DNA of 64,000 nucleotides, taken from assembly GCA_965200625.1 (NCBI GenBank), contig OZ241375.1, positions 8,234 to 72,233 on the forward strand, in the 5' to 3' direction. Below are positions 1-64,000 of the stretch, piece after piece. This DNA is from Dehalococcoidia bacterium (GTDB lineage Bacteria > Chloroflexota > Dehalococcoidia > Bin125). Both the position numbers and the translations under genes were made by a program. Numbering within the stretch: position 1 is the first letter of the stretch; the number at the start of each line of letters is the position of its first letter. The notes below the pieces were generated by a model. That model saw only the letters and a list, made by a program, of their open reading frames with translations, ran no database searches and was not told the origin of the DNA.

Positions 1-877
1 TGATCAGGACGACTGACTGGAAGACGGGATTGTCGCGAGCGAACAGCGAGGTGAGCACCTTGTTGCCGATGCCGGGGATGTTGAACATGTTCTCGAGGAT
101 GACCTGAGAGCCGATGATCGTGGCGATCGTGACGCCCATCACGGTGAGCACGGGCAGGAGCGCGTTGCGGAGGGCGTGACGCATGATCACGACCGACTCG
201 CGCAGGCCCTTGGCGCGGGCGGTGCGGACATAATCCTGGCGCAGGACCTCAAGCATCTGCGAACGCAGCAGGCGCATGGTCGTCGCGGTGCCGGCGAAGC
301 CGCCGGCGAACATCGGGATCAGGTACCAGGTGATCGCGCGCTCCGGGTCTTCCCAGAGGTGCGGCTGGCCGATCACGTCGATCAGGAAGAGGTCCCACTG
401 GAGGACGACGAGGGAGGCGATCGCGGCGGTCCAGAAGACGGGCGCGGCGAGCGCGAGGATGGCGAGGCCGCGCAGGGTGTAGTCGGCGGGCTTGTCCTGG
501 AAGATCGCCGATAACAGCCCGACGGGAATGGCGACGGTGAAGCCGACGATCATAATCAGCACGCCGAGCTCGATCGAGTAGGGCAGCGAGCGGCCGATCT
601 CGTACCAGACGGAGTTCTGGGTGAGGAAGGAGTTGCCGAGATCGAGGCGGACGGTGTCCCAAAGCCAGGTGGCGTACTGTTCGCCGATCGGTTTGTCGAG
701 GCCGAGGTCGGCCTTGCGCTGGGCGATGGTCTCCGCGTTGGCGGAGCCGGCGTCGAGGCCGAGCGAGGCGGTGGCGAAGTCGCCGGGCAGCACGCGGATC
801 GCGAAGAACGAGAACGTGCCGACGAGGAAGACGACGAAGACAGCGCCGATCACTCTGCGGATGATGTAGCCCTGCAT
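1..877 (-). CDS. ABC transporter permease, peptide/nickel (DppB/OppB-like) family. Partial: the start codon is inside the window and the C-terminus runs off the left edge.
   Basis: Reverse-complement translation from ATG at ~875-877 gives MQGYIIRRVIGAVFVVFLVGTFSFFAIRVLPGDF...LRSQMLEVLRQDYVRTARAKGL, the typical BPD_transp_1 permease fold of Opp/Dpp-type transporters. It is not in the ORF track because there is no in-window stop. Confidence 0.85.
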   Translation of the reverse strand, partial: MQGYIIRRVIGAVFVVFLVGTFSFFAIRVLPGDFATASLGLDAGSANAETIAQRKADLGLDKPIGEQYATWLWDTVRLDLGNSFLTQNSVWYEIGRSLPYSIELGVLIMIVGFTVAIPVGLLSAIFQDKPADYTLRGLAILALAAPVFWTAAIASLVVLQWDLFLIDVIGQPHLWEDPERAITWYLIPMFAGGFAGTATTMRLLRSQMLEVLRQDYVRTARAKGLRESVVIMRHALRNALLPVLTVMGVTIATIIGSQVILENMFNIPGIGNKVLTSLFARDNPVFQSVVLI

Positions 878-1001
878 CCTGCCGCCTGACTGCTGCGCCC
901 GCCGACGGCCTCACTGTGTCAGGAGGCCGCCGGCGGGAGCGTGGTGATTCGCCGATTGATTGCCGCTCAATGCCGATCGGTGGTGAGCCGCCGCGCTCCG
1001 C

Positions 1002-2993
1002 TCAGAGCGGCGTCGGCGACGGCGCCTGGCGCGTGGCGGCCGACGGGTCGTCGAGATCGAGGTAGTGCTCCATCGCCTGGAGGCTGACGGCGAGGAAGTT
1101 CCAGCCTTCTTCGTCCGTCTTCTTCTCGATCCTGTTGTAGTTGTAGCCGATCCACGGGTAGATGTAGTTGTAGCAGATGCTGCGACCGAACTGCCCGCGC
1201 TCCATGACGTACTCCTGCACGTCGCGGACCATCTGGTAGGCGGTTTCGTAGTCGAGCTCCTGCTTGGCGGCGATCAACGTCTCGTCGATGTAGGGGTCGG
1301 AGACTTCCCAGTAGTTGGAGCCGGCGCCGGTGGTGAAGGCGCCGATCATGTCGGCCCGCGCGTCGGGGATTTCGATGTTCGGAATCCAGCTGAAGAACGG
1401 GTCGAAGTCCTTGGCGATCCAGGACGGGATGATCTCCAGGTAGGGCTTGGTGATGCCGTTGAACTGGTCGGTGCCGAAGGCCTGGTTGAACATCTCGGCG
1501 ATGATGCCCGGCGTCGCCGACCAGGCGGCGCGGGAGGCCCAGAGTTCGGAGGTCACCCAGTCGATCTGGCCGAGTTCGGGACCGCCGGCGGCATCCCAGA
1601 GAGCGCGCGCCTCTTCGAGGTCGGCTTCCTTGTCGACGCGGTAGCCGGGGATCGTTTCCAGCTCTTCCTGCGGGATCGCCCAGGCTTCCTGCATCCAGGA
1701 GACGGGGCCGGAGACCTTGCCGAGGCCGTTGTGCAGCTGCTGGATCAGCTGGCGCCGGTTGATCGCCAGGTCGATGGCGCGGGTCAGGCGCAGGTCGTTC
1801 CAGGGCGCCTTGTTCGAGGGCGTGAAGATCGACACGGTGTTGGCGACGCCCTGGAAGGTGAGGTAGGTCTCGTCGATCAGGTCGTCGTGGATCGCCAGGA
1901 TCGTGTTCGGATCCGGGTCGGTCATCGAGTCGACCTGCTTCTGCTCGAAGGCGATGCGGTAGGCGTTGGGGTCCTGGAAGGTCTGCACCCAGACCCAGCC
2001 GTCGAGATGCGGTTTGTTGGGCAGGTCGTAGAAGTTGGGGTTCTGGACGGCGGAGATGCCCTCGCCCGGGTCCCAGCGGGTGAGGATGTTGGGGCCGGTG
2101 CCGATCACCTTGGAGGCGTCGACCTCGGTGTACTGGTCTTCGGTGCCGCCGACGAGCTCGGGCTGATTGATCAGGTTGAACTCGTTGGCGAAGCCCTGCA
2201 CGAAGGTGGCGTCGGGCTCGACCAGGTTGAGGCTGACGCTGTTGTCGACCTGGTCGATCGAGGCGACGCCGCCCCAGTAGGCGGAGCGGCCGAAGTTGCC
2301 GGCTTCCTCGCCGCTGGTCAGCAGCTTGTTGCGCTGGCGGTCGATGTTCCAGACGATGTCCTCGGTGGTCAGCGCGCGGCCGGCCGCGGCGGCCGGGTTG
2401 TTGGCGCCCGGGCCTTCGGCGTGCCAGGTGACGCCGTCGCGCAAGTTGAGCACGATGGTGGTCGGGTCGGGCGTTTCCCAGGTTTCCGCGAGGTCGCCGA
2501 CGAGGGTGCCGGTGTCGGGGTTGGCGAAGCGCAGCAGCTTGGACTGCACCCGCGCCAGCACCTGCAGCACCGGCGAGGCGACCGTGCGGTGCGAGTCGTA
2601 GGTCTCGTAGACGTTGGCCGACTGCTCAACGACCCAGCCGCCGTACTTCTTAGTCGAGGCGACCGCGGCCTGTTCCTGCATGGCCTGCTGCTGGGCCTGG
2701 TCTGCGGCGTCCTGCTCCTGGGCCTGCTGCTGCATGGCCTGTTGTTCAGCCTGCTGCTGCGCCTGCTGTTGCATGGCCTGCTGCTGTTGCTGCGGCTGCA
2801 TCGCCTGCTGTTGCATGGCCTGCTGCTGTTGCTGCTGGGTCTGGGCGACGGCCTGGCCGTCGTCGTCATCGTCGCCGCAGCCGACCAGCGCCAGGCCGGC
2901 CGCGCCGACGCCGGCGCGCGCCGAGGCGCGCAGGATGCCGCGCCGGCTCATCCGTTTGCGGTTCATCCGTTGCCAATAGGATCGCTCGCTCAT
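1002..2993 (-). CDS. ABC transporter substrate-binding protein, family 5 (peptide/nickel), Tat-signal lipoprotein with a Gln-rich linker
   Basis: ORF 1002..3041. N-terminus MSRRGILRASARAGVGAAGLALVGC has a twin-arginine motif plus a lipobox Cys. It is followed by QQQQQQAMQQQAMQPQQQQQAMQQQAQQQAEQQ low complexity and then a typical SBP_bac_5 body. Alternative starts at ~2966 or ~2951. Confidence 0.85.
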   Translation of the reverse strand: MSERSYWQRMNRKRMSRRGILRASARAGVGAAGLALVGCGDDDDDGQAVAQTQQQQQQAMQQQAMQPQQQQQAMQQQAQQQAEQQAMQQQAQEQDAADQAQQQAMQEQAAVASTKKYGGWVVEQSANVYETYDSHRTVASPVLQVLARVQSKLLRFANPDTGTLVGDLAETWETPDPTTIVLNLRDGVTWHAEGPGANNPAAAAGRALTTEDIVWNIDRQRNKLLTSGEEAGNFGRSAYWGGVASIDQVDNSVSLNLVEPDATFVQGFANEFNLINQPELVGGTEDQYTEVDASKVIGTGPNILTRWDPGEGISAVQNPNFYDLPNKPHLDGWVWVQTFQDPNAYRIAFEQKQVDSMTDPDPNTILAIHDDLIDETYLTFQGVANTVSIFTPSNKAPWNDLRLTRAIDLAINRRQLIQQLHNGLGKVSGPVSWMQEAWAIPQEELETIPGYRVDKEADLEEARALWDAAGGPELGQIDWVTSELWASRAAWSATPGIIAEMFNQAFGTDQFNGITKPYLEIIPSWIAKDFDPFFSWIPNIEIPDARADMIGAFTTGAGSNYWEVSDPYIDETLIAAKQELDYETAYQMVRDVQEYVMERGQFGRSICYNYIYPWIGYNYNRIEKKTDEEGWNFLAVSLQAMEHYLDLDDPSAATRQAPSPTPL
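2690..2860. repeat. imperfect CAG/CTG-rich 18-30 bp reiterations (encode the QAMQQQ units of the lipoprotein linker)
   Basis: Repeated ctgctgctgcatggcctg-like units are visible in the sequence. Confidence 0.6.
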
Positions 2994-3119
2994 CGATTCC
3001 TCCTGTGCCGAGCCTCCGCGCCCGCCGGCGGACTGGCTCATAAACTCTAACGATATCCTAAGCGCGGGTTACTGTGTTGTCGTTATCACGTCGGCGCGAA
3101 GCAATGGAGAGGAGCCGGG

Positions 3120-3437
3120 GTGGCCCGAGCCGTCCGCGAGCTAACGTTGCGCGCCGTGCCGATCTGGTTGCTGCGGCAGTATCTGGAGCAGCTGGGCGCG
3201 GCGGAGATCGCGCCGCCCAATCCCGGCGCGACCGATCCGGACGGCGTCGTCCGCCCCGACGGGGCGATGGCGGGCGAGGGCTGGACTGTCCTCTGGCGCA
3301 CTGAGCAGCGGTCGATGCATCCGCGTCTGCCGACGAAGATGGACGAGCATCACTTCGTCTTCACGGCGGAGTCGGAGGCGGCCCTGGAGTCATTGATGGA
3401 GCGCTTCATGCGCAAAGCCCATCGCGGCGGCGGTTGA
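3120..3437 (+). CDS. hypothetical small protein (copy A1 of a duplicated module)
   Basis: ORF track (GTG start). Third-codon positions are strongly G/C, consistent with coding. The C-terminal ~70 codons are ~95% identical at the DNA level to 4205-4415. Confidence 0.4.
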   Translation: MARAVRELTLRAVPIWLLRQYLEQLGAAEIAPPNPGATDPDGVVRPDGAMAGEGWTVLWRTEQRSMHPRLPTKMDEHHFVFTAESEAALESLMERFMRKAHRGGG

Positions 3438-3472
3438 GTTGGTATCGTTGGCGCAACCGGAGGAGCGCTCGC

Positions 3473-3691
3473 ATGACGACCGACGAACCAGCAGCCGACG
3501 AACGCCCCCTGCCACAAACCGTGGCGGAATGGGTCAAGGACCGGCGCGGCCCCATCCCGCCTGCCACTCCCGAAGTCGTGGACTGGGGTCTGATGACTCC
3601 GCGGGAGGTGCTCAGAATGCTGGCGCGGCAGATCAGGGAACGGCGGCTGGTCCTATACGAAGACGACGAAGACGGACGCGGCAAACAATAG
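3473..3691 (+). CDS. hypothetical small protein (72 aa, MTTDEPAADERPLPQ...)
   Basis: ATG-initiated sub-ORF of 3434..3691. Unique to copy 1, with weaker GC3 bias. Overlaps the 3' end of the convergent membrane gene by ~39 nt. Confidence 0.2.
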   Translation: MTTDEPAADERPLPQTVAEWVKDRRGPIPPATPEVVDWGLMTPREVLRMLARQIRERRLVLYEDDEDGRGKQ

Positions 3692-4117
3692 GACATCAAC
3701 CGCCCACAGCGCCGTCGCGACCGTGGTCATCTGGCGTTTGAATTGCAGCATTGGCTCATTGCGGCGAAATGCGGCCATGATCTGAATTCCGGCCCACTCG
3801 CGCTGTTCGGTGTCATCCAAGTCCTGACTGAGTGCCAACAGCGCGGGCAGTTCCGGCTGCAGGTTCATTCGCCGATCGAGATAGCCAACGAACGTCGTCA
3901 CAACCAGCAGGACGTAGACGAATCCGCCGGCAGCCCAGAGTCCGATTGCCGTGGTGGTGACGCTGTCGCGCTCAAAGCCCTGAAACGCGGCAAAGAGCAC
4001 CAGCAGCGCTGTCGCGGCGGTGAAGATGCCTGCCAGACGCGAATTCAGCTCACGCACCTGGGCCAGCTGCTGATCCAGCCGCCAGCGGGCGAGCTCGTAG
4101 TAGACCTGACGCACCAC
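3653..4117 (-). CDS. hypothetical membrane protein with 3 predicted TM helices (copy M1; SLATT-like topology, unconfirmed)
   Basis: ORF track. An N-terminal amphipathic helix ARWRLDQQLAQVRELNSRLAGIF precedes hydrophobic segments TAATALLVLFAAF, AIGLWAAGGFVYVLLVVTTFVGYL and TVATALWAVDVLLFAASVFVVFV. It is a paralogue of 4624..5148. Confidence 0.55.
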   Translation of the reverse strand: MVRQVYYELARWRLDQQLAQVRELNSRLAGIFTAATALLVLFAAFQGFERDSVTTTAIGLWAAGGFVYVLLVVTTFVGYLDRRMNLQPELPALLALSQDLDDTEQREWAGIQIMAAFRRNEPMLQFKRQMTTVATALWAVDVLLFAASVFVVFV

Positions 4118-4136
4118 TCTGCTCCTGAGCAGCAGC

Positions 4137-4209
4137 CTATGGCAGACCGATCATGGCGGCGGTGCGCGTTTTGAGCAGCCCGGCGTGGACCCGCGCACCT
4201 TGGGCGCGA
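4137..4209 (+). other. relic 5' fragment of the CoA-transferase gene (upstream region plus codons ~39-48, with an internal ~120 nt deletion) at the duplication junction
   Basis: ctatggcagaccgatcatggcggcgg and ttgagcagcccggcgtggacccgcgcaccttgggcgcg match 5137-5162 and 5287-5322 of the intact caiB-like gene. Confidence 0.6.
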
Positions 4210-4415
4210 CCGATCCGGACGGCGTCGTCCGCCCCGACGGGGAGATGGCGGGCGAGGGCTGGACCGGCCTCTGGCGCACTGAGCAGCGGTCGATGCATCC
4301 GCGTCTGCCGACGAAGATGGACGAGCATCACTTCGTCTTCACGGCGGAGTCGGAGGCGGCTCTGGAGTCGCTGCTGGAGCGCTTCATGCGCAAAGCCCAT
4401 CGCGGCGGCGGTTGA
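4185..4415 (+). pseudogene. chimeric duplicate of small ORF A: a caiB-like 5' fragment (VDPRTLGA) fused to the C-terminal 70 codons of A
   Basis: ORF track. The DNA at 4205-4415 is near-identical to 3230-3437, whereas the N-terminal codons derive from the CoA-transferase 5' region. Confidence 0.35.
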
Positions 4416-4623
4416 GTTGGTAAGCTGGCCGTGTAGCGGAAGAGGACCGGTGCGATGGATGAGGCGCCAGGCAGCGAGTCCAGTCGGGACGTTGCGGACG
4501 AGGTCTCGCCGTAGCAGGCGGCGAAGCCGCGCCGGCTCGGGCCAGCGTCGGTTGATCGAGGCCTGCCGTTGCCTTGGGATGGGCTGCGATTCCTGTGGTC
4601 AACGTGGCGCGAAGATCGACGAC

Positions 4624-5100
4624 TCAGAGCACAGAGCTCAGGGCAACCGCCACGAGCACGATGACATCGATCCCCCACAGCCAGATAGCAATGCCGGCAT
4701 AGATGGCCTTGCGCCGGATGTAGCCCTCGTTCGCATCGACGGCGTTGACAATCTCGTCCGCCACAAGTTGCTTCAAGCCGCTCTCTGCGTCATCGCCGGC
4801 GGAGTCGAGTGTGTTCAGTTCTCGTAGGACGCCCAGGTTGGGGCCGAGTTCCAGTCTTCGGTTTCGTAGTCCCAGAATGGTGGCGAGCACCAGGAGCGCG
4901 TAGATCGCTGCGCGGGCACCGAGAAGCGCAAATGTGGAGTTTCCGAGGTCGTCGTTGAATCCCTGAAAGGCGGCAAACAGGACGAGTAACGCGGTTGCCG
5001 CCGTGAACACTCCCGCCAATCTCGAATTCAGCTCGCGGATTTCCGTGAGCTGCTCGTCCAGACGCCACCGGGCGATGTCGTAGAACACCGGCCCCGTCAT
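4624..5100 (-). CDS. hypothetical 3-TM membrane protein (copy M2, paralogue of 3653..4117)
   Basis: ORF 4624..5148. The likely start is MTGPVFYDIARWRLDEQLTEIRELNSRLAGVFTAATALLVLFAAFQGF, with a conserved N-terminal ~45 aa and a divergent remainder. Confidence 0.55.
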   Translation of the reverse strand: MTGPVFYDIARWRLDEQLTEIRELNSRLAGVFTAATALLVLFAAFQGFNDDLGNSTFALLGARAAIYALLVLATILGLRNRRLELGPNLGVLRELNTLDSAGDDAESGLKQLVADEIVNAVDANEGYIRRKAIYAGIAIWLWGIDVIVLVAVALSSVL

Positions 5101-5180
5101 CGATCCTCCGCCCAGCTGGCTGCTCGCAGCCAATGGCAGACCTATCATGGCGGCGGACTGTTGTTTGAGGGGAGCTGGAG

Positions 5181-6392
5181 ATGGCCGGTCCGTTGGCTGG
5201 GGTGCGTGTCTTTGATCTGACGCTATGGATGGTCGGGCCGTGGGCGTCGATGCAGCTGGGCGCGTTGGGCGCGGATGTGATTCATATTGAGCAGCCAGGC
5301 GTGGACCCGCGCACGTTGGGCGCGGGCGTGCCGCCGGCGATCAATGGCACCTCGGTCGGCTACATCACCTGGAACATGAACAAGCGCGGACTCTTCCTCG
5401 ACCTCAAGTCGCCGGCTGACCGCCAGACCGCCTACGAGCTGCTGCAAACCTGCGACGTGTTCCTGATCAACATGCGGCCCGGCGCGGCGGAGCGGATGGG
5501 CGTGGGTTACGAACAGGTCGCGGCGGCGAATCCGAACATTGTCTACACCGCGATCACCGGTTGGGGCGAGGTCGGCCCGATGCGCGACAAGCCGGGCGCG
5601 GATGTGCAGTGTCAGTACTTCACCGGCTTCTGGTCGGTGAGCGGCAAGCGCGGCGGCTGGCCTGAGGTCTACCGCCACTTCACGCAGATGGACGCGAGCA
5701 CCGGCAACGTCGCCGCGCAGGCGGTGCTGATGGGTCTGCTGGCGCGCAAGCGGACGGGCCGCGGGCAGCGCATCCACGTGGGGATGCTGCGCGCCGGGAT
5801 GGCGCTCCAGAGCGGGAGGATCGCGGAGTATCTGGCCAGCGGCGTCCAAGCGCCGCCGTTGGGTTCGGCCGGCTACGCCGCCGCGCCGGATCAGGCGTTT
5901 CAGTGTCAGGGCGGCGACTGGATCGGCGTCGCAGCGACCTGCGAGTCGGAGTGGCGGCGGTTGTGCGAGGCGCTGGCCGCGTCGGAGGCGGAAGGTCTGG
6001 ACGACTTGGCGTCTGATCCCCGATTTGCGACAAACCTGGATCGCGTCGCCCACCGCGACGCGCTGGCGGCGATCTTGCAGAACGCCTTCGCGCAGCGGCC
6101 GCGGCATTACTGGATGCTGCGCCTCGCCGACGCGGGCGTGCCTTGCGGCTATCCGATTGCGTTTGAGTCGCTCCAGCATCACGCGCAGGCGATTGAGAAT
6201 GGCTATCTGCGCGAGGTGACGACCTCAGGTTGGGGCGACGTGTGGACGGGCGGGCCGCCGTGGACGTTGTCGCGCACGCCGGCGCGCTGGACGGGCACGC
6301 CGCTGCCGGGCGAGCACACGGGCGGCATCCTCGACGAGCTGGCGCAGCGGCAGGCGGCGGTTGCAGAGCCGACGCCGGTGATCGGCGACTAG
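5181..6392 (+). CDS. CoA-transferase family III (CaiB/BaiF-like)
   Basis: ORF track. MAGPLAGVRVFDLTLWMVGPWASMQLGALGADVIHIEQPG...INMRPG is a canonical family-III N-terminus. Confidence 0.9.
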   Translation: MAGPLAGVRVFDLTLWMVGPWASMQLGALGADVIHIEQPGVDPRTLGAGVPPAINGTSVGYITWNMNKRGLFLDLKSPADRQTAYELLQTCDVFLINMRPGAAERMGVGYEQVAAANPNIVYTAITGWGEVGPMRDKPGADVQCQYFTGFWSVSGKRGGWPEVYRHFTQMDASTGNVAAQAVLMGLLARKRTGRGQRIHVGMLRAGMALQSGRIAEYLASGVQAPPLGSAGYAAAPDQAFQCQGGDWIGVAATCESEWRRLCEALAASEAEGLDDLASDPRFATNLDRVAHRDALAAILQNAFAQRPRHYWMLRLADAGVPCGYPIAFESLQHHAQAIENGYLREVTTSGWGDVWTGGPPWTLSRTPARWTGTPLPGEHTGGILDELAQRQAAVAEPTPVIGD

Positions 6393-6393
6393 C

Positions 6394-7563
6394 GTGCCCG
6401 GTCCGCTGGAGGGTTACCGCATCATCGAGATCGCCGAAGGCGTCGCCGGCCCGTACACGGCGATGTCGCTGGGCGACGCCGGCGCGGACGTGATCAAGGT
6501 CGAGCCGCCGACGGGTGATCGGGCGCGCGGCTGGGCGCCGCCGGTTGAGGGCGGCGGCTCGGCGCTGTTCCAGGCGCTCAACCGCAGCAAGCGCGGGATC
6601 ACGCTGGACTGGTCGTCCGAGCGCGACATTGAGATCGCGCAGCAGTTGCTGGGTAGCGCCGACGTGGCAATCGTCGACAAGGCCGGCCTGCCCGCTCCTC
6701 TGCGCTGGGAAGCGCTGGACGCTCCGGGACTAGTCTACTGCGCGCTCTCCGGATTCGGGCCGCGCGGGCCCTGGCGGGAGCGGCCGGCGTCCGAGCTTGC
6801 GGCGCAGCTGGCCAGTGAAGCGACGGCGTCGCTGGGCAGCATTGGAGAGGAGCCGGTGCGGCACGGCGGCGATATCGGCTCGATGTACGCCGCCAACTAT
6901 GCGATTCAGGCGATCTGCGCGGCGCTCTACGCGCGCGACGACTCCGATCCGTCCGCGCCGACGGGCGGGCAGCGGATCGAGGTCTCGTTGTTCGGCAGTC
7001 TGCTAGCGATGCGCTCGACGCTCTGGGTGGCGCTCTCCAATCCCGATGAATGGTGGGGCTTTCACCTCGATTCCTACGTCAAGCCGCCCGATCACGGCTA
7101 TCAGTGCCGCGATCTGCCGATCTACTTCTCGCTGGCGCGCATTCGCGGGGATGCGTTTGAATCGTTGATTGACGAGTTGGGTATGGACTGGGCGCGGGCG
7201 CATCCCGACTTCGCGCGGCTGCGCACGGACGGGGCCGGCGGCGCGGGCCGCTATGCGGCGGAGCTCAAGCAGCTCTGGGAGCGCGGGTTCTCGAACTTCG
7301 ACGCCGAGCGAGTGATCGAGATCGTCGAGCGGCACGGCGGCTGGGCCTTCTCGATGCACGACTACGAGCGGCTCAGCCGCGATCCGCAGGTGGCGGCGGT
7401 GGACGCGATTATCGAGGTGGAGCAGGGCGACGGTTCGTCGCTGCGACAGGTTGCGCCGCCGTGGGACTTTGCCGGGACGCCGGTCGCGGCGCCGCGTCCC
7501 GCGCCCGCGCTGGGCGAGCATCAGCGGGAGGTGCTGGAGGAGCTCGACGTTCTGCGCCGCTGA
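6394..7563 (+). CDS. CoA-transferase family III (second copy)
   Basis: ORF track. MPGPLEGYRIIEIAEGVAGPYTAMSLGDAGADVIKVEPP. Confidence 0.9.
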   Translation: MPGPLEGYRIIEIAEGVAGPYTAMSLGDAGADVIKVEPPTGDRARGWAPPVEGGGSALFQALNRSKRGITLDWSSERDIEIAQQLLGSADVAIVDKAGLPAPLRWEALDAPGLVYCALSGFGPRGPWRERPASELAAQLASEATASLGSIGEEPVRHGGDIGSMYAANYAIQAICAALYARDDSDPSAPTGGQRIEVSLFGSLLAMRSTLWVALSNPDEWWGFHLDSYVKPPDHGYQCRDLPIYFSLARIRGDAFESLIDELGMDWARAHPDFARLRTDGAGGAGRYAAELKQLWERGFSNFDAERVIEIVERHGGWAFSMHDYERLSRDPQVAAVDAIIEVEQGDGSSLRQVAPPWDFAGTPVAAPRPAPALGEHQREVLEELDVLRR

Positions 7564-7571
7564 CTAGCTGA

Positions 7572-8018
7572 TTAGCTGCGGGCGGGACGGAAGACGGGCA
7601 GCGTGATCTCGTCGTTGACTTTGCGGAAATCGACCTCGACCGCGAGGTCGCAGCTGACGTCCCGGTCTTCGATCCCGACCAGCGTCGAGTACATATAGGG
7701 GCCTTCTTCGAGCTTGATCAGCGCGACGGTGTAGGGGTACTCGTCCGGCGACCAGCCGGGGAAGTACTGCTGCCACATCCGGATCCACGACCAGACGGTG
7801 CCATGCCCGGAGATGGGGCGCCACTCCCAGTCGTCCTGCAGACAGCGCGGACAGGCCTCGGCCGGAGGGAACCAGGGCAGGTCGCAGATGTTGCAGAACT
7901 GGATCTGGAGGATGCCCTCGCGGCAGCCGTCCCAGAAGGGCTTGGTCAGGCCCAGCACGGGGGGCAGCGGCTTGTCGTAGCTGTGTCCGGCGGGTTGGTC
8001 GTCGGTGGAGGTGGTCAT
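7572..8018 (-). CDS. Zn-ribbon/OB-fold DUF35 protein (partner of the thiolase-like protein)
   Basis: The likely start is MTTSTDDQPAGHSYDKPLPPVLGLTKPFWDGC. CxxC...CxxC zinc ribbon (CNICDLPWFPPAEACPRC). Overlaps the upstream stop (ATGA). Confidence 0.8.
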   Translation of the reverse strand: MTTSTDDQPAGHSYDKPLPPVLGLTKPFWDGCREGILQIQFCNICDLPWFPPAEACPRCLQDDWEWRPISGHGTVWSWIRMWQQYFPGWSPDEYPYTVALIKLEEGPYMYSTLVGIEDRDVSCDLAVEVDFRKVNDEITLPVFRPARS

Positions 8019-9193
8019 CGGTCGTCTCGCTTCAGGATGTGGCCGGTGGCGAGCGGGGCGGCGCAGGCGTAGAGGCCGTACTGCGCGTTGTGAACCTGCC
8101 GCTCGCCGCATTCCTGGCGCAGCTGGCGGACGGCCTCGACGTGCAGCGCCCAGCCTTGCATGTAGGACTCGCTGGTGTGGCCGCCGCCCGTGTTGAGCGG
8201 CAGCTCGCCGCGCAGGCCGATCCGCTCTGGCGTGATCCAGTCGCCGCCCGCGCCGCGTTCGCAGAAGCCCATCCCTTCGAGCGTGAACAGCATCGTCGGG
8301 GTGAAGTTGTCGTAGAGCTGGGCGAAGGCGAGATCCTCGCGCTGCGCCTCGGAGACGGCGAACAGGTCGTCCGCGATCTGCGACATCGGTTCGTGCCAGA
8401 AGTCGTCGGCGACGTAGACAGGGGTGATGTCGGAGGCCTGCGAGGTGGCGTGGATCAGGACGGGCGTGTGCTTGAGGTCGCGGGCGCGCTCGGCGGAGGT
8501 GACGATGAAGCAGACGCCGCCGTCGTTGATCAGGCAGTAGTCGAGCAGGCAGAGCGGCTCGGCGATGAAGCGGGCGGCGTGGTAGTCGTCCATCGTGATC
8601 GGCCGCTGCATGACGGCGTTGGGATTGAGCGCCGCGTTGGCGCGGTTGGAGATTGCCAGGTGGCCGAGCGCCTCAGTCGTGGTGCCGTAGCGGTACTGGT
8701 GGCGGCGGAACATCATCGAGGTCACCGCGCCGGGCGAGGTCATGCCGTAGGGCGCTTCAAACATCGCCTGGGTGGAAATGCCGAGATTCTCGCCGCCGTA
8801 GCGCGCGCCGGCGGAGAGGCCGTTGTTGCCGTAGATGCAGGAGACGACGTCGGCCAGCCCGTTGGCGACCGCGAGCGCGGCGTACTGCAGGGCGATGCCG
8901 GACTGACGGCCCTCGCCGGGCAGGACGTTGACGAAGCGCGGATGGCGCAGGCCGATCATCTCGCACATCCGCCCATAGTGGGGCAGCCGCGAAACGATCA
9001 CGCCGTCCACGTCAGTGCGCCTGAGGCCGGCGTCGCGCAGCGCCTCACGAAAGGCGATCAGCCCCAGCTCATAAGCGGAGCGTTCCGGGTCCAGGTCACG
9101 GTAGATAGCGCCAAACTCAGTCGTGCCCACCCCAACAATGGCGGTCTGGTCCTGCAGGTTGCGCAAGGCGCTGCGGTCGGGTTGAGTTGTCAT
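8015..9193 (-). CDS. thiolase-like (SCP-x/nonspecific lipid-transfer type) protein
   Basis: The likely start is MTTQPDRSAL at ~9193. Thiolase fold (TAIVGVGTTEFG...). The ORF-track N-terminal extension to 9427 runs through a repeat element and is rejected. Confidence 0.85.
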   Translation of the reverse strand: MTTQPDRSALRNLQDQTAIVGVGTTEFGAIYRDLDPERSAYELGLIAFREALRDAGLRRTDVDGVIVSRLPHYGRMCEMIGLRHPRFVNVLPGEGRQSGIALQYAALAVANGLADVVSCIYGNNGLSAGARYGGENLGISTQAMFEAPYGMTSPGAVTSMMFRRHQYRYGTTTEALGHLAISNRANAALNPNAVMQRPITMDDYHAARFIAEPLCLLDYCLINDGGVCFIVTSAERARDLKHTPVLIHATSQASDITPVYVADDFWHEPMSQIADDLFAVSEAQREDLAFAQLYDNFTPTMLFTLEGMGFCERGAGGDWITPERIGLRGELPLNTGGGHTSESYMQGWALHVEAVRQLRQECGERQVHNAQYGLYACAAPLATGHILKRDDR

Positions 9194-9254
9194 GATCGGA
9201 GTATAGGAAGGGCCACGGTCGCGGCCCTTGGTTGGGGTACGGTGCTGGGTGCTC

Positions 9255-9495
9255 AAGACTTCCCCCTTTGGGGGAGCGCTGACCACTTTCGTCATTGCCG
9301 CGCGCCGCCGCGGCAATCTCGATGCGTACAGCAGCGAGGTCCGTGCTCGACGCGGCGAGATACCCGCGACGTAGTCGCGGGTATGACGGGGGAGGGGGCG
9401 CGGGTATGACGGAGGAGGGTGTGGCAAGGGTGCGCGGCGACCCCGCTTCAGTCGCTGCGCGACAGCTTCCCCCCAGTGGGGGGCAGCGAGAGAGC
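9255..9495. repeat. composite REP/BIME-like repeat (hairpin units GTCATTGCCGCG..CGCGGCAATCTCG, ATACCCGCG..CGCGGGTATGACGGAGG, CCCCGCTTCAGTCGCTGCGCGACAGCTTCCCCCCAGTGGGGGG)
   Basis: Near-identical copies at 20775-20985. The element overlaps the 3' end of the CDS at 9448-10269. Confidence 0.8.
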
Positions 9496-10269
9496 CAGCG
9501 CCTCGAGGGCGGTTTGGAATTGGTGGCGGAGGGTTTGGAGGCGTTGGGGGTTGACTTGTTGGGTGGCGGGGTGGAACCAGGGTTCGCTGAGGTACCAGTT
9601 GCGGTTCATTTCGATTTGGATCCAGGGTGGGCCGCCTTCTTTGTAGCGTTGGCCGTGGCGTCGGGTGATGTGGCCGCCCTGGAAAGGGTCGTTGAGGTGG
9701 ATTTGGTCGGGAGGGCAGTGGAAACTTTGGCTGAGGGCTTGGGCGAGTTCGTGGAGGAGGGCGGCGGGAGCGGTTTGGCCGTTTGCGTTGCTGAGGCAGA
9801 AGCGCGGGCGCGGCTCGCCGGGGTGGGGCGCGATGGCGGGCGCGTACTCGGCCATTGAGTGGCAGTCGAGCGCCAGCCGTACCTCCGGGCGCGCCGCCAG
9901 CTGCTCCAGGCGTTGGTGATAGGGGCGCCAGTAGCGGGTCAGCAGGGTCTGCGTGAGGGCGGCGTCGGGGCCCGCGCCGTGCTTCCAGACGGGGACGCGG
10001 TCGGCGGTCAGCGACTTGACCACGCCATCGGGCTGCGCCGGCGGGAGCGCGGTCGGAGGGCGATTGAGGTCAACGACGGCGCGCGCGATGTCAGTCTGCT
10101 GGACGGCGGCGACGGCGCGGCCCAGGTCGTAGATCTCGCGCGTGCAAGCGTCGCCGTCGCTGAAGATGTCGCGCGGTCGGAGGGCGGAGTGGGGCGCGGC
10201 CTCGGGCGGGACGCGGTCGCCGCCGTGCGGGATCGAGAGCAGGATCGGTAGAGGCACGGCGCGGCTCAC
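9448..10269 (-). CDS. N-formylglutamate amidohydrolase (FGase) family protein
   Basis: ORF track. PILLSIPHGGDRVPPE resembles the N-terminus of the FGase/PF05013 family. The C-terminal ...GGKLSRSD is encoded by the repeat element. Confidence 0.65.
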   Translation of the reverse strand: MSRAVPLPILLSIPHGGDRVPPEAAPHSALRPRDIFSDGDACTREIYDLGRAVAAVQQTDIARAVVDLNRPPTALPPAQPDGVVKSLTADRVPVWKHGAGPDAALTQTLLTRYWRPYHQRLEQLAARPEVRLALDCHSMAEYAPAIAPHPGEPRPRFCLSNANGQTAPAALLHELAQALSQSFHCPPDQIHLNDPFQGGHITRRHGQRYKEGGPPWIQIEMNRNWYLSEPWFHPATQQVNPQRLQTLRHQFQTALEALALSLPPTGGKLSRSD

Positions 10270-10275
10270 TGAGTC

Positions 10276-11856
10276 TCACAGGGCCGGGTGCAGGCCGCTG
10301 GGGCCGGCGGCGGAGCCGTCGCGGCGCGGATCGGCGGCGCCCTGGAAGCCGTCCCCGCTCTGGCGGCGGAGGACGGCCTGGACGCAGCCGAGATAGAAGG
10401 CGTACGGGTCGAGCGGCTTGATCTGGTAGCCGGCGGCGCGCAGGCGCTCGGTAATCGCCGGCGCGAAGCGCTCCGCTTCGAGACTGACGAGGCCGTCAAT
10501 GCCGCAGTGCAGACGGGGCGCGTCAATGGAGGCGTCGAGCGGCGCGGAGCCGTCCACGACGCGGTTCAGCACCTGCGCGAGCGAGGAGAAGATGCGCTCG
10601 CTGCCGGGGCTGCCCAGGGCGAGCCAGGGCTGGCGTTCGCGGAAGACGATCGTCGGCGCGGCGGTGGACCAAGGCACCGCGCCGGGTCGCAGATAGTAGG
10701 GATGCGACGGCTCCGCCGTTTCCAGCGCGGAGAGGTAGTTGTTGTAGAGGAAGCCGAGGCCGTCGGCGGCGGCCTTGGAGCCGTAGACCAGCTCGATTGA
10801 CTGGGTGACGGCAATCGCGTTGCCCTCAGCGTCCATGACGGAGAAGTGCGTGGTCTCGCCGATGCCGTCGTGCTCGGGATCGATGGTGGGCAGGCTGGGG
10901 TCGACCTGATCGCGGATCGAGTCGGCGAGGCCGCGGGCGTAGGCGCGGCTGAGCAGCGTCTTGTTGCGCACCTGGGCGTAGGAGTTGGGGTCGAAGGGTC
11001 GGTCGATGCGGCGCAGGAAGGCCTTGCGCAAGGCCTCGGCGAGGAAGTGGACATTGGCGGGAGAGATCGTCGCCAGGGCTTGCGATTCGAGGTGGTTGAG
11101 CATCATCATCAGCAGGAGCAGAATGCGTCCCGCGCCGGGAGGCGGCATCGTGGCGAGGGTGACGCCGCGGTAGCGGCGGCGCAGCGGACGACGGACGATC
11201 GGCCAGGGGATGAGGGCGAGATCGTCGGCGCGGAGGAAGCCGTCGTGGCGGCGCATGTCGGCGTCGATCTGCGCGGCGACCTCGCCCTGGTAGAAAGCCT
11301 CGACGCCGAGGCGGGAGAGCAGCTCGAGCAGGTTGGCGAGGTCGGGCTGGCGGAAGCGGTCGCCGGGCGCGTAGGGCGTCTCGCCGTGCTTGAGGAAGTA
11401 GGCAGCGCCGGAGCGGCCGGCGATGCGGTTGAATTGCGGGAGCTCGCGCTCCTGCAGCTGGTGTTGGAGCGGGGTGATCGGGTAGCCGTCGCGGGCAAGC
11501 TCGAGGGCGGGGGCGAGCACGGCGCGCCAGGGCAGGCGGCCGTAGCGGGCGTGCAGCCAGGCGAGGGTCGCGGGCGTGCTCGGGACAGTGGTCGCGCGGT
11601 GGCCGAGCCGCAGTTCGCGGTCGCGCTCGATCCGTTCGGTGTGGGCCAGCGAGGGCACGCGGCTGGAGCCGTCGAGGGCGAACGTCTCGCCGCCGAGGTG
11701 CGCGAGGGCGACGGTCTGGCCGCCGAGTCCGCTGGCCTGCGGCTCGCAGACGCCGAGCGCGAAGCCGACGGCGCAGGCGGCGTCGGCGGCGTTGCCGCCC
11801 TCGGCGAGCATCCGCGCGCCGGCCTGCGTGGCGTGGGGGAAGGCGGAGGCGACCAT
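10276..11856 (-). CDS. ggt: gamma-glutamyltranspeptidase
   Basis: MVASAFPHATQAGARMLAEGGNAADAACAVGFALGVCEP is a GGT N-terminus, with the characteristic G-rich catalytic-region motifs further downstream. The start is chosen at ~11856 because the ORF-track start overlaps the upstream gene. Confidence 0.85.
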   Translation of the reverse strand: MVASAFPHATQAGARMLAEGGNAADAACAVGFALGVCEPQASGLGGQTVALAHLGGETFALDGSSRVPSLAHTERIERDRELRLGHRATTVPSTPATLAWLHARYGRLPWRAVLAPALELARDGYPITPLQHQLQERELPQFNRIAGRSGAAYFLKHGETPYAPGDRFRQPDLANLLELLSRLGVEAFYQGEVAAQIDADMRRHDGFLRADDLALIPWPIVRRPLRRRYRGVTLATMPPPGAGRILLLLMMMLNHLESQALATISPANVHFLAEALRKAFLRRIDRPFDPNSYAQVRNKTLLSRAYARGLADSIRDQVDPSLPTIDPEHDGIGETTHFSVMDAEGNAIAVTQSIELVYGSKAAADGLGFLYNNYLSALETAEPSHPYYLRPGAVPWSTAAPTIVFRERQPWLALGSPGSERIFSSLAQVLNRVVDGSAPLDASIDAPRLHCGIDGLVSLEAERFAPAITERLRAAGYQIKPLDPYAFYLGCVQAVLRRQSGDGFQGAADPRRDGSAAGPSGLHPAL

Positions 11857-11920
11857 CCCGCGCGGATCGGCTGCGTTGCGCTGGGGTTGACCGTCCGCCG
11901 CGCTGGGGCGGAAGCGGCCC

Positions 11921-14185
11921 TCAACTCGTTGCAGTCGCACGTTCGCTGTTCCTTCGGCGCGAGCGGCGGGGGCGCAGCTCGAGCAGCGTCTCCGCCAACA
12001 GCATCGCGCGTTCCACCAGCGAGTGGCGCAGGATGTACTCGTCGTCGGTGCGCGCGTCGCCGCCGACGGGGCCGAGCCCGTCAATGCGGGCGGCGCTGTC
12101 GGGCGCGAAGCAGATATCGGCGGCGGCCCAGCGGTGGCGGGCGGTGACGGGATGGCTGAGGTCGCGGGCAACGCTCTGGATCGTCTCGAGCAGGGCGCGA
12201 TCACGGTCGGTGGGCTGCAGCGGCGGGCGGCCGGGCCGCGCGGCGACCTGCATCCGCACGCCCGGCACCGTGCGCGCGTTGGCGATCCGTTCGACGTTCT
12301 GATCGAGCGGCGTCCCCGCGGCGGGGTCGGTGAAGCGCAGGATCAAGTCGGTCTCCGCCCGCCAGGGCAGGCGCGCGCCGCCGGCGTCGAAGCGGATGCG
12401 GGTGATGTGCGCGTGGACGCCGCCCTCGGGCTGCTCGGGCAGTGCCGGGTCGGTGTCGGCGTCGAGCGGCGTTGGGCCGCGGCTCAGCTCCTGCAGCGCC
12501 AGGATGCGGTTGCTGAAGTGGCGCAGGACCTGTTCGGCGGAGACGTCGCGGCGCTGGCGGCGGAAGGTGGATTCGAGGTGGTAGCGCTGCTCGCCGGCGC
12601 GGGCGCTGATCAGGGAGCCGTCCGGATCGCCGGATTTGAGGCCGATCACGTGGCGGGCGCGACGGGCGGCCGCGTCGATCAGCGACTGTCCGCCAGCGCC
12701 GTTGTGCGCGCCGTCGCTGGTGAGCAGCACGGCGACCCGCAGCTGGCGCAGACGGCGGATGTGGCGCAGCCCGCGCAGCGCCGCCAGGGCGACGGCGACG
12801 CCGCCCTTCGCTTCCGCCACGCCGGAGCCGTAGAGACGCCGGTCATCGGCGCGGAAGGGCGCCAATTCGCTGGTCGAGGCGCCGGTGTCCAGATGGCCGA
12901 GCAGCAGCACGTCGTCGGTGTCTTCGTGATGGTTGCGGGCGAGCAGGGCGTGGCCGAGCGCGACGCGGGGCAGGCGTTCGACACGGAAGTTGAGCGTTTC
13001 GAGCTGGCGCGCGATCCAGTCGCCGAGCTGGTTGACGCGGTCAACCGCGTCGGTCGGCGTACGGATTTCGACCATCCGCCGCACGCTGTCCTCGATCGTC
13101 GCGGCGCTGCTGCGGATGTGCGTGCGCATCCGCGCGCGGGGACGCTCGGTCTGGTTGGCGGCGGCGTCCGCCTGCTGCGACTCGCGCAGCCGCTCCGCGC
13201 CGAAGTAGCGGATTGCGGCGACGTCGAGCATCCGGTTGATCAGCCCCTCGTAGCTGTAGCCGGCAGTCTGGGCGGCGTGGACGTAGGTGCCAGTCAGGCC
13301 GAGCGAGGCCATCGAGTTGATTTCCAGGATGTAGGGGCGGTTCGCGGCGTCGAGGCGCAGATCGACGCGGGCGAAGTCGTAGAGCTCGAGGCTGCGGAAG
13401 GCGAGCCGCGCGAGCTGCTGCAGCTCGGCGGTCTGCTCATCGCTCAGCGGGGCCGGGCAGAGCTTCTCGCGCGGGCGGCGGAGCTTGTCGCTGTCGGTCT
13501 GAATCGCGTTGGGATCGCCTTCGAGGTCGATCTCGACGATCGGCAGCACCTCCGGGTCGCCGTTGCCGAGCAGGCCAATCGCCAGCTCGCGGCCGGCGAT
13601 GAACTCCTCGACCAGCACGTGCTGGCCAAACTCGTTGATGATCGTCGCCACCGCCTCGCGCAGATCGGTTTCGTTCTCGACGATCCGGATGCCGTAGGAG
13701 ACCGCCTCCATCTTGGGCTTGACGATCAGCGGATGCTCGGGCGTGCAGACGAGGTCGGCGAAGACGTCGTCGACGGAGGCGAAGTTCCAGAATTTGGCGG
13801 TCGGCAGGCCGGCGGCCTGGAACATGATCTTGGCGATCACCTTGTCGAGCGCCATCCCGTGCGCCTGCGGGCCGGAGCCGACGTAGGGCACGCCGAGCAT
13901 CTCGAGCATCGCGGGCAGGTGGGTGTAGCGCGAGACGCCCTGGATCCCGTAGGCCATGTTGAAGACCATCCCGGGCCGCTCGCCGGCGAGCACGCGGGGC
14001 ATGAAGTCCTGCAGGCGTTCGACGATGTGCATGTTGCCGTCGATGATCCGCACGGTGTGCCCGCCCGCCTCCAGCGCTCGCGCCACGCGCTCGACGGTGC
14101 GCGGGTTGTAGCGCTCGCGGTTCTGAGGGCCAAAGACATTGATCACCCCGCTCGCATCACGGTTGTGGACAATGGCGACGCGCAT
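11921..14185 (-). CDS. fusion protein: N-terminal D-Ala-D-Ala-ligase-like ATP-grasp domain plus C-terminal M20-family metallopeptidase (ArgE/DapE/CPG2-like)
   Basis: Start MRVAIVHNRDASGVINVFG, with a GGGGAAGG SD-like sequence upstream. The C-terminal domain has LLLGHLDTGAS...GVAEAKGG, as in M20 peptidases. Confidence 0.8.
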   Translation of the reverse strand: MRVAIVHNRDASGVINVFGPQNRERYNPRTVERVARALEAGGHTVRIIDGNMHIVERLQDFMPRVLAGERPGMVFNMAYGIQGVSRYTHLPAMLEMLGVPYVGSGPQAHGMALDKVIAKIMFQAAGLPTAKFWNFASVDDVFADLVCTPEHPLIVKPKMEAVSYGIRIVENETDLREAVATIINEFGQHVLVEEFIAGRELAIGLLGNGDPEVLPIVEIDLEGDPNAIQTDSDKLRRPREKLCPAPLSDEQTAELQQLARLAFRSLELYDFARVDLRLDAANRPYILEINSMASLGLTGTYVHAAQTAGYSYEGLINRMLDVAAIRYFGAERLRESQQADAAANQTERPRARMRTHIRSSAATIEDSVRRMVEIRTPTDAVDRVNQLGDWIARQLETLNFRVERLPRVALGHALLARNHHEDTDDVLLLGHLDTGASTSELAPFRADDRRLYGSGVAEAKGGVAVALAALRGLRHIRRLRQLRVAVLLTSDGAHNGAGGQSLIDAAARRARHVIGLKSGDPDGSLISARAGEQRYHLESTFRRQRRDVSAEQVLRHFSNRILALQELSRGPTPLDADTDPALPEQPEGGVHAHITRIRFDAGGARLPWRAETDLILRFTDPAAGTPLDQNVERIANARTVPGVRMQVAARPGRPPLQPTDRDRALLETIQSVARDLSHPVTARHRWAAADICFAPDSAARIDGLGPVGGDARTDDEYILRHSLVERAMLLAETLLELRPRRSRRRNSERATATS

Positions 14186-14299
14186 GAACACCTTCCCCTG
14201 AGCACTGGCCGCAATCAGCGCGTCCGGCGCACTGCGGGCACTGTATGAGCAGAGTGCAGCCGCAACTAGCGGCCCATGTAATATCTGGCTCCCTGCCCA

Positions 14300-14480
14300 G
14301 CGCTCTCCAGAGAGGGAGCGCTGACTTCCGTCGTTCCTGCGAACGCAGGAACCCATCCGGCGTAGCGCTCAGGCGCTCACAGTGGGCAGCCCGCACGGTG
14401 ACCGGATCATTCGTCTGGGTTCCCGCTTTCGCGGGAACGACGGAAGGGGGTGAGCGGAGAGATGATGGGGGGGGGGGTGC
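14300..14480. repeat. REP-like hairpin repeats (CGTCGTTCCTGCGAACGCAGGAACCCA; TGGGTTCCCGCTTTCGCGGGAACGACGG) ending in a G11 homopolymer (14467-14477)
   Basis: Inverted repeats are readable. The G-run lies ~65 bp upstream of the FN3 gene start codon. Confidence 0.75.
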
Positions 14481-14543
14481 TACCGTGCATTGACGGATTA
14501 TGGCGGCTGACCTGCTTGGGGTTGGCGTGGAAAGGGTTGGGCT

Positions 14544-16780
14544 ATGCGGCTCGTGCGACTGTTGGTGGGGTTGGCGGCGCTGGTGGCGGTTTTGGCGGGC
14601 GGCTCGCTGGCGTTGGGGCAGACCTATGACGCGGGGCTGAACGCGAGCGTATCGGGCACGTATGTGCACGTGACCTGGAACGGCGACGTGGACGCGCCAG
14701 GGGGAGAGCAGGCGACCGGGTTTGCGCTGCAGCGGGCGGTCGCAGGGACGGAGCTGGGCGAGTGCAGCGACGCTCCGAGCGCGAGCGTGAGTCGGTTCCC
14801 GGAGTCGGGAGAGCTGAGCAAGGACGACTTCCGGAACTACACCGCAGTCGCGCTGACGCCGGGACAGAGTACACCTTCCGGCTCTGCGGGGCGTACGGGA
14901 GCAACGATACGTCGTACGCCATTCAATCGGTGAACGCCACGACGACCAGTCCCGCCGCCCTCGAGGGGCTCACCCTGGAGAAGATGGGCGGCAGCGTGCG
15001 GCTCAGCTGGAACGAGTACTCGAACGCTGACGGCGAGACCGCAGACCGTTACCGCCTCAATTGGGGACCGCTGGACACCGCCGCCAGCGGCGATGCCCAG
15101 TACCGGCGCATCCGGGAGAGCCGGGCGACCAAGGCGCAGGACGACATCTGCGACGCCGACGGCCTCTGCGCCATGAACATCATCGGCTTGACGAACGGAA
15201 CCGCGTACGGGTTCTGGGTGTTCGCGACCTACGCCGGACAAGGCGGCGGTCATGCCGCGGAGACGGAGCCGCGGACGGAGACGCCGGAGCTGCTCGAGCT
15301 GAAAGGCTTGACGCTCAGCGGCACGGCGGACGGCAAGCTCCTGGTCGAATGGGCCAGTGGTCCGAGTGGGACACAGCACTACCACGTGCGCTGGAAGGAA
15401 ACCGGCAGCATCGGCTGGCAGGGCATCATGCTGGACAAAGACGAGCGCAGCGTGGAGCTCGGCGGGATCACGCTGGGACACGACGTCTCGGTGGAAGCGG
15501 AAGCGCTGGTCGCCCGCAACCCGAGCATTGTCGCGGCGCGGGCGGAGGGCGAGACCTCGGCGCACATCGCGGTCAGCGCCAGCGCCGAGGCGCGGACCGG
15601 CACGCTCCACGTCGCCTGGGAGGTGCCGGACGACGTGGATCTGAGGAACGACTGGGGCGTCAACCGCTGGTCGATCACCTGTAAGCCGACGGATCCGGCG
15701 CACGGGTCGGGCGGCGGCAACATCAACCCGCCGGCGGACCATGATCACACGCTGCCCGTCCTGCCGATCGTGGAGCATCAGGTCACGATCAAGGGGCTGA
15801 CCTCCGACAACCGAGTGGTGGCGATGGGCAGCGCGACCGGCACGCCGAATCCGCTGCCGACGGCGCCCGCGATCGTGCCGCTGGGCGCGGTCACGACGAC
15901 GACGGTCGCCGCGGAATTCCCCGCAGTCCCCTACGATCCCGAGAATCCCGACAACCCCGAGGCGGGACCCAGCGTGCCGCCCGGCATTCGGGTTGAGTGG
16001 GAGTTGCCTGCGGGCGTCGCCGCCAATGACGTCAGCGTCTGGCGGGTCTGTGTGGACGGGCTGTGCTACCCGAACAATACGGTGAGCTCGGGGAGCACCC
16101 TGCGCGTGGTCTGGATTGGCTGCACGGAGGACGCCAACGAGATCTGCGACCCGGGTGAGCACGTCGTCAGCCCGAATCATCCGATTCAGATGAACACCTG
16201 CCACGAGATCGAGGTCACGGCCCTGAACCAGCACGAGCAGGTGCTGACACAGGGCACGGGCGAGGGCTGGGTGCTGGATCACAACGGCAACCCACCCGCC
16301 TGCGCCCCAGCCCCGCCGGCAGACGAGGAAGAAGAAGCCGAGCCGGGCGGCAGCGGCAACAACGTCGGAGGCGGCGGTGACAGCGGTGGAGGCGGTAACA
16401 GTGGCAACACGTACACGCCGCCGACGTCCAACTACGTACCGCAGTCCGCGTCGCAGCCGACGCCTGCGCCGCAGCCGGCACCCAAGTTAGCGATTGAAAC
16501 GATTGATCTGAGCCTGAGCTCACAGACGACCCTGCTGCGGGAGGTCGTGACGGCGACCATCGCGCTGAGCACCAGCGCCGGCGCGGCCATTGACGATACG
16601 GTCATGATCGATGTCAGCGGCGATCTGAATCTGCGCGTGCTGGACGTTGATCTGGAGGCGGGCGTTGCGTCTACCAACGGTGAGGTGACGGTGAGCTTTG
16701 AGGTTGTCGGCGGCGGTGGCTCGTCGACGATTACGGCGATGGTCGGCGATGACGATGATCCGGTGACCGCCTCGGCGTAG
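14544..16780 (+). pseudogene. large secreted fibronectin-type-III repeat protein (signal peptide, multiple FN3 modules, Gly/Pro-rich region), interrupted by a -1 frameshift at ~14861
   Basis: ORF 14544..14933 (frame 0, signal peptide MRLVRLLVGLAALVAVLAGGSLALG) and ORF 14762..16780 (frame 2) overlap. The FN3 consensus ...ALTPG|TEYTFRLCGAYGS is restored if one G is added to the GGG run. Confidence 0.7.
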
Positions 16781-17038
16781 GTGACGTTGGAGGCGGATCT
16801 GGACTGTTTGGCCGCGCGAGAGTGGAAGCTGGATACGTTCATGGTCTGGGCTTGCGAAGGCGAGATCGGGGCGGCGGAACTGTACGACGCCCTGCAGGAC
16901 GTTGGCTCGAGCGCCATTCTCTACTGGGATCGGGAGTCCGGCTGGCAGCGGTATGCGCAGTTGGCGAACGGGCAGCAGGTACCGGGTTCGGTTGAGTTCC
17001 AGCTGTCGCAGCACAGCATCGTGTGGTTGGCGAGCTAG
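16781..17038 (+). CDS. hypothetical small protein (85 aa), GTG start abutting the upstream stop
   Basis: ORF track, with a strong GC3 bias. Confidence 0.35.
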   Translation: MTLEADLDCLAAREWKLDTFMVWACEGEIGAAELYDALQDVGSSAILYWDRESGWQRYAQLANGQQVPGSVEFQLSQHSIVWLAS

Positions 17039-17039
17039 C

Positions 17040-17135
17040 CCCGCCGTGGCTGGGGGGCAGCGTCCCCCCAGCCCCTCCCTCCCCCCCCCAGTCACTTCGT
17101 GAGAATTCCCCCAGAGAGGGAGCTCTTGCGGGGCG
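17040..17135. repeat. REP-like repeat with a C9 tract (17081-17089)
   Basis: CCCCCCCCCAGTCACTTCGTGAGAATTCCCCCAGAGAGGGAG motif. Confidence 0.7.
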
Positions 17136-17161
17136 TATGCTGGGGGAGTGAATGGGGGGTG

Positions 17162-17473
17162 ATGGCGATTTTCAATACGGCTCGGTTGATGGGGGTGTTG
17201 GTTCGGGGGCGGATTGCGGAGCCGGAGAGGCAGATGGAGGCGGCGTTGGCGGAGTATGGGAGGCTGGATCGGATGGAGGCGATGGAGGCGCGGATCCTGC
17301 AGGCGCTGGCTGGGGTGTTGGCGCAAATGGCTGAGTTGGAGGCGAAGGCGGCGGCGCGGGAGGCGCAGGCGGCGGCGCGGGAGACTCGGCAGGCTCGGCA
17401 TCTCAATCAGGCGGTGGGGGTGATCCTGGGGGGGATTGCGATTGCGGTGGGGTTGATTATTGGGCTGGGGTGA
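17162..17473 (+). CDS. hypothetical protein with a coiled-coil and a C-terminal TM helix (MAIFNTARLMGVLVRGR...GVILGGIAIAVGLIIGLG)
   Basis: Internal ATG of ORF 17099..17473. Confidence 0.4.
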   Translation: MAIFNTARLMGVLVRGRIAEPERQMEAALAEYGRLDRMEAMEARILQALAGVLAQMAELEAKAAAREAQAAARETRQARHLNQAVGVILGGIAIAVGLIIGLG

Positions 17474-17487
17474 GCTGGCGGGGTTTG

Positions 17488-17650
17488 GGCGGCCCCCCTC
17501 AGTCACTTCGTGACAGCTCCCCCAGCGGGGGAAGTGCCCCGTCAGGGGAGATGGGGGGCTCTCCGGAGGCGCGGGACTTGGGCTCCCCCTTTAATCGCTT
17601 TGCGACGGCTTCACCCTGCTGGGGCAGCGAGGGTTGGGGGGATGGGAGGT
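17488..17650. repeat. REP-like repeat cluster
   Basis: CCCCTCAGTCACTTCGTGACAGCTCCCCCAGCGGGGGAAGTGCCCCGTCAGGGG and related motifs. Confidence 0.7.
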
Positions 17651-17717
17651 GTTGCGGGTTGGGTGGGGGTGCGCTATTTTCGGGCTCACGGCGCGTTTGA
17701 TGCTGGAGGGTGGCGCT

Positions 17718-20700
17718 ATGCGGGGCTCCGATTTCCGATCTCTCTTCCCGATGGGGCGCTGTGCTTCCTTGTTCCTGCTGGTTCTGCTGGCGGTTGGGGG
17801 TGGGCTGAGCCTGGGTTCGCTGCCGGCTGGCGCCCACACGAGCAGCAACCACGGCTACGTCACGCTGCTCGAGACGACGATGGTTGCCAAAGAGGAAAAT
17901 CTTGGGGCCCGGATCGGCCACGTTCGAGATAACGGTGCTTTGGCGGCAAAGACTTTCATTTATAAGGGGATCGAATATCACATTGACGGTATGTACGAGG
18001 ATACACAGGGTGAGGATACATTTAAATTCAGGACAACAAGGCCGCCTTCCACCAACTCGGACATCGGTCTGACGGAGGTCAACAAACTCAAGATTGAGAT
18101 CGATGGCAAGACCTTTGAAGGAGGATTTACGGCAGATACCTTCAGCACGAGGTACACACAGGCCGACAAGGGGTTAGATCTCTCAGACAACAAGACCGAA
18201 GCCACGAAGGCGACCGTCAAGATCAGCACGAAGGAGGTCCACCACGTCGCGCCTACCAACATTGCGGCTACCGCGCAGGGGACCACGACGCTCAGAGTAA
18301 CGTGGAACGACCCCCCCCGGGGCGACGGGCTTTCAGATCAGGCATAAGGCCACGAGCACCAGTACCTGGGGCTCCTGGTCGACGGCCACATTGTCAAATC
18401 CGAGTGACATTACGGGCCTGACGAGGGGCACGTCGTATAACATCCAGGTGCGGGCGGGCACCAACTCGGAGCCGGGGAACTGGGGCGCCGGGATCACGGC
18501 GTCGACGCCGACCCTGGACGCGCCCACCGGCGTTGCGGCGACGTCGCCTTCTTCAAGCCAGCTCACGGTCACGTGGAACGCTGTGACCGATGCGGACAGC
18601 TACCAGGTACGGTACAAGGCGTCGGGGACCAACAGCTGGGGGCACTGGGGAACGGCGACCTCGCCCACACCATCAACAACCTGGCGGCGAACACGCAGTA
18701 CGACATCAGCGTGCGGGGGCGGGACGGCAGCGACGCGGGCGATGCCACGACAATCATGAACGTGAGGACTTTGCGGCTGGCGGCGCCGGGCAACCTGGCG
18801 GCGACGTCGTCCGTCTCCACCCAGCTGGTGGTCACGTGGAGCGCCGTGACCAACGCGGCCAACTATCAGCTCCGGTACAAGCTCAACAGCAGCAGCAGCT
18901 GGGGGAGCTGGGGGACGGCGACCTCGCCGCGCACGATTACGGGTCTGACGGCGAACACGCAGTACAACATCGAGGTGCGGGCGCGGGACAGCAGCAATAG
19001 CGAGGGGGACGCTGCCGCCGTCACGGCGAGGACGCTGCTGGCTCCGCCGACCAATGAGGCGGCGGCGGCGGCGGTCGCGACCGAGCTGACGGTGACGTGT
19101 ACGGCGGTGAGCGGCGCGGCCAGCTATGAGGTGCGGCACAAACGATCCAGCACGAGCTCCTGGGGGAGCTGGGGAGCGGCGTCCTCGCCGCACGAGATTA
19201 CGGGGCTGACGGCGAATACGGAGTACGACATCGGCGTTCGGGCGAAGGACAGCAGCAACAACGCGGGGGAGGTGGCGAGCATCACGAACGTGCGGACGCC
19301 GCTGTCGCCGCCGACGGGGTTGTGGCATCCGACGGATACGGATGACTATGACCCGCGGTTCGGCAGATTCGGCAGCGGCTGGTGGGATGAGGACATGATC
19401 ACCGTGTTCTGGAACGCGCTGACTGATGCGGCCTCCTATGAGATGCGCTATCGCGCGGTCAAGGGGACGCAGGAGGATACCTGGTCGGCCTGGGCGGACG
19501 CCGATGAGTTTGACCGCGAGCATGGGCTGACGCTGTCTGATCTGTTCCCGGCGTACGCGGGGATCGAGTACGAGATCGAATTGCGGGGCGTGCATAGCAG
19601 CAACCGCAAGGGCGAGGCGACGTCGTACACGGCGCAGACGAAGTACAACGCGCCGACGGCGGTGTCCAATGTGCGGGTGGCGTCGAACGACGGGGAGCTG
19701 GCGGTCGCCTGGACGCCGAGGCGCCACAATGAGAGTTGGAGCGTGCGGTCGGAGCGGTAGGATGTGAACCAGATCGCGTCGGTGTCGGCGTCCGCGCCAC
19801 ACACGACGCTCACGGAGCTGGAAAGTGGCGTGGCGTACGGGATCCGGGTGCAGGCGCAGCGGGATCTGGGGACGGATCCGTTTGGCACACATCACATCGT
19901 GACCACGGGTTGGAGCGCCGTTGTCTACAGTATGCCAATGACGGCGCCGGGGTCGCTGACGGTGACGCCGGTGACGACTCGGGATCCGGACTTGATCTAT
20001 CGGCCACGGTTCCCGCTGCTGCCGCCGGGCACGCCGCTGCCGCCGCTGCCGGGGCTGCGGCCGGATGACGAGATTGTGAAGGACGGAGAGGCGCTGGAGA
20101 TCAGTTGGGAGGCGGTCGCGGGCGCGGCGACGTACGGCGGCTATCAAGTGGCGTTCCATCCGGGGAACAAAGCGCCGTCGAGCTGGCATACGCTGCTGCT
20201 GGAGGGGACGTCGTTCACGGTCGCGGGGGTGGATCCGTTGTATGTGGTGAGCGTGCGGGCGGTGGCGCAGATGCCGGATGATTCGATAGTCTACGGGCCG
20301 TACGCGAGCACTAGCGGCGTGATCGGGGTGAATCCGTCACCCAGTCCGGGTCCCAGTCCCAGCCCGTCGCCGAGTCCCAGCCCGAGTCCGAGTCCGCCAC
20401 AGGAGCCGATTGTGAGTCCGCATCCACCGTCTGGGGTGCGGCCAGTGCAGCCGAGTCCGCCGGTTGAGCAGCCGGGGATCAAACCGCCGACGGAGGGCAA
20501 GCCGCAGGAGCCAGCGGAGAGGGAGAGGCGGACTGCGCCGCCGGGCGCGCCGCCGCCGGACGACGGGGTGGGGATTAATCCACCGGGTCCGCCGCCGGGG
20601 CCGCTGCCGGAGCCGCCGGAGGACAGGCCGCCACCGAACGATGAGCCGCGGCCGGGTCTGCCGGGTCCGCCGCCGGATGACCGAGCGGGCATCTTCGGCC

Positions 20701-20726
20701 TCCTGTCGGGGGGGATGGTGCACTAG
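17718..20726 (+). pseudogene. very large secreted FN3-repeat protein (signal peptide, ~7 FN3 modules, Pro/Ser-rich C-terminus). Disrupted by a +1 insertion in a C8 run (18311-18318), a -1 change at the CCC run at 18664-18666, and an in-frame TAG at 19758-19760.
   Basis: Consecutive ORFs 17634..18347 (frame 0), 18391..18759 (frame 1), 18573..19760 (frame 0) and 19764..20726 (frame 0) all carry the same FN3 periodicity (L.V.W...YQVRYK...WG.WG...ITGLTANTQY.I.VRA). The domains continue seamlessly across each break. Confidence 0.7.
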
Positions 20727-20734
20727 CTGGCTGC

Positions 20735-21350
20735 GGGGGGAGCCCCCCTCAGTCACTTCGTGACAGCTCCCCCGGTGGGGGAGCGCTGAGCACTTTCGTC
20801 ATTGCCGCGCTCCGCCGCGGCAATCTCGATGCGTACAGCAGCGAGGTCCGTGCTCGACGCGGCGAGATACCCGCGACGTAGTCGCGGGTATGACGGAGGA
20901 GGGCGCGCGGGTATGACGGAGGAGGGGGCGGCAAGGGTGCGCGGCGACCCCGCTTCAGTCGCTGCGCGGTAGCTTTCCCCTTTGGGTGAGCGCTGAACAC
21001 TTTCGTCATTGCCGCGCTCCGCCGCGGCAATCTCGGCGTGTACAGCAGAGTGGTCCGTGCTCGAAGCGTCGAGATACCCGCGGCAAGCGCGGGTATGACG
21101 GAGGTGGATGGCGCGGGAACGACGGAGGTTGGTGGGCGCGGAGCTGGTGGAGTAGAGCGGGGAGTCCCCTCAGTCCACCCTTCTGTCATTGCCGCGCGCC
21201 GCCGCGGCAATCTCGGCGCGTACAGCAGAGTGGTCCGTGCTCGAAGCGTCGAGATACCCGCGGCAAGCGCGGGTATGACGGAGGTTGGTGGGCGCGGGAA
21301 CGACGGAGGTGGTGGGTGCGGGGATGATGGGGCTCGCCTCCATTTGTGTG
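20735..21350. repeat. tandem array of four ~150-210 bp composite REP/BIME-like units
   Basis: Units start at about 20775, 20986 and 21181. Each contains the GTCATTGCCGCG(c/t)(c/g)CCGCCGCGGCAATCTCG and GAGATACCCGCG...CGCGGGTATGACGGAGG hairpins. Confidence 0.85.
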
Positions 21351-21357
21351 GGGGTGG

Positions 21358-22272
21358 TCAGCTGAGGCCGAGGCGGTGGCGGGCGTTGGTGGCTAGCACT
21401 TGGTCTAGTTCTTGGTCGGTGAGACCGCTGCGGAGGAGTTGGAGGATTTGTGGCTGTTGGTCGGCGCCGGGGGCGTCGGAGCCGAAGAGGACGCGCTCCA
21501 CGCCGAGCGTGCGGATCAGCCGGGCGGCGTCCTCGAGGGCGCAGGCGCGGCGGCCGTCGCGGCAGCGGAAATGGCCGTCGTCGAAGCCGCCGGCGGTGTC
21601 GAAGAGCACCTGGGGGAAGCGTCTGGCGATCGCCAGGCGCTGATCCCAGTACGCGCCGGGCATGTGCGCCATGATGAACGGGAGCCGCGGGAAGCGTTCG
21701 AAGACGGGGATGAAGTGGTCGGGCATCCCGTAGACGTCGGCGCCGGGGCCGCCGCGCAGGGCGCCGGTGTCGCTGAGGATGGGCAGGCCGAGCTCCTCGA
21801 GTCGGGCGTAGAGCGGGAGCATCCGTTCGTCGGCGGGGAAGTAGCGGCCCAGGCCCGGGTGCATCTTGACGCCGCGCGCGCCCAGGGCGACGCCGCGCTC
21901 TAACTCCTCCATCAGCAGGTCGGTCTCCGTCCAGGTGCCGATGTCACAGCAGAGGAAGGTGCGGATGCGCGGGTCGGCCTGCTGGCGTTCGAGCGTCCAG
22001 GTGTTGAAGTCGCGCACGCGCTGGCGGAGCATGGTGTGAATGTCGTCGTCCGACGCTTCGGGCCGGCGGGCGCGCTGCTGCTCGAACATTTCGGGGATGA
22101 CCATGTAGTTGAGGCCGACGATCGCCTCGACGTCGTTGCGGGTCATGTACTCCGCGCAGGCTTCGCCGTTGGCCCAGCGCCAGTCGAGCGGGAGGCCGGG
22201 GCGAGGGAAGACGATCGCCTCTTGCTGCGCGGTGCGGCAGAGGTGGACGTGGACATCGATCACGGTGGGCAT
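21358..22272 (-). CDS. amidohydrolase-2 family (TIM-barrel metal-dependent hydrolase, LigI/ACMSD-like)
   Basis: ORF track. MPTVIDVHVHL... is the typical PF04909 N-terminal HxH. Confidence 0.85.
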   Translation of the reverse strand: MPTVIDVHVHLCRTAQQEAIVFPRPGLPLDWRWANGEACAEYMTRNDVEAIVGLNYMVIPEMFEQQRARRPEASDDDIHTMLRQRVRDFNTWTLERQQADPRIRTFLCCDIGTWTETDLLMEELERGVALGARGVKMHPGLGRYFPADERMLPLYARLEELGLPILSDTGALRGGPGADVYGMPDHFIPVFERFPRLPFIMAHMPGAYWDQRLAIARRFPQVLFDTAGGFDDGHFRCRDGRRACALEDAARLIRTLGVERVLFGSDAPGADQQPQILQLLRSGLTDQELDQVLATNARHRLGLS

Positions 22273-22289
22273 AGGACAACCTCAGGGAT

Positions 22290-22390
22290 TCTTCGGCAGG
22301 CGGGCGGTGAGACAGTCCGTGTAGTGCGGGGTCTGATGCTCGGCGCTGCTCGCGTGCGCGCTGGCGCGTAGATGGATTGCACGCCCCGCG
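22290..22390. other. degenerate duplicate of the 3' end of the lutB/A gene (compare 23434-23545)
   Basis: Decaying sequence similarity continues beyond the 90 bp near-identical segment. Confidence 0.5.
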
Positions 22391-22391
22391 C

Positions 22392-23246
22392 TCAGCCCTC
22401 CGAGACGGCCACTCCCACGGTGATGACCCCTGTGTAGCCGTTCCTGTCTTCAGCGACCGAAGCGAGCAGATTCCATTCCTCGGGATTCCCCCGCAGCTCC
22501 CCGTCATTTTCGTTGCGGGTTGAGCGGTTGGGGCGATTGTTGTAGGGGGAGCGGAGGTAGACCTGATCCGTCAGTTCGTCGTCGAAGTAGAATTGCGAGG
22601 TCAAGAACGTCGTCCCGCGGTAGTGGACCTTGAAGTGGATGTGCGCGGTCCGTCCAGGGTACCAACCTGGGTAGACGGTCTCAAAGCGCGCGATGCCATC
22701 GGCGTCGGTCACCTGTACTCCGCGCAGGAAGGTCTCGCCGGACGTGTCCAGGCCCCCGAGTTGACCGCGGTATCCCGAGTAGACGCCATCGGCGTCGGCG
22801 TGCCACAGGTCGACCACGGCGTCTGGGAGCGGCGCGCAGGTATTGCCCATTCGCAGGACGCGGACCGCCATCGCCAGCGGGGCGCCGGAGCGGTCTTCAG
22901 TGATGTCGCGCCGGAGCATCTCGGTGTCGAAGTAGAACGGCCCTTCGGTTGCCTCCGGGGTGAGGATGCAGGCGGGCGGATCGGAGAGCGCGTCCGCCAC
23001 GGAGGCGGTGTCCGTCGTCGCGGTCTGCGCCGCGGCCCTTTCCCCACTCGCGGCCGTTGCGGAGCTGGCGGACGCCGGCTGAACCTCCTCCTCGACAGGG
23101 CCAGGGGCCGCCGTGCCGGGTTCTCCACTCCCGGGCACTCCCCGGCAGGCCGCCGCGAGCGCCACCGCGAGCCCGCCCACACCGAACGTCGCGAGGAAGT
23201 CACGCCGCGTGAATCGCGCTGACCACTGGCGGGCGTTCTTCATCAT
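22392..23246 (-). CDS. intradiol ring-cleavage dioxygenase family protein with a Tat signal peptide
   Basis: RRDFLATFGVGGLAVALAAACRG, and TEGPFYFD...VDLWHADADGVYS...GRTAHIHFKV (PF00775-like). Confidence 0.8.
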   Translation of the reverse strand: MMKNARQWSARFTRRDFLATFGVGGLAVALAAACRGVPGSGEPGTAAPGPVEEEVQPASASSATAASGERAAAQTATTDTASVADALSDPPACILTPEATEGPFYFDTEMLRRDITEDRSGAPLAMAVRVLRMGNTCAPLPDAVVDLWHADADGVYSGYRGQLGGLDTSGETFLRGVQVTDADGIARFETVYPGWYPGRTAHIHFKVHYRGTTFLTSQFYFDDELTDQVYLRSPYNNRPNRSTRNENDGELRGNPEEWNLLASVAEDRNGYTGVITVGVAVSEG

Positions 23247-23336
23247 CGCTGGCTCCGCTCTTCAGCCCACCGCGACCCTACCATCGTCGGCCCAAATGTC
23301 GAGCGAGTAGTAGCGACGGTTCCCGCCCCTCGGAGG

Positions 23337-23434
23337 CAGGGGCAGACGATCGCCTCTTGCTGCGCGGTGCGGCAGAGGTGGACGTGGACATCGATCACGG
23401 TGGGCATGGGACAACCTCAGGGATTGTTCGGCAG
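23337..23434. repeat. ~90 bp near-identical direct duplicate of 22188-22280, carrying the start and first ~20 codons of the amidohydrolase gene
   Basis: On the minus strand it reads MPTVIDVHVHLCRTAQQEAIV followed by unrelated sequence. It differs from copy 1 by 2-3 mismatches. Confidence 0.8.
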
Positions 23435-25597
23435 TCGCGCGGCGAGGAACTCGGCGTAGTGCAGGGTCTCGTGCGCCGCGCCGCGTGCGGCGGCTCCGGC
23501 GCGGAGGTGGAGGACGCAGCCGGGATTGTTGGTGAGCAGCGTGTCGCAGCCGCTCGCGGCGACGCAGTCGAGCTTGCGCTCGAGAATGCCCTCACCGACT
23601 TCGGGAGCGGCGAGCGAGGTGAGGCCACCGAAGCCGCAGCAGATCTCCGCCTCGTCCAACGGCAGCGCGGACTCGCCGGTGAGCCGCGCGGTCAGCTGAT
23701 CGATGCGCGAGCCGGGCTCGGCGCGGTTGGAGGCCTGACAGAAGCGGTGCGCCGTCCACGCGCTTGCTTCCGCCGCGGGGGCGCGGAGACCGCCGTCCGG
23801 CAGGCGGCCGGGGCCGTCGAGCCAGGCGGCGAGGTCGTGGACGCGCTCGCCGACCGCCGCGGCGCGCTCGCGCCAGGCGGGGTCATCGCGGAAGAGTTGC
23901 GGCCAGTGATCGCGCATCGCGATCACGCAGCTGGTCGCGGGCGTGACGATCGCGCGGTCGCTGGCTTCGAGCGCCTCGATGGTCTGCTGCGCCATTCGCC
24001 GCGCGGTTGGCCAGTCGCCGGCGTCGAAGGCGGGGAGGCCGCAGCAGTGCTGCGCGTCGGGCAGATTGACCGCTGCGCCGCCAGCCTCGATCAGCTTGGC
24101 GGCGGCGTCGACGGTGGAGGGCAGCAGGCGATCGGCGAGGCATTGGGCGAAGAGGTCGACGGTGCGGCCGTTCGCGGGCGACTCGGTGATTGGTTCCTGC
24201 GGCGGGCGGCTGCCGATCAGCGTCTGGCCGCTGCGCAGCGGGAGCGTCGGCACGGCGCGCCAGCGGAGGCGTTTGGGCAGCGGCAGGCGGAGGTGGTCGC
24301 GGCGCGCCAGGCCGAGCAGGCGGGCGGCGGCGGAGGCAAGCGCGCCGATCCCGAAGAGCGTCTGGAAGAGTGTTGGCTGCGACCAGAGGCGCAGGGCGAG
24401 CCGCTCCCAGCGCGGGGCGTGCCCGGACTCATGGGCGCGGCGGCGGACTTCGAGGATTTGCTGGGGCAGCGGGATCGCGACCGGGCAGACGGTCTCGCAG
24501 GCGCCGCAGGAGACGCACAGCCCCTGCGGGCCGGCGGCGTCGGCGACGCTGTGGTGGAAGGTCGTGTTGACCAGGCCGATCGCGCCCGTGTAGATGTGGC
24601 CGAAGGTGTGCCCGCCGACGACCTGGTAGGGCGGGCAGACGTTGGCGCACGCGCCGCAGCGGATGCAGCGCAGGGCGTCGCCGATCACGTCGTGATCGCG
24701 CATCGCGCGGCGGCCGTTGTCGAGCAGGATGATGTGCATCTCTTTGCCCGGTTGGGCGCCGGTGATGCAGGTCGTGTAGGTGCTCAGCGTCTGCGCAGTG
24801 GCGGAGCGGGGCAGGAGCTGGAGCTGGCGTTCGGCGTCGGCCCAGGTGGGGATCAGCTTCTCGATGCCGGCGGTGACGAAGTGCACGTCGGGCAGCGAGG
24901 TGGCGAGCCGCATGTTGCCCTCGTTGGTGACGACCATGATGCTGCCGCTCTCGGCGATCAGCGAGTTCGCGCCGGTGAGGCCGGCGCCGGCGGCGAGGTA
25001 ATGTCCGCGCAAGCCGTCCCGCGCGCTGGCGACCATCGCGGGGATGTCGTCGGGATCGAACTCGCGCCCCAGCTCGCGCCCGAGAATTTCGGCGACGTAT
25101 TGACGCTTTTGGTGAATCGCCGGCATCACCAGGTGCGACGGACGCTCCTCCGCCAGCTGCAGCAGCCACTCGCCGAGGTCGGTCTCGATCGCGGTGATCC
25201 CGCGCTGCTCCAGCGCGTGGTTGAGTTCGATCTCCTCGGAGACCATCGACTTGCTCTTGACGACCAGGTCGATGCCGCGCGCGCGGCAGACGGCGGCGAT
25301 GTAGTCGACCGCCTCGGCCGCGGTCGTGAGTTCGACGACCGTCGCGCCGGCGGCTTCGGCGTTGCTGCGGAACTCCGCGATGTAATCATCGAGGCGGGCG
25401 AGCGTCTGATCCTTGGTCGCGGCGAACGCCTGGCGGAGTTCGTCGAAGGGTTGCTCGGTGCGCTGTTCGAGGCGGCGCACCTGGGCGTCGCGGCTCTCGC
25501 GCCAGGAGCGCTGGAAGGCAAGCAGGCGGGGCCGCAAATCGGGATCGCGGACGGCGCGGCGGTAGCGCTCGCGGAAGGGCGCGGTGGCGGCGCTCAT
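23417..25597 (-). CDS. lutB: lactate utilization Fe-S protein, a LutB (DUF162/LUD plus 2x 4Fe-4S) and LutA (CCG domains) fusion
   Basis: CIRCGACANVCP and CVSCGACETVCP ferredoxin motifs. CCGLPAF and CCGFGG cysteine-rich domains. Confidence 0.85.
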   Translation of the reverse strand: MSAATAPFRERYRRAVRDPDLRPRLLAFQRSWRESRDAQVRRLEQRTEQPFDELRQAFAATKDQTLARLDDYIAEFRSNAEAAGATVVELTTAAEAVDYIAAVCRARGIDLVVKSKSMVSEEIELNHALEQRGITAIETDLGEWLLQLAEERPSHLVMPAIHQKRQYVAEILGRELGREFDPDDIPAMVASARDGLRGHYLAAGAGLTGANSLIAESGSIMVVTNEGNMRLATSLPDVHFVTAGIEKLIPTWADAERQLQLLPRSATAQTLSTYTTCITGAQPGKEMHIILLDNGRRAMRDHDVIGDALRCIRCGACANVCPPYQVVGGHTFGHIYTGAIGLVNTTFHHSVADAAGPQGLCVSCGACETVCPVAIPLPQQILEVRRRAHESGHAPRWERLALRLWSQPTLFQTLFGIGALASAAARLLGLARRDHLRLPLPKRLRWRAVPTLPLRSGQTLIGSRPPQEPITESPANGRTVDLFAQCLADRLLPSTVDAAAKLIEAGGAAVNLPDAQHCCGLPAFDAGDWPTARRMAQQTIEALEASDRAIVTPATSCVIAMRDHWPQLFRDDPAWRERAAAVGERVHDLAAWLDGPGRLPDGGLRAPAAEASAWTAHRFCQASNRAEPGSRIDQLTARLTGESALPLDEAEICCGFGGLTSLAAPEVGEGILERKLDCVAASGCDTLLTNNPGCVLHLRAGAAARGAAHETLHYAEFLAARLPNNP

Positions 25598-26118
25598 GCG
25601 AGCACCGCGGCGGTCAGGCGGCTCGGGCCCTGCACGCCGATGGTGAGCGAGCGCTCGATGTCGGCGGTGCGCGAGGGGCCGCTGACGAAGGTCGCGTAGG
25701 CGGCGGCGCGCGGCTGCTGCGCGAGCCAGCGGAAGCCGTCGGCGAGATCGTCCACGATGTCCGCCTCCGCCACGGCGACGATCAGGTGCTGCGTGAGCAG
25801 CGACACGGCGCGGTCAACGGGCGCGGGTTCGATCAGCAGCAGGGAGCCGGTCTCGGCGACGGCGAGCGTCGCCACGGTGATCCCGACCGGGTGGTCGGCG
25901 ATGGAGCGCAGCGGGTCGTCCGGCTCGGGCAGGCGTCCGCGCTGGAGGTGCGCATACGCGCTCGGCGAGACGGCGGGGAGCGCGTCGCTGAGCGACTCGG
26001 CGTACTGCCAGAGGTCGTCCCACGAGGCGCAGAACAGCGGCTCGCCCTGCACCGCCTGGAGGGCAGCGGCGAAGCTGGCGGTGCGACGGTTCGCGGGAGA
26101 CAGGGTGGGGTCGGGCAT
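25594..26118 (-). CDS. lutC: lactate utilization protein C (LUD domain)
   Basis: ORF track. There is a 4-bp ATGA overlap with lutB. Confidence 0.8.
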   Translation of the reverse strand: MPDPTLSPANRRTASFAAALQAVQGEPLFCASWDDLWQYAESLSDALPAVSPSAYAHLQRGRLPEPDDPLRSIADHPVGITVATLAVAETGSLLLIEPAPVDRAVSLLTQHLIVAVAEADIVDDLADGFRWLAQQPRAAAYATFVSGPSRTADIERSLTIGVQGPSRLTAAVLA

Positions 26119-26221
26119 GGGGGAATTCTACAAGCCGTCAGCGCGGCCTCCGGGGGCTCGGGCTCCAGCGCAGGTACGCTGGCGGCGAGGACTTGATGAT
26201 CCGACGAGGGGAGCGCAGGCG

Positions 26222-27376
26222 ATGATTGAGCTGACCGAGGCGCAGCGCCTGATCCAGCGGACCGTGCGCGATTTTACCCGCGATCAGATTGATCCGATTG
26301 CGGACAAGATAGACCGCGAGGATTACTTTCCCCGCCAGCTCTGGCCGCAGCTGGGTGCGCTCGGGCTGTTGGGCGTGACGATTGCGGAAGCGTACGGCGG
26401 CGCGGACGCGGGCCTGTTGGCGGGGGTGATCGCGACCGAGGAGATCGCGCGGGGGAGCGCGTCGATCGCGCTGTCCTACGGGGCGCACGCCAACCTCTGC
26501 GCGAACAACATCGCCGCGAACGGCTCGGAGGCGCAGAAGCGGCAGTATCTGCCCGGTCTCTGTGACGGCACGCAGATCGGCGCGCTGGCGCTGACCGAAC
26601 CGGAGGCGGGTTCGGACGCGCTGGGCATCCGCACGACCGCTGTGCGCGACGGCGACGTCTACCGCCTCAACGGCAGCAAGATGTTCATTACAAACGGGTC
26701 GGTGGCGGACACGCTGGTGCTCTACGCGAAGACTGACCCGGCGGCCGGCTCGCGCGGGGTGACAGCGTTCATCGTCGAGTCAGCGTTTGCGGGGTTCCGC
26801 GTCGGGCAGGTGCTGGACAAGGTGGGCCACCGCGGCTCGCCGACGGCGGAGCTGATTCTCGAGGACTGCATCGTGCCGGCCGCGAACGTGCTGCGCCGCG
26901 AGGGCGGCGGCGCGGGCGTGATGATGCAGGGGCTGGCGGTCGAGCGGGCGTTCCTCGCGGGCGAGCCGCTGGGGATCGCGCAGGCGGCGCTTGATGAAGC
27001 GGTCGAGTACGCGCGCAACCGCCGGCAGTTCGGTCAGCGGATCGGCGATTTCCAGCTGATCCAGGCGATGCTGGCGGATATGTACACGGAGCTGGAGGCG
27101 GCGCGCTGGCTGGTCTATCGGACGGCGCATCTGGTCGAGCAGGCGGCGGCGCGCGGCGAGCGCAGCAACAAGGAGGCGGCTGCGGCAATCCTCTATTCCG
27201 CCGAGATGTCCAGTCGGGTGGCGGACAAGGCCGTGCAAATCCACGGCGGCTACGGCTACATGAGCGAGAGCCGAGTCGCCCGCTACGTCCGCGACGCCAA
27301 GCTGCTCGAGATCGGCGCGGGCACGTCAGAGATTCGGCGGATGCTGATCGGGCGGGAGTTGATTGGTCCCGAGTGA
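26222..27376 (+). CDS. acyl-CoA dehydrogenase
   Basis: Internal ATG MIELTEAQRLIQRTVRDFTRDQI...YGGYGY. The ORF-track upstream extension is antisense to lutC. Confidence 0.9.
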   Translation: MIELTEAQRLIQRTVRDFTRDQIDPIADKIDREDYFPRQLWPQLGALGLLGVTIAEAYGGADAGLLAGVIATEEIARGSASIALSYGAHANLCANNIAANGSEAQKRQYLPGLCDGTQIGALALTEPEAGSDALGIRTTAVRDGDVYRLNGSKMFITNGSVADTLVLYAKTDPAAGSRGVTAFIVESAFAGFRVGQVLDKVGHRGSPTAELILEDCIVPAANVLRREGGGAGVMMQGLAVERAFLAGEPLGIAQAALDEAVEYARNRRQFGQRIGDFQLIQAMLADMYTELEAARWLVYRTAHLVEQAAARGERSNKEAAAAILYSAEMSSRVADKAVQIHGGYGYMSESRVARYVRDAKLLEIGAGTSEIRRMLIGRELIGPE

Positions 27377-27394
27377 CGGAGCTACGTCAAGAGC

Positions 27395-27795
27395 CCGCTT
27401 TCCCTGAGGGGAGCCCCCCTCAGTCGCTCCGCGACAGCTCCCCCAGAGGGGGGAGCACTGATTCCATCGTTCCTGCGCAAGCAGGAACCCAAGCGGAGTC
27501 GCGTTTCCGCCGGTGTCGCTCGGTCACGTCGTCAATGCGGCGCTCTCGCTGCTTGGGGGGTGATTTCGGCCATCGTATGGGTTCCCGCGTTCGCGGGAAC
27601 GACGGTGGGGGTGGACGCGCGGATGATGGGGTGTTCGCCTCCCCCTTCCGTCGTTCCTGCGCAAGCAGGAACCCAGACGGTGGGAGTGGGCGCGAGGGTG
27701 ATGGGGTGCTCGCCAGCTTCGGGAGCCCCCCTTCAGTCGCTGCGCGACAGCTTCCCCCAGAGGGGGGCAGCGGGGGATTTGGTTAGCTGCTGAGG
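27395..27795. repeat. dense cluster of REP-like hairpin repeats (CCCCTCAGTCGCTCCGCGACAGCTCCCCCAGAGGGGGG; CGTCGTTCCTGCGCAAGCAGGAACCCA x2; TGGGTTCCCGCGTTCGCGGGAACGACGG)
   Basis: Readable inverted repeats shared with 14300-14480, 57975-58215 and other sites. Confidence 0.85.
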
Positions 27796-28310
27796 AGGAT
27801 GCGGCGGCCTTGCTCGTAGGCGTCAAGGGCGCGGGCCTGGAGTTCTTCGGGGCTGGCGCTGCCGATGGGGTGGTTGACGAGGGCGTAGCGGAAGTCGGGC
27901 ATGCCGAGGGTCTTGGCGATCATTCGCCCGGTTGGGTCGAAGGGGTGCGTGCAGAGGACGAGGCCGGGCTTGCCGTACTGCTCGAAGGAGATGCCGTCGT
28001 GCACACTGCACGTGGAGCAGGAGCCTCAATCGCCGACCGCGGTGATCAGGAAATCGACGTCATTGGCGATCCGTTCCAACACCTGCGGCTCGGCGATGCG
28101 GCTGGCGTTGCGCTTGCCGCTGTCGATCACGATGCGGCAGTCCGCCTCGCGCTCGAACACTTCGGCGGTGTAGCGCAGCAGCCGGTCGGCGTTGACCTTG
28201 CCGTTGGAAAACAGGCCGATCCGCAGGCCGTCGAGCGCAGTCAGGCGCGGCGCGGCGCGGAAGCCGGTGGGTGTGGGGTCGCCGGTCGGGTCGAAGAGTT
28301 CCAGGGCCAT
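27783..28310 (-). CDS. candidate UGSC-family selenoprotein (~175 aa) with selenocysteine encoded by an in-frame TGA at 28026-28028
   Basis: ORFs 28026..28310 and 27783..28004 are in the same frame, separated only by TGA. The context ...FLITAVGD-U-GSCSTCS... gives a U-G-S-C / UxxCxxC motif. A hairpin lies 13 nt downstream. Confidence 0.5.
27998..28012 (-). promoter_or_regulatory. candidate minimal bacterial SECIS hairpin (mRNA CGUGCA-GUG-UGCACG) 13 nt 3' of the UGA
   Basis: A perfect 6-bp stem with a GUG loop, read from the sequence. Confidence 0.35.
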
Positions 28311-28334
28311 CAGTTGCTCCGTCTGAGATTCGGG

Positions 28335-29393
28335 TCAGCAGTCGAGGCAGACGCCGATCGCTTTGGTTTGGTAGATCGAGTTGCGCCCGCGGCTCCAGGA
28401 GGGGAGGAAGGCGGAGTGCCCGCCCGCTTCGCCGCCGGCGACGACGAGCAAGATGTCCTCGGGGCGGCGGCCGCGGTGGAACGCGCCGTTGCCGCGTTCG
28501 CCCTCGGCGAGGCCGTCTTGCGGGCGGCCGGCGGGCCATTTGCCCTTGCTCAGCATCTCCTCCGGTGGGCGGTTGGCGTGCTCGAACAGGTACTGCTGGA
28601 CGTCCTGCTTGCGGAAGCCGCTGGAGGCCGCGATCTGGGCGTGCTCGGGCGACATCACGACCAGCGACTGGCCGTCGGTCAGCGCGCCGAGCGAGGCCAT
28701 GGCGTCGGCGAAGGTGTCGAGCAGGCGCTCGGGATCGCTGGTGTAGTGATTTTCGATGTTGTAGAAGCCGGAGGCGGCGAAGACCGTGGCGGTGCTGACC
28801 TCGGGCGGGAAGCCGAGCGATTCGTGCAGCGGTTCCCAGGGGCTGTGGAGGATGTTCTCGGCGATGCAGCAGGCGTACTTGCCCGGCCAGCCCGTGGTCG
28901 AACGGTCGGAGATGCCCGGGATCATCTGGAAGATGTTCATGATGATCAGGCGGAGCGCGCGGCCGATGGTGGCGTTGGCGCGGTTGCCGGGGCCGAAGAC
29001 GTTGACGCTGGCGTTCATGCCGATTTCGTCGCGGATGTCGCCGGAGACGATCACGACCGGGGCGGAGCCGCCGGTGCTGGCGGTGGAGCCGTGGAAGTTG
29101 TAGGCGTCCTCGTTGAGGCCTTCGAGCGCGGCCAGCACGGTGGGGAAGTACTGGGGCAGACAGCCGGCCATGACGGCGTTGACGGCGGCCGACTGGACGC
29201 TGCACTCGCGGCCGGTGGCGGGATGACGGGCGACGATCTCCTCGGGCGGACGGCCCGCGGCGGCGAGGAAGCGTTCGACCCGCTCGCGCGCGGGCGGGAC
29301 GACGGGCAGGCCGTCGGTCCAGCCCTGTTCGTAGCACCAGTCGATGGCGGAGAGTTCGTCGGTCAGCGTGTGGGTCGGGGTGGAGGAGCTCAT
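28335..29393 (-). CDS. conserved hypothetical protein (352 aa), family not recognised
   Basis: ORF track. Good GC3 bias. GSTASTGGSAPVVIVSG and NVFGPGNRANATIGRALRL motifs. 24 nt downstream of the selenoprotein candidate. Confidence 0.55.
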   Translation of the reverse strand: MSSSTPTHTLTDELSAIDWCYEQGWTDGLPVVPPARERVERFLAAAGRPPEEIVARHPATGRECSVQSAAVNAVMAGCLPQYFPTVLAALEGLNEDAYNFHGSTASTGGSAPVVIVSGDIRDEIGMNASVNVFGPGNRANATIGRALRLIIMNIFQMIPGISDRSTTGWPGKYACCIAENILHSPWEPLHESLGFPPEVSTATVFAASGFYNIENHYTSDPERLLDTFADAMASLGALTDGQSLVVMSPEHAQIAASSGFRKQDVQQYLFEHANRPPEEMLSKGKWPAGRPQDGLAEGERGNGAFHRGRRPEDILLVVAGGEAGGHSAFLPSWSRGRNSIYQTKAIGVCLDC

Positions 29394-29573
29394 GCTGCGA
29401 GTCTAGAGGCACGGCGAGGGACGCGGAGGGTCAGGCGGCGGAAGCGGCTCACGAACGCGCGCAGGGATTGGTTCGTCGAACCGAACTGACCATCTAAACT
29501 GGCAGCGGCGGCGCGGCGGGACGGATCCGGACGCGCGGCGAGCGGTTGTCAACGCGGCGGTCAAGGGGCGGCG

Positions 29574-31322
29574 ATGGCGCAGCGCAACGGGTCGGCTCCG
29601 CGCTCTCCGCGCCCTCCGCGCACGGGAGGAGCGCCCGCCGGGGATGACGATCGGCCGCTAGTCGTCGGCCCGTCGCTGGGGCGGATTCCCTACTACTGGG
29701 TCGCGGCGATCGTCGTCTGTTTCGGCACCTTCTGGGGGGTGATCGACAACTCGATCACGAACATCGCCATCCCCACGCTGATGGACGAGTTCGACCGTCC
29801 CTTCGACGACGTGATCTGGGTGCCGCTCTCGTTCATCGTGGTCAGCACCGGGCTGTCGTTGACGATGGGTCGGTTGGGCGATCTCTACGGCCGCAAGATG
29901 CTCTACGTCGTCGGCTTCGCGCTGCTGACGCTCGCCACGCTCCTGTCCGCGATTGCGGGAACGCTGGAAGAGCTCGTCGCCACCCGCGTCCTGCAGGCGG
30001 TCGGCTCGGCGATGACGATGGCGAACGGGGCGGCGATCATCACCGCCGCGTTCCCGCCCTCGAAGCGGGGCACGGGTCTGGGGCTGATCGTCTCGACAGT
30101 CGGCGCGGGAGCGGCCTGCGGGCCGATCATGGGCGGCGTGCTGATCGACATCTTCGACTGGCGCGCGATCTTCTGGACGCGGGTGCCGTTCGGGCTGATC
30201 GGCGCGTTCCTCGCCTCGCGCTTGCTCGTCGATGCGGCGCCGGAGCAGCGCCCCAAAGGGCTGGACATTCCTGGCGCGATCCTGCTGTTCGGGACGCTGA
30301 GCTTCCTCACCTTCGGGATCAACCGCCTGCGCGACCTCGGCCTCAGCTCGCCGTTCGTGGTGACGGCGCTGATCGGCGGCGCGCTCTTCATGCTCGTCTT
30401 CATCGTTGTGGAGCGGCGCTCGCCGTCGCCGGTGGTCGATCTGGAGTTATTCAAGGGACGCGGCTTCAGCTTCGGGATCATGGCGGCGATCCTGCAGTTC
30501 TTCGGGATGAGTTTCTCCTTATATCTGTCGCCGACGATGCTGCAGGACGGGCGCGGCTTCAGCCCGACCGATACCGCGCTGATGATGATGACGATGCCGA
30601 TGATGATGCTGCTCTGGTCGCCGATCTCCGGGCGGCTGTCGGATCGCTTCGGCTCGCGGCCGCTGACGACGGCGGGGATCGTGATGGTGCTGATCTCGCT
30701 GGCGTTGTTATCGCAGGTGAACGCGGAGACGACGCCGGTCGATTTTGCGATGCGGATGCTGCTGCTGGGGCTGGGCTCGGCTACATTCAGCTCGCCCAAC
30801 ACGGCGGTGATCATGTCGGCGGTGCCGCCCCAGCGGTTGGGCACCGCCTCCGCCTCGCAGACGACGGCGCGGACGATCGGCAACGCCTTCGGCGCGTCGG
30901 TGGGCGTGGCGATCATGACGTCGGTCGCGGCCGGCTTCGCGGTCGACCAGGGCGTTGCATCGGAGACCGGCGGCGCGGTGATTGAGGGCTACCGCTCGGC
31001 GCTGCTCGTGGCGGCGCTGGTCGGGATTCCGGCCGTGCTGTTCTCGCTGGTCGGCGGGCAGCGCGGCATCCGCGCCGCGGCCGGCAAGGCGGCGGAGGGG
31101 GTGCAGGTCGTGCGCGAGGCGATTGAGCTGGAGGTCGGGGCGATGGTGCCGCTCTTCCGCGGACAGAAATCGCGGCTGTACAGCGGCACTCCCAACCGTA
31201 ATCACAGCGGCAGCAGCAATGGACTGAGCAGCGGCAACGGCTTGCGCGGCGCGGACAGCGCCTCAGACGCGGCAAGCGCATCGGGCGCGCCGACAAGCTC
31301 GGGGAAGCGGGAGTTGACGTGA
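29574..31322 (+). CDS. MFS transporter, DHA2 (EmrB/QacA-like) 14-TMS family
   Basis: ORF track. Hydrophobic periodicity, with a GRLGDLYGRK-type motif. Confidence 0.85.
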   Translation: MAQRNGSAPRSPRPPRTGGAPAGDDDRPLVVGPSLGRIPYYWVAAIVVCFGTFWGVIDNSITNIAIPTLMDEFDRPFDDVIWVPLSFIVVSTGLSLTMGRLGDLYGRKMLYVVGFALLTLATLLSAIAGTLEELVATRVLQAVGSAMTMANGAAIITAAFPPSKRGTGLGLIVSTVGAGAACGPIMGGVLIDIFDWRAIFWTRVPFGLIGAFLASRLLVDAAPEQRPKGLDIPGAILLFGTLSFLTFGINRLRDLGLSSPFVVTALIGGALFMLVFIVVERRSPSPVVDLELFKGRGFSFGIMAAILQFFGMSFSLYLSPTMLQDGRGFSPTDTALMMMTMPMMMLLWSPISGRLSDRFGSRPLTTAGIVMVLISLALLSQVNAETTPVDFAMRMLLLGLGSATFSSPNTAVIMSAVPPQRLGTASASQTTARTIGNAFGASVGVAIMTSVAAGFAVDQGVASETGGAVIEGYRSALLVAALVGIPAVLFSLVGGQRGIRAAAGKAAEGVQVVREAIELEVGAMVPLFRGQKSRLYSGTPNRNHSGSSNGLSSGNGLRGADSASDAASASGAPTSSGKRELT

Positions 31323-32797
31323 CCCATGTGATCGTGGTTGGAGCGGGGAATGCGGCGCTGTGCGCGGCGCTGTCGGCGCGGGAGCACGGCGCGGAGGTGA
31401 CCGTGCTGGAGAAAGCGCCGGCAGGCGAGCGCGGCGGCAACACCTATTTCACCGGCGGCGGCTTTCGCTTCCCGTACAACGGGATCGGCGACCTCCTGCG
31501 GATCATCCCCGACCTCAGCGAGGCGGAGCAGGCGCGGGTGGACGTGGGCGCGTATCCGACGGCGCAGTTCCGCTCCGACCTGGCGCGGGTGACGGACGGG
31601 CTGGTTGATGACGGGATGGCCTCAGCGCTCGTGCGCGAGGCCGCGCCGACGATGGAGTGGTTGCACGCGCAAGGCGTGCGCTTCGCCCTGATGACCGGCC
31701 GCCAGGCGAACGAGGTCGGCGGCAAGCTGGTCTTCTACGGCGGGCTGACGGTCGAGGCGGTCGGGGCGGGCAAGGGGCTCTCGGATCAGGAGTTCGACGC
31801 GGCGGAGCGGGTCGGCGTCCGCGTCCGCTACGGCTGCAAGGTGGTCGATCTGCTGCGAGAGGGTCGGCGGATTACGGGCGTTGAGCTGTGGACGGATGAC
31901 GCGGTCGAACAGCTGGAGGCGGACGCGGTCGTGCTGGCGGCGGGCGGCTTTGAGGCGAATCCGGAGATGCGCACCTGCTATCTGGGTCCGGGCTGGGACA
32001 TGGCCAAGGTGCGCGGCACGCGGTTCAACACGGGCGACGCGATTCGCGCGGCAATCGACGCCGGCGCGCAGCCGTTCGGCAACTGGTCGGGCGCGCACGC
32101 GGTCGCCTGGGACCTCAACGCCCCGCCGACCGGCAACCGCATCGTCGCTGATCTCTATCAGAAGCACTCCTATCCCTACGGGCTGATCGTCAATCTCGAG
32201 GGCGAGCGCTTCGTGGACGAGGGCGCGGATCTGCGCAACTACACCTACGCGCGTTACGGCCGCGCGATTCTCGCGCAGCCTCAGCGGGCGGCGTTTCAAC
32301 TGTTCGATCAGCGCACGGCGCATCTGCTCCGCGATGAGTATCACGTGCGCCAGGTGACGATGGCGCAGGCGGATACCATCGCCGAACTGGCGGAGGCGCT
32401 CGGCGTCGATGCGCCCGGGCTGGAGCGGACGGTCACGGTGTACAACGCCGCCTGTCCGTCCGACGGCGCGGCGCGGTTCAATCCGTCGGCGCTGGACGGC
32501 GTCGGGACGATGGGGCTGCGGCCGCCGAAGTCGAACTGGGCGCTGCCCTTCGACTCGCCGCCGTATCAGGGCTACGCGGTGACCTGTGGGATCACCTTCA
32601 CCTTCGGCGGCCTGAAGATCGATCCGCGCCGCGGTCAGGTGCTGGACACGGAAGAGCGGCCGATGGCCGGGCTGTACGCCGCCGGCGAGTTGGTCGGCGG
32701 CCTGTTCTACAACAACTACGCAGGCGGTTCGGGACTGATGGCGGGCAGCGTGTTCGGACGGATCGCGGGAAGGAGCGCCGCCGATGCCAGCGTCTGA
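31319..32797 (+). CDS. FAD-binding dehydrogenase (TcuA / fumarate-reductase-flavoprotein-like)
   Basis: VIVVGAGNAALCAALSAREHGAEVTVLEKAP...RGGN is a Rossmann FAD motif very similar to TcuA-type proteins. Confidence 0.75.
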   Translation: MTHVIVVGAGNAALCAALSAREHGAEVTVLEKAPAGERGGNTYFTGGGFRFPYNGIGDLLRIIPDLSEAEQARVDVGAYPTAQFRSDLARVTDGLVDDGMASALVREAAPTMEWLHAQGVRFALMTGRQANEVGGKLVFYGGLTVEAVGAGKGLSDQEFDAAERVGVRVRYGCKVVDLLREGRRITGVELWTDDAVEQLEADAVVLAAGGFEANPEMRTCYLGPGWDMAKVRGTRFNTGDAIRAAIDAGAQPFGNWSGAHAVAWDLNAPPTGNRIVADLYQKHSYPYGLIVNLEGERFVDEGADLRNYTYARYGRAILAQPQRAAFQLFDQRTAHLLRDEYHVRQVTMAQADTIAELAEALGVDAPGLERTVTVYNAACPSDGAARFNPSALDGVGTMGLRPPKSNWALPFDSPPYQGYAVTCGITFTFGGLKIDPRRGQVLDTEERPMAGLYAAGELVGGLFYNNYAGGSGLMAGSVFGRIAGRSAADASV

Positions 32798-33527
32798 GCG
32801 GGGCGAGGCGCTCCTACGCGAGATCCTGGATTCGCCCGCGGTACTGATGACGCCGCAGTTGCGTCGGATTGCGCGGCGAGAGGCTCGCGCGTTGCAGTCG
32901 GCGTCCGGCGAAGATGCGCTGGCGCTCTGCAACTTTCTGATTGAGCACGGCGGCCGCGGCAGAGCACGTCGAGCGGAGCATGGTCCGGCGTATGAGTCGC
33001 GGATGGTGGCGTTCGACCTGGCCTGGATGCACCGCGCGGCGTTTGCGCTGCTGCACTGGCAGGAACTCGAGCGCCTGGGGCGGACGCTGGATGGCTGGGC
33101 GTCGGTCGATCACTTCGCTCGCAAGCTGAGCGGCCCGGCCTGGCAGCAGGGGCAGATCACGGATCGACGGGTGATGGTCTGGGCGGCGTCGGAGGATGAG
33201 TGGTGGCGGCGAGTGGCGCTCGTCTCGACGATTGCGCTCAACGAGCGGCATCGGGGTCGCGGCGACGCGGCGCGCACGCTGGCAGTCTGCGAGCGCTTCG
33301 TCGACGACGGCAACCGATTGCAGCGCAAGGCGCTGAGCTGGGCGCTGCGCGAGCTGACGGTGCGTGATCCGCAGCCGGTGGAGGCGTTTCTGGAGGCTCA
33401 CGCCGATCAGCTGGCGCCGGCGATCGTGCGCGAGGTGCGCAACAAGATCGAGACTGGCCACAAGCTGGGCAAGCAGTCGGAGGCGATGCGCCGGCGGATG
33501 GCGTCACGCCCGCGCGCGCGGGCGTGA
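32784..33527 (+). CDS. DNA alkylation repair protein (AlkC/AlkD-like HEAT-repeat glycosylase family)
   Basis: ORF track. W/R-rich helical repeats typical of PF08713. Confidence 0.6.
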   Translation: MPASERGEALLREILDSPAVLMTPQLRRIARREARALQSASGEDALALCNFLIEHGGRGRARRAEHGPAYESRMVAFDLAWMHRAAFALLHWQELERLGRTLDGWASVDHFARKLSGPAWQQGQITDRRVMVWAASEDEWWRRVALVSTIALNERHRGRGDAARTLAVCERFVDDGNRLQRKALSWALRELTVRDPQPVEAFLEAHADQLAPAIVREVRNKIETGHKLGKQSEAMRRRMASRPRARA

Positions 33528-33565
33528 CGCCTGTCCCCCGACTGACCGGCTGTCCGAGCGGGCGT

Positions 33566-34836
33566 CTAGGGGCCGAGGCCGGCCAGCCCCAGCAGCGCCT
33601 CGTACTGAGTGGGGCTGAGCGAGCCGACCAACGCCTGGATGCGTTCGAGGTCGTAGATCACCGGCTCGATGAGGATCACCGCGCCGCCGATCTCCAGGAA
33701 CGGCTGGCCGGTGACGAGCAGGTAGGGGAGCCCCTGCAGGTGAGCGATCAGCATCCCCTGCAGGTCAGGCTGGTCCCAGACGACCATCGTGATGCGGCCG
33801 CTGAGGATCGGCCCCAGCATCGCCGGCGATCCGCCGAACCCGATCAGCTGGATATCGTCGCGGCCGGCCTGATCGAGGCCGCCGGCGACGGCCAGGGTCG
33901 TGTTGGTGTTCAGCGTGACGATGGCGCCGATGTCGGCGTCGGGCAGCTGCGCCATGGTCGCGCCGAGGTCGTCGGCGACGTTGAGCCGGACCACGTCGCC
34001 GCCTGCGTAGGTCGCTTCGAGGCTGTGGCAGCGCTCTTGCAGGCCGGTGTTCTCCCGCTCGTGGATCAGACACCAGACCGTGCCGCTGGCCCCGTCGGCG
34101 TTCAGCCGCTCGCCGACGAGTTCGCCGCCGCGCGAGTCATCGAGGGCGAGGTGGAGCGCCGCGCCGACGTTCACCCGGTCCGCGGGCTGGGAGTTGTAGG
34201 TCATGATGTGCACGCCGGCCGCCGCGGCCTCGCGCAAGGCGCCGGCGACCGCGTCCGGATCGGCGAGCGTCGCGGAGATCACCGTGGTGCCGTCGGCGGC
34301 GCATTGGCGGATCGCCGCCGCCTGCTCCGCGCCGTCGGGATCGGAGAAGATGCGCACGTTGAGGCGGGCGCTGTAGGCCGCTTCAACAGAAGCGTGATTC
34401 GCAGCCTCCCAGAAGTAGTCGGCCTGCGCGCCGTGATTGATGGTGCAGTGCAGAGGGAAGTCAAACAAGCCTTCGGTGCCGATCCAGGTCGCCGCTGCCG
34501 AGAAAGGCGGGCGGTAGGCGGGCACGCCCACGCTGGAGCTGTACAGGGGCACGCCGGCGTCGGCGTCGGCGGGCACGAAGCGGGCGCTCGGCAGCTGTGT
34601 GGCCTGCCACTGGCCGCGCTGTTGGTACTGGATGCCGACCTCCACGCGGCCGTCGTCCAGTTTCTGGGCGACCACGCGGGCCGGCGCATCGCCGGGGGTG
34701 ACCTCCGCTGTCGCCGTGTTCAGGCCGGGCGTGAACCGCATGATTGCCATCCCCACGGCGATCGCGGCCAGAAGCGCCAGGGCGAACAACAGCAGCTGCC
34801 GCCTGATCCAGTCCAATCCGAACGTGCTGCTTCGCA
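33566..34836 (-). CDS. membrane-anchored protein: N-terminal TM helix, a novel ~40 aa motif (AQKLDDGRVEVGIQYQQRGQW...RFVP), then a periplasmic-binding-protein type-1 (sugar-binding-like) domain
   Basis: Start MRSSTFGLDWIRRQLLLFALALLAAIAVG. PBP1-like ...DIQLIGFGGSPAMLG. The N-terminal motif is shared with 59350.. and 60560... Confidence 0.6.
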
Positions 34837-34988
34837 TCGGCGTCCTCCTCGCTTGCCGTACCGGCCTGTCCGTCTTGACGGCGCACTCGAGGCTCTCGCC
34901 CGCCACTCGGCGCCACTCGGCACCATTCGACGCTAGGAGCGTCGTGAGCGCAGGATAGCTACTGCGCGACGGGTTGGCGGCGCGCCGC

Positions 34989-36551
34989 CTAGACGCAGGT
35001 GGGCCAGCTGGCGAGCTCTTTGGTGTCGCCTCGGCGGGGCGGGCGGACGGGGAAACGCTGGAGCGATTCGAGCAGCCAGCGGCGGGTGTCGGCCGGGTCG
35101 ATGATCTCGTCGAGATTCATGATCCCGGCTGCGCCCCACGGTTCGTGGCCGAGCGTCCATTCGTCAATCAGGCGCTGTCGTTCCGCCTCGGGATTGGCCG
35201 CGTGGGCGATGTCACGGGCGTGGACGACGTTGACGCCGACGCCGGGGTCCATGAACGAGATCTCCGCGCCCGGCCAGGCGGTGATCAGGTCGTTGTTCAT
35301 GCTGTTGCCGGAGAGCGAGAAGTAGGCCAGGCCGAAGGCCTTGCGCAGGACGACGGTGAGGCGCGGCACGGTCATCAGCGCCAGCGCCTCCATGAACATG
35401 ATCGCCTTGTGCAGCAGCCGCGCGTGTTCGGGCTGCGAGCCGACGATGAAGCCGGGCACGTCCTGCAGCCAGACCGTCGGGATGTTGAAGGCCTCGCACA
35501 GACAGACGAACTGCGTGGCCTTGTCGCACGTATTCGGATCGAGCGCGCCGGCGTTGAACATCGGGTTGCTGGCCAGGATCCCGACCGTCTGGCCGCCGAT
35601 GCGGGCCAGCGTCGTGATCAGCGACCGACCGAAGCGCGGCTTGAGCTCGAACAGCTCGCCGTCGTCGACAATGCGCTCCAGCACGCGGTGCATGTCGTAG
35701 GCGCGCTGGCGGCGGGTGGGCACGAGGTTGGCGAGCGTCTGGTCGGGTTCGGCCTGGTCAAAGCCGCTGCGCACGGGCGGCAGCTCCCAACAGTTCTGCG
35801 GCAGATACGAGAGGAACGTCTTGAGCTGGGCGATGGCGTCGTCCTCATCCTCCGCCGCGCGGTCGATCTGCCCGGTCAGATCGAGGTGGATGTCGACGCC
35901 GCCGAGGTCTTGGAGGCTGATCTGCTCGCCCGTGGCGATCTCGATCACGCGCGGCGAGGAGACGTTGAGCGCCGAGCCGCGCACCTGGACGGTGAAGTCG
36001 GAGTAGGCGCTGTGGAAGCTGGAGCCGCCGAACGACTCGCCGACGATTGCGGTCGCCATCGGAATCCGCCGCCGCCGTCGGGCCGACTCGATGCCGGGCG
36101 GAATCTTGCTGAAGCCCTCGGAGCCGAGCGCGTCGGGCAGGCGCGCGCCGCCGGTCTCGCCGAAGTAGACGTAGGGCACGCCCTGCTTGAGCGCCTGCTC
36201 GTAGATGCGTTTCATCCGCTTGCCGCCGACCACGGAGGAGGAGCCGTGCAGCACGGTCACGTCGTCGCCGCAGGCGGTGGCGGCGCGGCCGTCGATCGTC
36301 CCCCAGCCGCCGATCTTGCCGTCGCCCGGTGTGCGATCGCGCACCTCGGGCATTTCAGACATCGCAAACGTGCCGATTTCGCGGAAGCTGCCGGGGTCGA
36401 AGAGCCGGTCGAGCCGTTCGCGGATGGTCAGGCGGCCTTTGGCGTGTTGGCGGGCGATGCGCTCGGGCGAGCCCATCTCGGCGACGATCTTCTGCCGCCG
36501 CATGAGCAGGTCCGCGCGAATCTGCTGGGGCGTGGGCGGGGTGACGGCCAT
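34989..36551 (-). CDS. acyl-CoA carboxylase carboxyltransferase (beta) subunit (propionyl-CoA carboxylase family)
   Basis: ORF track, with canonical PccB-type sequence throughout. Confidence 0.9.
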   Translation of the reverse strand: MAVTPPTPQQIRADLLMRRQKIVAEMGSPERIARQHAKGRLTIRERLDRLFDPGSFREIGTFAMSEMPEVRDRTPGDGKIGGWGTIDGRAATACGDDVTVLHGSSSVVGGKRMKRIYEQALKQGVPYVYFGETGGARLPDALGSEGFSKIPPGIESARRRRRIPMATAIVGESFGGSSFHSAYSDFTVQVRGSALNVSSPRVIEIATGEQISLQDLGGVDIHLDLTGQIDRAAEDEDDAIAQLKTFLSYLPQNCWELPPVRSGFDQAEPDQTLANLVPTRRQRAYDMHRVLERIVDDGELFELKPRFGRSLITTLARIGGQTVGILASNPMFNAGALDPNTCDKATQFVCLCEAFNIPTVWLQDVPGFIVGSQPEHARLLHKAIMFMEALALMTVPRLTVVLRKAFGLAYFSLSGNSMNNDLITAWPGAEISFMDPGVGVNVVHARDIAHAANPEAERQRLIDEWTLGHEPWGAAGIMNLDEIIDPADTRRWLLESLQRFPVRPPRRGDTKELASWPTCV

Positions 36552-36617
36552 GTGCTGCTCCTGCGGCGATTGATGGTCAGCGGTGGGGATTCGCTCCGAC
36601 GATAGCGGCTGACGCAG

Positions 36618-39600
36618 TTATGAGGCAGGCGCATCCGCGAGCGGCACGCGGAGGGACTCACCGGTAGCGGTGAGCAACATATACGCTTCCGCAACATGTA
36701 TATCTGAGGCGGCAAGCATTGCCGTATACGCCTGGATTTGCTGGTTATAGTGTTCGCGCCGTTCGGCGGGCAGGGTGGTATCCGACTTGTAGTCAACGAG
36801 GATCCAGCGATCCTGTTCGGCAAAGAGCAGGTCGGCGACGCCCTCGGTGATTGTCGTTGCGCCGTCTGCGGTGGCGATCGTGGTCAGCGGCAACTCGCGG
36901 TGGACGACCGCGGCGCGGGCGGCGCGTTGGAGGAGCTCCGATTGCAGCGCCCGCTCGACGTGCTCCAGCACGGGTTCGGGCGGCAGCTGACGGGCGCGGC
37001 AGATGCGCCGGGCGCGTTGAAGGGTGATCTCGGATCGCGCGAAGTCGGCGGCTTCGAGCGCCTCGTGCACGGCGCTGCCGAAGTCGAGCGGACTGAGCGC
37101 GACGCTGTCTGATTCGTTCGGCTCGTCCGACTCGTTCGACTGGTTCGGTTCGTCGTCGGCGGCTGGCGTCCAGGGATGGAGGCTCGAGGGCGTGCGCGGC
37201 GTGATTTGGCGGAGGCCGCCGGCGAGGGCGTCGGCGTGCCGCGCGCGCCACGCCTGGCGCAGCTCGTCGAGCGGCGGGAGGCGCAGCACGGGCCGCGGCG
37301 CGGGGGCGGCGTCGAAGCGGTGCGGCGCGACGACCGCGGTGTCGCGGTTGGCGCGGTCGGTGAGCCAGTGCGGATCGGCGTCGTCGAGGTAGGTGTGGAA
37401 CGAGACGCGCTGGCGAATGCTGTCGGCGGGGAAGGAGGGCAGGATCAGCCAGTCGCGGGCGCGGGTGGCGGCGACATAGAGCATCCGCCGCGCTTCGGCG
37501 TCGGCGTAGACGCGGTCGCGGCGCTGGGCGCTGAGGTAGCCGGACGTGCGGAAGTAGGGATGGTCGCGGCCGTCGCCAATCTGGAATTCGACGCGGTCAT
37601 TGGGCCGGTCAACGATGCACTCGACGCCCCCGCCGGGCTGGTCTTGCAGCTTGGGCAGGATCACGATCGGGAACTCCAACCCCTTGGCCTGGTGGATGGT
37701 GAGGATGCGCACGGCGTCGTCGTCGGCTTCGGTGGTGGGCGACTCAGACTCGGGCAGGTTGCGGACGCCGCGTTGGGTGAGCCAGCGGACGAAGGGGCGC
37801 AGGCTGTCTTCGTCGTTGTCGGCGAAGTGGGCGGCGCGTTGGACGAGCATCCGCAGGTTGGCCTGCCGCTGGCGCATCTGCGCCGGGCTGGCGCCGACCG
37901 CCTGCGCGGGCAGCAGGCCGGAGTCGCGGATCACATGATCGACCAGCTCGGGCAGACGGAATCGAGGCAGCGCGCGGCGCAGCGCGGCGAGCGCCGCCAG
38001 CGGCTCGCGCAGCCGACCGGTGTAGGCCTCGGGCAGCGGCTCGGCGTCAAGCGTGAGCGGCCGGCCGTCGAGCGCCGCGCGCAGCTGGTACAGCTCAGCA
38101 TCGGAGGCGGCAGCGAGCGGTGATTTGAGCACGGCGAGGACGGCCGCCTCGTCGGTCGGATCGTCCAGCACTTGCAGCAGCCGCGCGACGGCGCGAATCT
38201 CCGGCTGCTGGTAGAAGCCTTGTCCGCTGTCGAAGTGGTAGGGGACGCCGGCGCGGTCGAGGGCGGCGGTGTAGAGCTCCGCGCCCGTGCGGGTGCGGAG
38301 GAGCACGGCAATGTCGCGGTATTGGGGACGTCGGGTTTCCTCGCCCTCGGGTAGCGCACCCAGCGGGGCGTCCGCTTCGCGGAGGGCGGTGATCAGGTTG
38401 GCGATCAGCGCCGCCTCGCCCTCGCGCGCCTCGCCGGCGCGGCGGAATTGGCGGCGGCTGGGGATCACGGCGACGCCGACCTCCGCGTCCGTCCGATACG
38501 GCACGGTCGGCTCCCAGCGCGCCTGGGCGCGCGGATAGTGCGGGTCGGGCTGGAGCGCCGCGCGGAGAATGCGGTTCTGCCAGTCGATCAGCTGCGGTCG
38601 GGCGCGGAAGTTGACGCTCAGCGTGGCCAGCGCGGCGGTCTCGGGCGAGGCCGCGAAGCGGTCGCGGACCTGTTCGTAGATGTCGATGTCGGCGCGGCGG
38701 AAGCGGTAGATCGACTGCTTGGGATCGCCAGCGAGCACCAGGCGGCCGGGTCCGGGCCGCGCCTGCGTCCAGTCGTCGGTATCGGGCTCGGCGGCGAGCA
38801 GCAGCGCGATCTGGGCTTGCAATGGATCTGTGTCCTGGAACTCGTCAATCAGGATCGTGCGGTAGCGCGCGCGCAGGCCGCGCCGCGCCTCGGCCGAGCG
38901 CGCGAGCAGGTCGCGGGTTTCGAGCAGCAGGTCGTCATAACTGAGCAGACCGGCGCGGCGGCGCTGCGCCGCGTCCGCCTCGATCAGCTCGCGCAGGCCC
39001 ACGGTCAGCGCGGCCAGGACGCGGTCGCGCTCGCGCTGCTCCGGCGCGTCGTCGGTGGACGCTTCTAGCGGTTCGGAGGACTCGGAGTGGACGTAGTCGG
39101 CGGTCAGGTCGCGGTGGCGGGCGAGCTGTTCGGCGGCGGCGCGGAGATCGCGCAGTTGCAGGCCGAGATCGAGCGCCCGCGCGAGGTCCGCCTGCGGCGG
39201 TTGGCTGCTCCACAGCCAGGAGCGCCAGGATTGGGCGAAGCGCAGGTCGGCCTGGAGTTGGTCGAGGACGCGGAAGTCAGGATCGAGCCCGGCCTCGAGC
39301 GCCCGCTCACGCAGGAGGTTGGCGGCGAAGGCGTGGATTGTCTGGATCGGCGCGGCGTCAACGTCGCGCAGCGCGCTAACCAGGCCGGCGGCGGCGAGTT
39401 CGGCGCGGATGCGCTCGCGCAGCTCGGCGGCGGCCTTCTCCGTGAAGGTAATGGCGACGATCTCGGGCAACGCGCGTCCTTGCCGCACCAGATTGACGAC
39501 CCGCGCGACGAGCACCGAGGTCTTGCCCGAGCCGGCGCCCGCCTCAAGGAAGAAGGAGGTGTCCAGGTCGTGGATGATGCGTTCGCGCACCTCGTGGTCG

Positions 39601-39623
39601 GCGGGTCGCGGCGGGTCAGTCAC
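36618..39623 (-). CDS. addA: AddA-type ATP-dependent helicase/nuclease subunit A (UvrD-like helicase plus C-terminal PD-(D/E)xK nuclease)
   Basis: GAGSGKTSVL Walker A, UvrD motifs, RecB-type nuclease C-terminus. Confidence 0.85.
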   Translation of the reverse strand: MTDPPRPADHEVRERIIHDLDTSFFLEAGAGSGKTSVLVARVVNLVRQGRALPEIVAITFTEKAAAELRERIRAELAAAGLVSALRDVDAAPIQTIHAFAANLLRERALEAGLDPDFRVLDQLQADLRFAQSWRSWLWSSQPPQADLARALDLGLQLRDLRAAAEQLARHRDLTADYVHSESSEPLEASTDDAPEQRERDRVLAALTVGLRELIEADAAQRRRAGLLSYDDLLLETRDLLARSAEARRGLRARYRTILIDEFQDTDPLQAQIALLLAAEPDTDDWTQARPGPGRLVLAGDPKQSIYRFRRADIDIYEQVRDRFAASPETAALATLSVNFRARPQLIDWQNRILRAALQPDPHYPRAQARWEPTVPYRTDAEVGVAVIPSRRQFRRAGEAREGEAALIANLITALREADAPLGALPEGEETRRPQYRDIAVLLRTRTGAELYTAALDRAGVPYHFDSGQGFYQQPEIRAVARLLQVLDDPTDEAAVLAVLKSPLAAASDAELYQLRAALDGRPLTLDAEPLPEAYTGRLREPLAALAALRRALPRFRLPELVDHVIRDSGLLPAQAVGASPAQMRQRQANLRMLVQRAAHFADNDEDSLRPFVRWLTQRGVRNLPESESPTTEADDDAVRILTIHQAKGLEFPIVILPKLQDQPGGGVECIVDRPNDRVEFQIGDGRDHPYFRTSGYLSAQRRDRVYADAEARRMLYVAATRARDWLILPSFPADSIRQRVSFHTYLDDADPHWLTDRANRDTAVVAPHRFDAAPAPRPVLRLPPLDELRQAWRARHADALAGGLRQITPRTPSSLHPWTPAADDEPNQSNESDEPNESDSVALSPLDFGSAVHEALEAADFARSEITLQRARRICRARQLPPEPVLEHVERALQSELLQRAARAAVVHRELPLTTIATADGATTITEGVADLLFAEQDRWILVDYKSDTTLPAERREHYNQQIQAYTAMLAASDIHVAEAYMLLTATGESLRVPLADAPAS

Positions 39624-42600
39624 AGGCGTCGCCGGCGGTAGCTTTCGAGCTCTCGGACAGCGTCCTGGTGTTGGCGTGACTTGTGCTCGTAGCGGCGGCC
39701 GAGATCGGCGGTGCAGGCCGACTCATATGGGCAGCGGACGCAGTTGGGCCGCGCCTGCGGCGGATTGCCGGGATAGGGGATGAAGTTGGCGGCTTCCAGC
39801 TGATCGGCGAGCAGCGCGAGGGCGTCGCGCAGCCGCTCGCCGTCGCTGGCCGCGCCGCGCCCGCCGCGCCCGCCGCGTCTGGTCAGCGACTCCCCGGTGA
39901 TCCTCTGCGACTGAAACTGGCCGCGGCTCGTGATCGAGCGGTGCTCCACCTCTGCCGCCCGGATCAACGCGCCGCGGGCGGTCAGACCGCTCAGGCTGAC
40001 GACCGACTGGAACGAGGAGCCGTTGATGAAGCCGCGCACGTCGGGCAGCGTCTCGCCGCTGAAGAACTGGAGCGCGCGCTGGCGGCCGTCGGCGTGGACG
40101 TCGATGCGGTCGATGACGCCGCGCAGGCGCAGCGTCCGTCCGCCGCTCACGCGGAGCGGGGCGTCGGCGAAGGCGGCGTTGACCGCGAGCGGCCGCCAGC
40201 CGGCGCGGGCGTCCTCGACCTCGCGGCGGCGGACGCGGTCGAGGTCGTGGAGCAGCTCGCGGCGGACGGCAGCGACAGCGGCCGGCGGGCCGAGCGCGCC
40301 GCGCTCCGCCGCCGCGTCGAGGCTGGGTTGAGCGACGGCGTCCAGCCGGTGGGCATCGTTGGCGTAGTCCAGCCAGCTGTAGTCGGACTGGAGCGGCTCA
40401 TGCGCACGCGCCCAGCGGGCGAGGATGCGGCGCAGCAGCTGGCCGCGCTCGCGGCGCTGCTGCTCGTCGGGGCGTTCTGCCTCGGCGTCGGCCGGGACGC
40501 CGAGCAGGTACCGCAGATAGAAGCGGTAAGGGCAGACGGCATACGTTTCCAACGCCGCCGCAGTCCAGACGCGCTCCAGCGGACGCCACTCGCCGTCGGC
40601 GGCGACGCTCGGCTCGAGCAGGCCGTCGTAGTCGGTGAAGCGGGCGGCGTTGCGCTGACGGCGAGCGCGGTCGGTCGGGTCGGCGGCAGGCCAGAGCTGC
40701 GGCAGCAGCGCCCCCAGATCGACGTCTGGCGCGGTCAGCAGGGCCAGGTCGAGGCTGCGTTCGTCGGTCGCGTGCAGCGCGCTCGCCCAGTCGTCGGCCT
40801 CGCGCTCGGCGGCTGCCGTTGGCGGCGCGGCGGTAGCAGTGGCAATCCGCTCCAGCCGCCCGCTGGCGATCAACTCCGCTTCGGTCAGCAACGCGGCGGA
40901 GTCGGTCAGCGGCGCGGCGGCGGCCTCGAGGATCAGCGAGGAGGGCCGCGACGGTCCGCCGACGGCGGTGCTGCGCCGACTCCAGCTGGCGCTGAACTGC
41001 TGGACGGCGGCGCGGCGGGCGAGCGCCCAGGCGTGACGATCGCTGTCTCCGCGCTCGCGCTGGAGCGCGAGGGCGTCAGGGATGCGCGTGTTGATTCGCG
41101 CGCGCGCATCGTCGCCGAGCAGCGGGTCCTCGCGGCCGACGGCGGGCAAGACGCGCTCGGCGGCGCCGGCGACGAAGACGGCGTCATAACGGATGCCCCG
41201 CGCCGGCCCGCTCACCGCGCCGACATTGACCCCGCCGATCAGTCGGCGCGGATCGCGCACCGTCCGCGAGCGGAAGGCGCGCTGGAGCGCGGTCAGGCCG
41301 TCCGCCGCCGACCAGTCCGCACCGAGCGCACCATGCGCACCAGCCGCACCGTGCGCATCATGGGCGCGAAGCTGATCGAGGACATCATGCACGGCGCTTT
41401 GGAGATCTGCGTCTGGATCGTCCTGCGAATCGCCGAGATAGGCGCGGCTCGCCTCGAGCAGCAGGTCGGCGGCGGTCTGCCAGGAGTCGGCGGCGGTCAG
41501 AGCTTGACTGCGTGCGCAGAGGTCAGTGGTGAGCGCGATCAGATCGCGGTGTTCGCTGTCCTCGTCGTTAGTGAACTGGGCGGCGAGGCGCTGAGCCATG
41601 GCCTCCAGTCCGCGCGTCCAGCCGGCCCCGATCGCGAGCTGCTCCCAGCGGGCCGGGCGGCGAACGATCCCCAGCGGCTGCGCCCGCAGAGAGCGGTGGG
41701 CGAGCCAGTCGAGCAGCTCGCTGCGCTCGACCGCGTCGGGGGCGAGCAGGACACGCGCCAGGCCGAGCGCGGCGCGGCCGGGCGGGGTGTCGACGAGTTG
41801 GCGGCCGCCGATCCGCCAGGCGGGGACGCCGGCGCGGGCGAGGGCGGCGCAGATGCGTTCGTCGGCGGGCGCGCCCTGCTGATGCAGCACGGCGATGCGG
41901 TGGAAGGCGACGCCCTGCCGACCCAGCTGCAGGATGCGGCTGGCGAGCTCGTCCGCTTCAGCGGTCGGATCGCCGACGCTGAAGTAGCGGTCCGGGGCGA
42001 GCGGCGCGGGCGCGAGGGTGGACTGAATGACGCGCAGGTTCAGCTCGCGCCGCAGCGCGTCGAGCGTGCGCCGCGGCGGACTGACAGGATCGAGAGTGGG
42101 ATCGAGCGCAGGCGCGACAAGCAGCATCCGCACGTCGGCGGCGCGGGCGAGGCGGGCGATCAGCAGCCGCTGGATGCGGGTCAGGTCGTAGATCCCGGAG
42201 ATGATCAGCGGCGCGCCGCCCAGCGCTTCGCGGAACGCGCGATCGGGCGTGGCCGGGCTGATCGCGTCTTCGTAGCGCGAGGTGCGGTCGGCGGCGACGG
42301 CCACGACCTCGCGCCAGGCGGCGAAGACGGTCTGCAGATCGCTGAGCGGTAGGTCACTGGGTAGGTCACTGGGTAGGTCACTGGGTAGGTCACTGGGCGG
42401 CAGGTCGGCGGGCGCGAGCGCCGCCTCGCGGAGGTCGGTGAGGGTGCGCAGCAGGGCGGCGGGGACGCCGGGCGCGTCCGGATTCAGCCGGCGCAGCGGC
42501 AGTCCGCGCAGGACGCGGCGCAGGGAGGCGAGGTCGGCGCCGGCCGGCCAGGCGCGCCGCGCGGGCGCATCGCCGCGCTGGGCCGCGGCCTGGGCGAGGT

Positions 42601-42799
42601 CAACGGGCGTGAAGCCGTAGACGGCGGCCAGCGCGCCCCCGTTCGCCTCGGCCAGCAAACGCTGCACGGCCAGCCGTTGGAGGGCGGAGCCGTGCAGAAC
42701 ATTGAGCCGCGCCAGCGGAGCCGAGCGTTCACCAACCAGCTGAATCAAACGCCGCTCATTCGCAGCCGGGTCAGGCAGCAGCTCAATCGTCAGGGGCAT
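39620..42799 (-). CDS. addB: AddB-type helicase/nuclease subunit B (RecB-family nuclease with a Cys-rich Fe-S motif CVRCPYESAC at the C-terminus)
   Basis: ORF track. 4-bp overlap with addA. Four cysteines in a CxxCPYxxxC arrangement. Confidence 0.8.
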   Translation of the reverse strand: MPLTIELLPDPAANERRLIQLVGERSAPLARLNVLHGSALQRLAVQRLLAEANGGALAAVYGFTPVDLAQAAAQRGDAPARRAWPAGADLASLRRVLRGLPLRRLNPDAPGVPAALLRTLTDLREAALAPADLPPSDLPSDLPSDLPSDLPLSDLQTVFAAWREVVAVAADRTSRYEDAISPATPDRAFREALGGAPLIISGIYDLTRIQRLLIARLARAADVRMLLVAPALDPTLDPVSPPRRTLDALRRELNLRVIQSTLAPAPLAPDRYFSVGDPTAEADELASRILQLGRQGVAFHRIAVLHQQGAPADERICAALARAGVPAWRIGGRQLVDTPPGRAALGLARVLLAPDAVERSELLDWLAHRSLRAQPLGIVRRPARWEQLAIGAGWTRGLEAMAQRLAAQFTNDEDSEHRDLIALTTDLCARSQALTAADSWQTAADLLLEASRAYLGDSQDDPDADLQSAVHDVLDQLRAHDAHGAAGAHGALGADWSAADGLTALQRAFRSRTVRDPRRLIGGVNVGAVSGPARGIRYDAVFVAGAAERVLPAVGREDPLLGDDARARINTRIPDALALQRERGDSDRHAWALARRAAVQQFSASWSRRSTAVGGPSRPSSLILEAAAAPLTDSAALLTEAELIASGRLERIATATAAPPTAAAEREADDWASALHATDERSLDLALLTAPDVDLGALLPQLWPAADPTDRARRQRNAARFTDYDGLLEPSVAADGEWRPLERVWTAAALETYAVCPYRFYLRYLLGVPADAEAERPDEQQRRERGQLLRRILARWARAHEPLQSDYSWLDYANDAHRLDAVAQPSLDAAAERGALGPPAAVAAVRRELLHDLDRVRRREVEDARAGWRPLAVNAAFADAPLRVSGGRTLRLRGVIDRIDVHADGRQRALQFFSGETLPDVRGFINGSSFQSVVSLSGLTARGALIRAAEVEHRSITSRGQFQSQRITGESLTRRGGRGGRGAASDGERLRDALALLADQLEAANFIPYPGNPPQARPNCVRCPYESACTADLGRRYEHKSRQHQDAVRELESYRRRRL
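42349..42396. repeat. perfect 12-bp tandem repeat (gtaggtcactgg) x4 plus a degenerate fifth unit, inside addB, encoding (PSDL)n
   Basis: Visible directly in the sequence. In frame (12 nt). Confidence 0.9.
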
Positions 42800-42811
42800 G
42801 GATTGAGGGTA

Positions 42812-44212
42812 TTACCCCTGCTCCGCCTGCAACCGCCGGCGCAGCTCCGCCATCAAACGATTGCCCTTCTTCACGTTGCAGGTGCGGCAGAGCAGTTGGA
42901 CGTTTTCCCAGATGTGCTCTCCGCCTCTGGAGCGGGGGATGACGTGATCGAGGTCCGTCGTGTCGATCCAGTCTTCCGGGATCACGCGGCGGCAGCCGTT
43001 GCAGCGCTCGTCCTGCTCCCGCCACAACCGCTCAAGGACGGTGAGGCGTGGTTGGGTGATGGGCGTGCCCGCGGGCAAGTCGGTGCGGAGCGGTTCGTCG
43101 GTGCGCTGGATGGGATCGTGATACGGGATGCCGAAGTTGGTCTGGCCCGTGTCATTCTGCATCCGCCTGATGCGCTCATCACAGAGCGTGACGGCCAGGG
43201 ACGACACGTCAATCCCAATCCAGCGCCGGCCCAGCTGCTCCGCGGCGACGCAGGCGGTGGCTCAGCCGCAGAAGGGGTCGAGCACGATGTCGCCGGGGTT
43301 GGAGGACGCCTGCACGATCCGTTCCAGCAGCTTGAGCGGCTTCTGCGTCGGATAGCCAACGCGCTCCGTTTGATTCGTGAGCGGCGCGATGTCGCTCCAC
43401 CAATCCTCCGGCACTTTGCCTCGGCCGAACAGCTCCTCCACTGTTTCCGGCGTGCGTCGGCCTTCCGTTTCCACAGACGGCGCGATGATGCTCTCCGCGC
43501 CTTCGGTCCGCCCCCGACGCGCGATCGTTTCGGCGCTGAACGGGATGCGGACGGCGTCAGCGTTGAAGTTCGCCTGGTTGGACGCGGCGTACAGTAGAAG
43601 AATGTCGTGCTTACGTTTAAAGTGACGCTTGACGTTCCCCGGCCCCGTGTAGCACCAAGCGATTTCATTGCGAAAATTAGATCTGCCGAAGACGGCGTCC
43701 AGGAGTTGTTTCAGGTAGTGGCTTGCAGTGGGATCGCAATGCAAGTACAGACTGCCGGAGGGCTTCAGAATACGCTGCATCTCGACCAGACGCATCGCCA
43801 TGAAGGCCAGGTAGGCGCCCATCTGCTCGCCGGCGGTGGACTCGGCGGTTTCGATCAGGGCGCGAACGGGAGACGCCACGTGGAGCGCATCGAGCCATTG
43901 CCGTTTCACCGACTCTTCGAACGCGCCGGCCGCTGATTCTGCCGCGGTGATCGTGTCGTCCCAGGTCCAGATGTCATTGAAGGACGCGCCTTCCGCGTCT
44001 GAGCCGATCGGCGCGTGCCACATCTTGCCGGTGTTGAAGGGCGGATCGAGATAGATCAGGTCAACGGATTGAGAGTCGATCCCCCGCAGGATCGGCAGAT
44101 TGTCGCTAGTAAAGATGGTGCGGTTGGCGGGCTGCGTGCCTTGTCCGTCCTCGTGCTGCGCGGTGATGCGGCGAGACGGGAAGGGTGGATCGGAGAGGGG
44201 GCTCGTCAACAC
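42812..44212 (-). pseudogene. beta-class DNA methyltransferase (N6-Ade/N4-Cyt, motif IV DPPF) fused in-frame to a C-terminal HNH endonuclease domain, interrupted by an in-frame TGA (43262-43264) inside MTase motif I. The HNH part (42812-43207) also exists as a GTG-initiated ORF.
   Basis: ORFs 43262..44455 (...DLIYLDPPFNTGK...DIVLDPFCG*) and 42812..43207 (HNH: DLDHVIPRSRGGEHIWENVQLLCRTCNVKKGN) are in the same frame. The 18 codons between them read ATACVAAEQLGRRWIGID, the rest of AdoMet motif I. The MTase start is placed at GTG ~44212 because ORF-track M 44455 would overlap glnB. Confidence 0.65.
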
Positions 44213-44336
44213 ATCGCCCTGTCGTTTGGCTGCGTTCCTCCGGCTCACTGTAGCGGGGACGCGGGAAGCGGGGGCGGCTCTTTCGAGCTGCCCCCGCTCC
44301 AACCGGTCCCCGCGGAGGGGGCTGGGCCGCCGGTGC

Positions 44337-44675
44337 TTAGACAGCGGCCGGGCCCCGTTCGCGGGTGCGCACGCGGACGGCGTCCTCGACGGGCAGGACG
44401 AAGATCTTGCCGTCCCCGATTTGGCCACTCGCCGCGTTCTCGACAATCGCGTCAATCACGTCGTCCAGGGGCGTCGTGTGGATCACGATTTCGATCTTGA
44501 TCTTGGGCAGGTAATCAACCTGCACCTGCTGGCCACGGAATTCCTGGACGACGCCCTTCTGCGCGCCGCGGCCGCGGACTTCGGAGATGGTCATCGAGAC
44601 GATCCCGATTGCTTCGAGCGCCGTGCGCACGACGGAGAGACGCTCGGGGCGGATGATGGCGATCACCAGTTTCAT
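44337..44675 (-). CDS. glnB: nitrogen regulatory protein P-II
   Basis: MKLVIAIIRPERL...RGRGAQKG...GDGKIFV is unmistakable P-II. Confidence 0.9.
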   Translation of the reverse strand: MKLVIAIIRPERLSVVRTALEAIGIVSMTISEVRGRGAQKGVVQEFRGQQVQVDYLPKIKIEIVIHTTPLDDVIDAIVENAASGQIGDGKIFVLPVEDAVRVRTRERGPAAV

Positions 44676-44765
44676 GGTCGGGTTCCTTTCTGGGGGAACG
44701 GAAGCGGCGGCGGACGGCGGGCGGGATACGGCCCGCCGCCCGCCGCCGGAATGGGCGCGCGGCGC

Positions 44766-46250
44766 TCAGTCGCCGCCGGCCGGGCTGGCGGCGGGCAGTT
44801 CCTCCAGGGCGGAGACTTCGACCGCCGTGCCGGGCGCGACCGTCGGGAACTCGGGGTAGGCGCCGATGCCGTGCTCCTGGACGTCGAGGCCGGCCAGCTC
44901 TTCCTGCTCCGAGACGCGCAGCCCGATGGTGTGCTTGATCACGAAGAAGAGGATGCCTGCAGTCACGGTGGTCCAGGCGAAGATCGAGAGCACGCCGATC
45001 AGCTGTTCGAGCAGGGCGCGGAAGCCGCCGCCCATGAACAGACCGTAGCCGGGCGCGCCCCAGGCCTCGGCCGCGCCGGCGGTAGCGAAGAGGCCGACCG
45101 CCATTGTGCCCCAGACGCCGCACACGCCGTGCACGGAAATTGCGCCGACCGGGTCGTCGACGCGAATGCGGTCGAACGTCTCCACCGCGAAGACCACGAG
45201 GCCGCCGCCGATCGCGCCGATGAGGAGCGCGGCCCAGGGCTCGACGAAGCCGCAGCCGGCGGTGATTGAGACGAGCCCGGCGAGCGCGCCGTTGAGGGTG
45301 AGGCCGAGGTCGGCCTTGCCGTAGCGCAGCTTGGCGACGGCCATGGCAATAATCGCGCCCGCGCCGGCGGCGAGGGTGGTGTTGATTGCGATCCAGGCGG
45401 CCTCGGTCGCCAGTCCGCCGGAGAGGCCCAGCGTGGAGCCAGGGTTGAAACCGTACCAGCCGAACCAGAGGATGAACATCCCGAGCGAGGCGAGCGTCAT
45501 GTTGTGGCCGGGAATGGCGCGGACTTCGGTCCCGACGTATTTCCCAATCCGCGGGCCGACGAGGATCGCGCCCATCAGCCCGGCCCAGGCGCCGACCGTG
45601 TGGACGAGGGTGGAGCCGGCATAGTCCATGAAGCCGCGCTCGCCGAGCCAGCCGCCGCCCCAGCCCCAGTGAATCACGATCGGGTAGATGATTCCGGTGA
45701 CGAACACGGTGTAGAACAGGTAGGCGCTGAACTTGGTGCGCTCCGCCAGCGCGCCGGAGATGATCGTCGCAGCGGTGGCTGCGAAGGCCCACTGGAAGAA
45801 GAAGACGGCCGCCTTGGAGACGCCGTCCGTCTCGGTCAGGCCGCCGAGTCCGGGGAAGAACGAGTCGCCGCCAATCAGTCCGCCCTGTGAGCCGCCGAAG
45901 GCGAAGCCGAAGCCGACCGCCCACCAGACGACCGCGCCGAGCGAGGCGTCGAGCACGTTCTTCATCAGGATGTTGGTGGTGTTCTTGACCCGCACGAAGC
46001 CAGCCTCGAGCAAGCCGAAGCCGGCCTGCATGAAGAACACCAGGATGCCGGCGATCACGAACCAGATCGTGTCAACGGCGAGGACGAGGTCGGCGAGGCT
46101 GTCGGCCAGCTCCTCGACCTCCTGCGCGCCAGCGACGCTGAGCGTCGCCAGCAGTCCCGTTGCCATGCCGAGGAACAACCCCAGTCCAGGCTTGCGGACA
46201 GCGCCAAGCGAGCGGGGCGTCGTCCTGACCATTCGGGCAAGTGTCATCAT
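44766..46250 (-). CDS. amt: ammonium transporter (Amt family) with signal peptide
   Basis: This is the C-terminal 494 codons of the 1252-aa minus ORF. The start is MMTLARM, directly preceded by an AGGGAGG SD sequence. The remaining upstream part of that ORF is antisense to other genes and is rejected. Confidence 0.9.
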   Translation of the reverse strand: MMTLARMVRTTPRSLGAVRKPGLGLFLGMATGLLATLSVAGAQEVEELADSLADLVLAVDTIWFVIAGILVFFMQAGFGLLEAGFVRVKNTTNILMKNVLDASLGAVVWWAVGFGFAFGGSQGGLIGGDSFFPGLGGLTETDGVSKAAVFFFQWAFAATAATIISGALAERTKFSAYLFYTVFVTGIIYPIVIHWGWGGGWLGERGFMDYAGSTLVHTVGAWAGLMGAILVGPRIGKYVGTEVRAIPGHNMTLASLGMFILWFGWYGFNPGSTLGLSGGLATEAAWIAINTTLAAGAGAIIAMAVAKLRYGKADLGLTLNGALAGLVSITAGCGFVEPWAALLIGAIGGGLVVFAVETFDRIRVDDPVGAISVHGVCGVWGTMAVGLFATAGAAEAWGAPGYGLFMGGGFRALLEQLIGVLSIFAWTTVTAGILFFVIKHTIGLRVSEQEELAGLDVQEHGIGAYPEFPTVAPGTAVEVSALEELPAASPAGGD

Positions 46251-46493
46251 TGCCTCCCTTCCCGAGTGCCGGTCTGATCGCAACCTATGGACGGCTTGGC
46301 CTGCGCTGGTTTCGCTGGAGTTGCGCGCAGATGTCGGTTCGGTTGCGTTGAGATTGCGAACATGTGTCCCCCGGTTACGACTGTGTTTCCGACCCGTCTC
46401 ACACATTGACGCGCAGAGCCGGATAGCGGTTCGGTACGATTGGGCGCAGGACGTCGGGGATTCGCAAGGCTCGGGAGTGAGTGGAGGCTGTCC

Positions 46494-48092
46494 ATGCGGG
46501 AGACGCCGGTGTTGGTGGTTGGCGGCAGCCTGATTGGCCTGACCTGCTCGCTGCTGCTCTCCAGCCTGGGCATTGAGCACGTCCTCGTGGATCGGCGGCC
46601 GCACACGAGCGATCATCCGCGGGCGCGGCTCTATGACCGCCGCACGCTGGAGCTGCTGCGCCGCTTTGGCGTCCAGCACGACGTGGAAGCGACCGGCATC
46701 GGCGATCTGTGGACGCGGCAGAACCGCTGGATTCACAGCCTCAGCGGGGCGCAGATCGCCTCCGTGCCGACCGAGTCGTTCCAGATGGCGCCGGTTGACT
46801 ACAGCCCCAGCATCCCGGTGATGGGCGCGCAGGACCTGATCGAGGAGACGCTCTGGCAGGCGGCGCGCGAGCAGGCGTCGGCCGATGTCCGCTTCCACAC
46901 GATCGCGGAAGACCTGGAGCAGGACGCTGACGGCTGCCGCGCCCGGCTGCGCGATCGCGATACCGACCAGGTGGAGGCAATTCATGCGCAGTACGTCGTC
47001 GCCGCGGACGGCGTGCACAGCGGTACGCGGGAACTGATCGGCTGCCCGCTTGGCGGTCAGACGTTCAACGTCTACATGCAGGACATCCTCTTCCAGGCCG
47101 ACCTCTCGCGCTGGGTCGGCAATCGCGTGGGCGGTCTGCTGTTCATGTTGACCCAGTACGGACTCGGCGTGTACCAGCCGATGGACGGCGCGCTGCGCTG
47201 GCGCGTCCAGCTGCCCAACTGGGATCCGGAACGCGGCGACCTTCCCGTAGAGACGGCGCGCGACTACATCGTTGAGGCGGTCGGCGTGGACGCCGCCGAG
47301 CTTGACCTCGAGATCCAGAGCATTCGCCCCTGGCGCTTCATCGCCGGGTTGGCGAAGCGGTTCGCCAACAACCGCATTTTTCTCGCGGGCGACGCGGCGC
47401 ACGCCTTTATCCCGACCGGCGGGATGGGGAGCAACACCGGGTTCAGCGGCGCGCATAACCTGATCTGGAAGCTGGCGTATGTGCTGCGCGGACACTCGTC
47501 GGTCTCGCTGCTCGATACCTACGAGGGCGAGCACCGCCCGATCGCGGAGCGGCGGGTGGCGCTCCGCATCGAGAATGGGCAGCTGGCTGCGGCGATCGTG
47601 CGGACGTACATGAGCGGCGGCGACATGGCGGCGGCGGAGCGCAACTGTCATCAGTACGGCAGCTATGAGGGCATGATCATGGCGTACGAGTATCAGTCGG
47701 CGCTCTGTCAGGCTGATTCGGAGCCGCCGCCGTAAGTCGAGAATGAGCACCGCGACTTCATCCCCGTCGTGCGCGGCGGCCGCCGCGCGCCGCACGCGTG
47801 GTTGGATCCGCACCGCTCGGTCTCGACCCTCGACTGGTTCGGGACGGACTACGTCGTGATGCTCTGCCAGGGCGAGCGGGCGGACTGGCGAGCCTGGGAA
47901 GCGGCTGTGGACGCCTGCCGGACGCGCGGTTTCCCGATCCGGATTGAGCCGATGCGGCACGGCGCGAACACGCCGTACGCGGAGTCGGAGGCGGTCGTCG
48001 TGCGCCCGGACGGCGTGGTCGCGGCGCACACTACTGCCGCTGATCCGCGCTCGCCGCAAGAGGTGCTGGAGCGCTATCTGCCGATGGCGTAA
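46494..48092 (+). pseudogene. FAD-dependent aromatic-ring monooxygenase (PheA/TfdB-like), interrupted by an in-frame TAA (47733-47735) between the FAD domain and the C-terminal thioredoxin-like domain
   Basis: ORFs 46440..47735 (MRETPVLVVGGSLIGL... GD.xHxxxPxGGxGxNxG) and 47769..48092 (RAPHAWLD...STLDWFG) share a frame. ...SEPPP*VENEHRDFIPVVRGGRRAPHAWLD is contiguous in homologues. Confidence 0.75.
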
Positions 48093-48144
48093 TCCGCTGG
48101 AACGCGCTGGAAATCCGGCGGCAGGAGAGAATTGAGGCGCACGC

Positions 48145-48557
48145 ATGGGACCACGAACGATTCGGATCATCACGCGGCTGCTGCAGCCGTTCTTTACGCT
48201 GCTGCGTGGACGGAAGCAGATGGTGCCGACGCTGCGGCTATGACGACCGGGCGGAAGTCGGGCAAGGAGCGTTCGGTGCTGCTGCTCTATCTGGACGACG
48301 GGCCGCGCGTGGTCGTGGTCGCCTCGTACGGCGGCCACTCGGAGCATCCGCAATGGTGGAAGAATCTGCAGGCCGAGCCGCGCTGCCGCGTCTGGAGCGC
48401 GCGGCGCGGCGCGGAGGCGATGCTGGCCTCGGAGCTGGAGGGCGAGGAGCGCGAAGCCGTCTGGGAGCGCCTCTTGCAGATCTACCCGAACTATGCGGAC
48501 TATCAGGCGAAGACGACGCGGCAAATCCCGCTAGTCGCGCTGACGCCCTCCGAGTGA
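48145..48557 (+). pseudogene. deazaflavin(F420)-dependent nitroreductase family (Ddn/PNPOx-like) with a -1 frameshift near 48238-48241
   Basis: Frame-1 MGPRTIRIITRLLQPFFTLLRGRKQMVPTLRL* runs into frame-0 ...MTTGRKSGKERSVLLLYLDDGPRVVVVASYGGHSEHPQWWKNLQA...YPNYADYQAKTTRQIPLVAL (ORF 48132..48557). Together they reconstitute a complete Ddn-type protein. Confidence 0.65.
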
Positions 48558-48681
48558 CTTGGCCGGTGATGCATCAAGCAACACCGCCCACGGCGGCGGC
48601 TGATAGGCTGGGGATAGTTCAGGGTGGAATCTGCGCGGGATGCGCATAGCTGCGGTGGATGGTTTGAGTTTCTTTCGACGC

Positions 48682-50340
48682 ATGATCAGCAAGTCGGATC
48701 CGGCAGAACGCCGGGAATCAGCCAGCCCACCCGCTCCGCCACCACCACCGCCCGCTCCACCGCCGCCGCCCGCCCAGTCCACCCAGTCGCACGCTGCGAA
48801 CGGCGCTCCGCCGACGGAGTCGCGCCCGCGCCGCCGACGGAGGCGCAGGCCGGCCTCGGCGCAGCCGGAGGGGGCCATGGCGTCCCCCGCGCCAGCACCG
48901 CCGCCAGCGCAGTCCGGACCGACCGAGCAGCCGCGTCCGCGCCGTCGGCGTAAGCCGCGCTCGGCGCGGCCCGCGGCCTCCACGCCTGCGCCCGCTCCAC
49001 CGCCGGCCTCAACCCCAGCCTCACCGCCGCGCTCGACCCCGGAGGGCGCGTCCCGCACCCCGCGGCGGCGGCGCCACCGCTCCGGCAGCAGCGCGAGCAA
49101 CGGCCGCCCCGCCGCTCCCCAGAGCGCCCAACAAACCGCCACACAGAAGGCGCTGCTCTCGGGCGGCTATCAGCTGCCGCCGCTGGATGAGCTGGATCGG
49201 GTGCCGCCCGAGTCCTGGCCGGCGGCGTTTGCGGCGCTGGGGCTTTCGGAGCGGATGCTGGCGGCGCTGACGGCGCTCAAGTTTGAGGAGCCGACGCCGA
49301 TCCAGGCGCAGTCGATCCCGCTGTTGCTGGACGGGCAGGACGTGGTCGGGCAGGCACAGACGGGAACGGGCAAGACCGTCGCCTTCGGGCTGCCGGCGGT
49401 CGAGTGCTGCGATCGCGAGCTGGGCGAGTGCCAGGCGATCGTGCTCACCCCGACGCGCGAGCTCGCCCAGCAGGTCGGCTCGGTGATGGACTTCTTCGCG
49501 CGGGCGCAGGGTCTGGAGGCGACCGTATTGATGGGCGGTCGGCGGCTCCGCGACGACTTCGCCAACCTCGAGCGGCGGCCGCAGATTGTCGTCGGCACGC
49601 CGGGCCGCGTGATCGACCACCTGGATCGCCGCACGCTGCGCCTCAACCACGTGCGGATGGCGGTGCTCGATGAGGCCGACCGGATGCTCGACATCGGCTT
49701 TTTCCCCGATATGCGGAAGATCCTGCGGCGCTGTCCGGACGATCGCCAGACGGCGCTGTTCTCGGCGACGATCCCGACGCCGATCAAGTCGCTGATTCAC
49801 CAGTTCATGCGCGAACCCGCGCACGTGCACATCGCGCCGGAGGTGGCGACAGCGGAGGGCATCAACCAGTGCTACTACGAGGTCGCCGGCCGCGACAAGA
49901 TTCGCGCCGTCGAGGAGCTGCTGCCGGAGCTGTCGGGGCGGACGCTGATCTTCTGCAACATGAAGGTGACGGTTGACCGGCTGGAGCGGCGGCTCCTGGC
50001 GCGCGGGCTGGACGCTGATGCAATCCACGGCGACCGCACTCAGAGCCAGCGCGACAATGTCATGGGCGCGTTCCGCGCCGGCGAGTTGCAGTTCCTGATC
50101 GCCACCGACGTCGCCGCGCGCGGCCTCGACATCCCCGACGTGCAGCACGTGGTCAACTTCGATCTGCCCCAGACGCCCGAGGACTACGTCCACCGCATCG
50201 GCCGCACCGGCCGCGCGGGCGCGGAAGGCTCGGCGATTTCCTTCGTCGGCGAGTGGGACTTCGATCAGCTGGAGAAGATCCTCAAGCTGGTCGGCGACGA
50301 TCTGGAGCGCGGCGAACTCAAGCTCTACGCCGCCGATTAG
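48682..50340 (+). CDS. DEAD-box ATP-dependent RNA helicase with a ~170-aa Pro/Arg/Ala-rich N-terminal extension
   Basis: Q-motif, AQTGTGKT, DEAD, SAT and HRIGRTGRAG motifs. ATG at 48682. Confidence 0.85.
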   Translation: MISKSDPAERRESASPPAPPPPPPAPPPPPAQSTQSHAANGAPPTESRPRRRRRRRPASAQPEGAMASPAPAPPPAQSGPTEQPRPRRRRKPRSARPAASTPAPAPPPASTPASPPRSTPEGASRTPRRRRHRSGSSASNGRPAAPQSAQQTATQKALLSGGYQLPPLDELDRVPPESWPAAFAALGLSERMLAALTALKFEEPTPIQAQSIPLLLDGQDVVGQAQTGTGKTVAFGLPAVECCDRELGECQAIVLTPTRELAQQVGSVMDFFARAQGLEATVLMGGRRLRDDFANLERRPQIVVGTPGRVIDHLDRRTLRLNHVRMAVLDEADRMLDIGFFPDMRKILRRCPDDRQTALFSATIPTPIKSLIHQFMREPAHVHIAPEVATAEGINQCYYEVAGRDKIRAVEELLPELSGRTLIFCNMKVTVDRLERRLLARGLDADAIHGDRTQSQRDNVMGAFRAGELQFLIATDVAARGLDIPDVQHVVNFDLPQTPEDYVHRIGRTGRAGAEGSAISFVGEWDFDQLEKILKLVGDDLERGELKLYAAD

Positions 50341-50346
50341 CGCCGC

Positions 50347-51180
50347 TCAGTGGATGTGCCAGCCAGAGGCGGTCCAGAGTTGGCGCGCCTCGCTGTGGAT
50401 CGCGGGGCGCGCGGCGATCAGGCCGCGGATCGACGGCTCCACCTGGTTGAATTGCAGCGGCCGCCCCTCAATGTCGCTGACCGTCGCGCCGGCGGCCTGG
50501 AGCAGCGCCGCGCCGGCGGCGAGGTCCCACTCGCTGCGTCGGCCGGGCGTGAAGATCAGGCAGCCCTGACCCGTGGCCAGCAACGCCATGCGGTAGGCGA
50601 TCGAGCCGACGGGCATCACTTTGGTGCCCTGCGGGACGGGCGGGAGGTCGCCGTAATGCCACTCGCCGCGGCCGACGAGCATGAAGCTGTCCGCTAGCCG
50701 CTCCGCCGCGTGCAGCTGGAAACGCTCGTCCGCCGCGTCGCGGGCGGCGGCGTACAGTTCGTCGGCGTCGGGGTTGTAGACGACGCCGAGCACGGCCTGG
50801 CCGTTCAGCGCCAGGGCGATTGAGACCGCGTACTCGGGAACGCCCTGGAGAAACTCGCGCGTGCCATCGAGCGGATCGACGATCCAGACGCGCCGTTGGA
50901 GCAGGCGCTCGCGGTTGTCGTGCCCTTCCTCCGAGAGCCAGGCGTCGTCGGGGAATGCGCCGAGCAGCGTCTCGCGCAGGGCGGCGTCCACCTCGACGTC
51001 CGCTTCGGAGACGACCTCATAGCTGAACCCGCCGTGCCCGCGCGCGGCGCTGCTGCTCTGCTTCCAGCCGTAGCGCGCGCCCGATGCCTGGTAGCGCTGC
51101 AGGATCGCGCCGCCGCGCCGGGCGGCTTCGCAGGCGGCCTCGAGTTCGGCGGCGAAGGCGGACGCGGGCGAGTCGATCAG
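50347..51180 (-). CDS. inositol monophosphatase / CysQ family. The N-terminal ~63 codons upstream of the ORF-track GTG (50991) are in frame and family-typical but contain no ATG/GTG/TTG.
   Basis: WLSEEG, WIVDPLDGT and ...YEVVSEADVEVD motifs. The in-frame upstream translation LIDSPASAFAAELEAACEAARRGGAILQRYQ matches the IMPase N-terminal helix. Confidence 0.65.
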   Translation of the reverse strand: MIDSPASAFAAELEAACEAARRGGAILQRYQASGARYGWKQSSSAARGHGGFSYEVVSEADVEVDAALRETLLGAFPDDAWLSEEGHDNRERLLQRRVWIVDPLDGTREFLQGVPEYAVSIALALNGQAVLGVVYNPDADELYAAARDAADERFQLHAAERLADSFMLVGRGEWHYGDLPPVPQGTKVMPVGSIAYRMALLATGQGCLIFTPGRRSEWDLAAGAALLQAAGATVSDIEGRPLQFNQVEPSIRGLIAARPAIHSEARQLWTASGWHIH

Positions 51181-52145
51181 AACCCCGCCTGCTTGTCGAC
51201 CCGGCCGACCAGTTCGCGCTGGCCGCGGTAGCGGCGCAGATTCTCACAGAAGCGCTCGAGGTTGCGTCCGGAGCGCAGCTGGGAAGCGCCGGCGGTGTGC
51301 GGGGTCATCACGATGTTCTCGATCTCGAACACGCGGTGGTCAGACGGCAGCGGTTCTCCCTCGACCACGTCCAGCGCCGCGCCGCGCAGATGGCCCGATT
51401 CGACCGCCTCGATCAGCGCCTCCAGTTCGATGATCTCGCCGCGCGTGACGTTGACCAGCACCGCGCCGGGCTTCATCTTGGCGATCGTCTCGCGGTTGAA
51501 GAGGTGGTGCGTCTCGGCGGTCAGCGGCGTGCAGACGGCGACCACGTCGGACTTGGCGAGCAGAGTGTCGAGCTGGTTCATGTGGCCGACGACGGGGACG
51601 AGCGGCGTGCCGCGCACGGCGACGGCGTCCACGGCGCGGAGCGCCATGCCGAAGCCGGCGGCGCGCTCGGAGATCGCGCGGCCCGTGCCGCCGAAGCCGA
51701 CGATGCCCATCGTCAGGCCGGAGAGCTCGAAGGCGGCGCGGCGCATCGGCACGCGGCCGTCCCAGGCCTCGCCCTTGAGCCGCATCGCCGGCTTGAGCGA
51801 GCGCGCCAGCGCCAGCAGCAGCGCGAAGGCGTGGTCGGCGAGGTGCGGCCCGACCAGCCCCTTCTCGCCGGTCAAGGGAATGTCCGCGTCCTTGAAGGCG
51901 TCGAACAGGTAGCCGTCGACGCCGGAGGCGGTGGCGTGGACCCACTTGAGCTGTTTGGCCTCGGCGAACAGGTCGGGCGTGAGGTAGCCGAGCAGGACTT
52001 CCGCATCCGCGATCAGCTCCATCGCGTCCTCGCGGTTGTGGGCGACGACGACATCAGCCTCCGGGCCGGCGGCGGCGCGGATCGCGTTGAGCTGGGCGTC
52101 GGAGACTTCGGGCAAAGTCAGGCCGGGCATCACGAGTACGCGCAT
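51177..52145 (-). CDS. D-isomer-specific 2-hydroxyacid dehydrogenase (PGDH-like)
   Basis: GIVGFGGTGRAI NAD motif. ORF track. Confidence 0.85.
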   Translation of the reverse strand: MRVLVMPGLTLPEVSDAQLNAIRAAAGPEADVVVAHNREDAMELIADAEVLLGYLTPDLFAEAKQLKWVHATASGVDGYLFDAFKDADIPLTGEKGLVGPHLADHAFALLLALARSLKPAMRLKGEAWDGRVPMRRAAFELSGLTMGIVGFGGTGRAISERAAGFGMALRAVDAVAVRGTPLVPVVGHMNQLDTLLAKSDVVAVCTPLTAETHHLFNRETIAKMKPGAVLVNVTRGEIIELEALIEAVESGHLRGAALDVVEGEPLPSDHRVFEIENIVMTPHTAGASQLRSGRNLERFCENLRRYRGQRELVGRVDKQAGF

Positions 52146-52304
52146 GGTCTTGATCGCTCCTGAGTGCAGTTGGGGCGCGGTCGGACAGCGTCAACGGTCA
52201 GGGTATCACCGCCGCCAGACGTCCCAACAGCGCCCCGACCGGGCTCAGGGCGCGCCTAGACTGGCGGCGGCGAACAGGGAATCAGCGAGCGAAAGGACGG
52301 CCTC

Positions 52305-53237
52305 ATGGCAGAAGTGCAGTTTGGCGCGCAGGTTTCGGCGTATCTCACGTCGTGGGACGAGATTCGCGCGGTCGCGCAGACGATGGACGCGGGGCGCTAC
52401 GACTCGATCTGGTTCGCCGATCACTTCGTCCCGCCCAACCGCGGCAAGGCGGTCGAAGGCCGCGAGGCGTTCGAGGCGTTCGCGCTGGCCGCCGCGGTGG
52501 CGGCGGCGACGGAGACGCTGCGAATCGGCCATCTGGTGCTGGGCAACACCTACCGCAATCCCGGACTGGTGGCGAAGATCGCCGGGTCGGTCGATCACAT
52601 CTCGCACGGACGCTTCACGCTGGGCATCGGCGCGTCCTGGTTCCGCCGCGAGCACGCCGCCTACGGTTGGGCGTTCCCGAGTATGCGGGAGCGGCAGGAC
52701 CGCTTCGAGGAAGCGTGCAAGATGCTGCGCCAGATCATTCACAACGACGGCGCGCGCGTAACCTTCAACGGCGAGTACTACGCCCTGGACGACGCCCCGC
52801 TCTCGCCGGGCAGTTACAACCGACCGATTCCGATCCTGGTCGGCGGCACCGGGCCGAAGCGAACGCTCCGCACGCTGGCGATGTATGGGGACATCTTCAA
52901 CCTCGACGGCTGGGCGGGACGGGGGATGTCGGTCGAACTACTGAAAGAAAAGGTAGACATTCTCCACGCCCACTGCGAGACGGTCGGCCGCGATCCGGCG
53001 GAGATCAACATCACCGCCCTGATGCCCTGTCTGCTCACCGACGACGAGGCGGAAGCCAAAGCCTGGGAGGAACGGATCGGCCCCGGCACGCTCAACGGGA
53101 GCGCAGACCAGATCGTGCAACGGATTGGAGAGTTCATAGATTTCGGCATAGACGAAATCATGTTCGGCCGCCGCGGCGACAACGACCCCGAGTACTTCCA
53201 ACGCTTGGACGACGAAGTGATTTCACAGTTCCGCTAG
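52305..53237 (+). CDS. LLM-class (luciferase-like) F420/flavin-dependent oxidoreductase
   Basis: ORF track. Bacterial-luciferase fold sequence features. Confidence 0.8.
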   Translation: MAEVQFGAQVSAYLTSWDEIRAVAQTMDAGRYDSIWFADHFVPPNRGKAVEGREAFEAFALAAAVAAATETLRIGHLVLGNTYRNPGLVAKIAGSVDHISHGRFTLGIGASWFRREHAAYGWAFPSMRERQDRFEEACKMLRQIIHNDGARVTFNGEYYALDDAPLSPGSYNRPIPILVGGTGPKRTLRTLAMYGDIFNLDGWAGRGMSVELLKEKVDILHAHCETVGRDPAEINITALMPCLLTDDEAEAKAWEERIGPGTLNGSADQIVQRIGEFIDFGIDEIMFGRRGDNDPEYFQRLDDEVISQFR

Positions 53238-53347
53238 AGCGGGCTGTTAAGCAAGAGCGCATCGATGTCCAGACATCTGTACCCGGTGCGCGCTGAAGCA
53301 ATCTGGCGCAGTGCCGCGCTGCTGATGGCGTCGAGATTGGGTAATCT

Positions 53348-53677
53348 GTGGTGAACGGGGAAACGCTGGCGGGAACGGATCGGGCGATGCAGGCGAAGGA
53401 GGCCGTGCGGGCGGCGAAGGGCTGGATTGTTGATCTGTTTGACGAGGAGGACATCTCCGATGTCCTGCTGGAGGAGATCGTCCGGCGCGATGAGTCTCCG
53501 CCCGGCTGGCGCGTCACGATCGGGTTCAACCGTCCCAACCCGGTTCGCGCGGCAAACTCGCCTGTGATCGCGGCGTTGTCGCCGCCGCGCAACCGCGTCT
53601 ATAAGGTGGTGGCCATCGCCGATCATGATGGCCGCGTCGTTTCTGTAGAGGATCGACTGCTGCCGGAGCGGAAGTAA
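53348..53677 (+). CDS. hypothetical protein (109 aa) in a lower-GC islet
   Basis: ORF track. Confidence 0.35.
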   Translation: MVNGETLAGTDRAMQAKEAVRAAKGWIVDLFDEEDISDVLLEEIVRRDESPPGWRVTIGFNRPNPVRAANSPVIAALSPPRNRVYKVVAIADHDGRVVSVEDRLLPERK

Positions 53678-53683
53678 GACGGC

Positions 53684-54001
53684 GTGGCGTCTGAGTGCAT
53701 CATTGACGCCAACCTCCTGGTGCTGTTGGTTGTGGGCAGCGTGCGGCGCGACTGGGTGGCTCGCCACCGGCGCCTCGACAGCTTTACTGTCGAAGATTAT
53801 GATCTACTTATCGAACTGCTGTCAGACGCTGCCAAGAGCTGGGTGACGGCGGCCGCTCGCCGATGGAGTCGGTCGCTTCGTCGAGACCGGTATCGAAGTA
53901 TACGTGCCCAGCCGCAGGGCGGCGGAACCCCCTCAGCCTTCGGCAGCTCCCCCTGCGAGGGGGATCCCTGGAACAGGGGTAGGCTGCTCGTAGGCATCTG
54001 A
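53684..54001 (+). CDS. hypothetical protein with a PIN-like N-terminus (CIIDANLLVLLVVG); the 3' end overlaps two short hairpins
   Basis: ORF track. Begins 6 nt after the previous stop. Confidence 0.3.
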   Translation: MASECIIDANLLVLLVVGSVRRDWVARHRRLDSFTVEDYDLLIELLSDAAKSWVTAAARRWSRSLRRDRYRSIRAQPQGGGTPSAFGSSPCEGDPWNRGRLLVGI

Positions 54002-54016
54002 TGGAGAAAGGGACGG

Positions 54017-55021
54017 ATGATGCGGCATCGACGCATGGGACGGACGGGGTTGCGGGTCTCCGAGATCTGCCTCGGGACGATGACGTTTGGCTTCCAGACG
54101 GAGGCGGAGGACGCCTTTCGGATTCTGGACGCCGCCTTTGACGGCGGGGTGAACTTCATCGACACCGCCGACGTCTACCCGATTGGCACCGACGAGGTCG
54201 GGACGACGGAGTCGATTGTTGGGCGTTGGCTGGCCGGGCGGCCGCGCGATCAGGTCGTGCTGGCGACCAAGTGCGTCGGCGCGATGGGTCCGTCGCCGAA
54301 CCAGCGCGGCGCGTCGCGGCAGCACATCCTCTCCGCCGTTGACGAGTCGCTGCGGCGGCTGGGCACGGACTACATCGACCTCTACCAGCTGCACGGTCCC
54401 GATCCGCGCACGCCGATCGAGGAGACGATGCGCGCCCTGGACGACCTCGTGCGCTGGGGCAAGGTGCGCTACGTGGGCGCGTCCAACTACCGCGCCTGGC
54501 AGTTGGCGTTGGCGCTGGGCGCGTCGGACCGGGCGGGCCTCGCCCGCTTCGACTGCGATCAGCCGCGCTACAACATTCTCTGGCGCGACATCGAGGCGGA
54601 TCTGCTGCCGCTCTGCCGCGATCAGGGCGTGGGGATCATCGCCTACAACCCGCTGGCCGGCGGCTTCCTGACCGGCAAGTACCGCAACACCGCCGATCTG
54701 CAGGCCGGCACGCGCTTCACGCTGGGCAACGCAGCGCAGCGCTACCAGAACCGCTACTGGGACGCCCTCCAGTTCGAGCAGGTCGCGCGCCTCCAGCGCT
54801 ACTTCGCCGAGCGCGAGATTTCGATCACGCACGCGGCGATCGCCTGGGTGCTGGCGCAGGACGGGATCACGTCCGCCATCGTGGGCGCGTCCCGGGTGGA
54901 GCAGATCGAGGATTCCCTGAAGTACGCCGAGGTCGAGCTGAGCGAGGCGGACCTCGAGTTCTGCAACCAGCCGTGGCATCAAATCCCGCGGCCGATGGAT
55001 CCCGAAGTGGCGATGCGCTAG
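54017..55021 (+). CDS. aldo/keto reductase
   Basis: MMRHRRMGRTGLRVSEICLGTMTFG is a canonical AKR N-terminus. Confidence 0.9.
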   Translation: MMRHRRMGRTGLRVSEICLGTMTFGFQTEAEDAFRILDAAFDGGVNFIDTADVYPIGTDEVGTTESIVGRWLAGRPRDQVVLATKCVGAMGPSPNQRGASRQHILSAVDESLRRLGTDYIDLYQLHGPDPRTPIEETMRALDDLVRWGKVRYVGASNYRAWQLALALGASDRAGLARFDCDQPRYNILWRDIEADLLPLCRDQGVGIIAYNPLAGGFLTGKYRNTADLQAGTRFTLGNAAQRYQNRYWDALQFEQVARLQRYFAEREISITHAAIAWVLAQDGITSAIVGASRVEQIEDSLKYAEVELSEADLEFCNQPWHQIPRPMDPEVAMR

Positions 55022-55215
55022 GGGCGGTCACAGCTCCCCCCTTGGGGGAGCTGTCGCGGAGCGGTTTCAGAGCTCCCCCCCTTGGGGGAGCTGTCGCGGA
55101 GCGACTGAGGGGGGCTCGTGCGTGCCTCGCTGCCGGCGGCCGCCCTCCGCCCCTTCGGGGCGCCTCCCCCGGAGGGGGAGGTCTTGCTTTCGGAGCTCTC
55201 CTAGAGAAGGGGGAA
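54990..55215. repeat. REP-like repeats (CCCCCTTGGGGGAGCTGTCGCGGAGCG x2 and others)
   Basis: Readable palindromes. Confidence 0.75.
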
Positions 55216-55232
55216 GCGATTTACTCCCTGAC

Positions 55233-56624
55233 CTACAGCCAGACAGGTTCGTGGGTTCCGGGTTTCACGGTTCGGCTCCACTGGGGCTGGATGTCGCTGA
55301 ACTGGATGGGGAAGCGGAGCCTGGTGAGCGCTCCGTAGTCGGAGGCGACCGTTTCGCTGTATTGGTCTGCCAGGCGGAAGCCCTCTTGGGGATCGGCGGC
55401 GGCGATCGCGTGGGGCGCGCCGAGCCGGAGGAACCAGGCGGCGGTCTGGCCGAGCGCGACCTGGACGTGCCAGCTACCGCCCTCCACCGCGCGGCGGCGC
55501 AGCGCGGCGAGTGCTCCGTACGCGCCCCAGTAGCCGGTGCCGTAGTCGTTGAGCGCCATCGCCGGACCGTCGGAGATGAGGGCGGTCGGGTCCTCCCGCT
55601 GGTGGAGATGGTGGATGCCCGAGGCGGCCTGGACGTTGCCGTCGAAGCCGCGCTTCTCCTGCCAGAGACCGAATTGGCCGTAGGCGTTCTCGGAGATGTA
55701 GATGATGCCCGGCCGACGCTCCGCCAGCGCCTCCGGACTGAGGCCGCGCCGCGCCAGCGACCGGGCGCGGTAGGACTGACTGAAGACGTCCGCCCCGTCG
55801 ATCAGATTCCAGAGCGCGTCCTGACCCTCCGCGGTCTCAAGGTCGACGAAGGCGCGGCGCTTGCCGTGTCCGGTGTCGGCCTGAGCGGCCTGCATATCGA
55901 CGACGTGCGGCGAGCCGATGTGCAGGACGTCTGCGCCCAGCGCGGCGAGCGTGCGGGAGATCGTCGGGCCGGCGAGGACGCGGGTGCTGTCGATTACGCG
56001 GACGCCGTGGAGCGGCAGCTCGCCGCCGGGGATCGGCTGGGGCGGCGCGTCGCCGATCTTCTCGATCTTCACAGCGGGCGAGTCGGCGAGCATTGCGCCC
56101 TGCGGATGCGCTTGCCACTCCTCGGGCGTGCGCACCACGACGCCGGTGAGCTGCGCCTCGACGAGCCTGGCCTCCAGCGCGTCGGCGTCGTGGGCGGCGA
56201 CGTGCTCGGCGAGCGTCTCGGACGTGCAGCCGAGCGCGTCCAGCGTGCGCTCAACGATGTGCGGGAAGCCGCTGAGCAGGTAGAGGTAGCGGCCGTCGCG
56301 GGTGGGAAAGATGCCCTGGCCCGGCGCAATCGAGTCGGGCAGCGAGGCGAGCGCGTTCTGGCCGTCAATCTCCAGCACCCACATCGACGAGATGCCGATC
56401 GCCGCCTGACCCAGATGAATCTGTGCGCTCTGCCGTTGACCGGTCTGCTGAGCGCGGATGTCGTCAACGAGCCCGGCGATGTTGCCGAGAATCGAGGCGG
56501 TGCCCGCCGCGAGCCGCAGCGGGGAGGGGAAGATCGGGTCGCCCTCGCCGACGAACTGGAGGTCGGCGGCGGTCGGTTCCACGCCAGCGGCGCGGGTGAT
56601 CGCTTCAAACTCAGCGCGTTCCAT
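55233..56624 (-). CDS. CoA-transferase family III (third copy)
   Basis: Start MERAEFEAITRAAG. Family-III fold motifs. Confidence 0.85.
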   Translation of the reverse strand: MERAEFEAITRAAGVEPTAADLQFVGEGDPIFPSPLRLAAGTASILGNIAGLVDDIRAQQTGQRQSAQIHLGQAAIGISSMWVLEIDGQNALASLPDSIAPGQGIFPTRDGRYLYLLSGFPHIVERTLDALGCTSETLAEHVAAHDADALEARLVEAQLTGVVVRTPEEWQAHPQGAMLADSPAVKIEKIGDAPPQPIPGGELPLHGVRVIDSTRVLAGPTISRTLAALGADVLHIGSPHVVDMQAAQADTGHGKRRAFVDLETAEGQDALWNLIDGADVFSQSYRARSLARRGLSPEALAERRPGIIYISENAYGQFGLWQEKRGFDGNVQAASGIHHLHQREDPTALISDGPAMALNDYGTGYWGAYGALAALRRRAVEGGSWHVQVALGQTAAWFLRLGAPHAIAAADPQEGFRLADQYSETVASDYGALTRLRFPIQFSDIQPQWSRTVKPGTHEPVWL

Positions 56625-56741
56625 GCTCCGTCCCTTCCCTGTTAGTCGTGCGCAGGCTAACGAACCGCCGCTCAGTGACAGGCGTAGCTCCATATGCTGT
56701 ACGCCGATCAGATGCTCAGGAATTGCGAGGGAGAGCGACCG

Positions 56742-57974
56742 ATGCCCCGCCGCGATTCGGACCGGGAAGAAGACGCGCTGTGGCAGCTGGCCCGCGCGCG
56801 GGGGCTGAGCCGCCGCCGGTTTCTGGCGCTGCTGTTGGCCGGGGGCGCGGCCTCGGTGTTGATGGCCTGCGGCGACCCAATTCCCGAGCGTTCAGCTGAA
56901 GCGCAGATGCAGGCGGTCAGAATCTTCAAAGACCCGGCGCCGTTCACTCGGCATGGAGCAGCGGGCCTGGAGTCGCGCCTGGAGCTGCTGGGCGGCGAGT
57001 TTCTGACGCCGACCGAGCGGTTCTTCGTGCGCAACAACTCGCGCAGCCTGGACATCGACGCCGATCGCTGGTCGCTGACGGTTGAGGGCGACGCAGTCCG
57101 GCGTCCGCAGCAGCTGAGTCTCGAATTGCTCAACGAATTGACGCGAGTGACCGTGACCGCCTACCTGGAGTGCGCGGGCAACCAGCGGGCGATGTTCAAA
57201 CTGCTGCACGGACAGGCGGGCAAGGGGACGCAGTGGGGGCGCGGCGCGGTCGGCAACGCGGATTGGACCGGCGTCCCGCTGCGCGATGTCCTGACGCTGG
57301 CCGAGCTCGACGCTGACGCCGTCAGCGTGCTCCTGATCGGCCTGGACGCGGAGAGTCCGGAGGAGGGCTTCCGCCGCGTGCTGCCCGTCGACAAGGCGAT
57401 GCACCCCGACACGCTGCTCGCCTACACGATGAACGGCGAGCCGCTGACCAAAGATCACGGCTATCCGCTGCGCGCGATTGCGCCCGGCTGGGTCGGCGCG
57501 TCGCAGATCAAGTGGCTGGACCGGATTGTGGTCTCGAAGGAAGCACGGTGGACGCGGAACAACACCACGTCGTACGTCCTGATCGGGGACGAGTATCCAG
57601 CAGAGGGCGAGGCAACCGGGCAGGTCGTGACCGTGCAGTCGATCAAGAGCGCGTTGGCGCTGCCCTGGCCGGCGCGGCTGTCGGCGGGAACGGTCACGCT
57701 GCAAGGCTTCGCGCACTCGGGGCACGGCGCAATCGCTCAGGTGGAGTGGAGCGTTGACGGCGGCGTCAGCTGGCAGGAGGCGCTGGTTGGCCAGCAGGAG
57801 GACTACTCCTGGGCGCCATTCGAGTTCGAGTGGTCGGCGACGTCGGGCGAGTACGAGCTCATGACCCGCGCCACCGACATCAAGGGAAACACCCAGCCCG
57901 CCACCATCCCCTTCAACGAGAAGGGCTACCTCTTCAATCAACCGCTGCCCCATCCCATCTCCGTGAGCGCATAA
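56742..57974 (+). CDS. sulfite-oxidase-family molybdopterin oxidoreductase with a Tat signal
   Basis: MPRRDSD...SRRRFLALLLAGGAASVLMACG, plus Oxidored_molyb and dimerisation-domain features. Confidence 0.85.
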   Translation: MPRRDSDREEDALWQLARARGLSRRRFLALLLAGGAASVLMACGDPIPERSAEAQMQAVRIFKDPAPFTRHGAAGLESRLELLGGEFLTPTERFFVRNNSRSLDIDADRWSLTVEGDAVRRPQQLSLELLNELTRVTVTAYLECAGNQRAMFKLLHGQAGKGTQWGRGAVGNADWTGVPLRDVLTLAELDADAVSVLLIGLDAESPEEGFRRVLPVDKAMHPDTLLAYTMNGEPLTKDHGYPLRAIAPGWVGASQIKWLDRIVVSKEARWTRNNTTSYVLIGDEYPAEGEATGQVVTVQSIKSALALPWPARLSAGTVTLQGFAHSGHGAIAQVEWSVDGGVSWQEALVGQQEDYSWAPFEFEWSATSGEYELMTRATDIKGNTQPATIPFNEKGYLFNQPLPHPISVSA

Positions 57975-58215
57975 GACCTCCCCCTCCGGGGGAGGCGCCC
58001 CATAGGGGCGGAGGGGGGCGCTCCGCTGGTGCCTGAGCGCGCGTGCGGGGCCTCTCAGTCGCTGCGCGACAGTTCCCCCGTCTCACTTCCGTCATTCCCG
58101 CGAAAGCGGGAATCCACAAGTGCAACTGACAACGCGCCAAGCAATGGGTTCCCCTGTGCAAGCCAGGGGCAGGCTCTGCTTTCGCAGGAACGACGGAGAA
58201 GAGGGGGAGCGCTTG
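57975..58215. repeat. REP-like repeat cluster (CGTCATTCCCGCGAAAGCGGGAATCCAC; GGGTTCCCCTGTGCAAGCCAGGGGCAGGCTCTGCTTTCGCAGGAACGACGG)
   Basis: The second unit recurs at 60185-60240. Confidence 0.8.
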
Positions 58216-58262
58216 GAGGCTGCGCTACCCTGCGGACATCAGACGATCTGGAAGGGACTGCC

Positions 58263-59357
58263 ATGCGCGCTGCGGTACTTGAGGCTCCGAACACTCCGTT
58301 GGTGATCAAGGATCTGGTTCAGGACGAACCGCAATACGGTGAAGTGCTGGTGCGGATGGGCGCGGCCGGGATTTGCGCCTCCGACCACCACATCATGGAA
58401 GGCACCGCCGCGTTTCCGCTGCCGTCGGTGTTGGGCCATGAGGGCGCGGGCACGATTGAGGCGGTTGGCCCGGGCGTCGCCGAGCTGCAGCCCGGCGACC
58501 GCTGCATCCTCTCCTTTGTCACCCCCTGCGGGCAGTGTCCGACCTGCCGCAAAGGCTCGCCGCAGCTCTGCGACCTGCACCAGGCGACCGGCTCGCGCCT
58601 GCTTGACGGCACCGTCCGCCTACACGACCAGGACGGCTCCGAGGTCTTCCAGATGGGCAAGCTCGGCGTCTTCGGCAAGCACGTCGTGACCGCCCAGCAG
58701 GCCTGCTTCCCGATTCCCGACGCCGTGCCAATGGACGTCGCGGCGCTGATCGGCTGCTCGGTAACGACCGGCGTGGGCGCGGTGATTAACCAGCCGACCG
58801 CCGAGGCGGGGATGACCGTCGCGGTGATCGGCGCGGGCGGCGTCGGCCTGAACGCGATTCAGGGCGCGCGGATGCTCAACGCCTCGCGGATCATCGCCGT
58901 CGACATCCACGACCACAAGCTGGAGTTCGCCCGCCGCTTCGGCGCGACCGACACGGTCAACGCCCGCGAGGTGAACGTCGGCGCGGCGGTGCGCGAGCTG
59001 TCCAACGGCGGCGTAGACTTCGCCTTCGACACGTTCGGCTCGGACGTCACCGCGAACCAGGTCTTCGACTCGCTGGGCAAGGGCGGCACGGGCGTAATCG
59101 TCGGGATCGCGCCGACCGAGGCGGTCGGCTCGTTCGACCTGGTCGACATGGTGCGCAAGCAGAAGACGATGGTCGGCTCGTACTACGGCTCGGCCTCGCC
59201 GCACCGCACGTTCCAGAAGCTGGTCGACATGTACGTGACCGGGCGCATCGAGATCGACCACATCGTCCAGCGCCGCTACCCGCTGGACGAGATCAACGAA
59301 GCCTTCCACGCCCTCGAACGCGGCGAAGACGGCCGCGGCGTGATCGTCTATGACTAG
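58263..59357 (+). CDS. zinc-dependent alcohol dehydrogenase
   Basis: MRAAVLEAPNTPLVIKDL...GHEGAG...GAGGVG. Confidence 0.9.
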   Translation: MRAAVLEAPNTPLVIKDLVQDEPQYGEVLVRMGAAGICASDHHIMEGTAAFPLPSVLGHEGAGTIEAVGPGVAELQPGDRCILSFVTPCGQCPTCRKGSPQLCDLHQATGSRLLDGTVRLHDQDGSEVFQMGKLGVFGKHVVTAQQACFPIPDAVPMDVAALIGCSVTTGVGAVINQPTAEAGMTVAVIGAGGVGLNAIQGARMLNASRIIAVDIHDHKLEFARRFGATDTVNAREVNVGAAVRELSNGGVDFAFDTFGSDVTANQVFDSLGKGGTGVIVGIAPTEAVGSFDLVDMVRKQKTMVGSYYGSASPHRTFQKLVDMYVTGRIEIDHIVQRRYPLDEINEAFHALERGEDGRGVIVYD

Positions 59358-60092
59358 GTTCGCTAGCCGGCCCGTCTTGCTGATTGCTCTGGTCGCGGCG
59401 ATCATCGGTGGTGTGGCGACCTATGGCGTGTCCGCACTGACGGAGAGCGCGAAGCAAGAGGTCCGGATAACGGCGCAGCGCCTGGAAGACGGCAGAGTCG
59501 AATTCGGCCTGCAGCAGCGTGAGGGCGATGGGACGTGGGGCGCGAGAATGCTGCCGGCGCGGCGGTATTTCCCAGCGCAGGGTTTCCTCAACCGCTGGGC
59601 AAACTCACGCCCATAGAGATCGACTCCGCGCTGCCTCTCTATGTGAACACGACGCAACCGCAGAAATCCCTGACAGTCGGCGAGTATGTGGCGTCGTGTG
59701 GATTCGACGCGACCGTGTTGACCGAATCCGGCCTGATTGAGGATGCCGACATCGCTCAATTTCAGGCTCTTGAGATTGAGGCGGGAGAGGCCACGACGTG
59801 GGGCGTCTATTTCACCGTTGTTGACCTCGGACTGACAGCCGCGAAGATCATCGATCCCCCAGATGACCTGGCGGAGTATCACCAGGCCCAGGTCGCGCTG
59901 TTGACGCTCGTTGCACAGTACGCATTCGCACAACCGTCCGACGTAGAGTTCGATCCATGGGAGCTACTGGGTCTCGGCTTGATCGCCGCTGGTCTTGTGC
60001 AGCAAGCGGAGGAAAGCCTCACTCCCGATCTGCGCCAAAGGTTGGTGGATGGAGGATGCATCACGGAGGAGCAAGTCGGTTGGGACGAGTAG
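59350..60092 (+). pseudogene. membrane-anchored hypothetical protein (paralogue of 60587..61351) with a -1 frameshift at ~59607
   Basis: ORFs 59350..59616 (TM helix plus the ITAQRLEDGRVEFGLQQREGDGTWG motif) and 59535..60092 are in different frames. They align colinearly to the intact tandem paralogue. Confidence 0.5.
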
Positions 60093-60179
60093 GTACACCA
60101 CTATCCGCCGACAAGATCGATGGGCTCTTCCACCCGCTCGATCGCGGAGCGATCGCGTACGGTTGCTCCGCCCGCCGCG

Positions 60180-60250
60180 CCTGTATGGGTTCCCCTGTTC
60201 AAGCCAGGGGCAGGCTCTGCTTTCGCAGGAACGACGGAGGTGAGGGGGCG
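60180..60250. repeat. REP-like unit shared with 58150-58200
   Basis: GGGTTCCCCTGTTCAAGCCAGGGGCAGGCTCTGCTTTCGCAGGAACGACGG. Confidence 0.75.
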
Positions 60251-60586
60251 TTGCTGAATCTGCGGAGCGGTGGTGGCGCGGGGCGCGCGATTGGCTAGGA
60301 TTGACTCGGGAGGGATGCTGATGTCCCGTTCGGTCGCGATTACGTGGGCGGTTGCCGTTGCCGTGGTTCTGATTTCGGTGGTGGCGATCCTGGCGGCGTT
60401 GGGGATGGAGGCGGAGGCGCGGGCCAGCTGTCGGCTGCGGTTTGGCCGCGGCTCGCAGCGGTCGCTGACGATTGGGACGGCGGGCGCGGACGATGAGTCT
60501 CGCGGCGGCCAGGGTCGGCTCGCCGGTGGAGGACGCTACGTCAATCGGCCTACCCAGAATTGACTCCAGAGATTGGTGAGTCGCCG

Positions 60587-61351
60587 ATGAATCGCAACCT
60601 GGTGTTGGTCGTGCTGACGGCGCTGGTCGCCGCCCTGATTGGCGGGTCGGCCGCCTATGCCGTGCTGACCCGAACGCAGACGGAGACGACCGAGATCCGG
60701 ATCGTCGCGCAGCGGCGGCCAGGCGGCCTGATCGAGTTCGCTGTCCAACAGCGCGAGGCGGACGGCAGCTGGGGCGAGCGCCAGGAGCCGCGCGCGAATC
60801 GGATGCGGGCGGAGGGCAGGCTGGAGCGCTGGCAGGTCAGTACGCCGGTGGAGATCGAGGTGGAGGTCGAGATTGAAGTGGCGGAGACGGAAGCGCCGCC
60901 AGTCGTTGACGAGCCGGCCGGCGACCCCCTCCCGCCGAGCGTCGCGATGTCGCGCGAGGCCTATCTGGAGCTGATGTGCGGCGGCTCGATCCAGATCGAC
61001 GGCCTGCCCATCACCGGCGCCGGCGCGACGATCACGGTCGTGCCAACCTGGCAGATGTTCTTCGAGACGTACGACTCCCTGTCCGCGATGTTCTACACGA
61101 TCATCCCGCCGGCGGAGTTGGGCACCTGGCACGAACTGCTGATCATGGCCACGTCGGTCTACGCGCAGTACGCGCTCCTGCAACCGTCGGACGCGCTGGT
61201 CGGGCCGACCGAGCTGTTGCCTCTGACCAGTGTGATGCAAGGCGAGGCGCTGCTCACGGTGCAATCGCTGTCAGCCGAGCTGCGGGCGGAGCTGGAAGCC
61301 GCTGGCTGCAACCTCAGCGCGCTCGGGGGCAATGTCAGCGGGGCTGGGTAG
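60587..61351 (+). CDS. membrane-anchored hypothetical protein: N-terminal TM, an IVAQRRPGGLIEFAVQQREADGSWG motif, an acidic VEIEVEVEIEV linker and an uncharacterised C-terminal domain
   Basis: Start MNRNLVLVVLTALVAALIGGSAAYAV inside ORF 60560..61351. Confidence 0.55.
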   Translation: MNRNLVLVVLTALVAALIGGSAAYAVLTRTQTETTEIRIVAQRRPGGLIEFAVQQREADGSWGERQEPRANRMRAEGRLERWQVSTPVEIEVEVEIEVAETEAPPVVDEPAGDPLPPSVAMSREAYLELMCGGSIQIDGLPITGAGATITVVPTWQMFFETYDSLSAMFYTIIPPAELGTWHELLIMATSVYAQYALLQPSDALVGPTELLPLTSVMQGEALLTVQSLSAELRAELEAAGCNLSALGGNVSGAG

Positions 61352-61369
61352 GGTCGAGGTTCCCACGCG

Positions 61370-61565
61370 CGCAGAAGCCCCTCAGTCGCTCCCGCGAGAG
61401 CGGTAAGCCAAGACTTCCCCCTTTGGGGAAAGTGCCCCGAAGGGGCGAAGGGGGGCTCGCTGATGACCGAGGGAAGCCTCCCTCAGTCGCTCCGCGACCG
61501 CCCCCCACTCACGTCCGTCATTCCCGCGCAAACGGGAATCCATCGCTCAGAGCGCCACTTGTCGC
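61370..61565. repeat. REP-like repeat cluster
   Basis: ACTTCCCCCTTTGGGGAAAGTGCCCCGAAGGGGCGAAGGGG; CGTCATTCCCGCGCAAACGGGAATCCA. Confidence 0.75.
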
Positions 61566-61612
61566 GCGCTGGCCTCGTGGGTCCACGACCGGGCGGGCAG
61601 AGCGTCGGCGGA

Positions 61613-62707
61613 CTACTCCAGCGTGGCGATGTGCTGGCGTTGGATCAGCTCCCAGTCGATCTCGTAGCCGAGGCCGGGCTTGGTGGGGGCGTGCACCTTG
61701 CCGCCGGACATGTCGATGTCCTCGACGAGGCCGTAGACGAAGCCGCCGGTGCTGGGGAAGTACTCGTAGAACTCGCAGTTGGGCACGGCCATGATCACGT
61801 GCAGGTTGGCGACGTTGTTGAGGCTGTTGCCGCCGTGGTGGATTTCGCACTTCATCTGGAAGCCCTCGGCCAGATGGCAGAGGCGGACGAGCGGCGTGAT
61901 CCCGCCGGTCACGGCGACGTCGCCGCGCAGGATGTCGGTGGCGTACTGCGTAATCCACTGGGTCATCCCGTAGTACGTGCCGGGCGCGTACTCGGTGGAC
62001 ATAATCGGAATGTCCAGCTTCTGGTGCAGCTTCACGTAGCTGTAGAGGTCTTCCTCGCGCAGCGGATCCTCGTACCAGTAGAAGTCCAGCTCCTCAATCG
62101 CCCGCCCGACCCGCATCGCGTCCTCGTACTGGTATGACCACATGCTGTCGAGCATCAGGATCATGTCCGGCCCGACCGCTTCGCGCACCGCGCGGCAGAT
62201 CTCGATATCGGGCTGCGCGACGCCGTGCGGATGGAGCTTGTGCGCGATCCAGCCGTCGGCCTGGAACTTGAGCGCCTCCTCCGCATATTCCGCGGGCGTT
62301 TCCCACCAGGCGGTGGAGGAGTAGACCGGCACTTCGTCCTTGCAGGTGCCGAGCAGGTGGTGGATCGGCTGACCCGCGAGCTTGCCGTTGATGTCCCAGA
62401 GCGCGATATCGACCGCGCCGATGGCGGCGTTGGAGACGGCGCGGTTCTGCTTGTAGCAGTCCGCCCAGATGCGGCCGATGTCCTGCGCGTTCTGGCCCAG
62501 CAGGCGCGGCTTGAGGATGTCCAGCAGCGGCCGCGCCTGATGCTGCGGGCGCGAGAGAAACGCATGGCCGTCAACGCCGGCATCGGTCGCGATCGTCAGC
62601 ACCGAAAGCTGATTCGCGCCGCCAAAGCGCATCCCCGACCCCACCCGCCAGTTCGGCGTCTCCCAGTTGAAAACATCAATCTTGACATCGGTGATCTTGG
62701 GCGACAT
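61613..62707 (-). CDS. mandelate racemase / muconate lactonizing enzyme family (enolase superfamily) protein
   Basis: ORF track. MR/MLE fold motifs (KxK ... D..E..D metal ligands spacing). Confidence 0.85.
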   Translation of the reverse strand: MSPKITDVKIDVFNWETPNWRVGSGMRFGGANQLSVLTIATDAGVDGHAFLSRPQHQARPLLDILKPRLLGQNAQDIGRIWADCYKQNRAVSNAAIGAVDIALWDINGKLAGQPIHHLLGTCKDEVPVYSSTAWWETPAEYAEEALKFQADGWIAHKLHPHGVAQPDIEICRAVREAVGPDMILMLDSMWSYQYEDAMRVGRAIEELDFYWYEDPLREEDLYSYVKLHQKLDIPIMSTEYAPGTYYGMTQWITQYATDILRGDVAVTGGITPLVRLCHLAEGFQMKCEIHHGGNSLNNVANLHVIMAVPNCEFYEYFPSTGGFVYGLVEDIDMSGGKVHAPTKPGLGYEIDWELIQRQHIATLE

Positions 62708-62739
62708 GGATCTCCACCTACTCTCTGCTCTCCCCTGGA

Positions 62740-62815
62740 GGAGCGGCGCACCCCTTCAGTCCCTACGGGACAGCTTCCCCCCCCAACGGGGGCAGCGGGG
62801 AATTTAGCGGCCGCG
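62740..62815. repeat. REP-like repeat with a C8 tract (62777-62784)
   Basis: CCCCTTCAGTCCCTACGGGACAGCTTCCCCCCCCAACGGGGGCAGCGGGG. Confidence 0.7.
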
Positions 62816-63619
62816 GAATTGGGCGGGGCGTTTTTCGAGGAAGCTGTCGATCCCCTCTTGCCGATCCTCGGATCTGCCGGTGATGCTCAGACCCCACGCC
62901 TCGCGCTCGACCTGCATGTCGAAGTTGGGCGCGCTGGTGTTGACCAGCCGCTTGGTCAGCTCGATGGCCAGCGACGGCCCGCGCGCGATCTTCTCCGCCA
63001 ACGCCAACGCCTCGTCGAGCAACGTCTCCGGATCGAGCGTACGGTTGACGAGGCCGTAGCGCTCCGCGTCGGCGGCGCTGAGCGGATCGCCCGTGTACAT
63101 CAGCTCCAGCGCGCGGCCCTTGCCGATCATCTGCGGCAGATAGTACGTGCTGCCCGTGTCGGGGACGATCGCGCGGTGGACGAAGGCGCTGATGAAGCGC
63201 GCGTTGGTGCTCGCCAGGCGGATGTCGCAGGCCAACGCCAATGACATGCCCGCGCCCGCCGCCGCTCCGTTGACCGCGGCGATGATCGGCTTCGGGTAGT
63301 CGTTGAGCGCGGCAAACAGCACGCCGTAGTGCCCGATCGGCGCTTCCGTGTGGCGGCGGTAGCTGTCGGCGTCGATCAGTTCGCGGGTCAGGCGGGCAGC
63401 CTCGGCACCGCCCGAGACGTCCGCGCCCGCGCAGAACCCGCGTCCCGCGCCGGTCACGACCATCGCCCGGACGGAGTCGTCATGGCGCGTCGCTTGGAGC
63501 ACGTCCAACAGCTCATGCACGAGCCGCGGACCCATCGCATTCATCTTCTCAGGCCGCTGCAGGGTGACAAGCGCCACCCCATCGCGCCGCTCGAGGCTCA
63601 GGTCTTCATAGGTGGACAT
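62804..63619 (-). CDS. enoyl-CoA hydratase/isomerase (crotonase family)
   Basis: MSTYEDLSLERRDGVALVTLQRPEKMNA...GAGRGFCAGAD. Confidence 0.9.
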   Translation of the reverse strand: MSTYEDLSLERRDGVALVTLQRPEKMNAMGPRLVHELLDVLQATRHDDSVRAMVVTGAGRGFCAGADVSGGAEAARLTRELIDADSYRRHTEAPIGHYGVLFAALNDYPKPIIAAVNGAAAGAGMSLALACDIRLASTNARFISAFVHRAIVPDTGSTYYLPQMIGKGRALELMYTGDPLSAADAERYGLVNRTLDPETLLDEALALAEKIARGPSLAIELTKRLVNTSAPNFDMQVEREAWGLSITGRSEDRQEGIDSFLEKRPAQFRGR

Positions 63620-63659
63620 CCACAAATCCTTCCACTGCTCTCCGCCATGCTACGCGACT

Positions 63660-63850
63660 GCGCGCTTCCGCCAGTGGGAGGGCAGTGAGGAGACTTCCCC
63701 TCTGGGGGAAGTGCCCCGAAGGGGCGAAGGGGCTCTCCGATGGCCGTCGCGAGCGTCAAATGCGTGTTGGTTCCTGCCTTCGCCGGAACGACGGTAGGGA
63801 ACGGGGAGCTGCCGAGGAGCGACTGAGGGGCTGCCCGCGCGCCTATACTG
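63660..63850. repeat. REP-like repeat cluster
   Basis: ACTTCCCCTCTGGGGGAAGTGCCCCGAAGGGGCGAAGGGG; GGTTCCTGCCTTCGCCGGAACGACGG. Confidence 0.75.
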
Positions 63851-63855
63851 ACCGC

Positions 63856-64000
63856 ATGACCACTGAAACCGATCCCCAAATCGACGTCTGGTCCGACCGT
63901 CTCGAGGAAGAGCTGGTCGAGGTGGGCATGGAGCCGCCTCAGGCCCGCGCCTTTGCCCGTGCCTTCGAGCTCGGTATGAACCGCGTGCTCTCAGTCGTTG
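63856..64000 (+). CDS. hypothetical protein, 5' partial at the window edge (MTTETDPQIDVWSDRLEEELVEVG...)
   Basis: ATG at 63856 after the repeat. Runs off the window. Confidence 0.3.
   Translation, partial: MTTETDPQIDVWSDRLEEELVEVGMEPPQARAFARAFELGMNRVLSVV

Follow-up and report, generated by a model that had tools for sequence, protein, structure and literature searches.

Two diverged cassettes between ORF1 and CoAT1

In the 64,000-nucleotide stretch of Dehalococcoidia DNA analysed here (the window), the interval between a small core gene, ORF1, and the CoA-transferase gene CoAT1 holds two copies of an optional cassette, each consisting of a small gene, s72, and a convergent gene for a membrane protein with three transmembrane (TM) helices. 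The two membrane genes, memA and memB, are anciently diverged alleles and not duplicates that diverged fast. The reading that we favour, with moderate confidence, is of a hotspot with an exchangeable cassette, in which two ancient alleles were stacked by recombination and in which the membrane protein would act as a conflict effector.

Both membrane genes are intact open reading frames with Shine-Dalgarno (SD) sites (Table 1). In cassette A, the convergent genes s72A and memA overlap by 39 bp at their 3′ ends, with no terminator between the two. The gene neighbours in the window are SBP_bac_5, DUF1952, two CoA_transf_3, OB-fold and thiolase genes. The preliminary description had paired the membrane protein with the 105-residue product of ORF1; this pairing was not upheld, as ORF1 is a core gene present in 41 of 41 related genome loci, at the left edge of the hotspot and outside the cassette, and the true partner is s72.

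Table 1. Features of the ORF1–CoAT1 interval (positions within the window).
Feature	Position	Strand	Remarks
ORF1, 105 aa	3120..3437	+	Core gene, predicted DUF1952/MoaD_arch fold; invariant C-terminal RGGG; left flank of hotspot
s72A, 72 aa, small hydrophilic partner in cassette A	3473..3691	+	SD GGAGGAG at 3460-3466
memA, 154 aa, PycTM-like, cassette A	3653..4117	-	N-terminal amphipathic helix and 3 TM helices
CoAT1 remnant, upstream region and codons ~36-48	4132..4208	+	DNA match to 5126-5169 and 5287-5324
Recombination junction, 6-nt microhomology GGCGCG	4203..4208	+	Direct sequence reading
ORF1′, 76 aa, CoAT1 codons 41-48 and ORF1 codons 36-105 in frame	4185..4415	+	No SD
s72B, small partner gene in cassette B	4455..4664	+	In-frame TAG at 4512-4514; six-frame motif scan
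memB, 158 aa, second PycTM-like allele	4624..5100	-	Intact; SD GGAGGA
CoAT1, family III (CaiB/BaiF-type) CoA-transferase	5181..6392	+	Core gene; right flank of hotspot

ORF1 is assigned to the DUF1952/MoaD_arch family (PF09189) from the annotation of its homologues and from its predicted fold. Nearly all of the 66 homologues, at 59-85% identity, carry a precomputed PF09189 assignment; the window protein itself scored 15.1 bits against this model, below the Pfam cut-off of 22. The AF2 model of ORF1 (pLDDT 84.6) gave as its top Foldseek match PDB 1V8C (prob 1.0, TMq 0.63, 23% identity), a MoaD-related protein of Thermus thermophilus with a C-terminal DUF1952 domain of similar fold. Unlike the Thermus protein, ORF1 is stand-alone, lacks the MoaD/ThiS domain and ends in an invariant RGGG. 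On the right, CoAT1 matches Pfam CoA_transf_3 (PF02515) over its full length (E=1.2e-93, residues 5-380) and is syntenic across most related loci.

The s72A product shows the motifs RPLPQTV..EWVKD.RGPIPP..VDWGLMTP. Small ORFs homologous to it share [VI]xRGLxxPW and/or RPLP[RQL]T motifs and accompany the membrane gene, at L001/16, L002, L003/4, L005/9, L008, L021, L025, L031, L039 and L050; dN/dS for s72, over few sites, was 0.29-0.81. Despite its in-frame TAG, s72B retains the motif SVDRGLPLPWDG. Both s72A and its interrupted counterpart had been overlooked in the first reading of this DNA.

The repeat and its junction

The DNA repeat that had been put at ~95% identity is real: positions 3225-3444 and 4203-4422 were 97% identical in a DNA alignment, with 7 differences over 220 nt, and the tract runs to 7 nt beyond the ORF1 stop codon. 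A chimeric junction within the tandem repeat, derived from the 5′ end of the CoA-transferase gene, had also been proposed and was borne out by two remnant matches. The CoAT1 upstream region 5126-5169 is reproduced at 4132-4175 with 82% identity, and the coding segment 5287-5324 (EQPGVDPRTLGA) at 4171-4208 with 95% identity, the latter covering codons ~36-48 where ~39-48 had been read previously. The remnant includes, at 4141-4164, a copy of the conserved GACC(T/G)ATCATGGCGGC motif, and its internal deletion, earlier estimated at ~120 nt, measures 122 nt and is bounded by TTGAG repeats (5165-5169 and 5287-5291). The hexamer GGCGCG is common to ORF1 (3225-3230), CoAT1 (5319-5324) and the junction, which is flanked by a CoAT1-like G4202 and an ORF1-like A4209 and joins the CoAT1 and ORF1 reading frames in frame.

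The resulting ORF1′ is probably a pseudogene. It is 97% identical to ORF1 at the DNA level, the differences being synonymous in 4 cases and non-synonymous in 3 (dS 0.09). Its A49E and V57G substitutions introduce residues found in neither of those columns among 18 full-length homologues, and the homologue search (66 homologues) found ORF1′ in this genome only (P0073). For annotation, a 76-residue ‘DUF1952’ gene at 4185-4415 should be read as a recombination scar and not as a paralogue.

Divergence of memA and memB

The membrane proteins were found to be about 80% identical over residues 1-49 and about 25% identical over the rest (42% overall), in agreement with the conserved N-terminus and divergent remainder noted previously. 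This N-terminal conservation is a feature of the whole membrane family and does not mark a recombination boundary. Each of the two proteins is nearer to proteins of other genomes than to the other: the nearest relative of memA, P0002, shares 61-63% identity with it, and memB lies apart from memA in an NJ tree. The AF2 model of memA (pLDDT 82.6) has helices at residues 2-46, 55-79, 90-97 and 102-153; memB matched the family HMM with E=7e-49.

Over codons 5-47, memA and memB gave a pS of 0.70 and a saturated dS of about 2, against a pS of 0.08 and a dS of 0.09 in the duplicated ORF1 3′ flank, a discordance which argues that two alleles were stacked by recombination. Together with an omega of about 0.1 within allele classes, these values contradict the ‘duplicated, fast-evolving’ history given in the preliminary description.

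An optional cassette at chromosomal hotspots

The cassette is optional at the ORF1–CoAT1 site. In 10 genomes (L006, L010, L013, L014, L017, L023, L027, L030, L034 and L037) the site is empty, with 46-49 bp from the ORF1 stop to the CoAT1 start, and in about 13 others a gap of about 730-890 bp holds s72 and a membrane gene. Two copies at this site occur in the window only, among about 45 related loci. A conserved housekeeping arrangement in relatives had been named as grounds for rejecting an effector role; such conservation was found for the 105-residue ORF but not for the cassette, which is variable and elsewhere single-copy or absent.

The flanking DNA of L003/4, L005/9 and L007 is 90-96% identical, yet these loci carry three cassette types: members of one class share 96-99% identity, members of different classes 38-40%. 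Strong purifying selection acts on the membrane gene inside an allele class (omega about 0.1), and its dS there (0.06-0.16) is below that of the flanking CoAT1 (0.29-0.40), indicating exchange of the cassette.

A second hotspot, between CoAT2 and the OB-fold gene, carries members of the membrane family in 21 loci (HMM E 2e-11 to 5e-23), together with a small protein that ends RRPLPRTIxKNGA and lacks the C-terminal half of s72; this site is vacant in the window. Both hotspots sit within a catabolic CoA-transferase/thiolase cluster, and at L049 a third family member adjoins a paralogous thiolase-OB-CoAT cluster. At L021, an Eco57I/MmeI-type restriction-modification (RM) enzyme stands between ORF1 and the cassette, and at L043 a GmrSD_N-HNH nuclease adjoins a 3′ fragment of ORF1. 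Elsewhere, a family member lies downstream of two CHAT proteins (L046), and transposases adjoin family members at L045 and L047. Many of the host Dehalococcoidia are apparently from sponge metagenomes, as judged by MAG names.

The P2/P4 hotspots of E. coli are variable defence/accessory hotspots (PMC9122126). Like them, the present site has a fixed position between conserved genes and is either empty or occupied by alternative or unrelated cargo, which here includes RM and GmrSD-type genes and is swapped via recombination in the flanks. Unlike them, it is flanked by chromosomal metabolic genes rather than by phage or satellite, and its cargo is usually a single tiny two-gene cassette with no integrase.

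Remote similarity of the membrane family to conflict effectors

A family profile search returned 406 representatives at E<=1e-3, and profile scans found no consistent Pfam or NCBIfam match for the family. PADLOC PycTM models matched 90/132 (threshold E<=0.01) and 51/132 family members, with a best E of 1.5e-7, and none of 10 reversed-sequence controls; the CBASS 2TM model matched 23 of the 132 members and the RT-associated SLATT model 5. Of the window proteins, memA was marginal against PycTM (E=0.006) and memB had no match; precomputed ‘PycTM (weak)’ matches fall on P0006 and P0104. These profile matches suggest a remote relationship between the membrane family and the PycTM effectors of Pycsar and 2TM effectors of CBASS. 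The direction of the earlier guess, a SLATT-like effector, is thereby retained, but the Pfam SLATT models (SLATT_1-6 and DUF4231) gave no significant match (best E 0.022-0.77): DUF4231, which we take to be a member of the SLATT clan, matched 7/132 members weakly (best E 0.022), and SLATT_1 reached E=0.77 for one second-hotspot protein. A Foldseek search of the PDB gave no match.

PycTM has been described as an abortive-infection effector that disrupts the membrane (PMC11224242). Like PycTM (PADLOC PDLC02363/02364, Pfam PF18967), the memA/memB family has an N-terminal helix followed by TM helices, at a length of about 155 aa against the 154 positions of the PADLOC model. In contrast to PycTM itself, the window proteins score at or below significance and Pfam PF18967 was unmatched in the scans made; in contrast to Pycsar, the partner is a hydrophilic protein of 40-75 aa encoded on the opposite strand, instead of PycC. 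The family also resembles CBASS 2TM and SLATT proteins in its small size and helical membrane architecture, an N-terminal helix plus paired TM helices, but CD-NTase, SMODS, SLOG and reverse transcriptase are all absent nearby.

No cyclase or other signal generator was found near any of about 50 loci; a cyclase was absent from the gene lists of L001, L002 and L045-L050 and from the Pfam/PADLOC matches listed (top 25 families) for 43 window ORFs. Pycsar proper was not supported, with no class III pyrimidine cyclase (PycC) adjacent in any locus examined, nor was a CBASS 2TM operon, with no nucleotidyltransferase in those loci. Phage_holin_3_6 matched 7/132 members (best E 0.0046); a phage holin (class I, 3 TM) was likewise not supported, with no phage genes nearby and no relatives found on IMG/VR viral contigs.

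Discussion

A recent tandem duplication, after which positive selection drove the membrane proteins apart very quickly beyond their N-terminus, would accord with flanks that are 97% identical and with proteins that differ most over their C-terminal two thirds. However, positive selection does not raise synonymous divergence, and the N-terminal codons are already at a pS of 0.70 against 0.08 in the flank; with a low omega within allele classes and an N-terminal conservation that is family-wide and marks no recombination boundary, we give this history hardly any credence. Saturation of dS between memA and memB is as expected of an old duplication, and an ancient in-situ tandem duplication, after which gene conversion kept ORF1′ and the CoAT1 remnant like their full-length parents, would also agree with a 97% tract that stops exactly where homology is expected to end, 7 nt beyond the ORF1 stop. 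This too appears quite improbable, as two copies or a chimeric ORF1′ were seen in 0 of about 45 related loci, the CoAT1 remnant, although non-functional, has kept 82-95% identity to its source, and memA and memB have closer relatives elsewhere than each other.

According to the reading that we favour, the interval would be a chromosomal hotspot, empty or holding one compact exchangeable two-gene cassette, at which two anciently diverged alleles came to be stacked in tandem in this genome. An illegitimate, microhomology-mediated (GGCGCG) recombination would have joined CoAT1 codon 48 to ORF1 codon 36. The recombination partner was most likely the DNA of a close relative with another allele; otherwise, one copy of a fresh duplication was replaced at a later stage. 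A search for a donor genome, with near-identical flanks around a lone memB-type cassette, found none, so import and duplication-then-replacement may each account for the tandem. The first product would have been an in-frame CoAT1::ORF1 chimera, whose start would then have been lost through the 122-nt deletion between the TTGAG repeats, and the s72B stop codon would have been acquired later.

The cassette is most likely a cyclase-independent membrane-effector conflict module. The membrane protein may be a conflict effector, for abortive infection or for defence; once triggered, it would oligomerise and impair the membrane, with s72 as its putative cognate regulator or sensor, in place of the Pycsar cyclase and its nucleotide signal. 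A toxin-antitoxin or addiction cassette, in which a putative 3-TM depolarising toxin is paired with s72, or its antisense transcript, as antitoxin and which owes its maintenance and spread to selfish behaviour and not to defence, seems to us unlikely. Such a cassette would account for a compact unit of two convergent genes with a 3′ overlap and no terminator between them, for its presence/absence polymorphism and horizontal exchange, and for the transposases beside distant family members. Against it, s72B is a pseudogene whereas memB is intact with a good SD, which argues against s72 as an indispensable cognate antitoxin; the C-terminal half of s72 is missing from the second-hotspot small proteins, no s72-type partner accompanies the distant family members, and the similarity of the membrane protein is specifically to signal-activated effectors. 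Family members at or beside three cluster positions (ORF1–CoAT1, CoAT2–OB and the L049 thiolase), among metabolic neighbours, would also be expected of an accessory membrane part (channel or anchor) of a CoA-transferase/thiolase catabolic pathway, varying with substrate range. We regard this as very doubtful, as several genomes, L006, L013, L014 and L017 among them, keep the whole cluster with the family absent at both sites, the allele classes are independent of the flanking enzymes, the membrane gene is transcribed against the operon direction, and the distant members have transposases, CHAT proteins or RM genes as neighbours. These genomes tend to carry very many CoA-transferase paralogues, and the paralogous cluster at L049 indicates more than one such cluster per genome in the related genomes sampled; with clusters and paralogues so recurrent, chance adjacency is likely.

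More tentatively, and as a possibility that we rate below the favoured reading, s72 and the PycTM-like 3-TM protein could form an undescribed, self-contained defence system, in which s72 is the trigger or brake of the pore, replacing cyclase and signal, and in which ancient exchangeable allele classes are kept at fixed Dehalococcoidia chromosomal hotspots. If this were true, two stacked alleles, as in the window, would widen specificity. Clustered at 50% identity, the membrane family comprises about 400 groups, and it has no Pfam or NCBIfam model; as effectors, its members would extend the PycTM/2TM/SLATT effectors by a branch that lacks a cyclase, and the candidate protein partner could reveal pore control without a nucleotide signal. 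The site documents, in an uncultivated Dehalococcoidia lineage, a hotspot of the defence type whose ancient, discrete allele classes have been exchanged between lineages, and the window captures a recombination intermediate in which the junction at a microhomology, the chimeric gene and the steps of decay can all be read, making the mechanism of exchange concrete.

Optional cassettes on a conserved gene backbone

A scan of species-representative genomes yielded 41 related loci with a common backbone: a family-5 solute-binding protein (SBP), ORF1 (a 105-aa protein of the DUF1952/MoaD_arch fold), gap1, the family III CoA-transferases CoAT1 and CoAT2, gap2, an OB-fold protein and a thiolase. Gap1 measures 46-49 bp in 10 genomes. 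In about 13 others it spans about 730-890 bp and holds a small s72-like gene and a convergent membrane protein gene; elsewhere it contains non-coding DNA, MarR and isochorismatase genes (L035) or the gene for a 454-aa HTH protein (L036). Because gap1 varies on a shared backbone, ORF1 is a core gene and the optional unit, or cassette, consists of s72 and the membrane protein. The module of a small ORF plus a membrane protein proposed in the preliminary description does not hold, since ORF1 is core across the related loci. Among the related loci compared, two cassette units occur in the window only: cassette A (s72A-memA) and cassette B (s72B-memB).

Gap2, between CoAT2 and the OB-fold gene, is an empty site of 8 bp in the window and measures 14-27 bp in 10 loci. 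It extends to about 700-940 bp in 21 loci, where it holds a distant member of the memA/memB family (family HMM E values of 2e-11 to 5e-23). The partner at this site is a small, convergent, lysine-rich protein ending in RRPLPRTIxKNGA, and it has the motif RPLP[RQL]T in common with s72. At the gap1 hotspot, the membrane gene is frameshifted, truncated or reduced to a remnant in three related loci; such decayed copies in several genomes indicate that cassette decay and turnover are ongoing there.

All 66 ORF1 homologues (59-85% identity) derive from MAGs of Dehalococcoidia/Chloroflexota, and the names of many of these suggest an association with sponges. Nearly all were already annotated as PF09189, and all end in RGGG. 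The AF2 model of ORF1 (pLDDT 84.6) matches the Thermus MoaD-related protein 1V8C (probability 1.0, TMq 0.63), whereas a PDB sequence search with the ORF1 profile gave only streptavidin noise. The invariant tail recalls the Gly-Gly tails of ubiquitin-like and sulfur-carrier proteins, 1V8C carries a fused MoaD domain, and in many genomes ORF1 lies 46-49 bp 5' of the CoA-transferase pair. The neighbouring SBP gene contains a long, imperfect CTGCTG/CAGCAG repeat; it specifies a linker rich in glutamine (QQQQQAMQQQ...) that follows the signal/lipobox region.

Features of the array and of related loci (window coordinates unless a locus is named)
Feature	Position	Strand	Remarks
SBP gene	1002-3041	-
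CTGCTG/CAGCAG repeat	2668-2830		within SBP gene
ORF1	3120-3437	+	105 aa
220-nt repeat	3225-3444, 4203-4422		97% identity
s72A	3473-3691	+	72 codons
memA	3653-4117	-	~155 aa, 3 TM
5' ends of memA and memB	3951-4106, 4934-5089	-	71-72% identity
Junction composite, 5' piece	4132-4175		= 5126-5169, upstream of CoAT1, 82%
Junction composite, 3' piece	4171-4208		= 5287-5324, CoAT1 codons ~36-48, 95%
TTGAG repeats bounding deletion	5165-5169, 5287-5291
GGCGCG	5319-5324, 3225-3230		CoAT1 and ORF1, respectively
ORF1' (chimera)	4185-4415		76 aa
s72B	4455-4664		TAG at 4512-4514
memB	4624-5100	-	~155 aa, 3 TM
GACCTATCATGGCGGC	5135-5156		25-45 nt 5' of CoAT1 start
GACCTATCATGGCGGC, copy in junction	4141-4164		T-to-G change
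GACCTATCATGGCGGC, L006, L010, L014, L017	about 6320-6345		in these loci
CoAT1	5181-6392	+
Gap2	7564-7571		empty site
Gap2 filled, L003-L005, L007-L012, L026-L028, L030, L031, L034-L040	about 8.7-11.0 kb		in these loci
Membrane-gene remnants	L031 6655-7034; L038 6624-6884; L042 6253-6414
RM enzyme, L021	6347-9292		981 aa
s72-membrane cassette, L021	9500-10180
ORF1 3' fragment, L043	5981-6186		91% identical
GmrSD_N-HNH nuclease, L043	6231-7331
Membrane-family member, L049	6001-6525		genome of L004

Structure of the tandem array

Direct reading of positions 3100-5330 and self-comparison of the region showed the preliminary description of the sequence to be accurate as far as it went; it had overlooked s72A and s72B. 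The array contains a 220-nt repeat, and the 5' ends of the two membrane genes align with each other. At the junction, two pieces copied from the CoAT1 region are brought together, with 122 nt absent between them and TTGAG repeats bounding the deletion. The CoAT1 remnant joins ORF1 inside GGCGCG, a sequence common to both genes, and the two reading frames are fused in phase. An assembly artefact was rejected, as the copies differ far too much and the two genes meet at the junction in a clean in-frame chimera.

s72A has a strong Shine-Dalgarno sequence and is convergent with memA, which it overlaps by 39 bp. s72B retains the motif VDRGLPLPW and contains an in-frame TAG.

The element GACCTATCATGGCGGC precedes CoAT1, recurs with one change in the junction, and is kept in empty and filled sites alike; it may serve the CoA-transferase operon as a -10 region or as an operator. 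A promoter/terminator scan gave no signal above chance, and an Rfam search of the whole window gave no match.

The membrane protein family

The AF2 model of memA (pLDDT 82.6) is all-helical, with helices at residues 2-46, 55-79, 90-97 and 102-153 and hydrophobic segments at about 27-47, 55-80 and 127-153. From these features we infer an N-in topology in which TM3 would be preceded by a helical segment of about 45 residues on the cytoplasmic side. An exhaustive profile search recovered 406 cluster representatives at E<=1e-3, mostly of 150-200 aa; residues conserved in the family are Q17, P88, N120 and K127. A word-indexed profile search with 132 sequences added few further proteins. With a tighter family alignment two metagenome loci were found, and viral contigs gave no relatives.

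No Pfam or NCBIfam model covers the family, as judged from the window proteins and 132 family members; scattered sub-threshold matches (Anthrone_oxy, Erg28, Rv2743c/PspM, 8xMP, DUF2207_C, holins) allowed no assignment. Foldseek comparison of the memA model with the PDB returned generic helical bundles only (best E 0.29). Among PADLOC models, the PycTM models PDLC02363 (best E 1.5e-7) and PDLC02364 matched 90 and 51 of the 132 members, respectively, a CBASS 2TM effector model 23 and the RT-associated SLATT model five. None of 10 reversed sequences matched PycTM at E<=0.1, and the similarity is therefore not an effect of composition. These matches suggest a remote relationship between the family and membrane effectors that are activated by a signal.

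In Pycsar, such effectors are described as disrupting membranes after cyclic-pyrimidine signalling (PMC11224242). However, the defining partner of that system is missing: no cyclase was found close to the window cassettes, among the genes listed for related loci or among the matches listed for 43 window ORFs.

Genomic context offers some clues to function. In L021, an Eco57I/MmeI-type RM enzyme gene lies between ORF1 and an s72-membrane cassette; 19 kb away in the same genome (L043), a second ORF1 3' fragment abuts a GmrSD_N-HNH nuclease. ORF1 3' fragments thus recur at defence-gene insertions. In L046, two CHAT proteins precede a distant family member, and other members adjoin transposases (L045, L047/48). 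The location of both hotspots within a catabolic cluster speaks against a defence reading. Also counting against it, a third family member in the genome of L004 (L049) adjoins a paralogous thiolase-OB-CoA-transferase cluster; this placement has two readings, a functional connection with clusters of this kind or a consequence of how abundant they are in these genomes. Window positions 9448-64000 hold mainly metabolic genes, with one N6_N4 DNA methylase, a UvrD-type helicase and a DEAD-box helicase, and none of the known defence systems was recognised there in complete form. The best-supported inference is that the cassette membrane protein would serve as a conflict effector. The cassette probably pairs a small protein with a cyclase-less PycTM/2TM-like effector.

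Age and origin of the array

By the Nei-Gojobori method, the ORF1 3' copies differ by four synonymous and three non-synonymous changes in 204 nt (dS=0.09), whereas codons 5-47 of memA and memB, their most conserved part, give pS=0.70 and dS about 2. As positive selection cannot inflate synonymous change, memA and memB separated long before the flank was repeated. This contrast led to the rejection of a recent duplication with fast divergence thereafter, and with it of the earlier view of a duplicated, fast-evolving pair. memA is 61% identical to a related protein (P0002), 57% to the L002 protein and 42% to memB, and in an NJ tree memA and memB are not sisters.

The flanks of L003, L004, L005, L007 and L009 share 90-96% DNA identity, yet these loci carry three cassette classes; cassettes of one class are 96-99% identical, those of different classes 38-40%. 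Among members of the same class, the omega of the membrane gene is about 0.1 and its dS is 0.06-0.16, against 0.29-0.40 for the flanking CoAT1; the movement of cassettes between lineages therefore postdates the divergence of the flanks.

Read most simply, the window array stacks two alleles that existed beforehand. In such an event, the 5' end of the resident CoAT1 could have been linked, through the GGCGCG microhomology, to ORF1(3')-s72B-memB-CoAT1 DNA from a close relative, with resolution by homology farther downstream; alternatively, a fresh duplication would have had one copy replaced through flank recombination. Decay would have followed, the 122-nt deletion depriving the CoAT1::ORF1 chimera of its RBS and start, s72B gaining its stop codon and ORF1' gaining the substitutions A49E and V57G. 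At these two columns, the residues of ORF1' are seen in none of 18 full-length homologues aligned. Among the fetched loci there was no near-identical donor or ancestor genome, the best flank identity being about 85%. Less favoured is an ancient duplication whose copies gene conversion has kept alike: the tandem array and chimera are present in no other related genome compared, and the CoAT1 remnant, although non-functional, is still 82-95% identical. We conclude that the array is a recombination scar: at a hotspot flanked by core genes, it stacks two ancient alleles of a small-protein/PycTM-like cassette that is open to exchange.

Follow-up and report, generated by a model that had tools for sequence, protein, structure and literature searches.

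In the 64,000-nucleotide stretch of Dehalococcoidia DNA that was analysed, hereafter the window, three adjacent minus-strand open reading frames were confirmed as real genes. They encode a fusion protein, a GGT-family protein and an FGase-family protein (Table 1). The tight operon described in the first-pass annotation holds up: the GGT start overlaps the stop codon region of the fusion gene by 20 nt, and the FGase start lies 6 nt past the GGT stop. The GTG start of the GGT gene was set by homology, using the motif MxLxxxEGxFxP of its orthologues, and sequence inspection places a Shine-Dalgarno-like GGGGAAGG ahead of the fusion ATG. Public gene calls contain exactly the same 754-aa fusion product; its earlier length of 755 aa had counted the stop codon; the FGase product is likewise present in public records.

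An inverted-repeat search of the upstream intergenic region revealed three GC-rich hairpins (14298-14323, 14333-14352 and 14419-14438). Neither a sigma-70 consensus promoter nor an Rfam element was found in this region, and searches for an osmo-related riboswitch or a recognisable promoter of the cassette were negative. The hairpin beyond the FGase gene, which has no T-tract, probably marks the end of the operon. The next gene downstream, thiolase-like with its ATG at 9295, belongs to an unrelated CoA-transferase/ChsH2-like group. The three genes form a self-contained operon.

Table 1. Features of the cassette and its flanks, in window coordinates
Feature	Position	Strand	Description
Fusion gene	11921..14185	-	754 aa; Ddl-like ATP-grasp aa 1-335, helical linker, CPG2-like M20 aa ~340-740
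ATP-grasp ligase domain	13181..14185	-	predicted catalytically active, non-Ddl substrate pocket
M20 (CPG2-like) domain, putative pseudo-peptidase, incl. dimerisation/lid subdomain	11924..13180	-	
GGT-family Ntn hydrolase	10276..11940	-	554 aa from GTG 11940; predicted cytoplasmic and non-canonical
FGase-family (PF05013) amidohydrolase	9448..10269	-	273 aa
Divergent intergenic region upstream of cassette	14186..14543	.	358 bp
Hairpin	9360..9384	-	perfect 11-bp stem, 3-nt loop; 64 nt downstream of FGase stop

The fusion protein and its two partners

Pfam bears out all four family assignments made earlier: Dala_Dala_lig_C at aa 122-320 of the fusion (2.2e-33), Peptidase_M20 at aa 427-735 (9.9e-14), G_glu_transpept (PF01019) on the GGT (5.5e-116) and PF05013 on the FGase (3.2e-47). 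These E-values and the conservation across phyla lie far beyond chance. An AF2 model of the fusion (pLDDT 87.2) was matched by Foldseek to Ddl (TMt 0.85) and to carboxypeptidase G2, CPG2 (TMt 0.73).

In the ATP-grasp domain K115, K156, E193, E200, R273, D275, E288 and N290 are each present in 193 of 193 relatives, and E24 is kept; it is the counterpart of the Ddl glutamate that binds the first substrate by its alpha-amino group. The residues of the D-Ala site in Ddl are altered, S150 to V, Y216 to L or M, and S281/L282 to G and S/T. Since the ATP, Mg and catalytic residues are all retained and the D-Ala-binding residues are gone, the domain is predicted to be a live ligase that forms an acyl-phosphate and joins it to an amine, and not a cell-wall Ddl, as the first reading had already supposed. 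A further set of residues is specific to the family and invariant (Y79, Q82, R86, Y87, H89, Q229 and M292, 193/193) or nearly so (S291, S294 and G299, 192/193), and the first five of these are predicted to line a new cationic and aromatic pocket. The domain scores 152.8 against a cut-off of 243 with the NCBIfam Ddl model, and falls far under the cut-off of every other Ddl model in that collection.

A profile of the family aligns with CPG2 across the whole M20 domain (E 8.8e-31), which has retained the fold and the dimerisation subdomain. Nevertheless, the description of a ligase covalently fused to a peptidase is not supported, as none of the 193 family members keeps the full zinc-ligand set. 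At the position of CPG2 E176 we find T, S or A and never E or D; E200 is replaced by K in 151/193, again never by E or D; and H385 is R in 128/193 and His in only seven. The position of E175 holds D, E or G, and D141 has become E. With Lys and Arg at zinc-ligand positions the domain could not act as a metallopeptidase, and we predict it to be a non-catalytic pseudo-peptidase.

The GGT scores 354.6 with TIGR00066, whose cut-off is 357.85. The threonine of the ETTHF motif, the nucleophile (codon at about 10852-10854), is present in 57/57 cassette-type sequences. No signal peptide was found in the protein, which places it in the cytoplasm, and the lid loop is also absent. The alpha-amino pocket has been rebuilt (N411 to E, Q430 to Y, D433 to A/S) and the G484 position is S. 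The first-pass name of gamma-glutamyltranspeptidase therefore appears too specific for what is predicted to be a cytoplasmic, non-canonical member with its nucleophile in place. Similarly, the FGase belongs to the N-formylglutamate amidohydrolase family, as proposed, but not to the HutG equivalog, reaching only 102.8 with TIGR02017 against a cut-off of 278.75. It retains the conserved His/Asp/Glu/Arg core, and PHGG (H15), D40, R63/D67/N69/R70, DCHSM (H137) and E220 are conserved across 43 orthologues.

Distribution and genomic context

The expected co-occurrence of the three genes in related genomes was found, in the same order and in at least eight lineages. The order fusion-GGT-FGase recurs at 43 loci, distributed over Chloroflexota, Gemmatimonadota, Binatia, Nitrospinota, Beta- and Gammaproteobacteria (Nitrosomonas among the carriers) and Thaumarchaeota; at least 57 loci combine the fusion with a GGT of the cassette type that is nearly full-length. 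These three families are the only ones broadly conserved around the fusion, and the cassette is an uncharacterised system. Carriers include marine nitrifying archaea and bacteria and sponge symbionts. The thaumarchaeal hosts, Nitrosopumilaceae and Cenarchaeum, are without murein. Judging by record titles and the known habitats of these groups, the hosts appear to be overwhelmingly marine or saline, a bias that could stem from lateral transfer between organisms sharing a habitat and not from function.

Three observations had no counterpart in the earlier annotation: a swap of GATase for GGT, a wider partnership of GGT and ATP-grasp proteins, and an ion-channel neighbourhood. In eight loci from two fusion subclades a translationally coupled class-I GATase directly adjoins the fusion, on one side or the other, and takes the place of GGT and FGase in those lineages. 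Its Cys (GLCLG) and HPE motif are intact, and it is GuaA/TrpG-like, with GMP synthase subunit A as best NCBIfam match, and less like the C26 gamma-glutamyl hydrolases. Among sister clades of the ATP-grasp domain, a similar GGT without signal peptide adjoins the ATP-grasp gene in 5/5 distinct clusters examined (7 loci) and carries S409, Q411, Y430, T433 and S484. These clusters also encode a 7TM_transglut protein (matched best in NCBIfam by 'osmotic stress tolerance membrane protein RloB'), a radical-SAM aminomutase of KamA type fused to the ATP-grasp domain, or both. In these KamA fusions of about 690-740 aa an Arg is aligned to D293 of lysine aminomutase in 16/16 cases, which, given the role of D293 in that enzyme, suggests that the substrate is acidic, for example glutamate.

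Genes for MscS, MgtE, CorA, CDF and Na/H or Na/Ca transporters lie within 8 kb in 29/77 loci. They total 65 in 851 kb of flanking sequence, in varied arrangements, and span Nitrospinota, Binatia, Gemmatimonadota, the Bacteroidota/Ignavibacteria group, Nitrosomonas and AOA, the last with only 2 of 12 loci. These neighbours are concentrated in Nitrospinota, and their association with the fusion is not phylogenetically independent. None were found at the window locus or at any of five further Chloroflexota loci whose fusion is intact; one more Chloroflexota locus, in which the cassette is degraded, has an MscS-type gene nearby. In Nitrospinota and Nitrosomonas, genes for RimK, a RimB-like protein and AstE/AspA are found in the same island as the cassette. 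Related Rlo/Rim systems have been linked to polyglutamate handling, with an effect on osmotic tolerance (PMC12239564).

What the cassette may do

We tentatively favour, at somewhat below even chance, a cytoplasmic system for making and turning over a glutamate or gamma-glutamyl amide, with a link to osmotic and ion homeostasis. The operon would combine ATP-dependent synthesis with hydrolytic turnover of a small glutamate-based amide, perhaps a gamma-glutamyl or N-acyl-glutamate di- or oligopeptide. The dead M20 domain could serve the ligase as a dimerising scaffold that recognises glutamate or a carboxylate; the GGT may cleave or transfer a gamma-glutamyl (glutamine-type) amide in substrate or product, and the FGase may cut a bond of the N-acyl-glutamate type. 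Ligase, GGT and FGase would jointly determine how large a pool of the compound is kept, and the compound would serve marine and saline prokaryotes as an organic solute or counter-ion in osmotic and cation homeostasis. At the family level all hydrolase-type parts are glutamate-directed: CPG2 takes off a Glu from the C-terminus, N-acyl-Glu is the substrate of FGase, and the gamma-glutamyl amide is the target of the GGT and GATase families. The replacement of GGT and FGase by a GATase in some lineages suggests that what the partners have in common is that they attack the amide bond of glutamine or of a gamma-glutamyl group. The suggested glutamate specificity derives from such family-level precedents and from the sister clades, not from the fusion itself. 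For one protein of the FGase family, hydrolysis of gamma-glutamylglycine has been proposed (PMC6529630).

The same GATase can be read differently. Its resemblance to ammonia-delivering subunits of the GuaA/TrpG type favours a glutamine-dependent amidoligase, an explanation that we consider unlikely but give appreciable weight. Here the ATP-grasp domain would phosphorylate a carboxylate and GGT or GATase would hydrolyse Gln and pass on ammonia or a gamma-glutamyl-N intermediate to yield a carboxamide, as in carbamoyl-phosphate synthetase or NAGGN amidation, with the M20-like domain docking the glutaminase or binding the acceptor. The intact active site of the GATase and its coupling to the fusion in both gene orders agree with this, CarAB is a precedent for ATP-grasp plus GATase, and by established enzymology GGT and GATase each form a gamma-glutamyl-enzyme from glutamine. 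However, the FGase gene is left without explanation, all five sister clusters examined use GGT and none GATase, the conserved Ddl-like E24 and Arg273 suggest an amino-acid nucleophile over NH3, and we know of no GGT-family protein that acts as an ammonia-channelling subunit. A glutathione-like cycle of low-molecular-weight gamma-glutamyl peptides that serves redox or thiol chemistry is improbable. The ATP-grasp domain would then act like the synthetase domain of GshF, in which a Ddl-like ATP-grasp is the glutathione synthetase, and extend gamma-Glu-X from GGT transpeptidation, while GGT/GATase and the M20-type domain would mirror degradation by GGT and by yeast Dug2/Dug3, the DUG pathway being one where a GATase and an M20-domain protein substitute for GGT. 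The constancy of the GGT/ATP-grasp partnership across clades and the Na/H-exchanger (Kef-type family) genes among the neighbours fit such a cycle; yet no recurrent GshA-like, Cys-related, thiol reductase or peroxidase gene was found in the neighbourhood, the alpha-amino pocket is unlike that of glutathione-cleaving GGTs, and the links to MscS and Mg2+ transporters go unexplained.

The composition of the cassette, one ligase beside two or three proteins of hydrolase type, could just as well point to catabolism or salvage. Use of a gamma-glutamyl or N-acyl-glutamate compound that comes from seawater or a sponge host, with the ATP-grasp domain performing ATP-driven activation or re-ligation, would suit sponge symbionts that scavenge host-derived compounds and the catabolic neighbours in the window (CoA-transferases, thiolase-like). 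Against it, no recurrent organic-substrate transporter was seen beside the cassette, AOA, Nitrospina and Nitrosomonas, all major carriers, are chemolithoautotrophic nitrifiers, and all cassette proteins are cytoplasmic; we consider this route decidedly improbable. Modification of proteins or peptide tags, in which the ligase adds Glu or another residue to a C-terminus or side chain in the manner of RimK, LysX or TTL, GGT and FGase are the erasers and the dead M20 domain binds the protein substrate, seems to us very unlikely. The RimK/RimB modules adjacent in Nitrospinota, a marginal TTL Pfam match to the fusion (E 0.005) and the LysX/LysK carrier-protein system, which pairs an ATP-grasp protein with M20, speak in its favour. 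But the cassette is not accompanied by any conserved gene for a small carrier or target protein, the nearest fold and sequence are those of Ddl, a small-molecule ligase, rather than RimK or LysX, with no PF08443 match in a Pfam search of the fusion, and the GGT and FGase families have small molecules as substrates; for the peptide tags or cyanophycin-like polymers suggested earlier we found no evidence. An ordinary D-Ala-D-Ala ligase of peptidoglycan synthesis or recycling, fused by chance to a peptidase, would account for the fact that the N-domain matches Ddl enzymes best in both sequence and structure and for the name D-alanine-D-alanine ligase given to the fusion in some databases. This identity is effectively refuted by the sub-cut-off NCBIfam scores, by the broken D-Ala1 triad (S150 to V, Y216 to L) with the D-Ala2 residues and H63 loop replaced in all relatives, and by the murein-less hosts; nor was any mur/ftsQ context seen around the fusion loci.

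Comparison with known systems

DdlB and DdlA share with the fusion an ATP-grasp fold of three domains (25-28% identity; TMt in Foldseek up to 0.85), the ATP, Mg2+ and phosphoryl-transfer residues and the E15-equivalent Glu, whereas S281/L282 and the H63-E68 loop have given way to the family-specific motifs YGIQGxSRYTH and NSMASLG. The fusion family differs further in its M20-like domain and its occurrence in murein-less archaea, never in a mur context, and its ATP-grasp domain stays under the cut-off of every curated Ddl/Van model. Carboxypeptidase G2 (PDB 1CG2) aligns end to end over the catalytic and dimerisation subdomains (Foldseek E 1.5e-28, TMt 0.73), including the HxD motif and xKGG loop, but the Zn ligands, the bridging Asp (to Glu) and the general base (D/E/G) are altered. 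With E. coli Ggt, Bacillus GGT, YwrD and class IV cephalosporin-acylase-like proteins, the cassette GGT has in common PF01019, the TTH-motif Thr, the oxyanion Gly and the S-S/T carboxylate pair; like the Bacillus enzymes it lacks the lid loop. Unlike bacterial GGTs it has no signal peptide, shows E/Y/A(S) at N411/Q430/D433 and DGSSRxP in the R114 region, and is a fixed partner of an ATP-grasp ligase. The cassette FGase matches the FGase family, to which HutG belongs, over its full length with conserved core motifs, but no hut genes lie nearby.

The cassette also resembles pathways that build and remove glutamyl amides. Gamma-glutamylation (PuuA/PuuD, GlnA4-type) follows the same logic of ATP-dependent formation of a glutamyl amide and its removal by GGT or by a hydrolase of the GATase fold or the FGase family, and the glutathione cycle (GshF, GGT, yeast Dug2/Dug3) has a Ddl-like ATP-grasp ligase; in contrast to these, the cassette ligase is ATP-grasp and not GS-like, and no amine-oxidising or thiol-related genes accompany it. 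RimK/RimB and RloABC comprise an ATP-grasp glutamate ligase, a retropepsin-like polyGlu peptidase and a 7TM inactive transglutaminase. Both they and the cassette pair an ATP-grasp ligase with dedicated hydrolases, and sister clades of the cassette ATP-grasp are fused or adjacent to RloB's 7TM_transglut module. The cassette ligase, however, is of the Ddl type and not RimK/ATPgrasp_ST, its hydrolases are GGT and FGase instead of retropepsins, and the window has no 7TM partner. For Rlo an osmotic-tolerance phenotype has been reported (PMC12239564).

The osmolyte NAGGN offers an analogy, with no homology beyond the fold level. Its parts are the GNAT-ATP-grasp ligase Ngg, the amidotransferase AsnO and an M42 peptidase. 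The cassette has no GNAT or asparagine-synthetase domain, its ligase is Ddl-like and its (dead) peptidase domain is M20, not M42. Nevertheless, both systems appear to bring together an ATP-grasp dipeptide ligase that carries another domain in fusion, a glutamine-amide enzyme of Ntn type and a protein of clan-MH peptidase fold, and, by our reading, both may share a link to osmotic adaptation.

Gene layout and distribution of the cassette

Three consecutive ORFs on the minus strand make up the cassette, in a window with a GC content of about 0.69. The first encodes a fusion protein in which Pfam matches Dala_Dala_lig_C (2.2e-33) and Peptidase_M20 (9.9e-14); the second matches G_glu_transpept (PF01019, 5.5e-116) and the third is a full-length match to FGase (PF05013, 3.2e-47). 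All four domains named in the first-pass annotation were recovered by Pfam, and its description of the ORFs and gene junctions was right in every structural detail. The same fusion product appears in public gene calls, and the start chosen for the GGT gene is based on orthologue N-termini of the form MxLxxxEGxFxP and on a GAAGGA upstream of the GTG. By tblastn, the rest of the window contains no paralogue of any of the three genes. The coordinates of these and further features are collected in the table.

Features of the cassette, its flanks and related loci (L handles denote fetched loci of relatives, with coordinates within each locus)
Feature	Sequence	Position	Strand	Remarks
Fusion gene	window	14185..11921	-	ATG start, GGGGAAGG just 5' of the ATG; 754 aa
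GGT gene	window	11940..10276	-	GTG start at 11940; 20-nt overlap with the fusion gene
FGase gene	window	10269..9448	-	starts 6 nt past the GGT gene; 273 aa, product on public record
Upstream divergent intergenic region	window			358 bp; three GC-rich hairpins within
Secreted-protein gene beyond the upstream intergenic region	window	starts 14544	+	
Downstream hairpin	window	9360-9384		perfect 11-bp stem; between the cassette and the thiolase-like/ChsH2-like pair
Perfect short GC-rich hairpins, both flanking intergenic regions	window	14298-14438; 9294-9384		GTTCCTGCG/CGCAGGAAC, GTTCCCGC/GCGGGAAC, ATACCCGCGAC/GTCGCGGGTAT; direct repeat CCGTCATACCCGCG immediately upstream of ATACCCGCGAC/GTCGCGGGTAT
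CoA-transferase/thiolase-like gene set	window	5181-9295	+/-	two tandem family-III CoA-transferase genes (+) facing ChsH2-like OB-fold/zinc-ribbon and thiolase-like lipid-transfer genes (-)
Several fibronectin-type-III (fn3) domain proteins	window	14544-16780; 18573-20726	+	
Signal-peptide ORF	window	14544-14933	+	overlaps, in another frame, a 672-aa fn3 ORF (14762-16780)
Degraded cassette	L062	8001-11673		related Dehalococcoidia genome
In-frame stop codon in the fusion	L013	8997-10169		Gemmatimonadota MAG; inside the M20-domain part
Canonical signal-peptide GGT paralogue directly upstream of the fusion	L031; L040; L065; L070	6093-7844; 6049-7800; 4084-6018; 1658-3301		some Nitrospinota and one Calditrichota MAG
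Island adjoining the cassette	L028; L046; L031; L052	509-6828; 391-6818; 3075-5482; 13175-17252		Nitrospinota/Nitrosomonas
GGT, 7TM_transglut, ATP-grasp cluster	L087; L086; L083; L088	4418-8086; 5419-9139; 4477-9142; 3263-9730		among sister-clade loci L083-L090

The fusion family is large: of the candidates scored in the first search, 1553 proteins reached E<=1e-10, and at least 582 genomic matches were obtained in one scan of one-genome-per-species contigs. When the three window proteins were compared by tblastn with 82 fetched loci, the order fusion, GGT, FGase, mostly with abutting or overlapping genes, recurred in Dehalococcoidia, Gemmatimonadota, Binatia, Nitrospinota, Nitrosomonas, Gammaproteobacteria and archaea of the Nitrosopumilaceae/Cenarchaeum group. 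The operon proposed in the first-pass annotation is in this sense a conserved unit, with its genes in the same order in related and distant lineages. The closest relatives are Dehalococcoidia MAGs with 78-80% identity, including the sponge-associated Ca. Poriferisodalis, and the Nitrosomonas carriers include the cultured N. aestuarii Nm36 (locus L071). Judged from record titles and from what is known of the groups, the hosts appear to be overwhelmingly marine or saline. All-against-all clustering of the flanking ORFs yielded only three broadly conserved families, namely the fusion (79 loci), the GGT (63) and the FGase-family protein (43, in a set where many contigs end early). Conservation is uneven: identity to the window proteins is 56-91% for the ATP-grasp domain, 50-82% for the GGT and 38-66% for the FGase-family protein, and outside the window's own class it is only 25-43% in the M20 domain. 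In the related Dehalococcoidia locus L062, whose ATP-grasp part is 87% identical, only fragments of the M20 domain, the GGT (45 aa) and the FGase (73 aa) are left, which suggests a decaying or partly deleted cassette. The stop codon in the Gemmatimonadota fusion of L013 may mark a pseudogene or stem from faulty assembly.

Downstream, the genes for the thiolase-like and ChsH2-like proteins were considered as further members and rejected, since their conservation does not follow that of the cassette and the downstream hairpin lies in between. Together with two family-III CoA-transferase genes they form a set of the kind usual in the breakdown of steroid or branched-acid side chains, unrelated to the cassette. 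None of the flanking hairpins is followed by a T-tract; they could be terminators or REP-like elements. A search of the window with a guessed consensus found no repeat family for the upstream hairpins, and a scan of 7400-14800 for sigma-70 promoters and intrinsic terminators found nothing. In Rfam searches of the whole window and eight diverse loci, neither riboswitches (c-di-AMP, Mg, glutamine) nor other RNAs turned up close to the cassette; the single match across these scans was one tRNA in locus L019. GC content rises to 0.71-0.73 at 10001-14000, compared with 0.65-0.69 in the flanks; this slight increase over the cassette is compatible with lateral acquisition and not decisive. On the other side of the upstream intergenic region, the overlap between the signal-peptide ORF and the fn3 ORF may stem from a frameshift or a wrongly called start, and the fn3 proteins, which are eukaryote-like, are in keeping with life in association with a host (sponge symbiont).

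Active sites of the cassette proteins

The sequences and structures closest to the ATP-grasp domain are Ddl and Van enzymes. In Foldseek, an AF2 model of the fusion (pLDDT 87.2) reaches TMt values of up to 0.85 against DdlB/DdlA, and the matches to 2dln and 8evx (TMt 0.84-0.85) show an ATP-grasp fold with Dala_Dala_lig_C present. K115, K156, E193, E200, R273, D275, E288 and N290 each occur in 193/193 family members and K234 in 192/193. These residues correspond to the set that serves ATP binding, Mg2+ binding and phosphoryl transfer in DdlB (K97, K144, the E180 region, K215, R255, D257, E270, N272). The equivalent of DdlB E15 is retained as E24. The D-Ala1 triad is broken, S150 being replaced by V (178/193) and Y216 by L/M, and the D-Ala2 contacts are changed as well (S281 to G, L282 to S/T). 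An invariant YGIQGxSRYTH occupies the position of the DdlB H63-E68 loop, and the C-terminal motif is NSMASLG. Every Ddl/Van model in NCBIfam stays below its threshold, the best (NF002378) reaching 152.8 against a cut-off of 243. The fusion is also found in 12 Thaumarchaeota loci, whose hosts lack murein, and no mur genes occur in any neighbourhood cluster of the fusion. The lost D-Ala pocket, the sub-threshold scores, the murein-less archaeal hosts and the missing mur context effectively exclude a bona fide cell-wall Ddl, an outcome that would have refuted the first-pass annotation; the domain is predicted to be an active ligase, yet not a Ddl. Kinship with cyanophycin synthetase, MysD or RimK was rejected too, since Pfam, NCBIfam and PDB gave no such matches and pointed to Ddl/Van only.

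The C-terminal domain resembles carboxypeptidase G2 (CPG2). A profile built from 27 such domains gives a full-length alignment with 1cg2 (E 8.8e-31, positions 21-365), and Foldseek matches the M20 domain to the same enzyme (E 1.5e-28, TMt 0.73). At the position of the general base E175, the 193 members carry D (103), E (35) or G (32), with Gly in the window protein. The dinuclear zinc site was examined through its five ligands. H112 is H in 159/193 and otherwise N/Q/S, and D141 is E in 158/193 and R in 18. E176 is replaced by T/S/A and E200 by K (151/193), with E or D in 0/193 at either position, and at H385 R stands in 128/193 and G in 30, with His left in only 7. None of the members would be able to form the dinuclear zinc site. 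The first-pass annotation had a ligase covalently fused to a peptidase; with an incomplete zinc-ligand set in all 193 members, the partner is better described as a pseudo-peptidase. Retained are the fold, the dimerisation subdomain and R354, R358, R474, R477, K517, R653 and R685. We infer a non-catalytic role in carboxylate/glutamate recognition, dimerisation or partner docking, which the low conservation of the domain fits.

The GGT is non-canonical. Its Thr nucleophile at the predicted autoprocessing site (ETTHF) is present in 57/57 sequences. Neither the cassette GGT nor its orthologues have a signal peptide, and the E. coli lid loop is absent, the length at this place being that of the lid-less Bacillus enzymes. 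N411, Q430 and D433, which hold the gamma-glutamyl alpha-amino group in E. coli GGT, are replaced by E (53/57), Y (53/57) and A/S (50/57), respectively. Among the alpha-carboxylate contacts (R114/S462/S463), the S-S/T pair is retained and the Arg sits two positions away (DGSSRxP), an arrangement also seen in 2nlz-type proteins. The score with TIGR00066 is 354.6 against a cut-off of 357.85. Canonical residues at N411/Q430/D433 were found only in a secreted paralogue (B), which is encoded upstream of the fusion gene in a handful of loci from Nitrospinota and Calditrichota and is about 31-33% identical to the cassette GGT; in two of them (L031 and L070) it is present without cassette-type GGT/FGase. 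The FGase-family protein conserves the motifs PHGG, DxNR, DCHSM and QxE in 43 orthologues. It scores 102.8 with the HutG equivalog TIGR02017 (cut-off 278.75), and hutH/U/I genes are missing among the cassette neighbours. Each domain of the cassette belongs to a known superfamily yet fails at least one defining feature of the named family (Ddl, M20 peptidase, GGT, HutG).

Exchangeable partners and genomic neighbours

In eight loci from the Bacteroidota/Ignavibacteria group, Clostridia and Latescibacterota, GGT and FGase are missing and a 193-aa class-I GATase (PF00117, 1.6e-26) abuts the fusion, either upstream or downstream. The GATase-linked fusions belong to two distinct subclades and have M20 domains that are just as degenerate.

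A search with the ATP-grasp domain alone against 1.84 billion representatives returned 446 sequences at E<=1e-30, covering M20 fusions, stand-alone proteins (~325-360 aa), tandem ATP-grasp proteins, 7TM_transglut-ATP-grasp proteins and fusions to a KamA-family radical-SAM aminomutase. A GGT gene adjoins the ATP-grasp gene, together with a 7TM module, in 5/5 distinct sister-clade gene clusters examined (seven loci). These GGTs lack a signal peptide, carry non-canonical S409, Q411, Y430, T433 and S484, and are 35-39% identical to the window GGT, compared with 31% for a canonical paralogue. The best NCBIfam match of the 7TM protein is 'osmotic stress tolerance membrane protein RloB', sub-threshold and confined to the 7TM part. 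In the loci L083-L090 the genes run from the cytoplasmic non-canonical GGT through the RloB-like 7TM_transglut protein to the Ddl-like ATP-grasp, the latter two being sometimes fused and the ATP-grasp sometimes fused to the KamA-type aminomutase; this appears to be a separate system that has not been described. In the KamA fusions of ~690-740 aa, CxxxCxxC is intact and an Arg aligns with D293 of lysine 2,3-aminomutase in 16/16. This D293 binds the lysine epsilon-amino group, its place being taken by Lys in glutamate 2,3-aminomutase, so that the KamA-fused branch likely acts on an acidic substrate such as glutamate. The sister-clade contexts identify the cytoplasmic non-canonical GGT and the ATP-grasp clade as the constant core, to which M20-like, FGase, GATase, 7TM and aminomutase modules are interchangeable additions.

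Beyond these partners, genes for MscS-type proteins (two families), MgtE, CorA, CDF and Na/H- or Na/Ca-exchangers lie within 8 kb of the cassette in 29/77 loci, with MgtE accompanied by an MgtE_N/CBS protein. In total, 65 such genes were counted across 851 kb of flanking sequence; judged roughly against usual gene numbers, this is an order of magnitude above expectation, in a set of phylogenetically non-independent loci. They occur in 15/16 loci of Nitrospinota, 2/2 of Binatia, 5/11 of Gemmatimonadota, 3/6 of the Bacteroidota/Ignavibacteria group, 2/7 of Nitrosomonas and 2/12 of AOA. Apparent co-operons were seen in Binatia (fusion-GGT-FGase-MscS-CBS-MgtE) and Ignavibacteria (MscS-MscS-CorA-DUF502-GATase-fusion). 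None of these neighbours occurs in the window or in the five further Chloroflexota loci whose fusion is intact; an MscS-type gene lies near the degraded cassette of L062. An island shared with the cassette, in Nitrospinota and a single Nitrosomonas, encodes RimK, an AstE/AspA-family hydrolase and a RimB-like retropepsin (Zn_protease), along with CDF, MgtE_N+CBS and MgtE proteins and one or two channels of the MscS type.

A putative glutamate-amide pathway and its relation to known systems

At the family level, all accessory families are glutamate-directed. The most economical reading of the cassette is a glutamate-amide ligase/hydrolase scheme. In this scheme, the ATP-grasp domain would join a carboxylate to an amine, and the product would be a small amide based on glutamate; a glutamine-type or gamma-glutamyl amide bond in substrate or product would be attacked by the GGT or by its GATase replacement; the FGase-family enzyme would cut an N-acyl-glutamate-type bond; and the dead CPG2-like domain would provide recognition or assembly. 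For one member of the FGase family, a role as gamma-glutamylglycine hydrolase has been proposed (PMC6529630).

This scheme competes above all with a glutamine-dependent amidoligase, where nitrogen would come from the GuaA-like GATase and, by extension, from the GGT. The replacing GATase has GMP synthase subunit A as its best NCBIfam match and contains GLCLG and HPE motifs; the window has no GATase, its place being held by GGT and FGase. Other explanations carry less weight, namely a glutathione-like peptide cycle, protein glutamylation and catabolic salvage. The glutamate-amide scheme may further be linked to osmotic or cation homeostasis, as suggested by the neighbourhood, the host ecology and the RloB-like module of the sister systems.

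A much wider reading is conceivable, and we consider it rather unlikely as a whole. The cassette would belong, as one branch, to a large and so far unrecognised class of metabolite systems whose fixed pair is a cytoplasmic non-canonical GGT and a Ddl-like 'YGIQG/NSMAS' ATP-grasp, with swappable third modules (dead CPG2 domain, FGase, GATase, RloB-like 7TM, glutamate-type 2,3-aminomutase). This branch would make a new glutamate/beta-glutamate-derived peptide or amide solute common to AOA, AOB and NOB, all three marine nitrifier guilds, and to sponge symbionts, its GGT being biosynthetic (transpeptidase or nitrogen donor) and not degradative.

Judged from sequence, the cassette would be a widespread, cross-domain and uncharacterised pathway in ecologically central organisms, with a testable biochemical hypothesis. 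If true, it adds a conserved, unnamed small-molecule pathway to marine nitrification organisms and abundant sponge symbionts, and marine chemistry would gain a compatible solute or gamma-glutamyl metabolite that is new. A cytoplasmic GGT subfamily would receive a first function, and the M20 peptidase fold would be a clear example of reuse as a non-catalytic ligase module. It would also correct the public names of the fusion, 'M20/M25/M40 family metallo-hydrolase' and 'D-alanine-D-alanine ligase', both of which are misleading, the latter especially so in murein-less archaea. A literature search found no published description of the cassette, and an earlier computational mention is possible.

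Several known systems combine similar parts. RimK/RimB and RloABC act on poly-glutamate, and P. aeruginosa needs Rlo to tolerate low osmolarity (PMC12239564). The RimK/Rlo systems pair a RimK or ATPgrasp_ST ATP-grasp with a retropepsin-like peptidase; Pfam found no match to PF08443 or PF14397 in the fusion, and RimK/RimB-like genes are mere neighbours of the cassette, in Nitrospinota/Nitrosomonas. The NAGGN system consists of the GNAT-ATP-grasp Ngg, an AsnO-type amidotransferase and an M42 peptidase; none of the three cassette proteins has a match to GNAT, Asn_synthase or M42 in Pfam or NCBIfam, and the likeness is one of parts list only. As an ATP-grasp ligase/hydrolase set, the cassette is thus functionally similar to NAGGN synthesis, RimK/RimB-Rlo, the gamma-glutamylation pathways and the glutathione cycle, and a member of none of them.

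Follow-up and report, generated by a model that had tools for sequence, protein, structure and literature searches.

A Probable Pseudogene for a Secreted FN3-Array Protein in a Sponge-Associated Dehalococcoidia and Its Independently Disabled Paralogs

Organization of the Locus

The DNA analyzed here is a window of 64 kb (the whole stretch under study) from a sponge-associated Dehalococcoidia (Chloroflexota) MAG. Within the window lies a gene for an array of FN3 modules behind a signal peptide that is interrupted at three positions (table 1). Its reading path starts in frame 0, passes into frame +1 at a run of eight cytosines (C8), returns to frame 0 at a CCC run, and then meets an in-frame TAG. 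The repaired protein comprises 1002 amino acids and consists of the signal peptide, an orphan N-terminal domain, seven FN3-type modules, and a PS/Pro-rich tail. A preliminary description of this DNA had named the signal peptide, the continuous FN3 series, the extra C in the C8 run, the missing C at the CCC run, and the in-frame TAG, and all of these are correct at every coordinate.

Table 1. Features of the FN3-array gene and its surroundings (positions within the window)
Feature	Position	Strand	Remarks
Neighbouring FN3 gene (signal peptide and FN3), frameshifted	14544..16780	+	GGG run 14861-14863 lacks 1 nt
REP-like intergenic repeat	17487..17532	+	Upstream of the gene
Shine-Dalgarno-like GGAGGG	17705..17710	+	Ends 7-8 nt upstream of the ATG; read directly from the sequence
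Signal peptide, aa 1-39	17718..17834	+	Charged n-region, then hydrophobic core; predicted cleavage between ...PAGA and HT
Orphan N-terminal domain, aa 40-176	17835..18245	+	Predicted all-beta; no Pfam match
FN3 module 1	18246..18516	+	Split by the C8 insertion; Pfam fn3 and Pur_ac_phosph_N matches on the repaired protein; translation
Lesion 1: C8 run, one C too many, +1 frameshift	18311..18318	+	Frame 0 then stops at 18345-18347
Out-of-frame coding segment, read in frame +1	18319..18663	+	End of module 1 and start of module 2
FN3 module 2	18517..18776	+	Split by the 1-nt deletion; Pfam fn3; repeat families D3, D4, D7, D10
Lesion 2: CCC instead of CCCC, 1-nt deletion	18664..18666	+	Restores frame 0; context TCG-CCC-ACA
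FN3 modules 3 and 4	18777..19301	+	Tandem repeat of 261-264 nt, 75% DNA identity; repeat family D1; Pfam fn3
Module 5, divergent FN3-like with insert (GLWHPTDTDDYDPRFGRFGSGWWDED...)	19302..19646	+	Family-specific
Module 6, divergent FN3-like, contains the in-frame TAG	19647..19937	+	Alignment with three paralog modules
Lesion 3: in-frame TAG (nonsense), module 6	19758..19760	+	Variable loop position; paralog alignment
Module 7, divergent FN3-like with Pro-rich insert	19938..20330	+	56% identical to P0140
(PS)n and Pro-rich tail	20331..20726	+	Ends ...PPPDDRAGIFGLLSGGMVH then TAG; translation
REP-like repeat	20737..20782	+	Directly 3' of the stop; behind it, a second repeat family forms an array that extends to about 21330

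The translation signals of the first ORF appear intact, and the ATG at 17718 opens 209 codons that end at 18347. Cleavage of the signal peptide would be expected at the position given in table 1, and the signal peptides of the paralogs have a matching layout (...SHA or ...AHA followed by HT). The sole match of the orphan N-terminal domain among 5.8 billion proteins was the gene's own fragment, and the domain is 48% identical to the N-terminal domain of one paralog (L043, described below). A single-sequence AlphaFold2 model of the domain reached a pLDDT of 42 and was unusable. The repaired protein matches the Pfam family fn3 (PF00041) in four stretches (E = 2e-38, 130.8 bits with a gathering cut-off of 25 bits), the best fn3 stretch being aa 267-338 in module 2, and a precomputed annotation of the 395-aa fragment of the gene also labels fn3. 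P0139, P0142, and the paralog L046 all conserve module 5. The terminal stop of the gene is the TAG at 20724-20726, and since the PPPDDR(A/P)G(I/M)F ending also occurs in P0140 it represents the natural C-terminus. No anchor domain was detected by Pfam in the PS/Pro-rich tail of the repaired protein.

The gene is located in a variable island. The syntenic site is empty of it in 35 related species, and the FN3 gene was not found within 10 kb on either side of the amidohydrolase in the 35 related genomes; the absence from these syntenic sites indicates that the gene is accessory and dispensable. The neighbouring FN3 gene is called with an identical split (129 aa plus 616 aa) in the ENA assembly L002 (see below). 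An 85-aa ORF at 16781-17038 is a candidate read-through remnant of the upstream gene, and a search across the TAG junction of that gene gave no match. Overall, both FN3 genes of the window are broken (2/2) versus one out of ~50 others (p ~ 0.002, uncorrected for gene length). The unit of ~106 bp that holds the upstream REP-like repeat is tandemly duplicated in L002, and scans of the locus for Rfam elements, promoters, and terminators were empty or at chance level.

Three Lesions along One Coding Path

Homology and coding signal run on through both frame changes and the internal stop. Removal of one C from the C8 run gives ...LRVTWNDPPGATGFQIRHKATSTSTWGSW..., in which the residue spacing agrees with the sibling modules, and the addition of one C at 18664-18666 gives ...WGTATSPHTINNLAANTQYDISV.... 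Between the two sites, frame +1 contains no stop codon (the remaining frames contain two and three) and the GC3 peak (0.85) shifts to the phase of frame +1, so that the third-position GC peak passes from coordinate phase 2 to 0 and back to 2 across both shift sites. In modules 1-4 the conserved ACGTGK motif (T-W of strand B) is located at 18300, 18571, 18834, and 19095, and the resulting spacings of 271, 263, and 261 nt equal 270 + 1, 264 - 1, and 261. The repeat registers are 263 nt apart before 18664 and 264 nt apart after it. This module periodicity supports exactly one inserted and one deleted base. Judged from the homology along its length, the path through three frames cannot be explained by chance. 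The TAG at 19758 is aligned to D, G, and R in the paralogs and to S/T/N in the sibling modules (hand alignment of the translation).

Presence of the Lesions in Separate Assemblies

The same C8, CCC, and TAG were identified in a separate ENA assembly (L002, ERZ25068762, 3x coverage) and in Logan assemblies of at least two SRA runs (L003 and L004 from SRR33960554, L005 from SRR33991098). The C8 run and the CCC at 18664-18666 are shared by L002, L004, and L005, and the TAG at 19758 is shared by L002 and L003. The L004 contig was found in three samples, and the lesions are fixed across the samples. L002 contains an extra 106-bp tandem copy and is therefore not the same assembly as the window, and the lengths of the G11, C9, and C8 tracts are equal in both. 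Two synonymous SNPs (18155 C/T and 19799 A/G) separate the Logan contigs from the window, and the lesions are therefore common to at least two haplotypes. Judged from the other assemblies and runs, the lesions are real and do not stem from errors of assembly. Two synonymous population SNPs would in themselves suit continuing constraint, a number (n = 2) without statistical weight.

Frameshifts across the window were assessed by Pfam coverage, a GC-phase frame plot being too noisy on strand calls. About 40 other ORFs were scanned, and all but one seem intact; since most of them are near full-length in Pfam, the assembly is not riddled with indels. A CoA-transferase-like gene (55233-56693) that was suspected to be truncated proved to be one continuous ORF.

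Paralogs in a Co-occurring Genome

An exhaustive phmmer search with modules 5-7 against 1.84 billion representatives returned only fragments (222, 344, 294, 365, and 183 aa) as specific relatives. The fragments represent three paralogs, all located in a second genome of the Chloroflexota (circular, 2.84 Mb, ERZ25068043) that co-occurs with the first and comes from the same sponge samples. No intact homolog was found among the 1.84 billion representatives, with the source genome examined within the window. A search with the full-length protein returned generic FN3 proteins only (at most 34% identity) and missed the gene's own fragments, because long, repetitive proteins crowded the candidates, and six peptide patterns identified no relative in the JGI metagenomes.

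Each paralog is broken at sites of its own that differ from those of the others. In the L041 paralog, a TGA interrupts the signal peptide and a TAG lies 8 codons from the position of the TAG in the window, the L043 paralog carries at least two frameshifts, and the L045/L046 paralog carries three frameshifts and a fourth in one assembly only. The proximity of the two TAGs is not significant (an estimated ~30% chance of such a pair among 16 lesion pairs). The family is known only from disabled copies, one in this genome and three in the second genome, and the tally of disabled genes thus comprises the four members of the family, from two genomes, and the neighbouring FN3 gene, which is unrelated to them.

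The signal peptide, head domain, and FN3 array recur in the L045/L046 paralog, whose C-terminus consists of SLH repeats (PF00395). Pfam did not find this domain in the window gene, and within the family it is present only in L045/L046. The SLH repeats suggest a cell-wall location for the family. The C-terminus of the window gene had earlier been described as a putative wall or S-layer tether; its tail has no recognised anchor, and the proposal is supported only indirectly, by the SLH domains at the end of a paralog from the other genome.

Alternative Explanations

The preliminary description had left open whether the interruptions are homopolymer sequencing errors or the mark of a phase-variable surface protein. 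In the former case the true gene would be intact and C8, CCC, and TAG would be consensus errors. The C8 run is indeed a homopolymer, the classic context of indel errors, and the contig names (ctgN_Nx_l/c) presumably indicate long-read metagenome assemblies. Assemblies can also disagree, as seen between L045 and L046/L047, which differ by 1 nt at about 4585 (long-read assembly versus Logan). A systematic homopolymer bias at C8 is possible but would leave the other two lesions standing, and CCC for CCCC and a TAG-creating substitution are atypical error modes that are not of the homopolymer type. All three lesions are identical across the window, L002, and the Logan contigs, where they occur on a haplotype set apart by two SNPs. 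Together with the constant G11, C9, and C8 tracts in L002 and the mostly full-length genes elsewhere in the window, this contradicts the proposed sequencing errors and makes an artefact extremely improbable. As a phase-variable contingency gene, the locus would toggle its surface protein through slipped-strand mispairing at the C tract. The C8 tract is located in the 5' part of the gene, five out of the seven runs of at least 7 nt in the 64-kb window fall in this 6-kb island, and one of these, a G11 tract, precedes the neighbouring FN3 gene by 67 nt. However, homopolymers are not over-represented given the base composition (own estimate), the paralogs are continuous at the equivalent site, and the assembly comparison revealed no variation in tract length (C8 in the window, L002, L004 with its three samples, and L005; G11 unchanged in L002). 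Furthermore, a C7 allele would stop at 18757-18759 owing to the deletion at 18664 and would then face the TAG at 19758. With these two lesions in place no C-tract length restores the protein, and phase variation is very improbable.

The sequence CCC-C is a +1-prone site for tRNA-Pro, and in insect endosymbionts polymerase slippage on homopolymers rescues frameshifted genes. Recoding could produce the full-length protein through a +1 slip on CCC-CCC-CC, a -1 shift at 18664, and amber read-through, and a skip over a single C of the run recreates the repaired reading exactly (candidate junction peptide NDPPGATGF). This would require three independent low-efficiency events, which multiply to a negligible yield, and G-CCC-A, the second site, is not a slippery sequence. 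The locus yielded neither an Rfam element nor another stimulatory structure, and the window contains no tRNA genes, suppressor tRNAs included. The paralogs read on without interruption at the positions that correspond to C8 and CCC, and their own lesions lie at differing positions, unlike genuine programmed sites, which argues against programmed frameshifting or read-through. Recoding of amber as sense (pyrrolysine or code 15) conflicts with the conserved genes of full Pfam length that terminate at TAG within the window, where this codon is an ordinary terminator (e.g., CoA-transferase, 5181-6392), and there is hardly any probability that the intact protein is still made by recoding. A truncation with retained function, in which the secreted 209-aa head is all that the gene still makes and the remainder serves no purpose, is compatible with the gene being a pseudogene and does not exclude it. 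The RBS, ATG, signal peptide, and whole N-terminal domain are intact upstream of the first lesion, and the fixation of the lesions in several samples also suits such a product. On the other hand, the stub would finish with an incomplete FN3 strand and 11 residues from the wrong frame, and the TGA in the signal peptide of the L041 paralog indicates that preservation of the head is not general within the family. A functional truncation is therefore quite unlikely, and the 209-aa product or low-level slippage products could be functional.

Interpretation

The locus is most likely a recently inactivated pseudogene for a lineage-specific, secreted FN3-array cell-surface protein, and its family is most likely decaying in parallel. 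A decayed pseudogene was among the options first proposed, and the shared lesions and independently broken paralogs support it. The ancestral gene would have encoded a protein of ~1000 aa with a signal peptide, a beta-rich orphan head, seven FN3 modules (four canonical, three divergent), and a PS/Pro-rich stalk. It is now interrupted by three independent point lesions, a slippage-type +1 C (C7 to C8), a 1-nt deletion, and a nonsense TAG. Probably one inactivating mutation came first and the others followed by neutral accumulation, under relaxed selection or selection for the loss of the surface protein in the sponge. The inactivation appears recent because coding statistics and module consensus remain intact. 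From the present DNA, translation from the RBS and ATG would yield only a 209-aa secreted stub consisting of the head domain, ~22 module 1 residues, and a tail of 11 residues read out of frame (NDPPRGDGLSDQA), and the downstream ORFs, which lack signal peptides, are best read as untranslated remnants. It is unlikely that the pattern reflects, instead of passive decay, a parallel selected loss of an adhesin, or that the head stub or C-tract slippage products are still in use. Selected loss would concern a surface or S-layer-associated adhesin of co-resident sponge symbionts and might provide, for example, escape from phages that use it as a receptor or from host recognition.

As a decaying pseudogene the locus is ordinary in kind, and the pattern of parallel breakage is modestly interesting. 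For annotation, the locus should count as one pseudogene and not as three or four "hypothetical proteins." Public protein collections contain the 209-aa and 395-aa fragments as separate proteins (with a 222-aa alternative call of the latter), and the exact 320-aa sequence was not found in a look-up of the protein collections, yet other contigs carry a gene call for it. Domain censuses tally FN3 "eukaryote-like" proteins as symbiosis factors, and as several such genes are dead here, domain counts can overstate the functional repertoire. The breakage of all family members across two co-occurring genomes is a small and testable example of a surface protein being lost within a host-associated community.

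Comparison with Known Systems

"Eukaryote-like" FN3 proteins are reported to be frequent and often secreted in sponge symbionts (PMC3909097). The gene resembles bacterial surface proteins with FN3 (PF00041) repeats in its tandem FN3 modules behind a signal peptide and in its sponge-associated host lineage, and differs from them in that it is broken and that its head and modules 5-7 have no homolog beyond two genomes. The SLH end of the L045/L046 paralog is shared with SLH-anchored, S-layer-associated proteins, whereas the window gene ends in a PS/Pro-rich tail with no recognised anchor.

Poly-G/C tracts control phase-variable surface genes at the homopolymer-tract contingency loci of Campylobacter, Neisseria, and Haemophilus. 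The window gene likewise contains a frame-setting poly-C tract in the 5' third of a gene for a surface protein, but its tract displays no length polymorphism, cannot restore the ORF, and is accompanied by additional irreversible lesions. The gene also corresponds to bacterial pseudogenes that arise by homopolymer slippage, small indels, and nonsense mutations ("frameshifted; internal stop"), with which the gene shares cross-frame homology, several independent lesions, and intact coding statistics. Like typical bacterial pseudogenes it is accessory and located within a variable island, and unlike them it belongs to a family in which every member detectable here is independently disabled, a pattern beyond one random event.

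Reading frames and anatomy of the FN3-repeat gene

A continuous series of FN3 modules running through two frame changes and an in-frame TAG, as proposed in the preliminary description of the gene at 17718-20726, was confirmed by the reading frames, the spacing of a conserved motif, the repeat registers, the phase of third-position GC and Pfam. Between the two shift sites, frame +1 contains no stop and the other two frames contain two and three. Removal of one C from the C8 run and addition of one C at 18666 yields a protein of 1002 amino acids with a single internal stop that matches Pfam fn3 in four stretches (E=2e-38). The strand B motif ACGTGK is conserved in modules M1-M4 (at 18300, 18571, 18834, and 19095) at spacings of 271 (270+1), 263 (264-1), and 261 nt, and the repeat-register spacing is 263 nt 5' and 264 nt 3' of 18664; both tests are internal to the sequence and independent of databases. 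The third-position GC peak lies in coordinate phase 2 outside the two sites and in phase 0 between them. The part encoding the head domain (17718-18310) is markedly poorer in GC than the remainder of the gene and than the genome (0.53, 0.46, and 0.70 at codon positions 1, 2, and 3; GC3 elsewhere 0.81-0.89).

Module boundaries (table) are our own delimitation on the translation of the repaired gene. Modules M3 and M4 share 75% identity in DNA, and no recognized anchor was found in the tail. The C-terminal PPPDDR(A/P)G(I/M)F is common to the gene and its homolog P0140, which argues that the present stop is the natural one.

Features of the FN3-repeat gene, its repaired product and the flanking repeats
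Feature	Position	Strand	Remarks
Shine-Dalgarno-like GGAGGG	17705-17710	+	5' of ATG 17718
First ORF, frame 0, 209 aa	ATG 17718, stop 18345-18347	+	enters C8 run 18311-18318
Frame +1 segment	18319-18663	+	sole open frame
Return to frame 0	CCC 18664-18666	+	TCG-CCC-ACA; homology resumes in frame 0
In-frame TAG	19758-19760	+	frame 0 continues beyond to terminal TAG 20724-20726
Signal peptide	aa 1-39
Head domain			137 aa; no Pfam match
M1-M4			four canonical FN3 modules
M5-M7			three divergent FN3-like modules
Tail			(PS)n and Pro-rich
REP-like intergenic family CAGTCACTTCGTGACAGCTCCCCC	17076-17121, 17487-17532, 20737-20782, 27421, 55084
REP-like intergenic family CGCGGGWAYGACGGAGG	9376-9415, 14430, 20883-21309, 27592, 58086, 60224, 61512

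The internal TAG falls in a variable loop of the family alignment where paralogs have D, G, and R, and by hand alignment the sibling modules M1-M4 carry S, T, or N at this position. One plausible single-step origin would be from TCG. Amber recoding of the TAG is unsupported: TAG terminates conserved genes in the window as well as the gene itself, and the window contains no tRNA genes.

The lesions recur in other assemblies

Exact-sequence look-ups traced the ORF fragments to a 10.5-kb contig of an ENA assembly (L002, ERZ25068762 ctg107089_3x_l) and in Logan contigs of SRR33960554 (L003 and L004, the latter seen in three samples) and SRR33991098 (L005). In BLAST comparisons with the window, L002 is identical over the entire gene, the L003 match spans the TAG with a single mismatch, L004 has no gap across either shift site, and L005 covers 17702-18678 gap-free with one mismatch. 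Relative to the window, the Logan contigs carry two synonymous third-position changes, at 18155 (C/T) and 19799 (A/G), indicating that two or more haplotypes bear the three lesions. A 106-bp intergenic unit (matching window 17496-17602) has one more tandem copy in L002 than in the window, which shows that this contig does not duplicate the window's assembly; the G11, C9, and C8 runs are equally long in both. The window assembly is clean overall, and most of the approximately 40 other ORFs scanned have near full-length Pfam matches.

Paralogs are broken independently

Of 5.8 billion proteins, the head domain matched none but the gene's own fragment, and no relative was found in the JGI metagenomes. 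When M5-M7 were searched exhaustively with phmmer against 1.84 billion cluster representatives, the only hits to rise above the generic FN3 background were short fragments: P0123 (222 aa, the gene's own), P0139 (344 aa), P0140 (294 aa), P0142 (365 aa), and P0143 (183 aa). Every non-self fragment maps to one other genome, a circular 2.84-Mb contig (ERZ25068043 ctg12660_38x_c), and also to Logan contigs from the same series of SRA runs.

At one locus of this second genome (L041), P0139 and P0140 adjoin in one frame with a TAG between them ('WTAGNHND*WTVSHF') and the signal peptide carries an in-frame TGA. At another (L043), P0142 lies within a gene whose frame is shifted by a +1 insertion (ACT-A-TAT) and again ahead of the PS-rich tail. 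A full homolog of the window gene, with signal peptide, head domain, FN3 array, and M5-M7 (L045/L046), runs on through one more FN3 module and three SLH repeats and is divided across three frame changes. A fourth frameshift in L045, a long-read assembly, results from a T missing at ~4585 (ATACGA-CCAGAG) that is present in both Logan assemblies (L046/L047); it stems either from an error in assembly or from polymorphism between strains (5 SNPs separate the loci over 12.5 kb). No two lesions of the gene and its paralogs coincide, which indicates that each copy was disabled independently after the copies diverged. The TAG of L041 is only 8 codons from that of the window gene in the alignment, a proximity that is not read as meaningful given an estimated chance of ~30% for one such pair among the ~16 lesion pairs compared.

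Position 17319-21098 of L043 holds an FN3 gene of a different type, comprising small ORFs (109, 35, 82, and 94 aa) followed by an ORF of >1241 aa, a string that suggests further frameshifts; the ORF immediately 5' ends in SLH repeats. The long-read L041 has an unbroken histone-deacetylase-family gene (14885-15904, 339 aa), which L042 (14885-15831), a Logan contig of SRR33960554, carries in two parts (195 + 109 aa).

Genomic context

Counterparts of the neighboring amidohydrolase (21358-22272, minus strand) with 85-90% identity occur in 35 species-level genomes. These are all MAGs labeled Dehalococcoidia or Chloroflexota, many with isolate names that read as sponge-metagenome bins. In them, ACAD, LUD, and the amidohydrolase are followed by a gap of 1.6-7 kb and then the CoA-transferase, and no FN3 homolog was found within 10 kb. 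In the window, by contrast, CoA-transferase and amidohydrolase are ~13.8 kb apart (about 7570-21350), with a formylglutamate amidohydrolase, GGT, a Ddl-M20 fusion, and the FN3 cluster in between, and an extra dioxygenase (22392-23246) separates the amidohydrolase from the LUD/CCG gene. This comparison indicates that the FN3-repeat gene is accessory and located in a variable island; both regions form a variable hot spot. Two REP-like families (table), dispersed through the window and far more frequent than expected by chance, flank the FN3 genes, the broken gene on both sides. Five of the seven homopolymers of at least 7 nt in the window lie between 14.4 and 20.8 kb. A G11 tract (14467-14477), of the same length in L002, lies in a divergent intergenic region 67 nt ahead of the upstream FN3 gene's ATG.

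This upstream gene (14544-16780) is also frameshifted, one G being short at 14861-14863 (CCG-GGA-CAG, where 'ALTPG|TEYTFRL' is expected), so that the signal peptide and first FN3 strands (129 aa) and the remainder (616 aa) lie in different frames, a split also called in L002. Its ORF stops at TAG 16778-16780. The frame then continues into an 85-codon ORF (16781-17038) with high GC3, which also ends in TAG, and next comes 17039-17473. The 85-aa ORF, for which neither a Pfam match nor a homolog was found, is either a separate gene or a C-terminal remnant severed by a nonsense TAG. Elsewhere, a DNA methyltransferase (N6_N4_Mtase)-HNH fusion (42812-44455, minus strand) has an in-frame TGA (43262-43264) inside its SAM-binding motif ('IVLDPFCG*ATACVAAEQLGRRWIGIDVS') and looks like another pseudogene.

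A probable, recently inactivated pseudogene

The FN3-repeat gene is probably a recently inactivated pseudogene. A decayed pseudogene is one of the readings entertained in the preliminary description and the one supported by three real, fixed lesions in several assemblies, the independent breakage of paralogs, and the lack of an intact relative in any searched collection. Sequencing error, also entertained there, is highly improbable: a systematic bias at C8 is conceivable, depending on the read technology of the runs, but the identical lesions in L002-L005, partly on a second haplotype, and the largely full-length ORFs elsewhere contradict an error. Neither the CCC deletion nor the TAG is an error of the homopolymer type, which leaves the gene broken whatever the status of C8. 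A phase-variable surface protein, the remaining suggestion, would fit the poly-C tract in the coding region, as in contingency loci, and is nevertheless very unlikely, since a C7 allele would still meet the second frameshift and the TAG, and C8 does not vary in length across the assemblies examined. A +1 slip at the C run is plausible, yet a triple recoding that produces the full-length protein would have to use a second site that is not slippery, and paralogs do not share the lesion positions; we consider it barely credible. That the stub retains a function is compatible with a pseudogene, though unlikely.

For the pseudogene, absence from related species argues that the gene is dispensable, and the intact GC3, module consensus, RBS, and signal peptide suggest that inactivation was recent. 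One lesion may have inactivated the gene, with the others following neutrally; the driver would be relaxed selection or positive selection for losing a surface protein. The only product that the DNA allows from the gene's own start is the 209-aa secreted head-domain stub.

Comparison with known systems

The family-wide pattern is of modest interest: the family is seen only as broken copies, in two co-occurring sponge symbionts, and this bears on censuses of 'eukaryote-like' FN3 proteins in sponge symbionts (for context, PMC3909097). The gene belongs to the class of FN3-repeat bacterial surface protein genes, now as a pseudogene. A poly-C tract within the coding region likens it to contingency loci, whose two functional hallmarks it lacks, and it is related to the SLH-anchored paralog (L045/L046), although it carries no SLH repeats itself.
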